NCBI GenBank assembly: GCA_021613535.1
Contig: CP075495.1
Span: 8,742,001 to 8,806,000, forward strand
Direction of reading: 5' to 3'
Length of the DNA: 64,000 bases
Source of the DNA: Adineta vaga
Taxonomy: Eukaryota; Animalia; Rotifera
Below, one piece after another: positions 1 through 64,000 of the stretch; the stretch's first letter is position 1, and every line of letters starts with the position of its first letter. A model generated the notes under the pieces. It saw nothing but the letters and a program-made list of their open reading frames with translations. It had not been told where the DNA came from and did not search any database. The position numbers and the translations under genes are program-made.

Positions 1-6
1 ATTTAG

Positions 7-159
7 ATTTATCATTGTGATTGTCCGTTTGATTTTATGAATAATATATCCATTACGGGTAAAACAAATTTCTTCGAAAAACGTGTTGGTGATTATCAAC
101 GAGCTGGTGTTATGGCTGCAATAACTGAACATAAGTTAACACTTGATGCTGATTTTTAA
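7..159 (+). CDS. RRM2: Ribonucleotide reductase small subunit, last exon (gene begins upstream of the window)
   Basis: After an acceptor (tttag, 2-6) the frame reads [36 protein letters not shown]...LTLDADF*, the diagnostic RNR-R2 C-terminus ([19 protein letters not shown]; terminal LDADF). Confidence 0.93.
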
Positions 160-993
160 AAAACAATACGTTTCATTTTTCATCTCTACAATATCTCATT
201 TGATTATGTCTAGCTCTGATCTTCAAATCATATATGTCTGTGTCTATAGTTTCTTTTTCCTTTTGTGTTCGGATATTTTTCTTTTGTATGCACTATGTGT
301 AGCAACTAGCGAAAAGATTAAAGTGTGTAGATGATGAAAAAAAAGAATAAAACAAAAATTTCTATGAAAATACATACTCTTATCTTTGTTGTGGAAGAAA
401 CAATGCTTTTGTAAAAGTAGCATAGATTTAGTATTGACTATTGAGTATAAGTCGATTAAGTCAGTATGTGAAAACTGAATGAATGTGGATATGACATGAA
501 TATGATATTAAAATTCTCTTGATTGTTATTTTGATTATTGAAAATCAGATAAGGATTTCTTTTCATGTTATTTTGTACACTCTATACCTATGAAAAATTT
601 TCAGTGTAAAAGCATAAGAATCGATCGATATTTCGAAATTGCATCTAAGAAAATCCTTGCTGAGTCATTTCAATCTTTCTAGAAAAAAAAGAATATCATG
701 TTTGTCATTTAAACAGAAAGAAAGAAAGAAAACATACTTCAATGACGTTTAATTAGATAGAACGCAATTTCTTCAATTGTTTCAAGTCTATTTGATTTAA
801 AACATCGTCAAATACTTCATTCTCTCTTACGAAAAACTAATCCATCGTTTTATTGATCCACGTATATATACATTATTCATCAAATATCTACCCACCTTTT
901 TCTTTTCTTCTCTTCCGATTCTTTCATCAGACATACATTCGTACAAAAAAAAAATATTTTAGGTGATTTCATTCTAGAAATCATAACGACAAA

Positions 994-1307
994 ATGAATA
1001 AGGTGATTACAACGTTTATTATTCTTGCGTGCTACATGATCGTATTGATCAACTGTGAAAGACCAGCAGAATGTGAATTACCAGCGGTAACCGGTCCATG
1101 TCGAGCAATGTTTCCATCATTTTATTTCAATTCTACGACAGAACGATGTCTTGAATTTACTTATGGCGGTTGTGGTGGTAAGTGTAAATATTATTTTTCA
1201 TACAATCAAGAAGATTTTTATAATCTATTTCAGGAAATGATAATCGTTTTGAAACGGAAGAAGAATGTCTTCGTCATTGTGGAAATCAAACTACTCGTAA
1301 TGGTTAA
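994..1307 (+). CDS. Secreted single-domain Kunitz/BPTI protease inhibitor (2 exons: 994-1177, 1234-1307)
   Basis: Signal peptide, then [35 protein letters not shown]|[16 protein letters not shown]. All six Kunitz Cys are present and P1 is Arg (trypsin-like specificity). Confidence 0.92.
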
Positions 1308-1744
1308 ATCTATACAATGTATATATCATTTTCTTTTTCATTATCATGAAAAACTAATAATCTCAATATCAACTTTTCTCTTCATTGTATTCTTAATAAA
1401 GATAATCTAAATAAATTATAACATATGATTTTGTTCGTCTTTATCCTTTCATTCATCTGGTTGAATTGAATTATATCCTGTTTTCGAAAGAGGTCGTTGA
1501 TTATCAAATATTTGAGATTGGCTGAAATATACTAGTAACATTTTCTTATACATATTGATCATTTTTACCCGACCGACCGATTTGCACATAAGTTAAATAG
1601 GATTATTTGTTTATCATTTCAATTTTTTTCTCTTGGTCTCTATTCTTTTTCGATCATGATCTTTTAAGTTACTAGTAAATCTATCAAACATGAAATATTT
1701 TTGATGATCATCTGTATTATCGTCTGTTTAGAACTATTACCATC

Positions 1745-2812
1745 ATGCCAGAAGAACCGATTCCTTCATATACAATTAAAGATGTTTGGGCACATAATGT
1801 GGAAGAAGAATTTCGTGCTATAAGAAAATTAATTCTTAAATATCCCTTTGTCGCTATGGTAAGCGATATTTGAAAAGAATCTTATAATCATTCGATGTTT
1901 TGTTTAGGATACGGAATTTCCGGGTATTGTTGTTCGTCCATTAGGAGAATTCAAAACTACAGCAGAATATCAATATCAATGTTTGAAATTAAACGTTGAT
2001 TTTTTAAAAATTATTCAATTAGGTTTAACCTTTATGGACAGTCAAGGAAAAAGTCCACCAGGTGTTTGTTCATACCAATTTAACTTCAATTTTAATTTAA
2101 CGTATATAAACATTTTCCTATCAGAAGTTATAATCTTTATAAATATCCTCTCTTTAGAATGGATATGTATGCACAAGATTCAATAGAACTTTTACAAAAA
2201 TCTGGTATACAATTTAAAAAACATGAAGATGAAGGTATTGATCCACATTTATTTGCTGAATTATTAACAACATCAGGTATTGTATTTATGGAAAATGTGA
2301 CGTGGCTTTCATTTCATGCGTATGTAGAAGATTATATGAATTCGATTTCATTCTCTTTTGTTTTTCTACTTTTAGTGGTTATGATTTTGGTTATTTATTA
2401 AAAATGCTCACAGGAAAATTATTACCCGATACTGAAAATGATTTTTTTGAATTAATAAAAATCTTTTTTCCAACTATTTATGATGTCAAATATTTAATGA
2501 AAAGTTGTAAAAATCTCAAAGGTGGCTTAGAAGAAGTTGCCAAACAACTTGAAGTAATTTATTAAAGAATTTGATTATTTATTGATCAGTTTCATTTAGA
2601 TCGAACGTATTGGACCACAACATCAAGCTGGTAGTGATAGTTTAATGACTGGTTTATCATTTTTTAGAATGAAAGAACTATTTTTTGAAGATTCAATCGA
2701 TGAAGGCAAATATTCAGGACATTTATACGGTCTTGGTGCATCTGCATTTCCAGCCGGTGGTTTCGGTTTTGAAAATGATCCTGTTAATATTGTCGACAAT
2801 GAAAGTCCATAG
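1745..2812 (+). CDS. CNOT7: CCR4-NOT deadenylase subunit CAF1/POP2 (CNOT7/8), 5 coding exons
   Basis: [13 protein letters not shown]...FVAM|[11 protein letters not shown]...[15 protein letters not shown]...[10 protein letters not shown]...[13 protein letters not shown]...[17 protein letters not shown]...[13 protein letters not shown]: DEDD nuclease motifs of CAF1. Confidence 0.95.
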
Positions 2813-3113
2813 AATGAGATAATCATGCGAGATGTTTTTTTCTTCTTCTTCTCTTTTGTTTATTCCTTAGCGTTATATGTATCATTTTAACTGTCCATTC
2901 TCATTTTGTTCATTGTTATGTGAGGTCATTTGTACAAAAAAAAAGAAACGTTGAAAGAAAAACCACTAAAACCGATAACTAAAAAATAACGTTACATTTA
3001 TTCGCGATAATTTGAAATTTGAATCTTAGTCGATTTCGCAATTAATCTGAAATGAGGAGTTATTACAAACGTTCGATTGTCAAAACGAAGAAAGTCATAA
3101 TCGTAATATGTTG

Positions 3114-3235
3114 GCGACATCTATGCTACTTATAATTTATTGATATTTTGTTAGTTTTATTGAAAAGAAAATTCGATTTTCGATAGAAAAATGTAAATAT
3201 TCTTATGATTTTATTTTCATTATTCAGAGGGCGAC
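3114..3235. promoter_or_regulatory. Two CTCF-core-like motifs upstream of SGT1 (GCGACATCTATG 3114-3125; CAGAGGGCGAC 3225-3235)
   Basis: GC-rich words in AT-rich DNA resembling the AGRKGKCG CTCF core. The same 12-mer family recurs at 5513 and 52622. Confidence 0.3.
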
Positions 3236-3326
3236 ACATATAATGTATTTTAACCTTCACATATTTATTTATTGCTCAGTATTTGCAACATACTCAAAAA
3301 GGAAAATACGAATCGATTGATAAACG

Positions 3327-4398
3327 ATGGCTTCCAACGCTCAATCTGAATCGGAAGTAAAATCAGCAGTTAGTGTTCAGAAAAAAATCAAGTAAAATAT
3401 CATTCATATACAAACCATCTTATTTATATTTCTTGTTCAATTATAGTCATACATGGTATCAATCTGAGAGTACTGTTGTCGTGGTTATTCCTATTCGAAA
3501 TTTACAACGTGAACAAGTTCATGTTGATTCCACCGAAAATACTGTATGTGTGTTGATAATTGATTACAGAACACAACTATTTATAGATCTTTTATCATTT
3601 AGTTAAGTGTTACTGTAAAATTACCATCTTCCGAAAGTGAATATAATCTTGAAATTGATCTTGCATATCCAATCAATAGTGATCGTACTGATTTTAAAAT
3701 AAATACAGCAAATGTAAGTCAAATATTCGACAATGACAATTAGTTAATCGGATCTTTTAGATTGAAATTCGATTATATAAAGTCGATGCAATTCAATGGA
3801 CATCACTAGATACTCAACATAAACCAAATGCTCCACCAAGTAATTTGATATATTTGAAAATGAAAGAATGATTTGATGTACCATTTTTTTCCATTTTCTA
3901 GTCATTATGAATCGAGCACCTGATACAAAACCAGTACCACCTTCGTATCCATCATCGAGTAAGAAAGCTAAAGATTGGAATAAACTTGAAGTTGAAATAA
4001 CGAAAGAAGAAAAAGAAGAAAAACCTGAAGGTGATGCAGCATTGAATAAGTATGTATCTTCTATGAAAAGATCAAGCATAATATTCAAATTATTAATATG
4101 ATAGATTATTTCAACAAATCTATCGCGATGGAACTGATGAACAAAGACGAGCAATGAACAAAAGTTTTGTACGTTTGTTTTTGCTGTTTAAATTTTTTCT
4201 GTCAATGAATATTTCAATGTTTATGTTTATAGTCGGAATCAGGTGGTACTGTCTTAAGTACTAATTGGGATGATATTGCCAAGCAAAAAACGGAATGTAA
4301 ACCACCTGATGTAAATACGAATCAGTCTATACCGTGAAAATTTCATTACAAGTTTTGTATATTTTTAGGGAATGGAATGGAAATCATATGATAATTAG
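3327..4398 (+). CDS. SUGT1: SGT1 co-chaperone (CS + SGS domains, no TPR domain), multi-exon
   Basis: HTWYQSESTVVV (CS start); SEYNLEIDLAYPI; YPSSSKKAKDWNKLE...EKPEGDAALN..FQQIYRDGTDEQRRAMNKSF|SESGGTVLSTNWDDI...PPD|GMEWKSY (SGS domain). Confidence 0.93.
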
Positions 4399-5512
4399 AA
4401 TAAGAACGATCATTTTACATTTTGGACTGAATGATGAATATTGACTGCTGTGATTTGTGTAGAATTTTTCTTTTCTTTTTTCATCAAAAACATGTTTTAA
4501 ACCTGAACAGAAATGCACTTTTACGTACTAGTTGAAAGAAGCTAACTTCTTTTTTCTATTTCCGTGAGTAAACGAGCAAATTTAAGTCTTATATCGATTC
4601 GTGATTCATTGCTATAGATAATAAATATTGTAAACTATTTGATTTTTCTCGACAATTTTACTAAGTAGTACATTTCCCCTTTCAGTAGCTACCATGATCT
4701 AGAGTGTTTATTGAAAGAAAAAATATTATTAATCGTAGGCGTGATTTATAGAATCTAATGTATTCATTTATTAGTCTTCAAAATTTCATATCAATCTGCT
4801 AAAGATCATAGAATATTGAATGTTCTTTGAGCAATAACATGCTTGTTCACATGTCATAATTATTTTATTATTAGATTTTCTTCTTTCTTCAATTTAGAAT
4901 GCCAAGATGTTTTCCGACTATTGGAATTTGATCTAGTAGCACGTAAAAATGTTTCTATCATTTAGATCGACTGCGTATGACTTCCGATGTTTTCCGTCTT
5001 TCTTGGTTGGAATTGAAGTTCACTTGAGAAACATAGTCTACATTCACGATTCTTTTCTTCTTGATTTCGTTCTCTTATAAAGGTAGGCGTTAGGTCGACT
5101 GAAACAATATTAATAAAACATATATGACTGCAAATCTTAGGTGACAAAAAAAGTAGAAATAATGAATACTCAACAATGCTTCATTTGTTTGTGTATATAA
5201 TGAATGAAAGAAATTTAGTTGAATAAAGAGCACATTAATTTCAACAGCAAAGAAAAGAAAGAGTTTATATTAATATTTGATTGATGCTAGTGAAGATATA
5301 CTATCTCTGATTCATTTTTTGAATATGTTGGTAGGATTGACAAAGAAATGTTTAGAAGACAATAGCACGAATGTGTATATGATAATGAAAGTAATCTCTT
5401 CACTTCATATATAATTCATAGAATTGATCATGCAAATTATTTCATTAGTGTTATTAATTCTGAGCAAATAAATATCATCGTAATAGATAAACTGACTAGA
5501 AGCAAATTGAAA

Positions 5513-5524
5513 GCGCCATCTATG
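5513..5524. promoter_or_regulatory. CTCF/YY1-like motif GCGCCATCTATG upstream of CRIF1
   Basis: The reverse complement CATAGATGGCGC matches the TAGATGGCGC CTCF-type core; it lies ~270 nt before the ATG. Confidence 0.3.
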
Positions 5525-5786
5525 TCCGCCTACGTAAAGGTAAGTTGCGATTATCTTAATGATTATCTAAAATATTACTCGAAAATTTTTCAATTATTCT
5601 TTAATTTATCTTTGTTAAAATAGATGGACGATTCTGTTCAAACATTCCAACACCATCATATTTCCAATTGGTTATTTACATAAATCCGATCATGTCGTCG
5701 TCGTCATCATAGATGTATGTTTTCATCCATCCATCGCTTGCAACCCACTCCAGATAGTCCTTCATCAATCGATAAATTTTCTTCCA

Positions 5787-6813
5787 ATGCTAACTACAAT
5801 ACTATGCCCTAGATGTGTGCGGTTTATGAATCATTTCTCTATTTCTATTTTCCAAAATCGTTATCTTTCAACAAGCAATGATCCATTACCATCATCATCA
5901 TCATCAGTAGATCGACTGAACTCGAAACGACTACAGAACGAGATAGGAATGTTTCACGTTTGCCGGCTGATGTCTATCAACATTTCAAAGGTAAAATGAG
6001 TCGAATTTATCTTATGTATCGCTATATTTTTATAGGATAGGTTTGCCACCAACTGAAATCAAAGAACAGTATCATACACGAGCAAAATTACGTGCACTTT
6101 GGGGTAAATATGGTCGTAAAACTGGTATAGATCCAAAACTATGTTGGCCAACACAAAGTGAAATGAATGAAATAATTGACGATGAACGTGTATATAATAT
6201 GGAATTGAATGAAAAAATCAAAATTGTAAAAGAACGACGTGAAGCCAAACAAAAAGAAGTCGATCAAATGTAAGAAGATAAGAAAGTGTTTCTCTTTATC
6301 ATCATTATATTCTTTTTTAGTCAAGCGAAAGTAGAAAAAAATCTGAAAAATATGCCAAAAATGATCGATGATTTTCGTAAACGAACAATTGAACGTGAAC
6401 GTGCTAAGAAGGCAGAAGTCAAAGTGAAAAGTGATTTAGCTGACCAAGCACGTGATTTTTATGGATTTTCTGTGGATCCTGATGATGAACGTATGCAATT
6501 TATGTTATTACAATTAGAAGAAGCGCAAAAGGCTGAAGAAAAGAAAGCACGTAAAGCAGCTAAGAAATTAGAAGCACATCAACAATTACAAAAACTAATG
6601 GGTATAGCACCAACAGCTGAAGATACAACGGAAATTGATGATACTACAGCACCAATCGATCCATTGGCACCAATACCAGAAGCTAAAGACAAAGAAACGG
6701 ATATGAAATTATTTGCTAAACTTGTTACTGAACGTAGTAAATTAGCTAAAGCTGCATCAAAAATAGCAGATGAACAAGTTGTTAGTCAAACAAAAGGACA
6801 AAAGAAAAAATAA
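5787..6813 (+). CDS. GADD45GIP1: CRIF1 / mitoribosomal protein mL64 (GADD45GIP1), 3 exons
   Basis: Basic mitochondrial-type N-terminus; RALWGKYGRKTGIDPKLCWPTQSEM; NLKNMPKMIDDFR; ARDFYGFSVDPDDERMQ, matching CRIF1 family motifs (GRYG..SG..P..LWP; G..VDP...RF). Confidence 0.8.
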
Positions 6814-7318
6814 TTCATTGAAAACAAAAAGAAAATTTGTATTTACACACATCTTTAGATTTGTTTTGTTTTTCAGATTGAATTACGTTTTAGAAGACAC
6901 GTTGTCAATCATCTTTCATACTTATTACGGTTATTTAAACCAATAGTTTCGCAAATATTCTTTTTAGTTCTGCTTTAACAATGTTAAAACAAAGATTTGC
7001 AAAAATATTAATCGAATGTTAAATAGTGATTGCAATTCCTTGGTAAGTTAAACTAGCTAGAGATCTATCCTTTTTCTTTTAATCTAAGACACGATTAGTT
7101 TGGTAATAGAAGAAAGCCGTTTTTGACTATGGGAATAAAGTACAACTGTTTTTTTAATCTTTAGGCATCATTTGAAAAGACTATTCTTGTTCGTACAGAG
7201 AGTAAAACGAATCTATTTAAAATAAACATTGATAAGACGACTATTTCTATTGATATCTATGAAAAATAGTAATCTCTTATTTATTTTAGATAATGATACA
7301 ACATTAATAAACTTAACG

Positions 7319-7913
7319 ATGGATGAAGTGGATATTATTCCTGAACAAAATCCAACTGACATTGTACGAATAAGTCAATATCCAATTAATGATGACAGTA
7401 ATGATTTATTACCAACTTATTCTCCACGATTAGCTGAACCAATTATAATTCGTGGTGCTGGTCACGTGACAGTTTTTGCATTAAATAATAAATTTGATGA
7501 AGAATATCCACAAGCTCTTACACATAAAGTCTCACGAGATGAATATCAAGAAACGATCAAACGTGTTAATTTAATTCTAAAGAAAAATGTTCCAATTAAT
7601 TTCAAATGGTAAATAACATATTTAATTGAATTTCTCATTTGAAAATTTTTGAATTCATATTTTATGTAGGTTACTTTGTGGTTGCATTTGTTGTTGTTGT
7701 ACAATCGGCCTTTCACTATGTCCTGTTTTATGTTTAAACAAACGTTCAAAAACTGCTGTAAGTAAAGTTCTTGATTGGGAAAATGCACGTCTGTATCATA
7801 AACTTGGTTTACATTGGCGTTTAACAAAACAAAAATGTCCAAATAATGCTGTACAAGAGTATGTTCTTATGATTGAATTTCGTCCACCATTATCATTATC
7901 TCATCCAGACTAA
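7319..7913 (+). CDS. CHIC2: Cysteine-rich hydrophobic domain protein CHIC (Erf4/golgin-A7 family), 2 coding exons
   Basis: EPIIIRGAGHVTVFALNNKFDEEYP..L..KV..DEY...I.RVN...KW|LLCGCICCCCTIGLSLCPVLCLNKR...LDWENARLYHKLGLHWRL...EYVLMIEF...PD*. Confidence 0.9.
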
Positions 7914-8110
7914 TTTATTTTCTCTTTCATTTTTTCTTCTCTCTTTCTTTTTCTCGCTGTTTAATTATTGTATTTGTATATGTACAAAAAACAAAAGAAA
8001 ACAAATATATACAGTTTGTTTTTCTTATTCTAATATAACAAAAAAGGCAAACAAAGTCATTCTTCATTTTAGATCATACATTTTTTTTGTTTCTTTGTTT
8101 CTAATTAACA

Positions 8111-11100
8111 ATGACAACAAATCAACAAACAACAGCAACAGCAACAGTACATCATGCAATTGTGAAATCAATCTTTTCTGGTGATACACTTGTTATTAAA
8201 CCATTAACACGTACATCAGCAAATGAAACGGAACAACGAATTTCTTTAAACTATATTGCTGCACCAAAATTAGCACGACCACCAACAGAAACAAATGCTG
8301 GAGGACCAACTATTGATGAACCGTATGCATTTGAAACACGAGAATTTTTACGTAAAAAATTAGTTGGCCGAGAAATTTGTTATACAATTGATTTTCAAAT
8401 TCCTCAAAGTAATCGTTTAATGTGTACGGTTTATCTTGGCAAAGATAAAGAAACTGGTGAAAATATTATTGAATCATTATTATCTGAAGGTCTTGTTGAA
8501 TTACGACAAACTGGTCAACGTGCTAATGATACAAAATATCAACGTTTAGTTATTATTGATGAACAAGCAAAAGCTAATAAACGTGGACGACATTCTGATC
8601 AATTAGCTGATGTTCATATCCGAAATATGAAATGGTCAATTGATAATCCCAAACAATTTTTCGATGAACATAAATCACAACAACCATTGGATGCTATTGT
8701 TGAATTTGTTCGTGATGGTCATACCTTACGTTGTCTTCTTTTACCATCCTATACTATAGCAACAATACAACTAACAGGTATTAAATGTCCAATGTTAAAA
8801 CGTGAAGGTAGTTCAACAAATGAAACCAATGAACCATTTGCTGATGAAGCAAAACAATTTGTTGATACACGTTTATTACAACGGCAAGTAAAAGTTATTT
8901 TGGATGGTGTGAATAATTCAAACTTAGTTGCAACATTACTACATCCAAATGGAAATATTGCTTTACATCTATTAAAAGAAGGTTTAGCTAAATGTGTTGA
9001 TTGGAGTTTAACTCTATTACAACAAGGTTGGAGAGAAAAATATCGTGCAACAGAAAAACATGCCAAAGATAATCGATTGAGAATTTGGAAAAATTATGTA
9101 GCACAACCAGGACATACTGATAATGATAATCATAATAGTAATGAAGCAGGTGCTACATCAGCAAATGGAAAATCTTCTGATCCATCAATGAAAGGCTATC
9201 AAGTAACATATTGTTTAATATCATCAAGAAGAGTTTTTTTCTTTTTTTTTCTTTAGGCAAAAGTTTTGGAAGTTGTTAATGGTGATGCATTAACTATCCG
9301 TGATTTACGTGATAATAAAGTTCGAAAAATCTATCTTTCATCTGTTCGTGCACCTCGTGCTGCAGATCTTCAACAAAAAAATGATGAAAATAATCCAAAT
9401 ACTAATCGTCCACAAATTAAACGACCTCTTTATGAAATTCCATATTTATTTGAAGCACGTGAATTATTACGTAAACGTTTAATTGGTAAAACTGTTCGTG
9501 TAGTTACTGATTATGTTCAAGCAGCAAGTAACGATTTTCCAGAAAAGATTTGTTGTACTGTTTATGCTGGTAATGTTAATCTTGGTGAAGCCTTAATTTC
9601 AAAAGGTTTGGCTAAAGCTGTACGTCATCGACAAGATGATGAACAACGTTCATCATATTATGGTAAATAATTGAATCAATTCAAAGAAATGAATATAATT
9701 AAATGTCTTGTTTCTTACTAGATGATCTTCTTACTGCTGAACAACAAGCAGAAAAACGTGCGGTAGGATTATTTTCCAATGGAAATGGTCTTCAACGCAT
9801 TGTTGATATGACCGGTGATACGAATAAAGAACGAGCTAAAAGTTCATTAAATGTTCTTCAACAAAAAGGTCGTATGGAAGGTGTCGTGGAATTTGTTGCA
9901 AGTGGTTCTCGTTTTCGTGTACATTTATTGAAAGATAATTGGATCATTTCATTCATATTATCATCAATAAATTGTCCTCGAGCTGAACGACGTGTTCCTG
10001 TTAGTGGAAATACACAACAACAAAAAGTTGAACCTGCTGAACCATTTGGTGCTGAAGCATTAACCTTCTCGAAAGAACACTTCTTACAACGGTATATTTG
10101 TTTCAATGAATCAATTTGTGTAATATTTTTTGACATTTTAGTGATGTCTTTGTTGAAATCGAAAATATGGATCGTGGTGGTAATTTTATTGGTCGTTTAA
10201 CTACTGTTGATGGACATTCAGCTGCCTTGATGCTTGTTCAAGCTGGTTTAGCTAAAGTTCATGATTCTGCTTACGGTACACCGCTTTACAAACAATTATT
10301 AGAAGCTGAAGATAAATGTCGAAAAGAACGTTCCGGTGTTTGGACTAATTATGAAGAACCAGTAGCAAAAGATGATGAAGATAATGAAGGAGAAACTAAT
10401 CCTGAAAGTAATTTATCAAAGAATAATGATATAATTCAAAATAAAACTTATGCTTTTTTTTTACATTGTTTCTAGGTGCCCAAGATGAAGCTGTATCAGG
10501 TCCAGCTCCAATTAATTTTAATGATTCACGATTTCGTCGTGTAGTTGTTACTCATGTTACTGACGACTTAAAACTCTATGTGCAATATTCTGAACAAGGA
10601 TCGAAAGTTGAACAATTACAAACTGAATTACGTGATATTTTTAATCAAACAAAACCTGTCGGTGGTCATGCACCGAAAAAAGGAGAATTATTAGCTGCAC
10701 GTTTTACTGCTGATAATGAATGGTATCGTGCACGTGTTGAAAAAATTGAAAACAATAATCGTATATCTGTTTACTTTGTCGATTATGGAAATCGAGAAAT
10801 CATTAATGAACTAAATCGACTTACAGCATTACCACCTGGTATGTATGTTATCGTTATTATTGTTAGTGTTTGGTAAAAGTCTGTTTTTTTTATGAACGAG
10901 AGAATTTCTACATTATAACATTACAAGATAGATAGAATATTGTTTTTTCTTCTAGGTTTCTCACAATTACCAGCACAAGCTCATGAATGTGACTTAGCTT
11001 TTGTACGACCTCCACCTGATCAAGAAGATCGTCAAGAGGCAAAAAATGCTTTACTTGATGAAATCGCAAATGATGAATGTTTAATAAAAGTTGAATATCG

Positions 11101-11350
11101 TCAAAATAATAGCGAACATGTATCACTCTATCGTGCTAGTAACAAAGAAAATATCATCAAAACTCTATCCGAACAAGGTCTTATCGTTATCGGTCAAGGT
11201 CGTGGTGGTCGTTCAATGCGTCCAACACCATTATATGATGAATTACAACAAGCTCAAGCAAAAGCAAAAGCAGCTCGTACTGGTCTTTGGCAATATTCGG
11301 ATCAAATTGAAGATGATGCCACTGAATTCGGCTTTACCGGACGTAAATAA
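8111..11350 (+). CDS. SND1: Tudor staphylococcal nuclease (Tudor-SN/p100), 6 coding exons
   Basis: Tandem SN domains (VKSIFSGDTLVI, DEPYAFETREFLRKKLVG, VEFVRDGHTLR, VVNGDAL, VEFVASGSRFR), Tudor domain (ARFTADNEWYRARVE...VYFVDYGNRE) and a LWQYSDQIEDDATEFG C-terminus. Confidence 0.96.
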
Positions 11351-12469
11351 ACACTAACAATAACAAAAACAATAACAACAAAATCATGATTTTAATTTCA
11401 TATATGTTTACCATCAATTTTAGCCTTTGTTTGTTTTGTTTTCAAAAAAAAAAGATTTTCCATTGTTTTTCTTTTTGTTTCTGTTTGAATATATATACAC
11501 ACATACACATACAAACATACATCTGGTTATATATTTATTTATTTATTTATTTTCTGTCGTTATTTCTTGTTGATCGAATGCTCAAGAGAATATTTTCCAC
11601 AAGAAAACTAGATCATCTTGTTACTATCAATTCTGTTCGTATTTTTTGTTGGTTGTTCCTAGTAGATTTATTTCTTTTTTTTTCTTCTATGTACGTGTCT
11701 TGGGTGTTTTATTTGTTTGTTATGCATATGTGTGTGTGTGTGTATGTATGAATGAGTGAAGAACAGTTATCGTTTTGATTTTTGAAGGATTATAAAAAAA
11801 ACGATTGGAAATGAATTGATTATTCTTTTTTTATATTGATTGATGAATGTCAATAATTGATACGTATGATTTATATGAAAGAAAAGAATGATACGCTTCA
11901 ATTAGTGGCCTTTCCGGAGAGAAGAGAAAAAGACAAATCATATGTATAGACGATCGATTTCAAGGTTTATTCGAATTTCACCGTATAAAATTAGTATAAT
12001 ATGAACAATGTCGAAAAGAAATCATGATCTGTACTCTTATTTTGTCAATTAAATATCAAATGAATATACATAAATAATCTTTGTCTAATAACAACATGAC
12101 AAAAGGTGATGATTTGCTATATTCTCTTTCGATAGATTTAAATATCTGATTCTTAAATTCATTTTTGAAGATACTGTATCATTACTGATCATATTTAAAT
12201 AATCATCTGTTTTTCACACTATCATGATTTAACTGTGTGTAATGATATGGGTATGCATGAGTACCCGCATACTCGAACTAGTACTTCTCATCAAAGTACT
12301 ATGAAATAGAGACAAAATATTAATGAATAAAAGAAGAAGAAAAAAGAAAAAAACAGAAAGAAAAAAAGATACAAATAAAAGGACGAACTCGGCATACATA
12401 TAGACAATATTAGTTCGTTGTACTTGTCATCGTGATCATTCAGTCGTCAACTATTCAATTATATTGAAA

Positions 12470-14006
12470 ATGTCTACAATAACACAAAGATCCAATATGG
12501 GAACTATCAATTTTAATCAGATGTTAGCTCATGAAGCTCGTCTGAATGGTCTTCATCGATTATTTAAAACACATTTCAATGTTACTGAACCATCACTTAT
12601 ACTTGAACCATATTTATTCTTAGGTAATTGTATATCGGCTCATGACGTCTATCGTCTATCGAAATTAGGTATTCGTTATATTCTGAATGTTGCTAAACGT
12701 GATGTGGAATTGTGTCCATATTATTCAAAAGATACACGTATTCTTACAATTGATCTTCGTGATGATGATCAAGAAAATATTTTACGTATATTTGATCAAG
12801 CATTTGCATTTATTGATGAAGCAAGAAAAAATAATTCTCGTGTATTAGTTCACTGCAGTCATGGACAAAGGTATGTTAATCAATCTTTAAAGAAAAAATA
12901 TCATTTTCTTTATTGTAGTCGATCACCTGCAATTGTGATTGCTTATCTCATGCGTACTTATCATGTCTCATTAGAACAATGTCTTACTCATGTTGTCAAA
13001 GCACGGCCATGCGTTATACCCAACGATGGCTTTTTAAAACAACTCATCCTTTTTGACCGGGTACTTGTTGAACGACGTCGACAGCACCAAATACAGCAAC
13101 ATCAATTACATCAGCAACAGTTACAACAACAACAACAACAACAACAGCGACAACAGCAGCAGCAGCAGCAGCAGCAACAACAACAACTTCTAAAACAACA
13201 ACAACAACAGAAAGAAGCAGCTATGCAAACCATGAGAAGTACTAAATCAACCGAAATTCCCATCCAACATTGTTCTCCTGTTCCTCCTCATCCTATCCCA
13301 CCAGCCATTCGACCGAAACTAATGTCCTCGTCATCCTCATCCTGTAATAGTTCGGCATCGAATGTTATCAATATAGCATCCTTAAATTCCTCAAGTGTAC
13401 GATTATCATCGAAAAAAATGGGTCATTCATCAGCATCAAATCTTCAACCTTCCATAAGTTCGAAATCAATGCAATTTATTCCAATTCAAGTTGCACCTAA
13501 AACAGAACGTAGTTCAGAAAAAGTAAATTAGAAAATAGTTTATTTAATTGTATGTGTTGTCTCCTTTATTTTCATAGGTGAAACGAATTTCAGCTAAAAA
13601 ACCAGTTCCTGACAATGATATTGTTGTAGACAAAAACGTGAAAAGAACCGAGACATCCGAAGAACTTCCTAGAAGTAAATCTTCATCAAAATCATCCACT
13701 AAAACTCGCTTGAAAACTTCCTTATCACACAATGAATTATTATTATCCAAACGAAAATCAAGTTCAAAGAAGTCCTCCGATATTAAAGAACATTCACCAC
13801 GAATGCATCGATCTCATACAGATAAAAATTCTCGTTCAAGTACAAAACATCACAGTAAATCTCATCCTACGCGACAGAATCTAAACTATCATAATACCTA
13901 TCCCTCCGATTATTACAATTCAATCGAACATTTACATACAAATTATATAACTGAAATCTATGATCGAGTTGCCAAACGATTTGTTCCAGCAACGGCCTGC
14001 TACTAA
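12470..14006 (+). CDS. Atypical dual-specificity phosphatase with polyQ and Ser/Lys-rich tail, 3 exons
   Basis: PSLILEPYLFLG; LGIRYILNVA; spliced active-site loop VHCSHGQS|RSPAIVIAYLM (HCxxGxSRS intact); ARPCVIPNDGFLKQL. No rhodanese domain. Confidence 0.88.
13083..13210 (+). repeat. Mixed CAA/CAG polyglutamine tract in the DUSP coding sequence
   Basis: Runs of caa and cag codons encoding [43 protein letters not shown]. Confidence 0.9.
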
Positions 14007-14204
14007 CAATACGTTTTTTATCCTTTTTTTTTCTTATTTAAACTCTCTTTTTTTCGAAAACTTTGTGTACGAATATTTATCAAAATATAAAATCGGGTGC
14101 AAAGTGCACTGACTAGAGTGCAAAAAAAGATGTATTTCCTTTGTCATCGATAAAAATTTATTTAATCAATGTTCGGTTCTTGTCGTATTAACTTGTATAC
14201 GAGA

Positions 14205-16182
14205 TTATTGACCGGGCATATGTAATTGCGAGAGAATATCGAAGTAATTGGACTCTAAAATCATAAGACAGACAGACAGAAAGAAATGGAAAATGAACTC
14301 ATTGAAAAGATGTGATCTAACCTTCTTCAGGCGTAACAAACCCGTGACGAATAAGGAAATCAAGTACAACTGTCGCACAATTTGGCTTGAAATCATCTTT
14401 TATAATAGCTTCTTTAACCTAATTTATAAAGAAAACAATGAGAAAAAGGTACTTTTGAAAAATATATGCACTTCAGGGATTGTCATTAATTGAAATTTTT
14501 CCATTTCGGCATCGCTGTTATTTGGTGTAAATGTAATTGGTAATTGAAGATCATAAACAAATTCTCCCTAAAATAATTTTTTTTCAAAAAGAGTAAAATA
14601 TTATTTACATTTTAGTAGTTTGAAAAAAAAACATTAACCTCAGGATGTATGCCATCGTCATCTTCGTAGCAATAGCTAGATTAGAAGAAAAAAATAAAAA
14701 TTTTAAAACGAAACCTCTTCTTTTCTTTATCAGATCGATGTTAAATCTCAATGATTATAGTGAAGATCAATGAACTCATTTGCTCATTGAATAGAAATAA
14801 TTATTTGTCATAGATAATTAATTTGGTTGTCTATACATCGATCAAAACCAGACTTCGCAAGATTTTTATCATTAAAATCTTCATGCTAGAAAATCATTCT
14901 ACTGTAAGGAACGAATGACATATTCGTCATTGTATAATTTGAATGTAGGAATAAAAAATGACCCAGGAAATAGTTATGTACTAGATAATGTACGATGTAT
15001 AATTCTAAATGAGAACTCAATTAGAAAAAAAACGTCAATACGGAAGGTGAAAGGCAGACAATCAAACAAAAGCAATTTGATGAAGGTTAGACATATTATT
15101 TCAATGACAAAAAGCTCTTTCATGTTAACGTTAAGTAGTCTGAAACAGCGCATGATTAACGAAATCTTTTACGAAAAAATCAAAAACAGAATACACTTCT
15201 ATTTACACAGTGACTCCTTTAAGAAAACAGTTTCATTCATATAATCAGACATACCTAATAGCTCCAACGGCTTTCAATTTTCCATCGATTAAGTCTTTTG
15301 AAATATTTGCTTCTTCATCACATTCTTTTATCATACATGCTGTCGGTGTTAGATCGTGACTAAGACCTCCTGCTGCCTTACAAAAAAAAAGAGAACAGAT
15401 ATCATTTAATTTCATATAAAAAATTCATTTCTTTCTCAATCTTACTAAATTATCATACATGCCAGGAAAAGTCTGTTTCGTTGATGATCGTTTTCCAACC
15501 CACATTCGCCATGTTCCATCAGTATCAATAACATATCCATTCAAATGTGAACCATATTTACGAATACCAAAAACACCTTAAAGAACATATTTTCAAAACA
15601 GAGTACATAATAAGAAAATCATCTGAACATACTTGCACCAGATCTTTCAATTGCAAATAAAGGTGAACTATTGTAAGCTGTTTTTACCAGATAAAGCTAA
15701 AAAGAAAATAAGAATGAATTTCCTTCGATGTCTTGCATTCATCGAAATAATTGATTTACTTCATCTCGCCAACCTCGTAATGTTTTTAAACAATCTTTTA
15801 CACGCATGTCCTTTAAAACATTAGCAACTGCTTCTGTACGATTTTCATATGTATTCAAATGATCAGCTAAAACAAATCTAAACGAATAGAATTTTACTTT
15901 TGATAAGAGTTAAAGATAAATTCGTAGAATGAATATACCGATCTGCATGTTCAATAAAAACCTTTGGATATTGCCGAAGTTGATTTGCAGCATCTTCACG
16001 AATCCATCCAATCTGTTGTGTTCCACATAGAAATGATTTACATTTTGATTTACTTGAACCTAACATATTGAACTTGTCATTAAAATAAAATGATCAGAAA
16101 AGTGTAAATAATAACCTGCTTGATGAAATGAATTCACACGTGCAAGTAAACGTTGAATACCTAATGACCAAATATCAGACAT
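14205..16182 (-). CDS. Nudix hydrolase of the YJR142W / plant NUDT20 type (N-terminal DUF4743-like region), ~10 exons
   Basis: Hand splice: [19 protein letters not shown]...QIGWIR...[13 protein letters not shown]...LRGWRDE...[23 protein letters not shown]...[20 protein letters not shown]|AAGGL...[11 protein letters not shown]...VGAIS|[12 protein letters not shown]|[21 protein letters not shown]...|[17 protein letters not shown]...LHMPGQ*. Confidence 0.88.
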
Positions 16183-16442
16183 CTAAAATAAGAAATCATC
16201 GTTACTGACATTACTAAGTATGAACAGTTATTTTATCAAATCAATACTTTGAATACATTGAAGAAATTATATGAAAATCAACACACATTTTCTATTCTTA
16301 AAAAATACATAAGAACAAAATATCTACCCAAATATACAAACATGCTAAAAAAAAAACAATCATACATTTCTACAATATTCTTGACTTTTGTTTATTTGTT
16401 AATGTTGATCTTGAGTAAAGCAAAATAATATCTCTCATATTC

Positions 16443-17444
16443 TTATTCTCCTTCTTCATTATAATACAATCGTGTAGCAAAATTAACTGGAAATATTCCA
16501 ATAGTTCCATCTGATTTCTCTGCAAATTCCCAACCTTTATCACGTATATTATCTTCTTTATTATCAAATGATATGACAGCAATAAGTTCATCTTTTATTA
16601 AATTAAGTTCATCTTCATTCTCAGCTTTGTAATCATGAATAACACGTGCTCGATGTAAAACTTTATAATCTGTTCGTTTTGAACCTGATAATGGTATAGA
16701 ATACAGTCGTCTAGTATTATAATCTGTAATAGAGGATCGTGTTTCCAGTTTTGAATCATTTCCATTAGTATTCACACTTGTTGACAGATCGTCGTTAGTA
16801 TTTTTATTAAAATTTGAAAATGATTTGTACGTTTTTTTATAATATTTCCCATGCATTCTAAATATATCTTTGATATTATCAATAAATTGTTTTTGAAGAT
16901 CTCGATGAAATTTTGGCAGATCATCACGTAATTCATTATTGACTAAATTTAATGCCGATTTCAATTGATCTAATTCATTTTTAATACGATCGACTTTTGC
17001 TTGTTCATCACGTTTAATACTTGCTTGATAATTTCGACGTGTTTTATCATATTCATGTTGTACACGATTCTGTCCATCAATACGTGTTTGCATTGCTTTA
17101 AAGCTATTCGTTGATGTATTAATACTTAGTGTAATTTGTTCATTTAATTGTTGTATATGTTCAGTCGAAGTTTGATTCATATGATTGTATGTTTCAACAA
17201 GTGATTGCTGTTGAGGCCATGTTGAAGAATCATTCAATGAACTGATAAAATCAAAAAATCTATTTGATGCGTTATTAAATAATAATTTCGCTTGTATATA
17301 TTTGTCAAATTCCCGTTTGAATCGACATAATATCTCATGTTCGTCATCAAAACGTCTTATCGCTTGGATAATTTGAATGTCAGTCGTTTTATTATTACTA
17401 CCCATTATCTGATCTGTGACACTGCGAAGAAGAGACTTGGCCAT
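16443..17444 (-). CDS. Amphiphysin/BIN-like N-BAR + SH3 protein, intronless CDS
   Basis: 333-aa ORF with a helical BAR region (TTD...RRF...; HEYDKTR; NNELRDDLPKF) and a C-terminal SH3 (ARVIHDYKAENEDELNL...DKGW...GIFPVNF) carrying the amphiphysin-type n-Src insert. Confidence 0.8.
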   Translation of the reverse strand: MAKSLLRSVTDQIMGSNNKTTDIQIIQAIRRFDDEHEILCRFKREFDKYIQAKLLFNNASNRFFDFISSLNDSSTWPQQQSLVETYNHMNQTSTEHIQQLNEQITLSINTSTNSFKAMQTRIDGQNRVQHEYDKTRRNYQASIKRDEQAKVDRIKNELDQLKSALNLVNNELRDDLPKFHRDLQKQFIDNIKDIFRMHGKYYKKTYKSFSNFNKNTNDDLSTSVNTNGNDSKLETRSSITDYNTRRLYSIPLSGSKRTDYKVLHRARVIHDYKAENEDELNLIKDELIAVISFDNKEDNIRDKGWEFAEKSDGTIGIFPVNFATRLYYNEEGE

Positions 17445-18704
17445 GGCTTTTTTTTACTTATACGAATCAGCCGCTTGTTCCTTTTTACACAAGGTGAGAA
17501 ATGAATCAGTCGTTTAACTGCACTGTCAACATATACGCACAACACTTGAAAGAAAAAGGATAAAAGAAAAGAAATATGACTATACTGTTGATTACGAATT
17601 TAGAAGAGAACCTTACGTAGTAACTATACATTTCAGTTACTGATGAAAAGAATCCGTAAAAAAGATTCGCATGTCATAGTTGTAAAAGATGCCGAAGATT
17701 TCTATTCGAAGTCGAAGCGTATGTTATTCACAAAACTATCGAAGAAAATCTCGAGCTATGGATTGTATTCATATAAATTATATAAAACAATTAACTCAAT
17801 AAATCGACAATGTTTATTTCATTGAGTAGAACAAATAATGTGCTTTGAAAGCAATACAACGAAAAACAAGGAACAATGAATTATATAGAGAAAACAAAAA
17901 GACTGTATAAACAAAATATGAGTACCAGAACACATTCGGTATCTGTCTTTTTAGAATATGCAAAGGAAAACAACAAATAAAACTACATTCTAATACGTTC
18001 TAACATGTAGAAACGAAAAACGTTGTTGACACTGATTCATGTCTCGAATTATGATGTTGAAAAGTGTCTCTACAAAGAAAACAAAATGAGAATGATTATG
18101 AAAATAAAGAAAAATCCTTTCATTTACTATATAGTTTACGAAAGTTTTCACTTCAAATTTTTGAAGATTGTTTGTTTAATTAAATAGATGCGAGCAGAAA
18201 AAGCATGTTAATAAATTTATTCAAAATAAATCATATTGATCAACATTTGATACAAATCGAAACCTATGTACTGATATAAATGCATATAATTTCCAATTGA
18301 TCACCATTGTCAAATAAACTTTCGTAGAATAATATCTATTTACATCATTTATAATCTTTTCATTTTTCAAATTTTGTTGGGAGAAAGAGAGAGAGAGTAT
18401 GTGAAAGAATGAGAAAAGAAAACAATGAAAACAAAAATTTTGTACGATCAAACGTTAATCGTTTGTTATAGACAAAACATCAGACATACACAAGCAAAAA
18501 AAAATAGCTACGTAGTATAGAATTGTACGTCGTCTGTTTTCCAACTAGATGAAGAGAAAAACAAACAAAATCAAAGAACAAAGTTATACTGTTTCAATTT
18601 TGTTTTTAAATCCTGAGAGCAAAACGTTTTTTTTTGTCTTTTCTTACATGAGTTTTTGTACTTAATTTCGAAATTTAACAAAATAACATGTATATTTAAT
18701 ATAC

Positions 18705-20522
18705 TTAATCAATAACAACACATGATTCATTGGAGAGAACTTTATTTGTTATTGTTGTATGTCGGATTTCTTTGGAATTAAGAATAAAAACTGTTTTAAC
18801 TTTGCCTTCCAATAATTGTTTCTTCGGCGATACGAAAAATTCGACAACACGTGTTAAAATTGAGTCAATTTCAGAATCATAGATATTTAATAATAAATTT
18901 CCACCATGTTCGAGCCAATGAGAATGTAAAACATCACTATCAGTTTTGTCCGCATCAACATAACTACGTTTTGAACAAAGATAACATTTCAAATAAATTC
19001 GTTGATATGTTAATGAAGATGACGTATTTGTTGAATTATTATTATCATCATTCTCAGTTAATTTAAATCGTTTGGATTTATCAGTTACTTTTGCTATCGA
19101 TTTCCGTTTGACAATCATTTTTTCTGTTCTCATTGTTGTAATAGTTGTTCGCGTCGTTGTACATTCATTTGTTACAGATGTTTTACATAATAGTTTATGT
19201 GATGCAGACTATAATGAAAAAGAAAATAACTTTGATTGTTTGAGTTTTTTGTCGATAAAGATTACGCACGATAGTTTCCAGTGGATTATTCAAAATTTCA
19301 TCAATTGTTGATTGTTCCAAACGATCAAGAATAACTTGACATTTAAGAGTTGAATGAACAGGAATATTTATTGAGATTTTATTGGAATTTTGATGAACTG
19401 TATTCATAGCCATGCTGACAAAGTCTATGTAAAAAAAGGAAACATGAAATTCAACTAATCATAATATTAACTTATCTTTAAAACGATAAAAATAGTTTCA
19501 AATAAGTTGAATCTTATGTTAAAGCAATAGTTTTTGAATCAATATCCTACGAAATATGATTATGTAAACCGTGACTGAATTTACATAACTTTCAAACAAC
19601 ACATATATACTGACGTATAGATAGGTATTTATTCACATATACAAACTGTATATTTACATCATACAAAAATATTTAGGAACAGAGAGTTATGAACGTTGAG
19701 AGTTTTTTTTTAAATTCAAATCAGACGATGAAGTATTGATTGAACTTTGTTTTCGATAAAGAAAAGATTTTCATAGCGATTTTGACATTAATATAAACGA
19801 ATACTTTCACTTAATGTATTTGTAATATATATATATATATATATGATAGTTATGATATTGATTATCAGAGAAGAATTGTTACAATTATATTTACCTGTTT
19901 TTGAGAATTTTCGTTTTTTCGGACTTTTATTCGATGCTGATAGAGCACGTGTTTGTACTGTTGGACGTGGTAGAAGACTTTGTGCTTTGGCACTGGCATC
20001 TGTTGAACAGAAATTTTCAATATCACAAATTGTTGTTAAAAATTTCAAGAATGGTAAACGAATATATAAAGCTTGTCGTACACGTTTATCATACTTCGGT
20101 AAAGGAAGTAAACAAACAGGAGATGCTAATCGTTGAGTTAATGGTCGTAAATTGAGATTACGCATATCTGATTGTTTAGTTTTCGATCGAAGACCAACAT
20201 ATGACAAGAATTCATCTACATCAACATGCTCATCCATATCATGTTTATCATCATTGATTTGCTCGTTACTCGTAATTATCGAAGATATTCCATCGATATT
20301 CTCTTGTATTGAGTTTTCAATTGGATCATCAGTTTCATTCGTTTTTTCATTATTATTTTCATCACTTTTATTTATGTTTACAATTAATGATTGATCGATA
20401 TGTGATATGGAAGGCGTTGATAAAGATGTTCGATGTCGAACAGGTGAAAACTGTGCTCTCGTTGTTGTTAAAGAATGCTGATGAAAAGATGTGCTTGTCG
20501 TAAAATATACTGTTGTTGCCAT
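18705..20522 (-). CDS. Uncharacterised putative nuclear protein with a single C2H2-like finger, ~3 exons
   Basis: ORFs 20522-19895, ~19425-19266 and ~19208-18705 can be joined at GT/AG sites; they contain the NLS-like SPKKRKF and C-x2-C...H-x3-H (CYLCSK...LHSHWLEH). Junctions are approximate. Confidence 0.5.
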
Positions 20523-21159
20523 ATCGATTCAATTAATTTCAATATCAATAGAATAATCAAAATATAAGAACGTGTGCGTGTGCGTGTGTGTGTGTGTGAG
20601 AGAGAGAGAAAGTAACAGCGAGAAAAAAGAATATTGATGGATATATATTAATAGAAAATAATCTAAATAGAAATTGTATATTACAGTATAGAAAACCAAT
20701 TTTTATTATCATTAAATGATCTTCAATATATACATTACATTCTTGTTATATGTTTGTATATATCTATAACAATGCGAATCAAATTATGTATATGATATGA
20801 ATGAATAGATGGTGTATGAAGGTTGATACACATCGAAAACAACCAATCAAAATAAATCAAATTTGTTTTAAATTGTTAGAAAAAAAATTTTCTAGTTATT
20901 ATTACTTGATTAATAATAGTTCAGTTAAATCAAAGATAGATAAAGCCCAATCATAGATTAAAACAAAGAACAGATTATTATGAATTTAATCGTTGTAGTC
21001 GATAGTAGCACTCTATATACTTTGAAATTATTGGTTCAATTTTGTTTTCAAGAAAAAAATTGTGAATTTATTATATTAAAAAATGTATATTTTAAAAATC
21101 TTATGAAAATAGATTCTCTCATTGAAAAGTTTTTTTTCTAGCAATTACTCATTATATCA

Positions 21160-21173
21160 GTTACCATAACAAC
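21160..21173 (+). promoter_or_regulatory. RFX X-box-like element upstream of calcyphosin-like gene
   Basis: GTTACCATAACAAC resembles the X-box consensus GTTNCC-AT-RGNAAC and lies ~190 nt before a cilia-associated gene. Confidence 0.55.
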
Positions 21174-21352
21174 TTTTTACATCTATAATCATTGTATGGC
21201 GATGTCACTAGTAGAATTGTTTATGATTGTGAAGCGGAATAGTAAATTTAGTTGACTAATTATTTATTGTCAAAGATAAAGTAAATAGACATATTTACAT
21301 TTCTGATTTTATTTGTTAGATCAAAGCACATACATATATTTGATATATAAGT

Positions 21353-22198
<846 letters not shown>

Positions 22199-22769
22199 TC
22201 TATCAATCACATTATGCTTTACTTTTTTTACATTGTTAGCAGTTGACAAATCTGTGCAGTAGTAAAACATAAGTTCTTTTTTCTCATGTGCATATATGAG
22301 TGTGTAAATAAAGTAATTCATTCAATATTTTATTTCTACATATCTTTGTATCTCATTTGATCTTGATTTTGTTTTATTTCGTATACATTTTTCTTCTCTT
22401 ATCGTGTCAAATCTGTCAATGTATTGTGATCGTTGTTCTGTTGTTATTTTGTTTATTTGTAATGTGAAAAATAAATCTAATAGACAGGAAGAATTATATG
22501 AAGACTTTTGTATTCTAGAAAACTATGAAGTAAAAGTAGTTTAATTGGCGCTTTCCTAGAATTTTTTTATCCAAATATTATTCCGATTTCGAAATCATCT
22601 ATTACGTTTGCTATTGTTATCATAGTGATGATAGAACAAGTTGTGGAGTTAGTAATTCAGTCATCAAGATTATTCAACATAGAATAAGCTGCCAATTGGA
22701 ATAAAGTAAATGAAATCAAGATATAAAAACGAAATTTTGTATTTATTTCCGTTGAAAAGAATTGAATTG

Positions 22770-25700
22770 ATGTGGGATCAATATCGAGACGTATCCGAAA
22801 GCGAAAAAAAAGAAGTTCGATTATCGTTCGATCTATTTTCATGGCGTAGTAAGTAAGGTGATTATGTGTTCGTTTTGCAATAGCGGTAAACTGCGGAAGC
22901 ATGTTTCATTTTAAAATCAAAGCAAAATATCGCGATTTGTTAAGAGGTTTGCTTTTCATTAATAGAACAATCGATTCTCCCTTTAACCACCGAATTTTGT
23001 TCCAAAAATCAGAATGCAACCGATCCAGATTCGTCTCAAACAGAACATAATTCATTATCAAATAAAAATAAGAATTCTCATCTATTGATCGTATCTTCTC
23101 CGGTAATTAATTTTACAAATGCTAGTTCAGTTGAATTACGAATCAATGAAAATAATCAATTAGAAAGTAAACAATACATTAATTTGTTGTTGTTGTTGAC
23201 ATTATCACTTAGTTTCTATAGAAATCAATTCACATACATCAGAAAAATGTATAATCATTACACGACGTTATTCAAAACCAAGTCGACATGATTCTGTACA
23301 AATAATAACCTCTGAAATACGTCAACGTCAAATGGATCGATATCGAAATTATGCACATCAACTCAACTCAACTCAACTCTATTCATTTTTAATTTCATTC
23401 GATGGTGTTGAATGTTACGATACAAATTGTCACCCATCTATATTTAATGCATCGTATCGATGCCGAACAATGCCATTTAAAGCATTACCTTCGATGAATG
23501 ATCAAGATATTAAACATAATATTTCCTATATTTCTCTAACTAACTTATCGAATATAATTGATCATGAACCGAATGTATCAAGAAGAAATTCTTATACACA
23601 ATCATCTAGTAATGTTTTAACTCATAAAACGTCATTATTTCTTGCAGATATATTCAGTAAATATGTTTTCTTTTTAAATCTCAAATATAGTCATGATTTT
23701 CTCATAGATAAAATGACATATGAACAACGTACTAAATCCATTGTTGAATTAACGAAATTACATGAACATTTGACGAAATCGAAGAGTATATGAACGTACA
23801 TCATCTAAACTACTTTGTTTTCTATTTACTCTACTATAGCTGCTTTAAATAAACTACAACGAACTACATCACTACCGAATTTACATAAAATAACAACAAA
23901 ATTAGATAGTGTGACATCATTATTCGCTGAAGAAACAGCTACATGTTTGAATAAAACATAGAAAATGATTTCTTATTCGAACAATTATTTGATTGTAGAT
24001 ACATCATTTGAAGATCAGCATATAACTAATTTGAATAAAGAAAATCTAACAAAACAAAAGGTTTATACACAATTAGAAAATGGTCAACTATTACATACAG
24101 ATAATTCATCAACGACTGCATCTACAATTCCATCAGCTATAATACATTTGTCAACAGTAAAACCGTCTTTACGTATGTTAAAATCTACTGCTAAATTTCT
24201 TTTGTACAATTAAATAACTCTAGTTTCTACTAAATCAACTGATTTACCATTAGTATCAAAACAAAAATCTGTTGAAGTGTTAAAGGTGAATGAAACCAAT
24301 ACACAATTATCAAATTCGATAGTAAATTCAATGGCTGATATTAAACAAGAAAGGATATCGAATGAAAATGAAAATCTCCAGAAAACTAATGACTTAATGT
24401 TAAATTCACCAATGGAAACTAAGAAAGATCAAATAAATCCATTGTTTTCCTATCTTCCATCATCAAAGGATGAAGATAAACGAGAAATTAATTTAAATGA
24501 TGTGACGGAATATCTTTTGCAACAAGATGTTAACAATCTATCGACAAATTACGATGTATCATTTACTGTTAGTCCTAAAGAATCGAACAAAACAAACGAA
24601 TTATTGGCAACGATCATGAATTATCCGTACGATCTCAATCACCTGTAAGTTTCGTAATAAACTTTCAAACTTACACATATTTGATTTGGAATATATCTTT
24701 TCAAAGTCAGAAAAATCAACAATGCTAATCACTTCCGTAGCAACATCAACGAAACCTGACTCAATATCATTATTATTGCCATTGGTCACTGATGATGAAA
24801 CATCGATGATAACTCGAACGACAGCAGCATCGACTAATCTGACAGCAACTGAAGATACTGATACTAATGATGATGATCAATCCAAATTGATTAATGAACA
24901 AATAAAACGTAGTAGTTTAGGTCTTGCACGTGATTCACTTGAACTTCTTCGTAATAATACACCACATCATCGAAACAGTGAAGAACAATTAACTCCACGA
25001 TCAAATGTTGATAGTACACCTCGAAAACGAAAATCAGTTTTAAAATCACGAATTATAAGTTCAAATGATTTACCAACACCAAAACTCATTTCCTATATTG
25101 CTATCGACGAGCTTAAAGATGATAAACGTTCGATAGAACAGCAAATACAGTAAATTCAAATGGATAAGCAATTCAATTTCATTTATAGCCTAATTATTTA
25201 GACGTCGTTCACTTACACTCGATAAAGACGGTCACTTATCTCATGTACAAGTCCAAAACCCAAACGTGATTCATTAACATTGCTTCAACAATATTCGTCA
25301 GGACTAACAACTCCTCATTCGGGACGTTATCATCTATCTAATTCCGATGATAAACATGTAGAATTTATTCGTGAACCCGGTAATACTATTACACCTGTAT
25401 TACATGTTGGAAGAGGAATAAAATCTGTACGAAGATATCCTTTTAAATACTGAAATATTTTATGATTGACATTCTTTAGAAATATTTCACAAATAAACAT
25501 ATCAATTCGACGTTCTCCAATGAATTCTATCATCATATTTTGGATCCTATATTGGATTTATCCGAACGTTCAAAAAGTGATATATCTTTGATTGACAAGG
25601 ATAATTCCACAAAATACTTTTCTCCTCGTCAACATACTCCACAAATTCCATTGTCATCAATGACAATACCATATATTGAAACAGATGATACTATGAACGA

Positions 25701-25825
25701 AAGTAAATAGATACTTATAAAAAGATGCTATTTGTTTTATTTTTCTAGAAGTATGTCTGAATAAGAATGAATATGATAAAATGATTCGTTTAATTATAAC
25801 ATCATTATTGAAAAAGAAAAAGTAA
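22770..25825 (+). CDS. Uncharacterised Ser/Thr/Asn-rich multi-exon protein (orphan)
   Basis: Chain of plus-strand ORF pieces (23085, 23332, 23965, 24277, 24686...) separated by ~50-60 nt GT-AG gaps. The first junction (MWDQYRD...WR|KQSILP) is frame-consistent. No recognisable domain; boundaries approximate. Confidence 0.5.
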
Positions 25826-26318
25826 TGTCTAATACGATATCAATACATATTTTCAAGATTCATTTCTTGTTTTATCTCATCAAGAAAAAATTCAAGTCAA
25901 TCTACAATGCAATTGAATAATAATCTATGCAATAACAATCGTTTAACCATTTTTCAAAATATAATTCTTTTGATTCTTCTAATATCCTTCTATGTATTCA
26001 TATTTATTAAAAGTCAATATTGGCAAGAATATAATAAAAAATAATTATTATCTATATTAGAATAGATTAGTATAACATTCGTTAGTTATTCATACTTATT
26101 TATTGTATTTCGATATCTCATTCACACAACAAAAAGAAAATTTCTTGTCATTTATAATGATAGTGATGTCAGTATGATCAATTTGATTGTAGCGACTAAA
26201 ATATAGGATTGGTAGCAAATAAACTAATGTTGGACTTTTCCTGTTCTGTCTGTCTATATCGTATCTATCTACCCTAGTCATAGCTATATGGACTGACTGT
26301 TCTGTTGGTAGTGCAAAG

Positions 26319-26363
26319 CGAAGCTTCATGATGATTCTCGATTGTTCGAGTACCTTCTCGAAT
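26319..26363. promoter_or_regulatory. Extended heat-shock element (HSF1 binding site)
   Basis: Alternating pentamer cores in exact 5-bp phase: GAA(26320) TTC(26325) GAT TTC GAT TTC GTA TTC GAA(26360), ~330 nt upstream of the DNAJB ATG. Confidence 0.8.
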
Positions 26364-26689
26364 AGAATTTTTTTTTCTTTTCTTACGAAAGAACGATACA
26401 GAGAAGTATATTAGAGAAGAGAAACGAGCGTGCATCTTATACATGTTGTTGTCGTTGTATGTAATACGTAATCATCATATACAATATAGTACAGAAAGCG
26501 AGAAAAGAAACGAATGAATTACATGTTGTTCAATAGATTCTATAGGCCAATGCAATTTTGAGAAGAAAAGAAGAACACAAAAAAATAAAACTATTAGTCA
26601 CGGTGTAATGAACAAATAGTTTTCATCTTTTATAGATTTATTTTTGCTCGATTTTCATATAATATATATATTCTTGAATACGATATATT

Positions 26690-28276
26690 ATGGGCAAAGA
26701 TTATTATAAAATCTTAGGTAAATAATAGTTATTTTTTTGAAAACTAGAAACTTTCTTGGTTCATTTTCATATTTCTCTAGGTTTAACCAAAGGTGCCACT
26801 GATGATGATATAAAAAAAGCTTATCGAAAACTGTAAGTAAATAAAATAGTTTCATATGATGTGAGAGATTCACAAGGCTTATTCATTTAGTGCGCTTAAA
26901 TATCATCCAGATAAGAATAAAGAGGCAGGTGCCGAAGAAAAATTTAAAGAAGTTGCAGAAGCTTATGAAGTTCTATCCGATCCAAAAAAGAAAGAAATCT
27001 TTGATAAATACGGTGAAGAAGGTACGATACATAACTGAATGATATTCTTTGATGAATTCATATATATATATATGTGTCTATCTATCTATCTATCTATAAA
27101 TATATTTAGGTTTGAAAGCCGGTGGTGGTGGTGGCGGTGGTCCCGGTGCAGCAGGCCAACAATTCTTCTATTCCAATGTTGATCCACATCAAACATTTCG
27201 CATGTTCTTTGTATGTATAGAAGAAAAGAAGAAATATCTTTCGTTTACATTCGCAGTTTATTCTTTTTATAAATAGAATGGTGCTGATCCATTTGCAATG
27301 TTCTTTGGTGGTGATGGCGATGATGATGATGGACAAGGTGGTGGTTTCGGAGGATTTTCTGGTCTTGGTGGATTTCATTTTGGTGGTGCTGGCATGGGTG
27401 GACGTGGTGGTCCACAAAGTCAAATGCAACGAAAGAAAACACAAGATCCACCTGTTGAACATGAACTATTTGTTTCACTAGAAGAAATTGCATCTGGTAC
27501 AACAAAGAAAATGAAAATTTCACGGAAAGTTCTAAATCCAGATAATCGTACAACACGTATGGAAGATAAAGTATTAACTATTGAAATAAAACCTGGTTGG
27601 AAGCAAGGAACTAAAATCACCTTTCCACGTGAAGGTGATCAAAGTCCATCGACAATACCAGCTGATATTGTATTTATAATTAAAGATAAAAACCATCCAG
27701 TATTTCGACGCGATGGCAGTGATCTTCTCTATACAGCGAAAATTAATCTCAAAGATGTAAGTTTTAAAAATGAGAGAAATGACAAGTAATCAATCATTAT
27801 ATTGTTCGAATGATTACATCATATCGAAAATGTAAAGAAAGAACGAATAGAGTATTACTTAATCGAAAACTGAACGCAATTACATGTATATGTTTCAAAG
27901 AGTGGGAGACAAATAAAAAAAATGAAGGATCGTTTTCTTCTTCAAGTGACTCGATTGAACTTATCAAAATTAGAATATGATGAAAGTCAAGGATGTGATA
28001 AAATGCACTCAAATTTGATGTAATTGTTTATTTTTCTTTTAGGCTTTATGTGGAACAACAATAACTGTTCCTACACTTGAACAATCTCGTGTGCGTAAAT
28101 TACAGTTAAATGAAGTAATTAAACCAACAACAGAAAAACGATTGACCGGCGATGGTCTACCTTTTCCAAAACAACCAACTAAACGCGGAGATATTGTTGT
28201 GAAATTTGATATTAAATTTCCTGATACACTCACTAAAGAACAGAAAGAAGTGATTTCATCCACATTACGTGTCTAA
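26690..28276 (+). CDS. DNAJB4: Class B Hsp40 (DNAJB1/4/5-type), 6 coding exons
   Basis: [10 protein letters not shown]...IKKAYRKL|[29 protein letters not shown] (J domain, HPD); G/F region; [26 protein letters not shown]...[18 protein letters not shown]...PADIVF; [13 protein letters not shown]. Confidence 0.93.
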
Positions 28277-29689
28277 GGAATAGAACAAAACAAAAAAAAG
28301 CCAATAAATATCTGTCGTATTTCACTCTTTTATTTGTATGTATATTTTCCATCGTACTTTAAAACTATCCAACGAGGTTCAAACTATATATAAATATAAA
28401 TATATATTTATACAGAGTCATACTTAATGACTTTGTTCTCTGTGCATTGTAGACGATTTTTCTTCTCTGTCTCTCTTTCTTTGTTTCTTCTATGACTCTT
28501 TTTTTGTACGTTTCATTTTTTTTGTCTGCTCAAAACTCGAACACATATTTGAATGAACCACTTGGTTGTTCTGATGTGTATAATGATCTGTGAGGTATAA
28601 AAACTAAAACTATCATAACTTTCTTAATCAGAAAATCTTTGTTATTCGATTGAAGAAAAATATTTCTATGAAATCTACGTTTGATTAGCATAGACTTGTT
28701 GACGCTATATGATATTCAAATTTGAATGGTACGATTCGGAAATAAGAAATTGAATATATTGTATGCTAATACATACAATTATGAAATACTTTAATTGTTG
28801 ATACTGTTTTAATAAAAATATTTCCTCAATCAGCAACCCATGTTCATTCATAAGCCTTTAAACGAGGATTTTCATCGTAATTTGTTTTAATTAAAATGGA
28901 TTATATACTGAATAACATTTTTTCAATGCTAATGATAGATAGAAATCCAGAATATCCTATTCTATTTTAAAATTAATTCGTTCACATAAACTAAACAAAA
29001 AGAAAATAGTCCAAACGTTGAAAATAAAAAGATCAATAGAAGTCAATACATTTGCATACATGACAATTTTGAATTATAGTGAAGTGTCTAAGAATTCAAA
29101 ATGGCTAGTAAACATCACTATTCGATATTTGTGAAACTGATTTCATTTTTGACTTGTCTCATCAATTATTCTCAATTGATTGAAATAATTCATATTGAAC
29201 TTTGAAATATGCATTGCATTGCTTGCTTACTATGCAATTGTTTTACTAGCATCACCTTTTACTTCATTTTCTTACATTTCTTCTTTTTGATCATGAAAAT
29301 GATTATTTAATCAAGAAAGAATGAGTATATATGAACAATTTCAGTGTTGTCCTCTCGTTTTCGGTCATATCCGTTCGTTGTCTCTGCTACCTATGTTCAA
29401 CACATATACGCAAAAATAGTCTCGATAATTCATCTGCAAACAAAAAAAATCGTTTGAACCTCATCGATTTCTTTTCTTTTGTCCACATAGAAAACTATCG
29501 TTTGTGTTGTCTTCATTATCTCCGATAGTAGATGATCAGAAAAAGAACATGAACAACCTCAGCTAAGCTGCATGATGCAATTCAACAACTATCGCTGTTA
29601 TTCGTATCATCGAATGAAATTGTTCTAATAAATTATATACATATATATAGTTATTAAGATGAATTGGTAATGAAAACAATTAAAAATCG

Positions 29690-32303
29690 ATGTTATCTTC
29701 AAGAGAATTTGTAAGTAGATCTATTTCGTTTGTAATTCATAAAATAAAATCTGTATATTTACTTGAATTAGTTCCTATAAGAATAGGAGAAATACTTTTC
29801 AATAGTATCAAACTTAATGACCATATATTACCAATTGTATCTTCGTCTCTGAGTTAGGAGAATTATTTGAAAAAAAGGAACTCATATATTTTACTTCAAA
29901 ACTATTGTTAATCGAAGAATAATGTATATGAAGATAAGATTCCTTTTTATACTAAAAAATTTTTACTTTGAGTAAAATAAAGCATCCATACTGCACTTCG
30001 ATAATGTTGCATGGAGAAAAAATATAGATTGATATTAGACAACTAGTGACTTAGTCAAATACTGATAAGGTGATAAGGAAGAAAAGTATTAATATGCGTG
30101 TTAATGTCAGATGAAAATTTATGTTACAAGAAAAATGATTCTATTTTAAGAAATACATACTTTTCAATATGTTCCTTTAATATTTGAATATAATTTCTAT
30201 CATGATGGTTCAACTTAAAGACATGGTAAAGAAACGTTTTCTTATTTCTCATTCATTCACTTTAGCATATATGTAAATAAAATTCGATGTTGGAGAGAAA
30301 ATTTTGTTTTTTATTATGCATATTTATGAAGTTTGTCACAGATGCTAAATTCACTTTCGATTATATATTTGAAAACACAAATCAGTACAATGAAAGTGGC
30401 ATTTAAAAGTTTTCGATTACTGGTATGAATTCACACATATATACATACACTCTAGATAAAGTTTTATTTGAGACAATACTGGAAGTATACGTTGAACGAC
30501 GTATAATACTTTCCATATTGTGTAGTGAAAATTGCTCAAGAAAAAGAAATACGAGTTAGTAATTTTAAGGGAGGGAGCAGTTTGTTCTTTTTTTTCATAA
30601 AACAATTTGATGTTTATAAATTTCTTAATAATACAAATAACATGATCTGATAGGATAATCGTATGTAAATAGTAAAAATTGAGTGAGAACATCATTAATA
30701 GCTATATGTATAAACTTTATGTCAACATTGTAGAATAGACATGGAGCCATCCAATAGTAAGAATATCTAATCATCTCTTATCGATGACAATGATGAGAAT
30801 AGGTAACTTTTAAGAATATTTTTAAATCTAACTACTAGATTAGTGCTCGAGATTAAGTGATTTGATGGTAATTGGACTAATTATCACTATACTGAATTAC
30901 TGATCAATATATATACTATCTGTTTATCTCTAACCAGTTTTGAATATCATTGTAGTCTTCAAGCTTCGTTTAGAGAGTTCTTTCTCAGTAAAAATTTATC
31001 GAAAATGATCATTTCTTTCTTCTTCTTTTTCATTCGCTTCTATTATTGTACATAAACTATGATTTCATTACATAGAAACGATCTATTCCAATTGGACTTG
31101 CAATTACTAGTCTTACAATAATTACAATTTTTTACATTGGTACTTCTTCAAACAGTGATTATACTAGTTTTCCAAAATTTCGACTACCTAATGTTAACAA
31201 TCATACCGAATCAGTCGTTTCAACTCGTATCTTTTGTCTCATACTAACATCACCAAAGAACTTTCTTACTCGTGCTAAAGCTATCCATCAAACATGGGCA
31301 TCACGATGTGATCGACACTTTTTTGTCACAGAAAATGCAACAGAAACACTCACATCTGAACAACTCAATTTTACAAAACAGATATCAATTGCACCAATCA
31401 GCAATATCATCCCCGGTTATGATCATTTAACGCAAAAGTCAACATTAGCCTTTTTGTTTGCGTATAAGAATTATGCGAATGATTTTGATTGGTTCATCAA
31501 AGCAGATGATGATACATTTGTGATTGTTGAAAATCTACGAGGATTTTTGAGCAAACAAAATGCATCTGAACCTGTTACATTTGGATATAATTTTAAGGTA
31601 ATTGATTTTGACTTCGTGAAATTTTTTCTTACATGATAACAACTGATGCTAAGAATAATGGTTAACTTGTTTTGAATCGTTGCAGAGTTTTGAAATATAT
31701 TGTCAACTGAAACCTTATCTGAACGATTAATACACAATAAATCTTTTAATCAGATGCTTTATTGTTGAAAAAGTCACCTTTTTTTGACTTTCAATTCGTT
31801 TTTTTTTCATTTACAGGTTATCGTTCCGCAAGGATATCATTCAGGTGGAGCATCCTATGTATTAAGTCAAGAGTCACTACGACGATTTCATCGAGCTCAT
31901 GAAGATTCAACAGCATCATGTCGCACAGATGGTGGTGCCGAAGATGTTGAAATTGCCAAATGTCTTCGTACTCAAGGTGTTTATCCAGGCAAATCAATCG
32001 ATAGTTACAATCGTGAACTATTTCATCCACTTCCATTTGCTGATCATTTTCGTGGCTCATTTCCAGATTGGATGTTTTCGTATGCAGAAAATCCACTACA
32101 AACGGTACCCTACTATTTGACAATTTGAAATGTTTGATTGAATAGTAATGTATTTTGTTTTTCCTTAGAATTATAACTGTTGCAGTGATCAAACGATATC
32201 ATTTCATTATGTGTCGCCTGAAGAACAATACCTAATGCATTTTCTATTATACAAAGTTCGACCAATCTTTCAATTCGAAAAAATTCACGGAAAAGTCTGT
32301 TAG
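29690..32303 (+). CDS. C1GALT1: Core-1 beta-1,3-galactosyltransferase (T-synthase-like), paralog a; exons ~29690-29710, 31076-31597, 31818-32104, 32169-32303
   Basis: MLSSREF|KRSIPIG + TM segment; RIFCLILTSP....RAKAI..TWASRCD; DWFIKADDDTFVIVENLR; GYHSGGASYVLS; EDVEIAKCL; RELFHPL; CCSDQTISFHYVSP. Confidence 0.9.
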
Positions 32304-33732
32304 TTCTACAACACCGGTGATGGTATAATTCAATTATAACGCTGATTGTTTTCAGTGCTTGTTATTTTTTGTTTTTAAAGAATACAAATTCGAGAATGTG
32401 CAGCAAACATTTAGACGTATACACATCTATATTATTGTTATTGTTTTGTTTATATTAGATATTTGACTAAATAAATATCTGTATGTTTGATTTATTTTCT
32501 CGATTATAAATTTAAACTGCTGATGCCAAAGTTAGATAAATCGTATCGCTTTGGATAATAACTGCTTAGATAGTCTTTCCAAAAATCTAAATATGACTCT
32601 TACAGACATGAAATATTCTTTACGCGATGAAGATTAATTATAATAACAAGTATAGATGAAATTATATAAATTAAGATTTCATTTAGTATCACATATTCTT
32701 AATGAAAAAGGAACATATTGATATCGGTTTTCATTCTGAAATTAGTAACACCGAAACAGAGTGCATCGTTTTTTTCTATTTACGCGACGCCATGTTATAT
32801 GTAATGTACTTTTCACAATTTTTTGCAAAAAACTCTACTATTTTGTAAGTGAACAATATATCCCCTCTAGAAACAACAATGTGTATAAATTTAAATATAA
32901 AGAAAGATGATTTCATTGTTCTCACTTATCAATAAAACTGGTTAACATTTGGTGACATATTTATGTAAATATCTAGAACTGAGAAAGAATATTTTGTAAA
33001 TCATAATTATTATGTGATTCAAACGCTAGACAAAAAAAAATAGTAGATCATTATTATATTATGGGAGAAATCTATTGAAACGAATGAACAAATTCTATGG
33101 GATCAGTGTGCTCATCATCGATTTCAAACAATAAATTGAAGATATCGTGATTCTTCGCTAGTTTTGAAATTATATCCAATTATAAACATACTAAATGAGT
33201 GGTATATGTTTCGTTATCTTTTCAACAATAACCTGATAGATACTTGTAAATAAATAGCAATATTTTGATTTCTATTCTTAACATTTTATGCACTTCAATC
33301 ATTGTTTCTGCTTATTTTTTCTGTTATCTACATTATGTTCTTATTATTTCTTATTTCGATTTTATATCTGAGTGATGAAATATTACAGATTAATCTCAGT
33401 ATAAAAAACTATTCATGAAACATGCCTACCACGATGTGATCAATTCATATGAAACTTTTCACTTCACAAAGTGTGATTAACACTCCAGATCACCAATCGT
33501 AGGTAGAGTGACTGAAATATCTTCTTGTCCATTTTTAAATTTATTTTTATGATATTATAGTGTATGGTTATTTCTTTTATTGAACAGATACTTCAAAGGA
33601 ATGCACACATATGCACAACAATACAGATGAAAATGGAATACAAACAAATAAAATTTAATATATATGCATATGAACTCATAGTGAGTATTCCAAAATCATA
33701 CCATTTGAGTGAATATGGAAGTCGTTAAGAGT

Positions 33733-34528
33733 TCACGATACATATTTCATTCCAAGATGATCGATGATGGTACTCAAACCTTCCATGCATTTTCGTAAAT
33801 ATTCACTGATCACTATCGATCGAACGTTATGAACATCGGATGAACAAATGTGATTTAATTTGTTTGAAAATACCAATCGATCATTCATATCATACACTGA
33901 TTGCCATGATTGAGAATACACATTCAGAACATTTCGATATCCACACATCATATCTGTTTTTAAAATAATTTGAATACTTTTGAAGTAATTATCGATTTTT
34001 TGCTCAAAAAAGCCCTTGAGATTACGCAGATCATCGATGCTGTTCGAAAAGTAGATCATTGCATTGTGTGCTTCTAACAACAGCTTTATCAAATACTCCT
34101 AAAAAAACAAGGCATATTTCATAAAGTGTTTCGTCAATTTCATAACTATACTTTGCCGATGTTATTCTGTTGAAAGAAATGAAGATGGTAGTACGAAGAT
34201 GGGAGACTAGCATGAGTGCTGTTCATCTCGATGTTCACATATTGATTTATTTTATCAATTGTTATCCTCTGTTTGATCTACATAATACAGGAGATGACAT
34301 TTCATTTCTGTACAATCACAAATGAACATCACTTACTTCTCGTTCAATCTCGAGTGTTGTTCGAGCAATTTCTTGTGCTTTGCGTGCAATAGTTACGAGT
34401 TCATCTTTGACACACAAGATACCATCATTAATTTGACACGTATCATCAATGATTGATCGTTGTTCACTCAGTGAAATCAAACACACGAATGAAAGATAAA
34501 AAAAGGTAATTTTTGGAAAAAATAACAT
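33733..34528 (-). CDS. Secreted four-helix cytokine/prolactin-like protein, subfamily A copy A1 (exons 34528-34337, 34277-34152, 34098-33733; ~227 aa)
   Basis: Signal peptide MLFFPKITFFYLSFVCLISLS, CQINDGILC loop, canonical phase-0 GT-AG introns giving one open frame, and paralogy with A2/A3/B1/B2. The gene model is solid; the fold and family are inference. Confidence 0.75.
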
Positions 34529-35698
34529 AGATCGAGCTAAAATTTCAATTGTATCGATTTCTTTAGTCAAGTTAAAAGTTTTTTTCGTACTTGTTAACAA
34601 AATTTTCGTTTAGTTGTTGTGTTAGATTTACGGTCGGTATCAGCGGATCAGATGATGTTGGATACAATGTTGTCGAATATATGAGTGTTATAACAATGAG
34701 TTACAATAAGGAAAAACTAATGAGTTTTGTCTCTATTTCTCTCGTAAGAAATTTAACTACTATTCTGAGATTTGGAAAAATCAGTTCATTTAAATACTAA
34801 CCACAGTCAGCCTACGAGTCTTGTATATCCTCCACATAAATCAACAGTATATGATATATTCAAATAAAGTTGTCTCACAGATGTCAATTGGTTCAATAGT
34901 CTGATTCTTATCAGGAACGTGGTTACTTTGTTGCGCATAGTTTGATGTAAAATAAACTTTTTTGATTGACTCGTTATTTGTCTATAGTCACAAATCAAAA
35001 GACAAATATAATCTGTCTATAGGATTGATTCATATTCTTTTTGAGTACTAAATTAATATCGAGGCCGAAATATCTCACGACGATATATATACATGAGTGT
35101 TTTCAGATTGTCAACGCGTATTTAATTATTGAAATCTATATCATAGCACTGTTCAAGTTGCTCTGTGGTTTTATCAATACGTAAGTGTTTGCTATTGTCT
35201 ACAGTTCTAACTTCATTTTAGTTGTCATTACTTTATCCTTTATATTTAATAAATACAATTTCTGTTTTTATGTATCTGTATATGGGTTGTGTCTCATATT
35301 TTTATGAAAGTACATTGATTCAATAAATATGTACTCGAAATGAAGTCATAGAGATAACATTAATGTACACACTTTTACTTCTATTCAAACACGAACTACC
35401 AAAATCATTCTAAATATTAGTTCATATAATCAGGTATATTCACCTCCCTCACTTGTCACTGCCAGGTTTAGTCTTTCCTATCCAATAACTCGCGTATATT
35501 GACATATTTCTATTACAAACTCGACAACTTTTCGTTACCGTTTCTTTTCCATGAATAAAGATGTAGTAAATGCATGGATCTGATTCATCTACGTATCATC
35601 CGCTTCATATTCCAACATTTTTATCAGTCATTTTCATCAGTTAACAGTCTTTATTGAAATCATCATCACCGTCTTCTCACATCATCATATTTAGTTTA

Positions 35699-37112
35699 CT
35701 ACAAAAGTTTCTTTTCAAGAATGTCAACCGTATAGTTGATCAGTTCCATCCATTGTCGTAACAATCGAACAGTAATCACGATTTGAGTATGATAAATGCA
35801 TGATGTTATGTCACGTTTTCGTGTTCTTCCCACCTCGATTCCGTCGATGTCATTGGTTGACGACCATTTTTCTGCATAGGTATGAAGAATATCTCGATAG
35901 TTGCAGATCATACCTTCTTCTAAAAGCTGTTCAACCTGATGAAATAAAGCATTGTCACCATCTTCTTTCGAAGCCGTTTCAGCTTGTCGAAGATTGACAA
36001 TTGATTTGTAGAGATAACTGACTGCATAATCAGCTTCTTTGATCAGATGAACTAGATCACTCTGAACAAAACGAACAAACACGTTCATAGGTGTGAAGAA
36101 GTGAACGAAATGCACTGCTTACTTTATCGATATTGTTCATGTGCATGAACTGATCATGAGTTTTAGATGATGGAAAAGTGATGTTGAGGATGGTTGTTTT
36201 GTAGATGATGTTATTTTCGAGTGTGACCTTGTTTGGATCTCGTCGATGCTAGAAAGAAGATGAATAGATGGGTGATTGTTTGACGAAATGTTGTGCGAAA
36301 GAATATAGTTACAATGTTTTGTTCGATTTGAAGTGTAAGAGGATGGATTTGATTTGCTGTTGTGCGTATTTCTTGGAGTACCTCGCGAGCACAAAGAGTA
36401 ATTGTAGTTGTAGGACAAATATCACGATTCACTTTCCCATGTTCTTTACTGTCTACTGACAGAAACAGATTTACCAAAATGATGAAGATAAAAGTACGCA
36501 TTTGTACCATATTGCACTATATCAACAAAAATAGTGAAGTGCTGATGATTCAGCTTTAACTTTATCACACTATTATTTAAAGTCTATACAATCAGTGAAG
36601 TCCCTGACAGCCGATATTCTGATTTTCTTTCTTAGTACAATAAGATATCACGATCTCTTCTAAAACTGTATGCATAGCTGTCAATTATTGAGTCTCTAAT
36701 ATTCCTTATCCTAAAAAACCATTGCAGTGTAACGCAATAAACTCACACCTTTATACAAATGTATACGATCACTAACTAAACACTTGCACACAGATCGACG
36801 ACGTCGTTGATAAGAACAAAATAACAATTTATCTAATGCTTAACTTATATTTTCTACATAAACTGAGGCTCAGAATAGTAAGTGATCATATCAGCGTTTC
36901 TAAAAGTTTTCATTATCACCACTCAAGGAAAAATGTCAACAGCAGAAACATTCATAAAATACGATCTTATAGCTATTAGATGCATTTCTTCGAACACTAC
37001 ACACATACATCTCTAAATACAATATGAACATTTCTTCATCGTTCTACAGTAGTCTCTTCTCATTCAGAATTATATTAGTTATACAAAAGCGTCTTACCAA
37101 TTTCAAGACCAT
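35699..37112 (-). CDS. Secreted four-helix cytokine/prolactin-like protein, subfamily B copy B1 (exons 37112-37098, 36516-36313, 36248-36123, 36061-35699; ~235 aa)
   Basis: MVLKL|CNMVQMRTFIFIILVNLFLSVDS signal, ICPTTTITLC loop, 126-nt middle exon as in subfamily A, phase-0 introns, AATAAA ~45 nt after the stop. Confidence 0.75.
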
Positions 37113-37192
37113 TTGAAAGCCAACTGAACTGTAGAATTTGATGATCACTGCCACAAATATTCTTTCTGAGTCTTAATAGTCACATTTCACTC

Positions 37193-37202
37193 CTTTTATA
37201 TA
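37193..37202 (-). promoter_or_regulatory. TATA box of B1
   Basis: TATATAAAAG ending 81 nt before the B1 ATG. B2 has CATATAAAAG (44190-44199) at identical spacing although the surrounding sequence has diverged. Confidence 0.6.
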
Positions 37203-37218
37203 CAATCACATTCCCTAT

Positions 37219-37744
37219 AAAACAATCTATATCATGATTATCAAAATCGACAACACTGTTGACATGATATTTCTGGTATAAAAACCAACGTCGTTGACGT
37301 CGCATTCTACGTTTATTGTCTTGTGATTATGGCGTTTGTTTTTGTGCTTAACTTGGAAAAATACGAGATCGACTATATTTTTTTGAGAGTTGGACATAGA
37401 AATGAAATGATGGATGATGAACAAATATTGTTGTCTTCATTTTAGACGCAACAGTTGATATGAGTTTCTTGGAAAGAAAGTGAAAAAGAGCGGTTAATAA
37501 ATACATGATGATGGAAAAAAGAAGAAGATTAAGGCGAATTAGGTGGAAAGAGTCGTGTTTTCAGACATAGATGTGATAATGAAAGTGGTATGATATTTTA
37601 GTTCTGAAGAAAGATGCTGTATGATTTGTTAAGTGTAAATGAAGGCTGATATTGTAGTGGAGAGATGAATCTGATATGAAAAGAGAAGAAGTGTAAGATG
37701 AATGAGTATTGACAACATTTACTTAGATTTATTCAAAATTGAAA
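37219..37744. repeat. Near-identical duplicated upstream block of B1 (second copy ~44258-44784, upstream of B2)
   Basis: Direct sequence match from aaacaatctatatcatgattatc to attcaaaattgaaat, with only scattered substitutions. Confidence 0.9.
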
Positions 37745-39121
37745 TCTATGGATAGTGTAATAAATATGTATAATAGTATAATTTCGAATAGTCTAGTTCA
37801 CCACTGGTATTCACAATACTTATTCTGACTGAAGTTCTCGGAAAAGAAAAGGATTAAAAACACACCCATACTTCGTAGCTTATCTAAAATCTGTATTAAG
37901 TTTCAACTTTGTCCTGAATTTGACAATAGGCTTTACTTTTTTCAGCTTTGAATACTGAAAAACAGAAAATTTACGAGGTTTTAGAAACCAAAACAAAATA
38001 CTGTCACTGTGTTGTTTTTTTAACTTTGGAGAGTGATGACAAACTAAGTTCATTGTTTTGTAGTGCTTAAAAAGTTCGATTTCATAAACACGATTAGAAT
38101 TGTTTTGCAGGATAACTATTTATATGAAAATGCTTTTTCTATTATTGTGTTGATCAAAAAATACCATTTGATCATATCATTTGGAGAATGATTCCGTTTG
38201 AAATGTCTCATCATTGAGATCTAGAATAGATGTTTTGATGCGTATCTTATCGAAAATGAGATAGTAAATCATTTCAAAGATAACACATGGAATAACAGTT
38301 CACCATACATCTTTTATAATCTTATCTTACTATTATGGAGTTATAGAACCGTTAAAAGTAAACTATACTGGATAAGAAAATCAATATAACATTGAAACGT
38401 GTTGTTCATGCTGTTACTAATGAATTTATTCTAGCAATGTAAGAAGAATAATATCTGTCAAACTTAGCATGCCATTTCATATATAGATAACAGTAATACA
38501 AACGAGAATTAACTTTAGTTCGTAAAGAAGTAAAAATCCCTTTTAATTGTAGATTTTAATCATGACGATTTTCAGAATGGCTTATATAAGAATAGTTGCA
38601 GTAGAAGTAACTTAGACTATTTGAGAAATGAAAAAAAAACAAATGCATAAGAAAAATTAGTAAAGACATTACAAAGAGTAAACGAAACAATTTTATCCAT
38701 GTATATTATAGTATAATTTTCAAGATACTCAACTAGTTATTATCTTCTGACTACGAATCCTCATACTAATTGATTCAACTGGAAGTCTATCAAGAGGATA
38801 GTGACACTAGCTCCTTATGTTAGATAGCATTCGTGGGACTATAATTGTCTTAATAAACAAACCAGATCGTTTTGATACATTCAATCCTCTAAACAACATC
38901 AACAATGCTTTTAGGACAACTATATATTTGAGATACACGAGACGAATCTTATTTAACTTTTGTTTTGATCATTAAGTCAGTAACTCTTCAAATGCTAATT
39001 AATATTAGTAGTCTAGTTGTACTACTCTGTTTACACGAACGCGCATCAATCTTCAATTTGATGATTACTGTGATGAATACAAATACCGCAGTTATCCTAT
39101 AGACAATTCCTATATTTACAT

Positions 39122-40800
39122 ATCTTTCTTTATTCGATAAACAAACAAACAAACAAAAATATCAACATTGCATTTACGACATATCATTCACAAAAAGCGA
39201 TCACATCACATCTTGATTTATGTTACTGAACCTGCAGAATACTCATCAAACATCAACAAAATCACTAACCAAGTTTCCCTTCCAGTTTTCCAATCACAGC
39301 AGTCAAATCTTCCATCCACTGCCAAAGGTGTCTACCTATCACAATCGATCGAACACTATGAACATCAGACGAATCAGAATGAATCATCTTCGAAAATTCG
39401 ATTCGATCATTGACTTCATACATTGATTGCCATGATTGAGAATACACATACAATACATTTCGATATCGACAAATTATTTGATCTTTCAGACTTGTCTGAA
39501 TCTTCTTAAAACGATCATCAATTTTTTGTGCAAAAAAATCGTCGAGATGACGCAGATCATCGATGGTATTCGAAAAGTAGATCATTGCATTGTGTGCTTC
39601 TAACAACAGCTTTATCAAATACTCCTGAAAAACAAGGCATATTTCATAAAGTGTTTCGTCAATTTCATAACTATACTTTGCCGATGTTACTCTTTTGAAA
39701 GAAATGAAGATGGTAGTACAAAGATGGGAGACTAGCATGAGTGCTGTTCATCTCGATGTTCACATATTTATTTAGTGTACCCATTGTTATCCTCTGTTTG
39801 ATCTACATAATATACAAGATGACATTTCATTTCTGTACAATCACAAATGAACATCACTTACTTCTTGTTCAATCTCGAGTGTTGTTCGAGCAATTTCTTG
39901 TGCTTTGCGGGCAATAGTTGCAAGTTCATCTTTGACACATAACAGACCACGATTAATTTGACACATGTGATCATTGATTGATCCTTGTTCACTCAGTGAA
40001 ATCACAAATACAAAGTAAACAATAATGGTAATAAGTATCATGTTCATGGATGCCACAGGCATTGATTCAACTAAAACACACAGAGATCATCGCATTGTTT
40101 CATTGTTCTATCTCATGTTTAACATTCGGTTGTTCTTACTTTGCTAATATTTTGAATGGTGAGTCTAGCTCTTGGTTCAGATCAACAGACGATCAACGTC
40201 GAAAGTAGAAAAGAATGATCTAAATATCATGTCAAACATGTATTTTGAATATGAATGAATGAATGAATGAATGAATGGAGATGAGAAAAACCACGGAAGA
40301 AGATTCACAACAAGAAAACAGGAAAAAGACACTACCTTCTCTATCTATCTCATTCTCTGGAAATATGATCATCGCTCTGACGATTCAAGTGATAAATCAC
40401 GTAATATATACTGGTAGTAGCTCAAGCTACCCACTCGCTTCACTTATTTTTTTCCAAAATCAGTGTTTGATGAAGTCAAGTTTTGGAAAAAACCTACTTT
40501 TCTTCGATTTTGCAATGAAAGATAAGGCTAGTGTTCAATATGACGCGATTTTTGTTGTGAATGATATTGATTGTCATGATCAATAGTGAGTGATTGGTTC
40601 GATTGAGAAAATATTATGATAGTGAGATAAGAATCGGATAGCAGACATAGTCTGAGTGGGTTTGAAATCTAAGATAAATATCGATAGTATTGATCAAGTC
40701 TGAGTGGTTGTTGCAGTGTTGCGTGGAAGAATGGTGTGTATGATTTTGAGAAAACCCTAGATGAAAATCAGGCAAAAATGTATCAAACGATATGGAAAAA
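39122..40800. repeat. ~1.7 kb segmental duplication carrying A2 with its 3' UTR and upstream region (second copy ~47379-49037 carrying A3)
   Basis: Colinear near-identity with a constant 8253-nt offset across the CDS; the (TGAA)n microsatellite is longer at ~40252-40276 than at ~48499-48512. Confidence 0.92.
39265..40062 (-). CDS. Secreted four-helix cytokine/prolactin-like protein, copy A2 (exons 40062-39862, 39802-39677, 39624-39265; 228 aa)
   Basis: Signal peptide, CQINRGLLC, helix KDELATIARKAQEIARTTLEIEQE|IKQR, loop NSTHASLPSL, and helices EYLIKLLLEAHNAMIYFSNTIDDLR, KIDDRFKKIQTSLKDQIICRYRNVL, RSIVIGRHLWQWMEDLTAVIGKL. Confidence 0.75.
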
Positions 40801-41131
40801 TCGTAGATTCTCATAATCATGGTGGAATACGAAAGTTTAAATTGAAAGTAGTTTGCTACAATGAGAATTCAGTTTACCACTGCTGATCGTATTATCCACT
40901 TTATTTACGTGAAAACAAAAAATAGTTTCCACTATATTATATGATTCCTTGCTATTGTATGAACTTACCGAGACAAAAAATATAGTGTAATGACATTAAA
41001 ATGCCTCAAATTTTAAATAATCATAATGATGCGAAACTGTCACAAAATGTCGTTCAGAAAGATCATTAAAATGATTCATTTTTTAGTTGTGAAAATGGTT
41101 TTGAAGATGACAAAGTAATGCTTACGATAAA

Positions 41132-41287
41132 TTCGTTTTTCCTGATAGTTTCACATCATTATAATTATTTCGATAACAGCTACATATACTTATTTGACCA
41201 ATGCTAGAAAACTGTTTTGTAGCCGATGCATGACTCTACCTAGTATCGAAATAATTATAATGGTGTGAAACTATCAGAAAAAACGAA
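41132..41287. mobile_element. Small inverted-repeat (MITE-like) element, ~44-bp arms
   Basis: ttcgtttttcctgatagtttcacatcattataattatttcgata (41132-41175) is the near-perfect reverse complement of tatcgaaataattataatggtgtgaaactatcagaaaaaacgaa (41244-41287). Confidence 0.65.
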
Positions 41288-41619
41288 GCTAACACGAAAA
41301 ACAAAGATTTAATTATAAAATCTAAGAAGATATATCCTGTCCAAAAAAAACTAGTCCATTCGATTCAGAATTTAATTCTGCACTGAATAGTGATACTTTT
41401 ATTCACGGGACAAGCTTTGGAAAAATAGTCACGCATATCTTTATTTTTCTCCTATGCAAGAGAAAACATAGATAAACATTTTCCAAAGCTTGTCCCTTGA
41501 ATAAAAGTATCACCATTCGATGCAGAATTGAGTTCTGAATCAAAAGGACTAGTTTTTATGAACGGGACATATTTTCTTAAATTTTCTAATTAAGTCTTTG
41601 TTTTTCGTGCTGGCTCCGT
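41283..41619. mobile_element. Foldback/MITE-like element, ~140-bp imperfect inverted arms around a ~50-bp spacer
   Basis: Left arm acgaagctaacacgaaaaacaaag...gggacaagctttggaaaa pairs with right arm ttttccaaagcttgtccc...ctttgtttttcgtgctggctccgt. No coding capacity. Confidence 0.7.
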
Positions 41620-43145
41620 CGTACTAGCATCAAATCAATGAAGGGGAACAATGAAAAAACTCTGGAGAGAGAGTATATATATAATAAGTTTATTACCAAT
41701 TGGATACATTATAGAAGAACTTAAAATACAGGAAAATTTAGTTTTCATAAGATATATTAAAATTTTACTTTTTCGCAATAATATTCCAAAACTTTTAAAT
41801 TTGGACTTTAGCTATAACCGATATCGGAAGCTATGATGACTATTTAATTCTCTATAGGAATGTGCTTAGAATTTAGGTTTTACTCGTAATATCCAGAAAT
41901 TGCTTTCTATATCATCTTTGTTATAGATTCAACAATGACGACATATTTCGTCGCTGTAGAAAGGTTTCATTTCTTTCCAGTCAGATAATACAGTCTTATA
42001 GCGTTAGATCTTTCGTATATAGTGCGATGCTGATTCAATAAAGACAGAAGAAATTCGACACCGTTAAAAATTTCGAAGAATTTCAAGTAAAGCGAATCGT
42101 TTCCCAGAAAAAAATTTGAGTTCAGTGGTGTTATGAAGCCTAAAATTCTTTCAGATTCGACAGTTACCAATTTATTTTATAGAAAATCGTGCACAAGTTA
42201 ACATTTTCTTAAAGAGTTGTTTGTTATGTCGTCGTTCGAATCAAAAAATCTTTTGAACTATTGTGTGTAAATCTATCTTTCATCGGTAAATATTATTAAT
42301 CCATATTATCTTAAAAAACTATGCGTATTGTTTTAATTAATTCAAGACTCAAAAGCTCAAAGTTCGTGATTATGAAAATGATCACAATGGTCCATTTTTA
42401 AGGCATAACGCATTTTAACAATTTCTCTAGTATTTTTCGACAAAAATAGTGCATTTTAACGGACAAAATGGTTTAGCTACGGAAAATAATCCATTTTAAT
42501 GACCATTTCTCCATTATTTACTTGGTAGGGTATAGTCGTACATGCATTTTATCACTTTCACGAAATATCATGAAGTATCATCACATGAAACTGCAAAGTA
42601 ATATCTAGCCTTGAGGATGCCGCGCATTCAGGTATCTAACAAATTTCATGAATTATTCTTATGACTTCAAGATACACTTTAGAAAAAACAGTAGAAGGTT
42701 TTTTTTACAAATGATAATAATAGTTTGTTCGTCGCTCATTTATTTTGATCTGCTAGTTATGCACTTACGCTACGTAAAGGAAATATAATTGTAAATGGGC
42801 TATTTCCTTCTTTTGTTGAAGGTATCTCATTGATACTGATATTGTTAATCAGGACATGCACGTTTTGCATTGGCTTATATATATTGATATAGTAATCTAA
42901 TAAGACTAGAAATTTTCTACGTCTTCGTCCTTTATAAGGAACGAGATAATAAACGCATGGATCTGATTCATCTACGCACCATTGTTTTAGACATTCACAT
43001 ACTTCTTATTCAACTTTGCCATCATTCTTTAGATTCTCATACTCCTGGATTCAGAAATCATGTCATTCATTCATTCACTTTCACCAGTTAACAATCTTTA
43101 TTGAAATCATCATCATCGTCTTCTCACATCATCATATTTAGTTTA

Positions 43146-44109
43146 CTACAAAAGCTTCTTTTCAAGAATGTCAACCGTATAGTTGATCAGTTCCATCCAT
43201 TGTCGTAACAATCGAACAGTAATCACGATTTGAGTATGATAAATACATGATGTTATGTCACGTTTTCGTGTTCTTCCCACCTCGATTCCGTCGATGTCAT
43301 TGGTTGATGACCATTTTTCTGCATAGGTATGAAGAATATCTCGATAGTTGCAGATCATACCTTCTTCTAAAAGCTGTTCAATCCGATGAAATAAAGCATT
43401 GTCACCATCTTCTTTCGAAGCAGTTTCAGCTTGCCGAAGATTGACAATTGATTTGTAGAGATAACTGACTGCATAATCAGCTTCTTTGATCAGATGAACT
43501 AGATCACTCTAAACAAAACGAACAAACACGTTCATAGGTGTGAAGAAATGAACGAAATGCACTGCTTACTTTATCGATATTGTTCATGTGCATGAACTGA
43601 TCATGAGTTTTGGATGATGGAAAAGTGATGTTGAGGATGGTTGTTTTGTAGATGATGTTATTTTCGAGTGTGACCTTGTTTGGATCTCGTCGATGCTAGA
43701 AAGAAGATGAATAGATGGGTGGTTGTTTGACGAAATGTTGTGCGAAAGAATATAGTTACAATGTTTTCTTCGATTTGAAGTGTAAGAGGATGGATTTGAT
43801 TTGCTGTTGTGCGTATTTCTTGGAGTACCTCGCGAGCACAAAGAGTAATTGTAGTTGTAGGACAAATATCACGATTCACTTTCCCCTGTTCTTTACCGTT
43901 CGCAAACAGAAGTAAAAGTATGAGGATAATAGCACGGAATGCTGGCACATTGAATGTCTAAATAAATCGAATTGATACTTCATACATTTATTAGTCATTT
44001 TTTTCCAACGATTATGTTTTCTATTATATCTAGCGTTTATTCGGCGAATATCTCTTCTCATTCAGGTCTACATCAGTTACTAATGATATCTTACCAATTT
44101 CACGATCAT
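43146..44109 (-). CDS. Secreted four-helix cytokine/prolactin-like protein, copy B2 (exons 44109-44095, 43957-43760, 43695-43570, 43508-43146; ~233 aa)
   Basis: MIVKL|TFNVPAFRAIILILLLLFANG signal. The mature region is almost identical to B1 (constant 7447-nt offset) with the same intron positions. Confidence 0.75.
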
Positions 44110-45935
44110 ATCCAAGACAACTGAACCGTACAGTTTAACGGTCACTGCTACAAATATTTTTTCTAATCCGTACCAGCCATATTTCACGCCTTTTATATGC
44201 AATCATCCTCTCTGTCTCTCTTCCTTGGAAATAAGAAACTAACACGATTTGGAATAGAAAACAATCTATATCATGATTATCAAAATCGACAACACTGTTG
44301 ACATGATATTTCTGGTATAAAAAACAACGTCGTTGACGTCGCATTCTACGTTTATTGTCTTGTGATTATGGCGTTTGTGTCTGTGCTTAACTTGGAAAAA
44401 TACGAGATCAACTATATTTTTTTGAGAGTTGGACATAGAAATGAAATGATGGATGATGAACAAATATTGTTGTCTTCATTTTAGACGCAACAGTTGATAT
44501 GAGTTTCTTGGAAAGAAAGTGAAAAAGAGCGGTTAATAAATACATGATGATGGAAAAAAAGAAGAAGATTAAGACGAATTAGGTGGAAAGAGTCGTGTTT
44601 TCAGACATAGATGTGATAATGAAAGTGGTATGATATTTTAGTTCTGAAGAAAGATGCTGTATGATTTGTTAAATGTAAATGAAGGCTGATATTGTAGTGG
44701 AGAGATGAATCTGATATGAAAAGAGAAAAAGTGTAAGATGAATGAGTATTGACAACATTTACTTAGATTTATTCAAAATTGAAATTGATTGAACTTATTA
44801 TGGATAGCGGTTCATATGAAAGTAGTAAAGATTTTCTTAAAAGCGATATGTCGTCAAGCGTAGTTCGTTGAGCTCACGAATAAGTATATAGGGCACGGTA
44901 TAATGAATGCATTTCTTATATGTAGATGATATGTGTTCAAACACGAAAACATACTTGAATGAAGTAGTAGAATGAAATTTTTACTTTACATGTACAGGAA
45001 GCGGAAATTCGTAAGATTAATTTCGAAATGAAAAAACAAACAATTATATTTTATTTCAAAGAGTGGCGTGATTTTATTAAGGATCACAGGGAAAAATAGA
45101 TCATAATGTTTTGTTGCATAAAACAGAGAAACGAAAGTGGTGATATCAAGCTTGTTCTTGGCCATTTTCTTTCTAATTTTCCTGTTACTATATTTTTTTA
45201 AAATGAATATAACTAGTTATATTAAAGGGTGTGTCTTTAGTCGACTATAAAAGATGTAATGACATTCGTGAGATCCTTATCTTTCTACGAATGATAACGA
45301 AACCCGAGAGTACAATTTTTATTAAGTCATAGAACAATATACCAAAATTGTGCATTAAGATAAACAACAAAACAAGAAAATATTTGACCTTGTATCGCAG
45401 ATGTGCTTCGCAAAAAATAAACGAAATTAGTTACTAGAAGTTCGTCATTGTTACATACAAACAATGGATGTTTTAACAGCAGAGAACAATGTTATTACAA
45501 GAAACGAACAAATTGGTCAAAACTGATTTTTTTCAAATTTGTTTTCATCGTACAAAACGTTCTCTTTATTCCGTTAAAATTTGTTCGATTTTACACGTGC
45601 AAATATGCGTTTTCGTTTCTTTTCGTTTTCCTATTCGAGGAGAAGAACATTGCATTTATGATTGTGTACATTCAGAACAGTAAAACCTATTGATGGCATT
45701 AAAATGTCCTACTAAAATTTTCGCATAATAGTAAGTTAATCGGAAAAAAATTGTTCGCTTCGAATTCTTCTTTCTTTATACCATACTATAGGAATAATGT
45801 CTTAAAATATATTTATGTTTTCTATAGATTTCATTTGAAAATCAAATATATATGTATAACTTTCTCAACATGATATACATTGATACAGTATAAATTAAGA
45901 TAAAACCACGAAATTCACACGAAACTATTTCAATA

Positions 45936-47105
45936 ATGGATATCGTTTATAGAAACTTGTCTTTTAGGAATAAAATATATTTTATATTAATTGGTATTCT
46001 GCTAATTACTAGCATTTTAGTTACAATCATATATATTCGCAATCATAGAAAGAAATATTCTACGAGTCCATTGGAAATCGATTTCTATGGTGATTATAGT
46101 GATACTCATGTATTAACAACACGTATATGCTGTTTTATATTAACAGCACCAAAGTATTTCCTGACTCGTGCAAAAGCAATTAATGATACATGGGCTTCAC
46201 GATGTGATCGATATTTTTTTGTTTCAGAATATGCGATTGATATGATGACATCCGAAGAACTTAATTTTACTCAGCACATACCAATTGCACCATTGAAAGA
46301 ACTTAATGCTGGTTATACACATTTAACACAAAAATCAACTCTATCATTTATACATGCCTATGAAAATTATCTGAATGATTATGAATGGTTTGTTAAAGCA
46401 GATGATGACACATATTTGGTTGTAGAAAATTTAAAAGCTTTTTTAAGTGAACAAAACGCATCTGAACCCATCACATTTGGATATAATTTCAAAGTAATAA
46501 TTTATTTCTTTGCATGAAAAGTTTAAAAAATGTTACTTGCTATTAAGCAGAAAATAACTAAGACAATAACAGTAAACGTTTTCTTGGAAATCTAGTTGAA
46601 GGAGAATAATTTGAGTTTGTAGCGATATTCCTTCTTGATATAGTTATTTCCTATTTTATTTTTAGATTCTAGTTTCTAAAGGATATCATTCAGGTGGAGC
46701 AGCATACGTACTCAGTCGAGAAGCAGTACGACGATTTTATGAAGCTCATCATAATCCGAACTCAAAATGTCGCAAAGATGGTGGTGCTGAAGATGTTGAA
46801 ATAGCAAAATGTTTACGTAGAGAAGGTGTCTATCCAGGAAAATCATTGGACGATCATAATCGTGAACTGTTTCATCCACTTTCATTCACCGATCATTTTT
46901 ATGGTTCACTTCCTAATTGGTTAGAAAAAAATGCTGAAAATCCATTAAAAGTTGTAAGTATATTCTAATCAGATTATTTCTGTTGATCCAACGATACATA
47001 TTCCATTTTCAGTACTACGATTGTTGTGGTGACCAAACTATTTCTTTTCATTATATTCCGCCTGAAGGTCAATATTTGTTGGATTTTCTAATATATTCAT
47101 CTTGA
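45936..47105 (+). CDS. C1GALT1: Core-1 beta-1,3-galactosyltransferase (T-synthase-like), paralog b, 3 coding exons
   Basis: Type II TM; RICCFILTAP..FLTRAKAINDTWASRCD; EWFVKADDDTYLVVENLK; GYHSGGAAYVLS; EDVEIAKCL; CCGDQTISFHYIPP. Catalytic-domain intron positions are the same as in paralog a. Confidence 0.9.
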
Positions 47106-47517
47106 ATTATATCAAACATCTGACAAACAATTTATTATAGTTATGGCTTCAGTCAAATAACCCGACATGCACATACTTGTTCGATTTTTTATTTTCCTAT
47201 TGTTTAGTTTTAAGTTGGTTATTTATATACTTGTCTATAGTTACTAATCATATCAGTAATCGGCTGTTTCCGCTTCGTTCAATATACCTATTTTAATAAT
47301 GATGACCACTTAATCATCTAATATTCGGGACATTTCCTTCGACCTCTTATGCATATTGTATTCTTCTTATATTTTCTTATCTTTCTTTATTCGATAAACA
47401 AACAAACAAAAATATCAACATTGCATTTACGACATATCATTCACAAAAAGCGATCACATCACATCTTGATTTATGTTACTGAACCTGCAGAATACTCATC
47501 AAACATCAACACAATCA

Positions 47518-48315
47518 CTAAACAAGTTTCCCTTCCAATTTTTCAATCACAGCAGTCAAATCTTCCATCCACTGCCGAAGGTGTCTACCTATCACAATCG
47601 ATCGAACACTATGAACATCAGACGAGTCAGAATGAATCATCTTCGAAAATTCGATTCGATCATTGACTTCATACATTGATTGCCATGATTGAGAATACAC
47701 ATACAATACATTTCGATATCGACAAATCATTTGATCTTTCAGACTTGTCTGAATCTTCTTGAAACGATCATCGATTTTTTGTGCAAAAAAGCCCTTGAGA
47801 TGACGCAGATCATCGATGGTATTCGAAAAGTAGATCATTGCATTGTGTGCTTCTAACAACAGCTTTATCAAATACTCCTGAAAAACAAGGCATATTTCAT
47901 AAAGTGTTTCGTCAATTTCATAACTATACTTTGCCGATGTTACTCTTTTGAAAGAAATGAAGATGGTAGTACAAAGATGGGAGACTAGCATGAGTGCTGT
48001 TCATCTCGATGTTCACATATTTATTTAGTGTACCCATTGTTATCCTCTGTTTGATCTACATAATATACAAGATGACATTTCATTTCTGTACAATCACAAA
48101 TGAACATCACTTACTTCTTGTTCAATCTCGAGTATTGTTCCAGCAATTTCTTGTGCTTTGCGTGCAATAGTTGCAAGTTCATCTTTGACACATAACAGAC
48201 CACGATTAATTTGACACATGTGATCATTGATTGATCCTTGTTCACTCAGTGAAATCACAAATACAAAGTAAACAATAATGGTAATAAGTATCATGTTCAT
48301 GGATGCCACAGGCAT
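47518..48315 (-). CDS. Secreted four-helix cytokine/prolactin-like protein, copy A3 (exons 48315-48115, 48055-47930, 47877-47518; 228 aa)
   Basis: Near-identical to A2 with a few amino-acid changes (RTT>GTI, LDDFF>LKGFF, IIC>MIC, LWQW>LRQW, GKL>EKL, terminal G>V); splice sites intact. Confidence 0.75.
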
Positions 48316-50576
48316 TGATTCAACTAAAACACACAGAGATCATCGCATTGTTTCATTGTTCTATCTCATGTTTAACATTCGATTGTTCTTACTTTGCTAA
48401 TATTTTGAATGGTGAGTCTAGCTCTTGGTTCAGATCAACAGACGATCAACGTCGAAAGTAGAAAAGAATGATCTAAATATCATGTCAAACATGTATTTAT
48501 GAATGAATGAATGGAGATGAGAAAAACCACGGAAGAAGATTCACAACAAGAAAACAGGAAAAAGACACTACCTTCTCTATCTGTCTCTTTCTCTGGAAAT
48601 ATGATCATCGCTCTGACGATTCAAGTGATAAATCACGTAATATATACTGGTAGTAGCTCAAGCTACCCACTCGCTTCACTTATTTTTTTCCAACATCAGT
48701 GTTTGATGAAGTCAAGTTTTGGAAAAAACCTTCTTTTTTTTCGATTTTGCAATGAAAGATAAGGCTAGTGTTCAATATGACGTGATTTTTGTTGTGAATG
48801 ATATTGATTGTCATGATCAATAGTGAGTGATTGGTTCGATTGAGAAAATATTATGATAGTGAGATAAGAATCGGATAGCAGACATAGTCTGAGTGGGTTT
48901 GAAATCTAAGATAAGAATCGATAGTATTGATCAAGTCTGAGTGGTTGTTGCAGTGTTGCGTGGAAGAATGGTGTGTATGATTTTGAGAAAACCCTAGATG
49001 AAAATCAGGCAAAAATGTATCAAACGATATGGAAAAATTCATATTCAAATCGAAAGAGTTTAAGAGGATGTTTCGAAGGAATTTTTTGAAAATTTCTCGA
49101 AAGAAGAAATAGTTGAATTGTTTGGAGTTTTATTTGGTTTTTGCATGTTTTTAGTCTGTGAAATGATATTTAGTTTGATCTGTATGACAGTCAATTGTAC
49201 TTTTACGGAAAAGGAAGAAAGTTTACATGAATTTTTTATTTGCGAAGGAAACATGCGCCCTTGAATATTTGAAAATGTTGTTTATGTCAAATATAATAAC
49301 TGTTGTTTTGGAAGAAATTTGATTCAACTGAAGCCCCTCAGCTCAGTAATCTGTTTTTCAGGATAGAAACGTTTATTATGATGCCTTTTTTATATGAGAA
49401 GGTGTTTGGAATTAGAAGTAACATTTACATTGAGGTAGAATATATGGTATCGATTTTTAAATAAATATTTACATTGTTGTCTACGTGTTTTCTTAGTGAA
49501 CGCGATAAATATAAGAACGTGATACAGATGACCGCATTCTAAATTGTGCTGTATACTTCTTCGAATTTACGTATGATGTGATTTAACTTTTATTTCAATC
49601 TGATTCTGGTATAAAGTTGTAAATAAAATTATTATTATCGCATATCATTAAAGCTGATATATTGCTTTGTCATTTGTAATTGAAAACCTTCATGATTATA
49701 ATAGTCTCAACAGTTATTCAATCTTTTTAGCTTGAAAAATATACTGTTTGAATTTACACATATGCTTGTGAAAGAATCTTCCTAGATATATTTTTCTAAT
49801 GATTGCAATCATTCGTGAATTTATTTGATATACTTCTTAAGATTTAAAAATATCAATAAGAATATAAATAGATTAATAGCAAATTTTCAACTCAAGCCTC
49901 CACAAATTCGTTACTAGAATGTGTTACTGATGTAGAGCGTACTTTTATAGATAGCATATTTTCATATGGTTTGTGCCGAAATCTAAGCGATTAATCTATC
50001 TAGTTTCTTTATCAAATGATTTAGTATTGTAACCATTTTGTAGATCTAATAATGGTAATAGTGGAGGAAGTTTGCTATTGAAGCTTGATGTTCTTTTCTA
50101 TGGTTTCCACAACCAATCATGTAAAAAGAAATTTAATAACTTGCAAGTTGTTGAAAAGGTACAAATATTGATTTTAACAAACAAATATAATGAGGTTTAA
50201 AAGCTATGGACGTAGTTGTTTTTTTTAATAATCTCACTTAATTTACATTCAGTAATGTTCATATTTAGTTCAGTTATAGAAATTCTTTAACGTTTAATAT
50301 TTTCTTGCGCTATTAATTCTCATATTCAGATCAGTGTGAGAAAAACAAACATAAAACACTTCTGATCAGTTAATATGTGCGGGTGTATGAAATGAATTGA
50401 AAACGAATGATATATAGCTTCTGATGATTGCCATGTTTTCTTTTTATTCAGAAACAAAACTAATATATATTTTCAGTTTCCTTATGCTTCCACATAGCTA
50501 ATAGATAGATCATACAAATCAAATATTAGCTTTGCAAGGAAATAACAGGAAGTTGATTTCGATGGTCAAATTAGCT

Positions 50577-51107
50577 TTATGTTGAAGCTGGTTGATTTGA
50601 GTTTGGTCCACGACGACGACCAAATCCAGCAACCTTGTTCACAAATCGCTGTTTGTATTGAAGACGACGTTTAGCACGACCAGTTTTCTTCTTACGTTTT
50701 TCTTGTTTCGCTACCTATATTATTCGATTCGATTCGATAAATAGTTCATTCAAATATTTTTACTTTTGGTGTTTGTCCTTTGACTTTACCAGCACGAGCT
50801 AATGAACCGTGAACTTTACCACCGAATAATTTCACAGTAGCATCGAGTGTTGAACCAGATACAAGACCGAATTGTTCAACAGTTTGTTCGTCACTCATTG
50901 GTGTACCATTTAAACTTAAAACAAGTTCATCAATTTCAATGTCATATTCTTCAGCAACATATTCCTAAAATGATAAACAGTAATTAAATCTTGTTTCAAA
51001 GTTCAATTATTAGCGGTAGAAAAACGTACACGAATATCTTGAACAGTGTCGTCTTTTTCAAGATCGAGTGGTAAAAGTTCGGAAGCACCACGAACAAAGA
51101 TTTGCAT
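50577..51107 (-). CDS. FAU: FUBI-eS30 fusion (40S ribosomal protein S30), canonical copy, 3 coding exons
   Basis: MQIFVR...ubiquitin-like...KLFGG|[44 protein letters not shown]...RRGPNSN. Confidence 0.95.
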
Positions 51108-51906
51108 GATTGTTTTTGTTGTTGTTATAAAACAATAGACGAACAATCTAATAATACATACAAAAATATATCACAAAACGTAAATTTGATACTTTGAAAA
51201 GATCAATTGATAAATTATAACTATCTACTATTTACAAATTTCAAAGATATATTCCACTTCATAATCTATGGAATAAACAATTATATATTCATGGTAAAAT
51301 CAAATCAAACAAATGGTTGAATTTTAAACCAAAAACACTGATTGGTTAGACTGTATCATTCTACAATCCAATAAACTTTCTTCATATATGATATGATGAT
51401 GCGTACGTATGGAAACTGATATTCGTATGTCCGAACAGTAAATTACTAGCATGTGTAACTTATACTATGATGATTATGAAATTTATCATTCGATCATTGT
51501 TATATACAAATCTAAGAAGTTTCATAATAAACTTTAGTTATGGGAAGTTCTTGTGTTTTAGAACCAGAAACTTTTGAAGATAAAAAATTTCAGAAAATGA
51601 ACTATATATCGCTTATATACGAAGGTACAAAGGTAACTAACTAGTATACTTCTTTATACATCTAGACAAGACAGAACTTTTATTAAAATGGATATATGAT
51701 TTATTAAATTAAAATTTCATTCAATCAATGTAGCTTAAAAAGAATTTTATATGGAAATATTGACAAAAGGAACAACATTGAATACATGTCAATAGATTAG
51801 TAAAATAAAAAAAAATCACTGAGAGATACAAATTTGTATTTGCTAAATAAAAATTCTCACTCTACATTATCAAATACGAGAAAGTTTTGTGAACATTCGT
51901 ATAGTT

Positions 51907-52452
51907 TTATTGATTAGCTGGTTGTTGATAATTTGAATTAGGTCCTCGACGAAGACCATCTGGTGAAGCAACTTTATTGCTGAATCGTTGTTGATATTGT
52001 TCACGGCGACGAGCACGGCCGGTTTTCTTTTTTGGTTTTTCTGTAGGCGCAACCTGCAAGAGATAAAATTATGAATCGTTAAAAGAATAATCATAAATAA
52101 AAGATGAAAGAATTTACTTTTGGTGTAGCATTTCTAACTTTGCCAGCGTTATTAATTCTTCCATGAGTTTTTCCACCTAGTAATTTAACATTAGCATCAA
52201 GAACAGTGCCTGGAACAAAGTTTAGTTGTTCAATTGTTTGTTCATTATTTAAAACAGCTCCATGGAAGCTTAATACGAGATCGTTCATTAGACAGCCTGA
52301 TTCTTGAGCAACATATTCCTATAAATAGTTGAATGTATGAGAAACAAATGAGAATTTCAATCACTCAAACTTACATAAACATCTTGAACAGTGTCATCTT
52401 GTTCAACACTAAGTGCCAATAATTTGGCAGCATTGCGAATAAAGATTTGCAT
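51907..52452 (-). CDS. FAU: FUBI-eS30 fusion, divergent tandem paralog, 3 coding exons
   Basis: MQIFIR...KLLGG|[44 protein letters not shown]...RRGPNSNYQQPANQ*. Intron positions match the neighbouring copy and the frame is intact. Confidence 0.88.
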
Positions 52453-52755
52453 GTTTTCTAGTTGTATAGCTAGTAAAAGATACATTTTAGCATAAAAATA
52501 TTCACTTAAATACTCTTGCAATTGCGTTATAATAATGAAATCTTGCGTAATTTCAATTCTTGCAATATGACATTTATTAAAAATCCCCCGCCCACAAATC
52601 TTACGCAAGAAATCTATACCTACGACATCTATGCCGACATACCATATATGCAATTATCTGTTCTTATTATTTTGAAGTCATGATTACATTAATCAAGCGT
52701 CTAGTTGTGAGTGAATTCAAAAGAAAGATTAAAATGCGAATCATTTATGATGGAT

Positions 52756-52768
52756 GTTACTAGGTAAC
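52756..52768 (+). promoter_or_regulatory. RFX X-box upstream of EFHC1
   Basis: Near-palindromic GTTACTAGGTAAC ~120 nt before the ATG of an axonemal gene. Confidence 0.7.
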
Positions 52769-52885
52769 TGAGATGAAAAGACTAGCAGCGAATGTGAAGA
52801 GGAAGACAAACAAAATAGCAACAATATCATTTTTCAGTGCCTCTTGACAACTAGTTGGCGAATTTTAAGGAATAAAAGAAGAAAA

Positions 52886-55287
52886 ATGGAAGGTCTTCCA
52901 TGTTTACCCGGAAATTCATTTCGTGATCCAACAGTATGTATCAGAACTATTTGCAAACGTGTTCTATGATGCAAATATTGATATTTTATAGCAAACTAAT
53001 TTTCATGTCAGTCAGACGCTTGGTGTTAAAAATGGTCATCGCGTTACTAAATGGCCTCAAGTAGGATTAGGTAAGAAAGAATTATATTTATTTTATCAAC
53101 AAATTAATATTTAGTTGATGAGAGAAACAAGATTGATTAAGATATATTGATTTTAGGTGGTACACGAATTAATTACAATCAAATCAGTGAAGATGAATTA
53201 GAACTTCTTCGAAATTATCGTCCAGAACTTACCTATGGCAAATCTGTTACTGGCGTACCTGATAAATTCGTTCCAGCAACATTAGCATTCGATAAAAAAG
53301 TTCTTCGTTTTTTTGGATATTTTAAACAAACAGTACCTGAAAGTCCAAAGGAATACTATCGTGTTCGACCAGTTAAAGTCTTCTATTATCTTGAAGATGA
53401 TAGTTTAGAAATCTTCGAAGAAGTTCAAGAAAATAGTGGTATTCCACAAGGTAAACTAATTCGTCGTCATCGTTTTCCAAAAAATGATCAAGGAGAAACG
53501 TATAACTTTCGTGATATTAATCTTGGTCAAAATTTAGCCGTTTATGGAAAAGTATTTCGTATTTGTGAGTGTGATGCATTTACTCGAGTAAGATAGAAAA
53601 AATTCTTTCTTGTACAATTATAACTTGATTTTGCCAATTCATCTTAGGAATGGCTTGAAAGTGAAGGTATTCATGTTAATCAACCAGAATTGATACCACG
53701 TGATCCATATTTAACGAAACGACACCAAGCAGCAGAATTAAAAACTTATAAAACAAAAAATGATTTCGATAAACTCAAACAATATGTAGAAATGGATCGA
53801 AAAGTTTTACGTTTTTATGCGATATGGGATGATCGAGCACAAATGTTTGGTGAACAACGGGAATTTATTATACAATACTATCTAGTTAATGATACAATGG
53901 AAATACGAGAAGTACATAAAGCAAATGATGGTCGAGATCCATTTCCTATTCTTATTACTCGTCATAAAATTCCCAAAGATCGCTACGATGTCAAAGGTAA
54001 ATTGTTCAAATATATATATTTTTTTTTTCATTGTCTATTTAGGTACATTTCCACATGTCTTTCTTGAATTAAGTGCTACTGAAGTGTCGAATTATTTTAA
54101 ACCATCGGATTTAATGATCGGAAAAACTGTTAATATCTATGGTCGAAATTTTCTCATCTATGATTGTGATATGTTTACAAAAACGTTTTACAGCAAAAAT
54201 TTTGGCGTAACTAATTTTGAACCTATCAAGACAGAAGCAGTACGTCGTGTACATCCAAAAATGGTAAATTTGAATCTTATTATTTTGATATCGAAAGAAA
54301 TAATATCGTTCTGTAGGAAATTCCTCCATATAATGGATTTGGTACATTAGAAGATTCAGTACAAAATTGCCTACGTCTTCAACCTGATCGACCAAAGAAA
54401 GACTATGTTAAATTAATGGAAAATGATCATCGTATACTTCGTTATGAAGCTGTTCTAGTATGAAAAAGGATATGAAATGAATTCATTCAGTTTTTTTTTG
54501 TTCTTCATACATAGGATAGTCCTCGTGAAGATGATAAATTACGTAAATTTGTCATCAGCTATCATCTTGGTGATGATACGATTAGTATTCATGAACCACC
54601 TCAACGTAATTCAGGTATTATTGGTGGACGATTTCTTGAACGTACACGTGTATCAAAACCAGGTATATTCATTGTAGATTTTTAAGTGAAAATCTCTATT
54701 TCTTTGTAAAATAAAAAGGTACTTCAACGGAATATCCCGAATATTATGGTCCATCTGATTTTTCTATTGGAGCAACAGTTGAAGTATTTCGTCAACGTTT
54801 TATTATTCGTTCAGCTGATTTATTTGTCTTAAAATTTGCTGAAGAACATCCCGATCAATTTTCACCAACTGTTCTTCAATCATTACGACAACATTTAAGT
54901 AATGAACCTGGCCGACCAGATGCACGTCTCAGTACCAATATTTATGTGAAACGTAAACCAGGCGATTTCATTCGTTTATATGCCGAAATTCGTAATAAAT
55001 TAAAATCAATGCGTATCACAAATCATGAACAAATTCGACAAATGTTTTTACGTTATGATAGCGATCGAAATGGTTATGTATCTCGAGAAAATATTGTTGA
55101 CATATTTCGACAAATCAATTTACCACTTGAAAATGATATTATTGATGCGGTAAATATTCAATGAAATGGAAATTTTAAATTCTTTATTCTTACATATGTT
55201 TTTTGTTTCTAGATGGTTGCAGAATGTACAACAAACAGTGAAGGAAAAATAAACTTATATGAGTTCTTACGATTCTTTGAAAGTTAA
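52886..55287 (+). CDS. EFHC1: EF-hand domain-containing protein 1 / Rib72 (three DM10 domains + EF-hand), multi-exon
   Basis: [16 protein letters not shown]; [41 protein letters not shown]; [14 protein letters not shown]; [16 protein letters not shown]; [13 protein letters not shown]; EF-hand [12 protein letters not shown]. Confidence 0.94.
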
Positions 55288-57881
55288 ACTATATGATAAA
55301 TTTATCTCCAACATACATTTGTGATAGACAATAAATATATTCTCTTCTTCTTTCTTTCTTTCTTCTTCATCTTACTTCCATTTAAATCACCATAATTTTA
55401 TGAATTTATTTCACTTTCAACAACTTCTGTCTTCTCAATAAATAAATAAATAAATATAGAAGAAAATTTCTTCAAATTTTTTTGTTCGTGAAAAATAACG
55501 TAACATAATTACGAGAAGAAATTATAATATTCTGAATAGATTACTGTTTGAAAAAATCTAATTTATGTTTAAGCTTTTGAAGTCAGAAAAGTAATTGAAA
55601 TCGAATGAGAATTTATTTCAGTTATTCTTGATGGAATCAATCAAAATAGTCGAAATAATTTCGACGAATATTGTTCCAATTCTAACACATGACAAGTATG
55701 CAGCTATGAACTTAATAGAAATACTTATGATGTTCAACTTTTTTGAGGGTGTTTTTATGTTAAGTATTTTTAGTCTCATTATCTACTATGTAAGAAGCAA
55801 TCGAACCTATTGTATTCAGCTTTATTTGTAACATATGTATTTCATACAATCCAACGATAGTTTCTCCAAAATATGGACTAACAAGTGTTTAGTTTTGAAT
55901 TTGTTTTATGAAAGAAAACGAATTACAAGATAGACTACCGCATCATAGCTACAGCACATAAGCATACATACTCTATAATCAACAAATGATTAATATCAAT
56001 ATCTTCATTTTGATTGATAAGATAATCTAAATTAAAGTCAACGAATAAGATGAACATTTTAAAAAATGACTTATTACTCAATTCAACCAGAACTTTCTTG
56101 GAAAAAATTCGTTTTGTTATATTTAATGGATTGTCAATAAGAAATTCAGAGTTTATTAATATTGATTAAAGATTTTTTCAAAATGATATATCAGCAATAA
56201 TCTCAGCCATATGTTTCATTTTTACTTCATTTTCCATCTGTCCAACGATATCAAAAATGCAAATGATTCCCGTATCCGATTTAGTAATTGGATCATCTAT
56301 TATTTCTTCTAATAATTGAGAATGATTTTGAACTGATAGTTTTTAAATAGGCTGAAAAGATAACGACTCATTTATACGAATGAAGAATGAGTGAGAGAAC
56401 CAGCGGCGAATAGGGTTAATTATATAATGACATAATTGTATTGTTCGAGCAATGTTCTCTCGTTAGACAGACTCTAAATAAACAAGATACTCACTTTTTC
56501 TTTTTCTTCATTAGTGACCATGTCAAATAATCAGGCCCGGAAACGATCGGTTTCGTAGTATTTGGGAGAAGTGGATCTAGTGTTTGGATTTACCAATTTT
56601 TGTCTGGAATCGACAGGATTTCTTTAAGTTTTCGCTGAAAAATTTAGCGGAATACTGCTTCCGAAATCATCGTTCTGAATAAACGTACATTCATTTTTTA
56701 TTATTATTAGCGTTTGCATAAATAATCCAAGTTAAAGGTGTGGAATTGACTCATAATGATTATACCGTTAGATAATTACATTGAACGTTAAAAACATACA
56801 CTGATACAACTCTGAGTGAATAAATGTTAAAAACAAAGATACGATTGAATACTGTACAATAAATCATATTATTTATATTGTTTAAGAATATAAGTATATT
56901 TAAAAATTCTTTCTCAAACAATTTAATGAACAAAATGAAATTGCAAGTGAAATGACATTTTCATGTTAATCATAGCACTTAATTATATTTATCGAAAGAT
57001 CTGTTACTGAATTACTTGAAGAATCATACTTTTGACTTTCTTCATTGAACAATATTGATCCTCGTATCTACTCATTTTCATCTTGTCTGAAAAACTATAT
57101 TGAACGATGTTATATTTCATTTTCTTTATGAATGGAACTAATTCATATTAAAAGAATAGCATCTCAAGAACCACAAATTTCATCTCAGATCAAAGGATTT
57201 TATTGACATTATGAAAGTTTTGATATTCGCCTGTGACAGTAACAACAAGTTCATTTTTGTTCTTGAAGTTAATCTCTGTGATACCTATTTATAGCCGATA
57301 AAACTGTAACTGTCTTGACTGCTGTCTTAATGCTTTCCATAAATTTCAATATAATTATTTCGTTTAAAAATATTTTCAATGAACAACTCTCTTTAAACAT
57401 ATAACTTCGGTCATGTATTCTATCAATTCGTTTATATTTAATCGATATTTATTAATAAAGAATTTGGAATAATTGAATAAGAATTGTCTAGTCTAAATCT
57501 TTTGGATGAATGTACTTTCGAATAACAGGATTATTAAGAGAAAACATCTGATTAAAGTATTGAGACATGTTTTCAAAGCAATAGCTCTGTTGATCAATGG
57601 ATAGATTTTCGCAGCAAAACACTCGCATAAAATGCTAGTAAGATGAATGTTGTAAAGAAATCCAATGATAAATCATTAAAAATGTTGGTTTTTTTTTCAT
57701 TTGTTTTTATTATTCAAATATGGATGGACATCTGATGACAAGAATAGTAGACAGTATGAATAGAGACTAGATCTGTGTCAACGCAGGAAAGGACAACCAA
57801 ATGGATCTATAAGTTTACGAAATCTTCAAGATCAATATTGTCTATGGAAAAATAATTATGAACTATTCAATGCTGTGTTTT

Positions 57882-58160
57882 TTATTCGTCAAGTTCTGGT
57901 TCATATTCACTCTTCTTCAATTTACGATAATCATTAATTTTAAGATATTTAGCATGTTTAAATGAACCATCATCATTGATTTGAGTTTCCCATGATCGTT
58001 CAGAATTACGTCGATTAACTTTGACATCAGATGAAAATGCTAGAGAACGAAATGCGTGTCCAGCTGCCATAACCATACCAACTGTAACAATTGAAAAAAG
58101 TGGTATTAACGAATAATTTGCTTTCAGTGATTGCCATGATAAACCTTTCAAAATTGCCAT
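57882..58160 (-). CDS. NDUFA4: NDUFA4/COXFA4-like (B12D family) small mitochondrial membrane protein, 92 aa
   Basis: LKANYSLIPLFSIVTVGMVMAAGHAFRSLAFSSDVKVNRRNSERSWE matches the family pattern LIPLF..V..G...A......R.....DV....... The ORF-track extension upstream is intron/UTR. Confidence 0.75.
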   Translation of the reverse strand: MAILKGLSWQSLKANYSLIPLFSIVTVGMVMAAGHAFRSLAFSSDVKVNRRNSERSWETQINDDGSFKHAKYLKINDYRKLKKSEYEPELDE

Positions 58161-61100
58161 CTTTAGGTTTAATGAAAGTCTACAAATAAAAAACAATTTA
58201 AGAACAAAATTCTAGAAATCTGTATATTTCATTGTTTTCTCTTTTATACTTGTTTTCAAAATACTAAGTTTTTCTTTTTCTATTGTGATTACTATTCTTC
58301 ATTTCTTCCTTCGAACGATAGGATGATGTTTAAGAAACCTATTGTAATGAAAATCTAGAAAGATGTCGCTAAATTACATAGAATTAATAATAATAATCAT
58401 CTGAAAAAAGATAACATCATTGAATATATAGTATCGAATGTATTCGGATACATAATTAAGTTGCTTTTTATAACATATTCTAAAAGATTGCTTTCATTTG
58501 ACCGCGACGAAATCATATTCGATACTTCCGAATGGCATCACAATCTTAAAAAACCTAATGGCAAGACTACACTATTGCACAAGGATTATGTACGCAGTAT
58601 ACTCGTTCTTCATACGGAATATTACTTTATACAATCTATGATCATATATACATGCGAATTATCTATCATGAATATGAGAAACGATATTTTGTATTAGAAA
58701 AGATCTAAATTAAATTGTTGAAAATACGAAATTAACGATTAATTTTGATACAGCATCAAAATGAGTACAAGCTTCGTTTGTCGATCTGTTCATTACTTTA
58801 TATTCGTTTATTGACAAGACTCTATCCAACGAAATGAAATCTTTATTATTTTATGTGATACTTAAAGATGAACAAGTTATATAGACTCTTTTTTAACAAT
58901 AATAATGTTAAAAACATACATCTTCTCTATTAATAGTTTCAATCTATACTGTCTATTTATTTTAAAATCAAATTCAGATGTGTTTAGTATGTTTATAAAA
59001 AGTTTTCCTATCAATAAATTTTGTTTAGATAATATAATTGCATTAAGTATAAGATAAAATAACATGTACAACTTTTCTTTTTTTTTTCATTGCTGATAAG
59101 ATCTAAAGATAAACTGCAATTTTATTTAAATCAACATGAAAGTAACATTATTATTGTTGAAATTTTTTTCAAAGTAAACAAAGAAAACAAGATCGATGTA
59201 ATAAATTAATCATTTGATATGTAAGTGGGTCAATCATTAACTATTTCAATTCTTTATCTATCATCGATCATTGATAAAAATCTGGTGCCGATGATCATTA
59301 ATAAGAAGAAGAAAAAAGAAATTTCATTTATATCTAGTAAAAAGAAAAACATCTGCGCAATAAGATTGTTTTATTTAGAAGCAAATAATTATCGTTGATT
59401 GTTGGGAGATTTTTCACTAAAGAACAAAGTGAGCGGTAAGAGGATGATTTAAGCTTGTCATCATATACATCTATATTGATTAGTTCTAATTTCAACATCT
59501 ATTCAATTATGATTATTATGTTCTTGTGCTTACTCTTAATCTCATGTATTTGAACAATTTGTCAGATGAAAAATGTCAGTTAAACCATTGAAATTTGATG
59601 AAGCGAAAATGAATATCTCTTGTGTTGTATGTGTGTATGTGTTTTTTGATTCATATTGTGAAGTATCCAACATACACCATCCATTATGATCATGTCAAAG
59701 AGAGGTTAGATCAAAAGGTATATTCTAGTTGTTTCACTAATCGCTTTTGTGATGTGTGAACGTGTCGACAAAAATGGACACGAGCTCACGTATACAATTG
59801 TCCATTGTAAAAACAAAATTGAGCAAATTATGTCCAGAGAAACAGACAAATCAATGGTCGAATGAGCAAATTTATTTTAAAGAGCTGCTGCGACGATGTG
59901 TGTGTGTGTGTGTCTGTGTGTTGCTTTTCTAATCAATGAAGCATAAGAAGTAGAGAAAAAAATGTTCATCATTATCTCTTCAGTGGATGTGTGCTTGTCG
60001 ACACTCTTAAGCTAATCACAACACAGACAAACTGGCAGAAGATTTCTATCGAAAATTAATGTAGCATGTCGTTTCGTTGACATATTCTCAACAATGTAGT
60101 TGTATTCGTTTATCCTTGACAATTTACGCAGCACGGTTTAATAATAATCATAACAATATAATGACAATGATGAATTTGTTAGTTTTCTTTTCATAAGTTT
60201 CAAGGTATAATGCGAGAGAAAAATTTTGTTTATTAAAAATGATGTAATGCATTTTTCAAGGGTCATATGAGTTAAAAAAAGAAGAAGGAAAATGATAGAA
60301 CATTCTTTATCAAATCCTATCTATCTTTTACTCCCTTGTTGTCATCAGGGTAATAGTACGAGTCTGCACGTATACAACAAAAAAGGAATCGAATCGGTTT
60401 TTTTTTATTTCAAGGCATAAAAGCTTTCTCTTCATCATACGCTGTCTTATAACAATAAACTGTCAGAATGATTGACGTCGTCTTTTACGCTTACTTTTCT
60501 CTTTTTTTTCGACTCTACACATACAATATTCCAAACTGCGTAAACATCGCCGTGATGGAGGGTGCAGTACTTCTTCTTCTATATGATGTAGTTTTTCTTT
60601 TCAATGATTCGTTGTTTTTCTTCTGCTTTATTTGACTCATATTCACATTTATGATTTTCTTCTTAAGTGAGTAGTAAAATTAGATATAATATATTAGAGT
60701 GCAGGTGTTCATTTTAAATCAACTAATTAGAGATCATGAGTGAAATAATGATATAGGCTTTTTCTCTACTATATTTCATTTCCGGAGTATGTGCATTTTT
60801 TTATCCCATAATTGTTCGTTTTTTTTTTGATACTTTCACCGATAGTGTATGTGTATATATCTGTCTTCCGTTTCTGGTGTCGGAACGTTTTCTTTTTCCC
60901 CTATGAATGTCTATTTGTTTGTTTGCGAGTAACGGAAGCGAAGTCGATCGATTCTCATGATAACTGCACTACATCATATAAGCAACAACAACATCATCAT
61001 CATCATTGAGAGAGAGAGAGAGAATGGATGATTATCAGTTTGTAACAGCAGTATATCTGGCATATAAACACTTATAAAGAAATTTGCATAGATCATACTC

Positions 61101-61787
61101 GTTAGATTATTTTTTCTTTCTTCTTAAAATAGACTCGTCATTTCTGCAACGACAATGATCAATCAATATAGTTATACAAAAGACTATAAACAAAAAAAAA
61201 GACGAAGAAGAAGACGATGAAAGACTCTATTGCATATTGAATCTGGTTTAAATCACTGACAGTTGTCGTTCGTTGAGAATTTCTTTGCATTTTTTTTATC
61301 GTCAAAGATTGATGCCAATTAGGATGACAATAGAAACGTAAACATCTTTTGAAGATGAATAAATATCAATGAAGTGTATTTAGAAAAAAAGGTCAAACTT
61401 TTTTTTTTCTTTCTATTGGTGAAAATAGAGAAGTACTGTTTTACAAACATTGGCTGTTAGAAGAAGGAAAGAAAGAGAAGAAAAAACGAAAGAAAAAAAA
61501 GAATTTATTTTCTTCTCTCGTTCCGGCCAACCATGTTAATAGCAAGCTGCATCAACATTGGTCCAAAAAAAGAAGGAAAAATAATGAACACGAACACCTC
61601 CTTCTGTATGCAAATAGAAGAAAAAAAAAACTTTCGAAGAGAAGAGATGCGCATCGTCTTTTGTTGATCAAACAGGCTGTTACTTCTGACACGTCGTTAG
61701 AGAGAAGAGAAGCAGAAAAAGAAGAACTACTACATCGCTACTATTATTTTTTCAGAATCAAAAAAAAAAAGAAAAGAAACTAACGCG

Positions 61788-63155
<1,368 letters not shown>

Positions 63156-64000
63156 TCTGAGACAACAAGAAAAGTAAATAATATTTCCTTCTTTGTTTCT
63201 TCTGTTTCCAGTATCATATATATGTATGACGAGGAAAGATGACATTTCTTTTTTCGTTTCATTTGTTTGTTTGTTTGTTTGTTTTTTAATTCTTCGTTTT
63301 TACCCTTATTTTCTTCTTTAATTGGTCAAAAAAATACACACTCGTCTTCAATTTTTTTCTCGTTTTGAAAAAATAAACCTATCAAGCTGCTTCAGTGGCC
63401 GATGCTGCTGCTGTTGCAAATCAAATCTCGTGTTTCTCTCTCAATCTTTCTTTTTTTAGTTCGGATTGTTTGTACTATAACGAAAGAATAATGGAAAAAA
63501 AAACGAGAAGGACATATAAACTTCTCTTTTTCATCATCAATTCCAGCTGTCGCATACATCATATAAACATACATTTGACATTAGTCTTTCTCAATTTGTC
63601 GTCATTTATGTTTTCCTATGAATACAATAAAAAAAAAACTATCAACATATACTATCAGTCGTTGATGCATCATTATTATCACAAATCGTTGTTTGATTGT
63701 CGTCAGCTTGGTCGATCTTTTCATTTATTCATCTTCATTTTCTTCTTTTTTTTTATGTATTCGATCAAGTCTAGTAGATAATGTTTCAGTGGAGATAGAA
63801 ATTGAAATTTACTTTGAATCAATTTTGCTGTTTAAGGATCAACAAATTTTATTTGAGTTTTCGATCATATCTGATTACAATTGTTCAAATAAGAAGAGCA
63901 TGTGTCGAGTTTGTTTTATTGAAACAGTTCGTTTGGATTTAGACGAATACATATATCAATATTCTCTTATTATTTCTATGCTTAATTGTAAAACGAGAAG

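Follow-up and report, generated by a model that had tools for sequence, protein, structure and literature searches.

A tandem cluster of five minus-strand genes on chromosome C2 of Adineta vaga belongs to a multigene family specific to bdelloid rotifers, and its products, secreted as judged from their N-termini and about 200 aa long when mature, are predicted to have a long-chain cytokine fold. Most likely these proteins are extracellular signalling ligands resembling cytokines or hormones, and they probably act as dimers; this is the reading we favour, and we hold it with good though not full confidence. The genes, named A1, B1, A2, B2 and A3 in order, lie at positions 33733-48315 of the window (the whole 64,000-nt stretch of DNA that was analysed), and all five are present. 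The features of the locus are as follows.

33733-34528, minus strand: gene A1, 227 aa; exons 34528-34337, 34277-34152 and 34098-33733 (stop included)
35699-37112, minus strand: gene B1, 235 aa; exons 37112-37098, 36516-36313, 36248-36123 and 36061-35699 (stop included)
39265-40062, minus strand: gene A2, 228 aa; exons 40062-39862, 39802-39677 and 39624-39265 (stop included)
43146-44109, minus strand: gene B2, 233 aa; exons 44109-44095, 43957-43760, 43695-43570 and 43508-43146 (stop included)
45936-47137, plus strand: Fringe/C1GALT1-like glycosyltransferase gene (Pfam Fringe, E 2.7e-10; spliced RNA contigs)
47518-48393, minus strand: gene A3, 228 aa; coding exons 48315-48115, 48055-47930 and 47877-47518 (stop included)
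48324-48392, minus strand: 5'UTR intron of A3, with a 5'UTR exon ending at 48393 (RNA contigs)

Every coding intron in the five models is GT-AG and phase 0, at positions common to all copies. The middle exon measures 126 nt in each gene and is flanked by introns of 52-64 nt (59 and 53 nt in A1, where the frame is intact). The B genes have an additional 5' intron (581 nt in B1, 137 nt in B2), and in both the first coding exon contributes ATG and four more codons; the large exon that follows it in B2 has no in-frame ATG, and the start codon lies in the 15-nt coding tip of the upstream exon. The motifs C-x7-C, LPS/FPS, NST/NIT, C.YR..L..Y...W and the WME helix are conserved across the family, with Cys in place of the conserved Trp in helix D of A1. 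All five predicted products (227-235 aa) begin with a hydrophobic segment followed by small residues; as read from the sequence, these N-termini point to secretion and leave about 200-205 residues as the mature protein.

Expression and splicing can be followed in Logan contigs of four RNA runs (X1-X4, from two studies). The three B2 introns (43509-43569, 43696-43759 and 43958-44094) appear in spliced contigs as joints with CT..AC ends, the outer two in X1-X3 and the 64-nt intron between them in X1-X4. Both internal B2 introns are matched exactly, and the start-exon junction (43957/44095) occurs in three runs from both studies. For A3, the joint of intron 2 is present in X2 and X3; X3 also contains the donor of intron 1 (48115) and, like X4, the 5'UTR intron. 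Intron 1 is retained unspliced in two contigs, X1 record 6 and X4 record 24. The A1 model is a candidate supported by homology, the intact frame and its splice sites. GenBank holds two models of the locus, both named hypothetical protein: UJR27209.1 is identical to our A3 model, and UJR27206.1 is a wrong fusion of A2 (residues 1-227) with B1 (residues 239-466), in which the upstream exon of B1 falls within residues 228-238 and the junctions are the same as in the A2 and B1 models.

An exhaustive HMMER profile search of 1.84 billion representatives returns 131 related clusters (E<=0.001), and the named members are bdelloid rotifers without exception: A. vaga, A. ricciae, A. steineri, three Rotaria species and Didymodactylos carnosus. 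A profile search of the A. vaga genome itself recovers A1 and shows other paralogs on C5 (three), C1 and C3. This species has at least 10 genes of the family, and several subfamilies extend across Adineta, Rotaria and Didymodactylos. In the tree, sequences from Adineta and Rotaria are found both in the A clade and in the B clade; the adjacency of A and B recurs on contig L024 of another assembly, which groups with Rotaria. Full-length A and B proteins share 29% identity. A1 is 69-71% identical to A2 and A3 at the amino acid level (dN/dS 0.44-0.48), and A2 is 96% identical to A3. Among the copies dN/dS is 0.25-0.48, and therefore these are coding sequences under selection, here purifying, not chance open reading frames.

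The initial annotation, made from sequence, had proposed five minus-strand genes for proteins of 227-235 aa, an exon of 126 nt and phase-0 introns shared at the same places, the motifs given above (including Cys for Trp in A1) and high divergence between A and B; each of these points agrees with the models and the identity values reported here. Its splice models also hold, the B2 and A3 junctions being confirmed by RNA contigs and those of A3, A2 and B1 being shared with the two GenBank entries. The description 'previously unannotated' has to be corrected: because GenBank already contains the A3 model and the A2/B1 fusion, the locus counts as annotated but uncharacterised.

The glycosyltransferase gene is convergent with A3. 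An older copy of it adjoins A1 at about 31221-32251 (self-similarity 71-75%), and the same convergent neighbour stands beside the B-like/A-like pair on contig L024. We regard the gene as a syntenic neighbour and claim no functional partnership with the family.

A structural model of the protein was obtained with AlphaFold2. With the family alignment of 133 sequences the mean pLDDT is 87.4 and pTM 0.81, while three sequences only give a poor model (pLDDT 48). The predicted helices span residues 43-71, 74-91, 96-103, 109-134, 141-169 and 197-226, the main ones being 26-30 residues long. Along the chain, helix A is followed by a long AB connection that contains a short additional helix; helices B and C are separated by a short turn, and a long CD loop leads to helix D. 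In Foldseek against the PDB, the top 26 matches are all long-chain cytokines (IL-11, G-CSF, IL-6, prolactin, GH and LIF), with target-normalised TM of 0.69-0.79 for the best, IL-11 and G-CSF. The VIA all-against-all structural search of 48,161 chains likewise places cytokines at ranks 1-12, headed by IL-11 (Z 14.7, rmsd 2.7 A, 159/165 residues, in sequence order) and including OSM (Z 13.8), LIF (13.8), viral IL-6 (13.5), CNTF (13.4), IL-6 (13.1) and CLCF1 (13.0), with the caveat that arrangement alone can give helical models a Z of about 14. IL-27p28, placental lactogen (Z 12.3), IL-23p19 and leptin are also among the top cytokines; the highest-ranking unrelated protein reaches Z 10.4, and hits to Dps/ferritin cover only half of the model, with Z up to 8.6. 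In the language-model embedding, A3 and B1 both have only IL6, Hormone_1, LIF_OSM, CNTF, IL11/GCSF or IL12 clusters as neighbours (0.90-0.94). Because both structure searches and the embedding neighbours give long-chain cytokine families, the predicted fold, an up-up-down-down four-helix bundle with long AB and CD crossovers, is strongly supported. Sequence searches give a different result: no Pfam cytokine family (IL6, LIF_OSM, CNTF, IL11, GCSF, Hormone_1, Leptin) is matched by the exons of the locus at E<=10, none is matched over all 133 family members, and the family profile finds no cytokine among PDB sequences. Indeed these exons and family members match no Pfam family at all, and the profile matches no PDB sequence. 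What we propose is thus a shared fold, not homology with vertebrate cytokines.

Exactly three cysteines are conserved throughout the family (C34, C42 and C161, each at 97-100%). Co-folding A3 with B1 gives an ipSAE of 0.71 against 0.01 for the best control. Of the solved complexes, 51 of 78 attain this mark, as do 2 of 108 mismatched pairs; the test cannot separate homodimer from heterodimer and is also passed by 7 of 44 blind neighbouring-gene pairs. All contacts (100%) agree between the runs, with a pLDDT of 82 for the partner. The predicted interface is pseudo-symmetric and end-to-end, and its lowest expected error falls where A3 Cys42 touches B1 Cys40; this juxtaposition suggests disulfide-linked dimers. 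Such dimers would probably join at one end of the bundle, where the conserved LCV motif, the beginning of helix B, the last part of helix C and the C-terminus come together. Of the three conserved cysteines, the second in C-x7-C may make the interchain disulfide, and the remaining two may link the N-terminal segment with helix C.

Parts of the JAK/STAT pathway were sought with eight Pfam domains in a six-frame search of the whole 100.8-Mb A. vaga genome. There are 0 matches to STAT_bind, STAT_alpha and STAT_int, 0 to the JAK domains Jak1_Phl and FERM_F2, and 0 to the receptor domains EpoR_lig-bind, IL6Ra-bind and Lep_receptor_Ig, for which the models may miss divergent invertebrate receptors. 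As positive controls, the same search finds 52 SH2 pieces and two Runt genes, each as two exon pieces split by an intron. This absence is strong but not final evidence, given that the Pfam models for receptors are centred on vertebrates, and a diverged receptor or kinase could escape them. With these components undetected in the genome, a canonical JAK/STAT-coupled receptor is improbable for the family. The initial annotation had described the proteins as JAK/STAT ligands, a designation that fits poorly with this result; its reading of the locus as one of secreted, long-chain four-helix cytokine- or hormone-like proteins stands in its structural part, strongly supported by the AlphaFold2 model, the two structure searches and the embedding neighbours, and in its splice models; the unannotated status and the pathway are not supported.

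Several other explanations can be weighed against this evidence. The best fold matches are gp130-family ligands, the embedding neighbours are IL6, LIF, CNTF and Hormone_1 clusters and, to our knowledge, every characterised long-chain helical cytokine signals via JAK/STAT, all of which would suit canonical class I helical cytokines acting through JAK and STAT via a receptor of Domeless/gp130 type that carries a cytokine-binding module; with the eight domains not found genome-wide where the SH2 and Runt controls were, we consider this unlikely. It is about equally improbable that the proteins, with a cytokine-like fold or just a generic helical bundle, have no signalling role and are secreted for some structural, carrier, adhesive, digestive or defence purpose, their likeness to cytokines being convergent or an artefact of prediction. 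Sequence homology to cytokines was not found, the family is confined to one lineage, structure searches score helical bundles high, and tandem expansion with fairly fast evolution (dN/dS up to 0.48) also fits defence or environment-facing proteins. Nevertheless, the matches span nearly whole cytokine chains in sequence order through the top 12 in VIA and the top 26 in Foldseek, independent sequence embeddings of A and B indicate the same cytokine families, and bundles of up-up-down-down topology whose two crossover loops are long occur, as far as we know, almost only in cytokines and hormones.

A narrower version of the favoured ligand reading, of which it is a sub-case, names the receptor class: the proteins would be dimeric cytokines in the manner of M-CSF, SCF, Flt3L and IL-34, and their end-to-end dimer, covalent or non-covalent, would cross-link a receptor tyrosine kinase (RTK) or other single-pass receptor without JAK/STAT. 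The predicted interface setting A3 Cys42 against B1 Cys40, the odd number of conserved cysteines, the undetectable JAK/STAT components in A. vaga and the presence of IL-34 in the structural list (Z 7.4) are consistent with it; however, long-chain, normally monomeric gp130-type cytokines match far better than short-chain RTK ligands, and the dimer is one computational prediction, so that we find this version rather doubtful. Still tentative, if a little easier to entertain, is the idea that the family is either the bdelloids' own cytokine system, with disulfide-linked A/B homo- or heterodimers working without JAK/STAT, or a set of extremely diverged true IL-6/LIF homologues. The former could signal by cross-linking an RTK or through a class of receptor for which no link to this fold has yet been made, and would uncouple the cytokine fold from its always-associated pathway; the latter would place the IL-6/LIF family before the protostome-deuterostome split.

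Taking secreted cytokine- or hormone-like ligands as the preferred reading, the closest known systems are the IL-6/gp130-family ligands (IL-11, LIF, OSM, CNTF, CLCF1, IL-6 and IL-27p28). These too are secreted, with about 180-200 aa in mature form, and have four long helices and extended AB and CD crossovers, as predicted for the rotifer proteins. They are the best structural matches (Z 13-14.7, 142-167 aligned residues, target-normalised TM 0.72-0.79). Like the rotifer proteins they have conserved cysteines in helix C and ahead of helix A, and in LIF and OSM disulfides join the N-terminal segment to helix C. They differ in showing no detectable sequence similarity to the rotifer family, in which three conserved cysteines form a distinct pattern, with C-x7-C ahead of helix A and the third cysteine in helix C, the model has an 18-residue helix within the AB connection, an end-to-end dimer is predicted, and a gp130-like receptor, JAK and STAT were not detected in the A. 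vaga genome. Growth hormone, prolactin and placental lactogen (Hormone_1) share the long-chain bundle (placental lactogen Z 12.3, GH Z 10.3; query-normalised TM 0.45-0.50 for prolactin chains), and Hormone_1-tagged clusters are the commonest embedding neighbours of A3 and B1. Prolactin has a small disulfide loop at its N-terminus; otherwise the cysteine pattern of this group is different, there is no Hormone_1 Pfam match, and both structure searches rank it under the gp130-type ligands.

Among protostomes, the only well-established long-chain helical cytokine-like ligands are Drosophila Unpaired (Upd1-3; PMC13203501). Like the rotifer proteins, they are too diverged for sequence searches to tie them to vertebrate cytokines; the A. 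vaga genome differs in having no detected Domeless/Hopscotch/Stat92E-type components. The Upd ligands are larger and signal via Domeless, Hopscotch and Stat92E. M-CSF, SCF, Flt3L and IL-34 are short-chain bundles, unlike the rotifer model with its helices of 26-30 residues, and only IL-34 appears in the VIA list, the long-chain cytokines scoring 5-7 Z units higher. M-CSF has an interchain disulfide at an end-to-end interface and activates an RTK. The members of this group work as dimers of four-helix bundles, and the predicted A3-B1 interface with its paired cysteines resembles the one in M-CSF.

The window lies on Adineta vaga chromosome C2 (bases 8742001-8806000) and is AT-rich (~30% G+C). 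Six-frame reading of its 33-49 kb region gives five sets of minus-strand reading frames of two repeating types, A and B, whose exon borders can be fixed by anchoring at conserved peptide ends. All five genes (A1, B1, A2, B2 and A3) have a 126-nt middle exon, and the introns flanking it are GT-AG, in phase 0 and 52-64 nt long. The B genes carry one extra intron near the start, which joins an upstream tip to the large exon in phase 0; B2 without this tip has no in-frame ATG. The tips are as follows:

37112-37098, minus strand: 15-nt coding tip (ATG plus four codons) in the upstream exon of B1
44109-44095, minus strand: 15-nt coding tip (ATG plus four codons) in the upstream exon of B2

The products are 227 aa (A1), 228 aa (A2 and A3), 235 aa (B1) and 233 aa (B2) long. 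The locus as first observed is confirmed, with five genes of two types encoding proteins of 227-235 aa. The initial annotation also called the locus previously unannotated, and here it needs correction. The last exon of A3, used as a query in a word-indexed protein search, finds only the window's own protein, GenBank UJR27209.1 (‘hypothetical protein I4U23_008505’), a perfect match to the A3 model; exhaustive search was needed to reach relatives. The cluster mate of UJR27209.1, UJR27206.1 (P0002, 466 aa; window 35699-40062) is A2 fused to B1 by way of the small upstream exon of B1, skipping the A2 stop codon. Since GenBank models exist for A3 and for A2 plus B1, the locus is annotated but uncharacterised, and the present models correct one of its gene models, the A2-B1 fusion. 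Fusions of a B-like and an A-like gene also occur in other bdelloid assemblies (database proteins P0003, 449 aa, and P0139, 566 aa). Fused models of the A2-B1 type are either chimeric predictions or read-through transcripts. In the searches described below, the spliced models were used exon by exon, with residue ranges of UJR27209.1 (P0001) and UJR27206.1 standing for A3, A2 and B1; A1 and B2, as joined models, entered the identity, dN/dS and tree computations only.

Logan contigs from four runs in two studies are spliced, and so represent RNA. In them, each of the three B2 introns falls exactly where predicted; for A3 they match intron 2 and the intron-1 donor and add a 5'UTR intron (48324-48392). 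The models of B2 and A3 are thus supported by RNA contigs, those of A2 and B1 by a GenBank model, and that of A1 by homology and intactness. Intron 1 of A3 is unspliced in two contigs (run X1, record 6, and run X4, record 24; window 47899-48450), which reflect either retention of the intron or carry-over of genomic DNA; other contigs from the studies of X1 and X4 are spliced. A spliced contig from run X3 (window 48041-48323) has 14 letters replaced where the 126-nt exon begins and differs at several other places; its source is probably a diverged A3 allele, strain or paralog.

Self-comparison shows the A2 and A3 blocks to be 97% identical across 1.7 kb, and B1 and B2 97.7% identical across 0.83 kb; A1 has 87% identity with A2/A3. 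Types A and B have 29% identity over their whole length. The dN/dS values are 0.38 for A2/A3, 0.31 for B1/B2, 0.44-0.48 for A1 against A2/A3 and 0.25-0.39 for A against B; the five genes are coding sequences under moderate purifying selection. A Fringe/C1GALT1-like glycosyltransferase gene has been duplicated alongside them, in two copies. Other genes recognised in the window, those in the first five lines and the last by Pfam, are:

6286-6810: CR6_interact gene
8111-9253: SNase/Tudor-SN-like gene
12464-13528: dual-specificity phosphatase gene
16446-17444, minus strand: SH3 protein gene
27298-27786: DnaJ_C gene
~31221-32251, plus strand: Fringe/C1GALT1-like gene, other copy, convergent to an A-type gene
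45936-47137, plus strand: Fringe/C1GALT1-like gene, convergent to an A-type gene
53889-54347: DM10-domain gene
61991-62683: Forkhead gene

The glycosyltransferase gene seems to have a non-canonical AA..TT joint, but the simplest explanation is a normal GT-AG intron (46494-46665) that an allelic difference close by has shifted out of place. The spacer separating A2 from B2 contains an imperfect palindrome (window 41132-41619) with arms of ~160-350 nt and 75-79% identity.

The locus is part of a larger family. An HMMER profile of A3, A2 and B1, searched against 1.84 billion representative proteins, matches 131 clusters at E<=0.001, 18 of them at E<=1e-30. Two matches of this search were excluded from the family alignment: P0062, whose sequence is a low-complexity repeat, and P0110, which is 4382 aa long and matches over 45 residues. 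All named members are from bdelloids, namely A. vaga, A. ricciae and A. steineri and, in other genera, Rotaria socialis, R. magnacalcarata, Rotaria sp. Silwood1 and Didymodactylos carnosus; many other clusters are exon-sized fragments. A. vaga itself has further paralogs on C5 (three genes), C1 (one) and C3 (one). The C5 copies (C5:9800440-9805314; loci L005 and L006) have lost intron 1, which merges exon 1 with the 126-nt exon, and keep intron 2 in the same position; the C1 copy has both introns. The GenBank model of one C5 paralog, UJR21985.1 (P0011, 219 aa), appears to use another donor and omits ~11 conserved residues ahead of helix B.

In the maximum-likelihood tree, Adineta and Rotaria are both represented in the B clade (support 98/96) and again in the A clade (91/88), and the split between A and B thus predates these genera. 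In an 18-kb contig of another assembly (L024), adjacent B-like and A-like genes are fused in the annotation, and both halves group with Rotaria sequences in the tree. Two neighbours on this contig have counterparts in the window:

605-3322: DM10-domain gene, nearby
15760-16925: Fringe-family gene, convergent, after the A/B pair

Micro-synteny therefore appears to be conserved across bdelloid genera, as does the adjacency of the paired subfamilies between Adineta and Rotaria. Exactly three cysteines are conserved family-wide (C34, C42 and C161, in 97-100% of members), along with the LCV..L motif at the start of helix A, P93, N106-I107, the C.YR..L..YS..W motif of helix C, W212 and K226.

Sequence comparison gives no link to a known family: each exon and all 133 aligned members, searched to E<=10, have only scattered chance matches in Pfam, none of them to a cytokine family, and the family profile finds no cytokine and no relative among all PDB sequences. 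The structural half of the initial interpretation, a long-chain cytokine-like bundle, is strongly supported. An AlphaFold2 run with only A3, A2 and B1 aligned was unusable (pLDDT 48) and was replaced by one with the 133-row family alignment, which is deep enough to model with confidence (pLDDT 87.4, pTM 0.81; five models at 84-87). After the signal helix, the predicted helices span 43-71, 74-91, 96-103, 109-134, 141-169 and 197-226, with long connections at 72-108 and 170-196. ESMFold2, run without alignments inside the complex test described below, also folded both chains (pLDDT 82-83).

With this model, the first 26 rows of a Foldseek search of the PDB contain only IL-11, G-CSF, IL-6, growth hormone, prolactin and LIF; the E-values are weak (from 0.03 upwards), which is common with helical proteins, and the best matches (IL-11 and G-CSF) have target-normalised TM scores of 0.69-0.79 and rmsd of 3.4-4.7 Å. 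A second, independent search, with VIA-align 2 against 48,161 representative chains, ranks IL-11 first (rmsd 2.7 Å, 159/165 residues) at Z 14.7, where arrangement alone can take helical models to Z ~14. OSM, LIF, viral IL-6, CNTF, IL-6, CLCF1, IL-27p28 (two entries) and placental lactogen come next, then IL-23p19 and leptin, and thereafter interferons, growth hormone and IL-12p35. The first unrelated match is a ZIP transporter (Z 10.4), and Dps/ferritin bundles, with Z up to 8.6, cover only ~107-228. Because one superfamily tops both searches with near-complete, sequence-order coverage, the result carries weight despite the caveat on Z. An ESM-Atlas structure search (best TM 0.41, against one half of a ferritin-like protein) was uninformative, as its library is mostly prokaryotic. 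By sequence-only language-model features, the nearest named clusters of A3 and B1 are only IL6, Hormone_1, LIF_OSM, CNTF, IL11/GCSF and IL12 (scores 0.90-0.94); some neighbour clusters are mollusc and arthropod hypothetical proteins, with weak IL6 or Hormone_1 matches, so that other protostomes also have similar uncharacterised proteins. The true fold is very probably the long-chain cytokine bundle. The locus is one part of an uncharacterised family, spread across bdelloids, of secreted proteins with a predicted IL-6/LIF/GH-type fold, which we file as helical cytokine/hormone-like in working and outside every known sequence family.

The initial annotation further took the proteins for JAK/STAT ligands, and this part is not supported. 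In a six-frame search of the whole 100.8-Mb A. vaga genome with eight Pfam models, there was no match to STAT_bind, STAT_alpha or STAT_int, to Jak1_Phl or the JAK FERM_F2 domain, or to EpoR_lig-bind, IL6Ra-bind or Lep_receptor_Ig. By the same method the family's own profile recovered all its exons, SH2 had 52 matches, and Runt, a 129-position domain, was found in two genes as two exon pieces each (E 1e-16 and 6e-9). As the controls work, a canonical STAT should be visible, and STAT is probably absent or diverged beyond recognition; the models for JAK and the receptors lean more towards vertebrates, so that their silence weighs less. Bdelloids may lack canonical JAK/STAT signalling. Literature searches turned up no study of helical cytokines or of JAK/STAT in rotifers, and none stating that bdelloids lack the pathway. 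In a sample that does not extend to rotifers, IL-6-family ligands are reported only from vertebrates and Upd only from insects, and JAK/STAT is reported to be patchy in flatworms and nematodes (PMC13203501). Given the outcome of the genome search, we do not class the proteins as JAK/STAT ligands, and a canonical JAK/STAT route is improbable even with the fold in its favour.

The most likely mechanism, and one we consider probable, is that the proteins would act as extracellular, probably dimeric ligands on some receptor. An RTK-type route would be a sub-case of this explanation and is itself doubtful. That the family consists of secreted helical proteins with no signalling role seems to us quite unlikely beside structure matches that are led by cytokines and hormones. 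If A. vaga truly lacks canonical STAT, JAK and cytokine-receptor domains, the family raises a sharp question: to what would a ligand of this fold bind where the canonical pathway is missing? Bdelloids attract biologists because they tolerate desiccation and radiation, reproduce asexually and resist pathogens; to our knowledge, hardly anything is known about signalling between their cells. The only essentially established non-vertebrate ligands of the long-chain helical cytokine fold that we know of are insect Unpaired proteins, and the family provides well-supported candidate cytokine-fold ligands in Gnathifera/Spiralia.

The odd number of conserved cysteines, the adjacency of A and B in two genera and the repeated fusions in annotation led us to co-fold mature A3 (27-228) with mature B1 (22-228). 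Over three runs the pair reached an ipSAE of 0.71, a mark attained by 51/78 solved complexes and 2/108 mismatched pairs; three controls gave 0.00-0.01. Contact agreement between runs was 100% and partner pLDDT 82. The prediction supports A3-B1 binding; the test is blind to which members pair, and homodimers are therefore as likely as A-B heterodimers; 7/44 blind neighbouring pairs also pass it. The predicted interface, at one end of the bundle (38-47, 108-112, 168-172 and 223-228 of both chains), is pseudo-symmetric. Its lowest expected error is between A3 Cys42 and B1 Cys40, the second cysteine of C-x7-C in each, which suggests an interchain disulfide. Such a bond would leave the first cysteine and the helix-C cysteine for an intrachain bond. 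In LIF and OSM the N-terminus is tethered to helix C, and the proposed intrachain bond would resemble this tether.

Follow-up and report, generated by a model that had tools for sequence, protein, structure and literature searches.

A bdelloid rotifer gene family predicted to encode long-chain class I helical cytokines

The window analysed here, a stretch of 64,000 nucleotides from Adineta vaga chromosome 2 (GCA_021613535.1, contig CP075495.1, positions 8,742,001 to 8,806,000 of the forward strand), carries five members of one gene family (A1, B1, A2, B2 and A3), and searches of the genome (100.8 Mb, 6 contigs) bring the A. vaga total to ten, with three copies on chromosome 5 and one each on chromosomes 1 and 3. 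B1, the gene in focus, is a real gene whose four exons join into an open frame of 235 amino acids, with the same exons in the NCBI annotation; its introns (581, 64 and 61 nt) have GT-AG borders and are all phase 0. Features of the window are as follows, with helices and loops as predicted for B1.

31221..32251, plus strand: glycosyltransferase gene, second copy, its DNA 71-75% identical to the first (45936..47095); Pfam is blank for the one exon scanned
33733..34528, minus strand: A1, three coding exons (34528-34337, 34277-34152, 34098-33733)
35699..36061, minus strand: B1 exon 4, with helices B and C, CD loop, helix D and stop
35813..35818, minus strand: Lys-Arg pair in the disordered CD loop, found in 12/15 B-like rows of the family alignment versus 8/81 others
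35903..35905, minus strand: codon of Cys140 in helix C, invariant in 110/110 family rows
36123..36248, minus strand: B1 exon 3, the AB crossover with two short helices; both flanking introns are spliced in B2 RNA
36313..36516, minus strand: B1 exon 2, with the remaining putative signal peptide, Cys11, Cys19 and helix A (hydropathy and model)
36393-36391, minus strand: B1 Cys19 codon
36417-36415, minus strand: B1 Cys11 codon
37098..37112, minus strand: B1 coding exon 1 (5 codons), read from sequence and shared with the NCBI model, outside RNA coverage
39265..40062, minus strand: A2, exons 40062-39862, 39802-39677 and 39624-39265; fused to B1 by NCBI
43146..44109, minus strand: B2 (NCBI I4U23_008503, 233 aa), exons 44109-44095, 43957-43760, 43695-43570 and 43508-43146; the copy seen in RNA
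45936..47095, plus strand: Fringe/Galactosyl_T glycosyltransferase gene (core-1 galactosyltransferase-like), within the cluster
47518..48315, minus strand: A3 (NCBI I4U23_008505), exons 48315-48115, 48055-47930 and 47877-47518

Although the NCBI model I4U23_008502 (466 aa) contains B1 exons identical to ours, it fuses them to the upstream A2, and fused models resembling A2-B1 (35699-40062) also occur in A. ricciae and Rotaria sordida (P0008, P0009, P0031, P0039). The fused NCBI models are probably annotation errors, and the A2-B1 model is corrected here. Exon 2 of B1 holds in-frame ATGs that could serve as start codons without exon 1. Intron 2 is spliced out in contigs of three presumed RNA runs and intron 3 in those of two, and splicing of neither was seen in the contigs of a DNA run. 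Because all nine RNA variants match alleles of B2, as does a 5' loose end, this evidence of splicing and expression belongs to the twin gene B2 rather than to B1. The two are 97.7% identical from inside exon 2 through the 3' UTR (B1 35624-36452, B2 43071-43899), whereas their signal peptides and first introns differ and the upstream region is merely 88% alike, a pattern that, judged from the sequences, looks like recent gene conversion confined to the mature part. A spliced A1-like contig is also present among the RNA contigs; at the start of exon 3 (window 34249-34337) it differs from the genome in 28 letters and looks like either a diverged allele or a copy absent from the assembly.

Other copies have neighbours of their own. 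Fringe/Galactosyl_T genes are interleaved with family genes on A. vaga chromosomes 2 and 5, in A. steineri and in A. ricciae (L006, L011, L012). By eye, the chromosome-1 copy adjoins an ORF that resembles aldo/keto reductases, has no introns and looks bacterial (L004, minus strand), and the chromosome-3 copy adjoins an ankyrin plus ADP-ribosyltransferase-like ORF (L008:315-1202). One A. ricciae B copy (L012:10001-10591) has an in-frame deletion of helix C and the CD loop, which joins helix B to helix D.

Relatives were found in A. steineri, A. ricciae and Rotaria sordida. Searching 1.84 billion proteins with a family profile returned 130 matches, 44 of which were inspected, including all 22 weakest; each of these was a family member, either complete or in the form of exon fragments, and no vertebrate hormone was among them. 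A range limited to bdelloids rests on the taxon-named matches, since most carry no taxon label. In the tree, subfamily B is a supported clade from three Adineta species. Coding exons number four in B and three in A, and the introns after helix A and before helix B are phase 0 in the B1 model and in B2 RNA, although intron 2 is missing from two chromosome-5 copies and absent from many relatives. Three cysteines alone are conserved in the family, namely Cys11 (100/101 rows), Cys19 (100/102) and Cys140, while an AB-loop cysteine occurs in 1/100 rows and helix D cysteines in 10/105, at scattered positions. Hydropathy marks residues 9-27 of the open frame as the sole hydrophobic stretch in B1; it is signal-peptide-like, and no membrane segment was found. 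The Lys-Arg pair of the CD loop, kept in subfamily B, could be a convertase site.

At the level of sequence, no link to known cytokines was found. Pfam gave scattered chance matches only, whether searched exon by exon, at full length or with each member (full-length searches used the NCBI proteins; exons were searched singly), and none of 30 members matched the IL6, LIF_OSM, CNTF, IL11, GCSF, IL12 or Unpaired models. Sequence searches of the PDB with one protein and three profiles yielded coiled-coil noise and no GH/PRL chain.

For the structure, AlphaFold2 was run twice on the mature B1 portion of the NCBI protein (pLDDT 82.6 and 86.3), which gave main helices at residues 20-48, 87-118, 124-148 and 174-205, plus two shorter ones in the AB crossover. 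As modelled, B1 has the long-chain class I helical cytokine fold, running up-up-down-down with long AB and CD connections, and structural alignments span residues 18-207. Against 48,161 PDB representatives, the best 13 chains were long-chain cytokines and the best 8 of IL-6 type: IL-11, LIF, CNTF, viral IL-6, OSM, IL-6 and CLCF1 scored Z 13.3-15.1, as compared with 12.7 for placental lactogen and 10.6-10.8 for GH. A second structure search placed G-CSF at Z 16.7 (rmsd 2.6, 165 residues aligned), CNTF at 16.3, IL-11 at 15.4 and LIF at 15.1, with the best prolactin at 14.4 (rmsd 3.3, 177 aligned). IL-6-type chains and G-CSF hence lead prolactin by 1-2 Z units and GH by 4-6, while values of Z 13-16 lie little above the reach of helical bundles in general. 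Prolactin aligns more residues than the IL-6-type chains (177-181 versus 142-171); the best structural matches are 5-13% identical in sequence, with prolactin at 7-10% and LIF at 10-13%. Foldseek gave no match at E<=0.001, and a shape search of the ESM Atlas returned unrelated bacterial folds only. In the language-model search of the same Atlas, however, all neighbours were four-helix cytokines. The top match for B2 was a chordate cluster (0.95) in which 24% of members carry Hormone_1 and whose family set is common to 11/30 matches, followed by arthropod and mollusc clusters (0.94); A3 found an arthropod cluster, cardiotrophin-1 and a LIF-type cluster. So low a share of Hormone_1 is no mark of GH/PRL, since LIF and cardiotrophin clusters carry 16-18% as well.

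The conserved cysteines may be read against LIF, which has Cys12, Cys18, Cys131 and Cys134 and a bond between 18 and 131 (PMC3865251). LIF structures align with B1 at an offset of 0-1 from residue 8-13, which brings Cys11 and Cys19 onto LIF Cys12 and Cys18. Cys140 would be bonded to one N-terminal cysteine, most likely Cys11: in two natural genes Cys19 is lost while Cys11 and Cys140 are kept (one of these ends at a contig edge). The one gene without Cys11 is uninformative about pairing because it is broken by a stop and a frameshift. An isolated Cys11-Cys19 loop seems doubtful as it would leave the invariant Cys140 unexplained.

These findings bear on the original prediction, which saw subfamily B as following prolactin and growth hormone motif by motif and exon by exon. 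All rotifer motifs that it quoted are in place on the minus strand, and part of the proposed colinearity stands. Across nine prolactin structures helix A aligns at an offset of 5, which puts His35 onto prolactin His30, and helix D is roughly in register, its end offsets of 9-12 lying within one to three residues of the 12-13 implied before; such agreement is expected between two proteins of one fold. The N-terminal disulfide loop, by contrast, does not correspond: at an offset of 5, Cys19 and Cys11 fall on prolactin residues 14 and 6, so that, read from the first aligned residues only, these cysteines sit 2-3 residues off prolactin's Cys4-Cys11. Nor does the LLEEGM match hold beyond A. vaga, being private to its B genes, with Gly137 in 0/13 other B-like rows; Pro12 recurs in 0/7 of these, and His35 is B-specific (7/7 versus 5/94). 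The 27 matched positions show no special conservation: outside B they score 0.42, with residue-matched random positions at 0.41 (p=0.39), and within B the two values are 0.69 and 0.61 (p=0.12).

As to gene structure, the five-codon first exon and the intron after helix A are present in the gene model, yet they are not specific to GH/PRL. Genes for IL-6, IL-11 and G-CSF likewise combine a short first exon with phase-0 introns at the corresponding places. Since, in addition, A genes have no short exon and many relatives are without intron 2, the gene structure cannot discriminate. The differences from GH/PRL that had been conceded are real, there being neither an AB-loop to helix D nor a C-terminal disulfide, no last intron, and a phase-0 intron 1. 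None of the four cysteines of vertebrate GH/PRL, which are conserved and join the AB loop to helix D and close a C-terminal loop (PMC9546618), is present in the family. The Hormone_1 model found 0/30 members at E<=10, its exon scans were blank and it had no match at the family loci in the genome, which largely tells against the claim, and IL-6-type cytokines and G-CSF fit equally well or better. The complete cytokine topology, for its part, speaks against the idea of chance heptad-pattern matches. What survives of the proposed homology is thus the superfamily, i.e. long-chain class I cytokine; membership of the GH/PRL family, which is held to be chordate (PMC7308720), is unsupported.

If the family encodes cytokines, the pathway that answers them in other animals is hard to find in A. 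vaga. Exon-wise searches of its genome with four STAT and four JAK models were blank or spurious, and so were genome searches with three receptor models including IL6Ra-bind, Lep_receptor_Ig and EpoR_lig-bind. As the JAK and receptor models, EpoR_lig-bind among them, are vertebrate-biased, the STAT result is the stronger negative. Weak matches to JAK/STAT models were inspected and belong to other genes. The same search found most of its controls, namely SH2 (64 matches), fn3 (151), SOCS box, Runt and CSL. RHD (NF-kB/NFAT), intended as a positive control, was blank in the same genome, which weakens the argument from absence: either NF-kB/NFAT have been lost too, or some families escape the search. 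Of the SH2 loci inspected, none is of the STAT type, though a few have no readable motif. A WSxWS pattern at the DNA level gave 227 matches, and among the 100 listed none falls clearly on a listed fn3 match. One SH2 plus SOCS-box gene pair exists in the genome (C6:8718455-8719042, C3:7726590-7727172). Going by these sequence searches, JAK/STAT is more likely than not to be truly absent from A. vaga. STAT has gone undetected in flatworms as well (PMC13203501), and the Dome/gp130-type receptor is regarded as the ancestral bilaterian form that predates the split of protostomes and deuterostomes (PMC1963337). We found no reports on the JAK/STAT status of rotifers in a literature search that reached few subscription journals.

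Taken as a whole, our data suggest that B1 and its nine A. vaga paralogs probably belong to a bdelloid family of secreted long-chain class I cytokines that cannot be assigned to GH/PRL. The family may descend from an old bilaterian stock that also gave rise to Unpaired, the IL-6/G-CSF group and GH/PRL. B1 would be secreted, with a LIF-like bond from Cys11 (most likely) to Cys140 that holds the N terminus against helix C, and a spare cysteine would be available to form a dimer or to bind a partner chain. In IL-12, a cysteine joins the partner chain. By analogy, the protein might then act as a paracrine or body-wide ligand whose helix A/C and A/D faces cluster a surface receptor of FN3/Ig type. 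Because no JAK/STAT was detected, a non-canonical output seems somewhat more probable than one that runs via a divergent JAK/STAT pathway missed by the search. More tentatively, bdelloids could have lost JAK and STAT while keeping and expanding long-chain cytokines that signal by a route undescribed for the class.

Other readings deserve consideration. B1 might be a diverged protostome member of the GH/prolactin lineage, split off before the vertebrate disulfides arose and serving as a growth or osmoregulatory hormone. Prolactin does align the most residues, the mature length (207) is prolactin-like, helices A and D match in register and amphioxus GH-like proteins are also without the four cysteines (PMC9546618). 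The top Atlas match of B2 (0.95) is moreover chordate with 24% Hormone_1, and its family set recurs in 11/30 matches, yet LIF and cardiotrophin clusters carry a comparable share and subfamily A finds the arthropod cluster and cardiotrophin on top. Set against this are the failure of Hormone_1 in 0/30 members, the lack of a GH/PRL-sized distant match among the 1.84 billion proteins, the low Z of GH (10.6-10.8), the restriction of LLEEGM to A. vaga B, matched positions no better conserved than controls and the absence of a detectable EpoR-type ligand-binding domain from the genome, so that we consider such a lineage unlikely.

A cytokine-derived fold might instead have been reused in a non-signalling secreted protein of mucus, adhesive or defence, possibly glycosylated by the neighbouring galactosyltransferases. 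Fast divergence, repeated tandem duplication, the undetected pathway components and the recurrent Fringe/Galactosyl_T linkage (A. vaga chromosomes 2 and 5, A. steineri, A. ricciae) would fit. Old synteny explains the linkage, however, the protein has no repeat or mucin-like region, and the RNA contigs, which cannot rank expression, are low in number and depth and do not point to a structural product made in abundance; we rate this reading as quite unlikely. A convergent amphipathic four-helix bundle without cytokine descent appears more improbable still. It would account for the lack of a significant sequence or Foldseek match and for the bacterial folds of the Atlas shape search, but not readily for a model that matches the rare up-up-down-down topology over its full length, both crossover loops included, when ferritin-like bundles cover residues 85-207 only (Z <9), nor for the putative signal peptide, the phase-0 introns on either side of the AB crossover or the language-model score of 0.95.

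Preferring the cytokine family, then, we see in it a new family of a known kind of protein, the class I cytokines, as judged from the model. Reports on this family or on any helical cytokine of rotifers were not found in the literature searched, most subscription journals lying outside it, and a 2026 survey lists IL-6-family cytokines in vertebrates only, the ligands of invertebrates being insect Upd and a shrimp lectin (PMC13203501). With the rotifer family, the long-chain cytokines gain a spiralian representative, and sequences become available with which the superfamily can be rooted. Should JAK/STAT be truly missing, the family would also allow the role of a class I cytokine that lacks its canonical pathway to be addressed directly.

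Among known systems, GH, prolactin and somatolactin share with the rotifer proteins the fold, a similar length, the short first coding exon (subfamily B) and introns after helix A and before helix B. They differ in having five to six exons (PMC9546618) as opposed to four (B) or three (A) coding exons, and in the phase of intron 1, which is phase 0 in the rotifer. Drosophila Unpaired 1-3, the sole protostome long-chain cytokines that we found described, are alike in being a small paralog family of secreted ligands; Upd, however, uses Dome, JAK and STAT, all three undetected in A. vaga, and the Unpaired model had no match in its genome. The IL-6/gp130 family and G-CSF (LIF, OSM, CNTF, IL-11, CLCF1, IL-6) resemble the rotifer protein in their long-chain fold (Z 14-16.7) and in phase-0 introns that bracket the AB crossover. 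Unlike them, the rotifer protein has a longer, helical AB crossover and no FxxK site-III motif, identity is 5-13% with no Pfam match, and no gp130-type domain, JAK or STAT was detected in A. vaga. With LIF in particular it shares two cysteines in register before helix A plus a helix C cysteine, albeit one where LIF has two, and none in the AB loop or helix D. Unnamed mollusc and arthropod clusters of the Atlas lie beyond the reach of the rotifer family profile at E<=0.001, but are alike in feature scores (0.91-0.94) and length (190-230 aa), with IL6 in 11% of the mollusc members. They suggest that unnamed cytokines of this type are common in protostomes, which tempers the surprise of finding a set of them in a rotifer.
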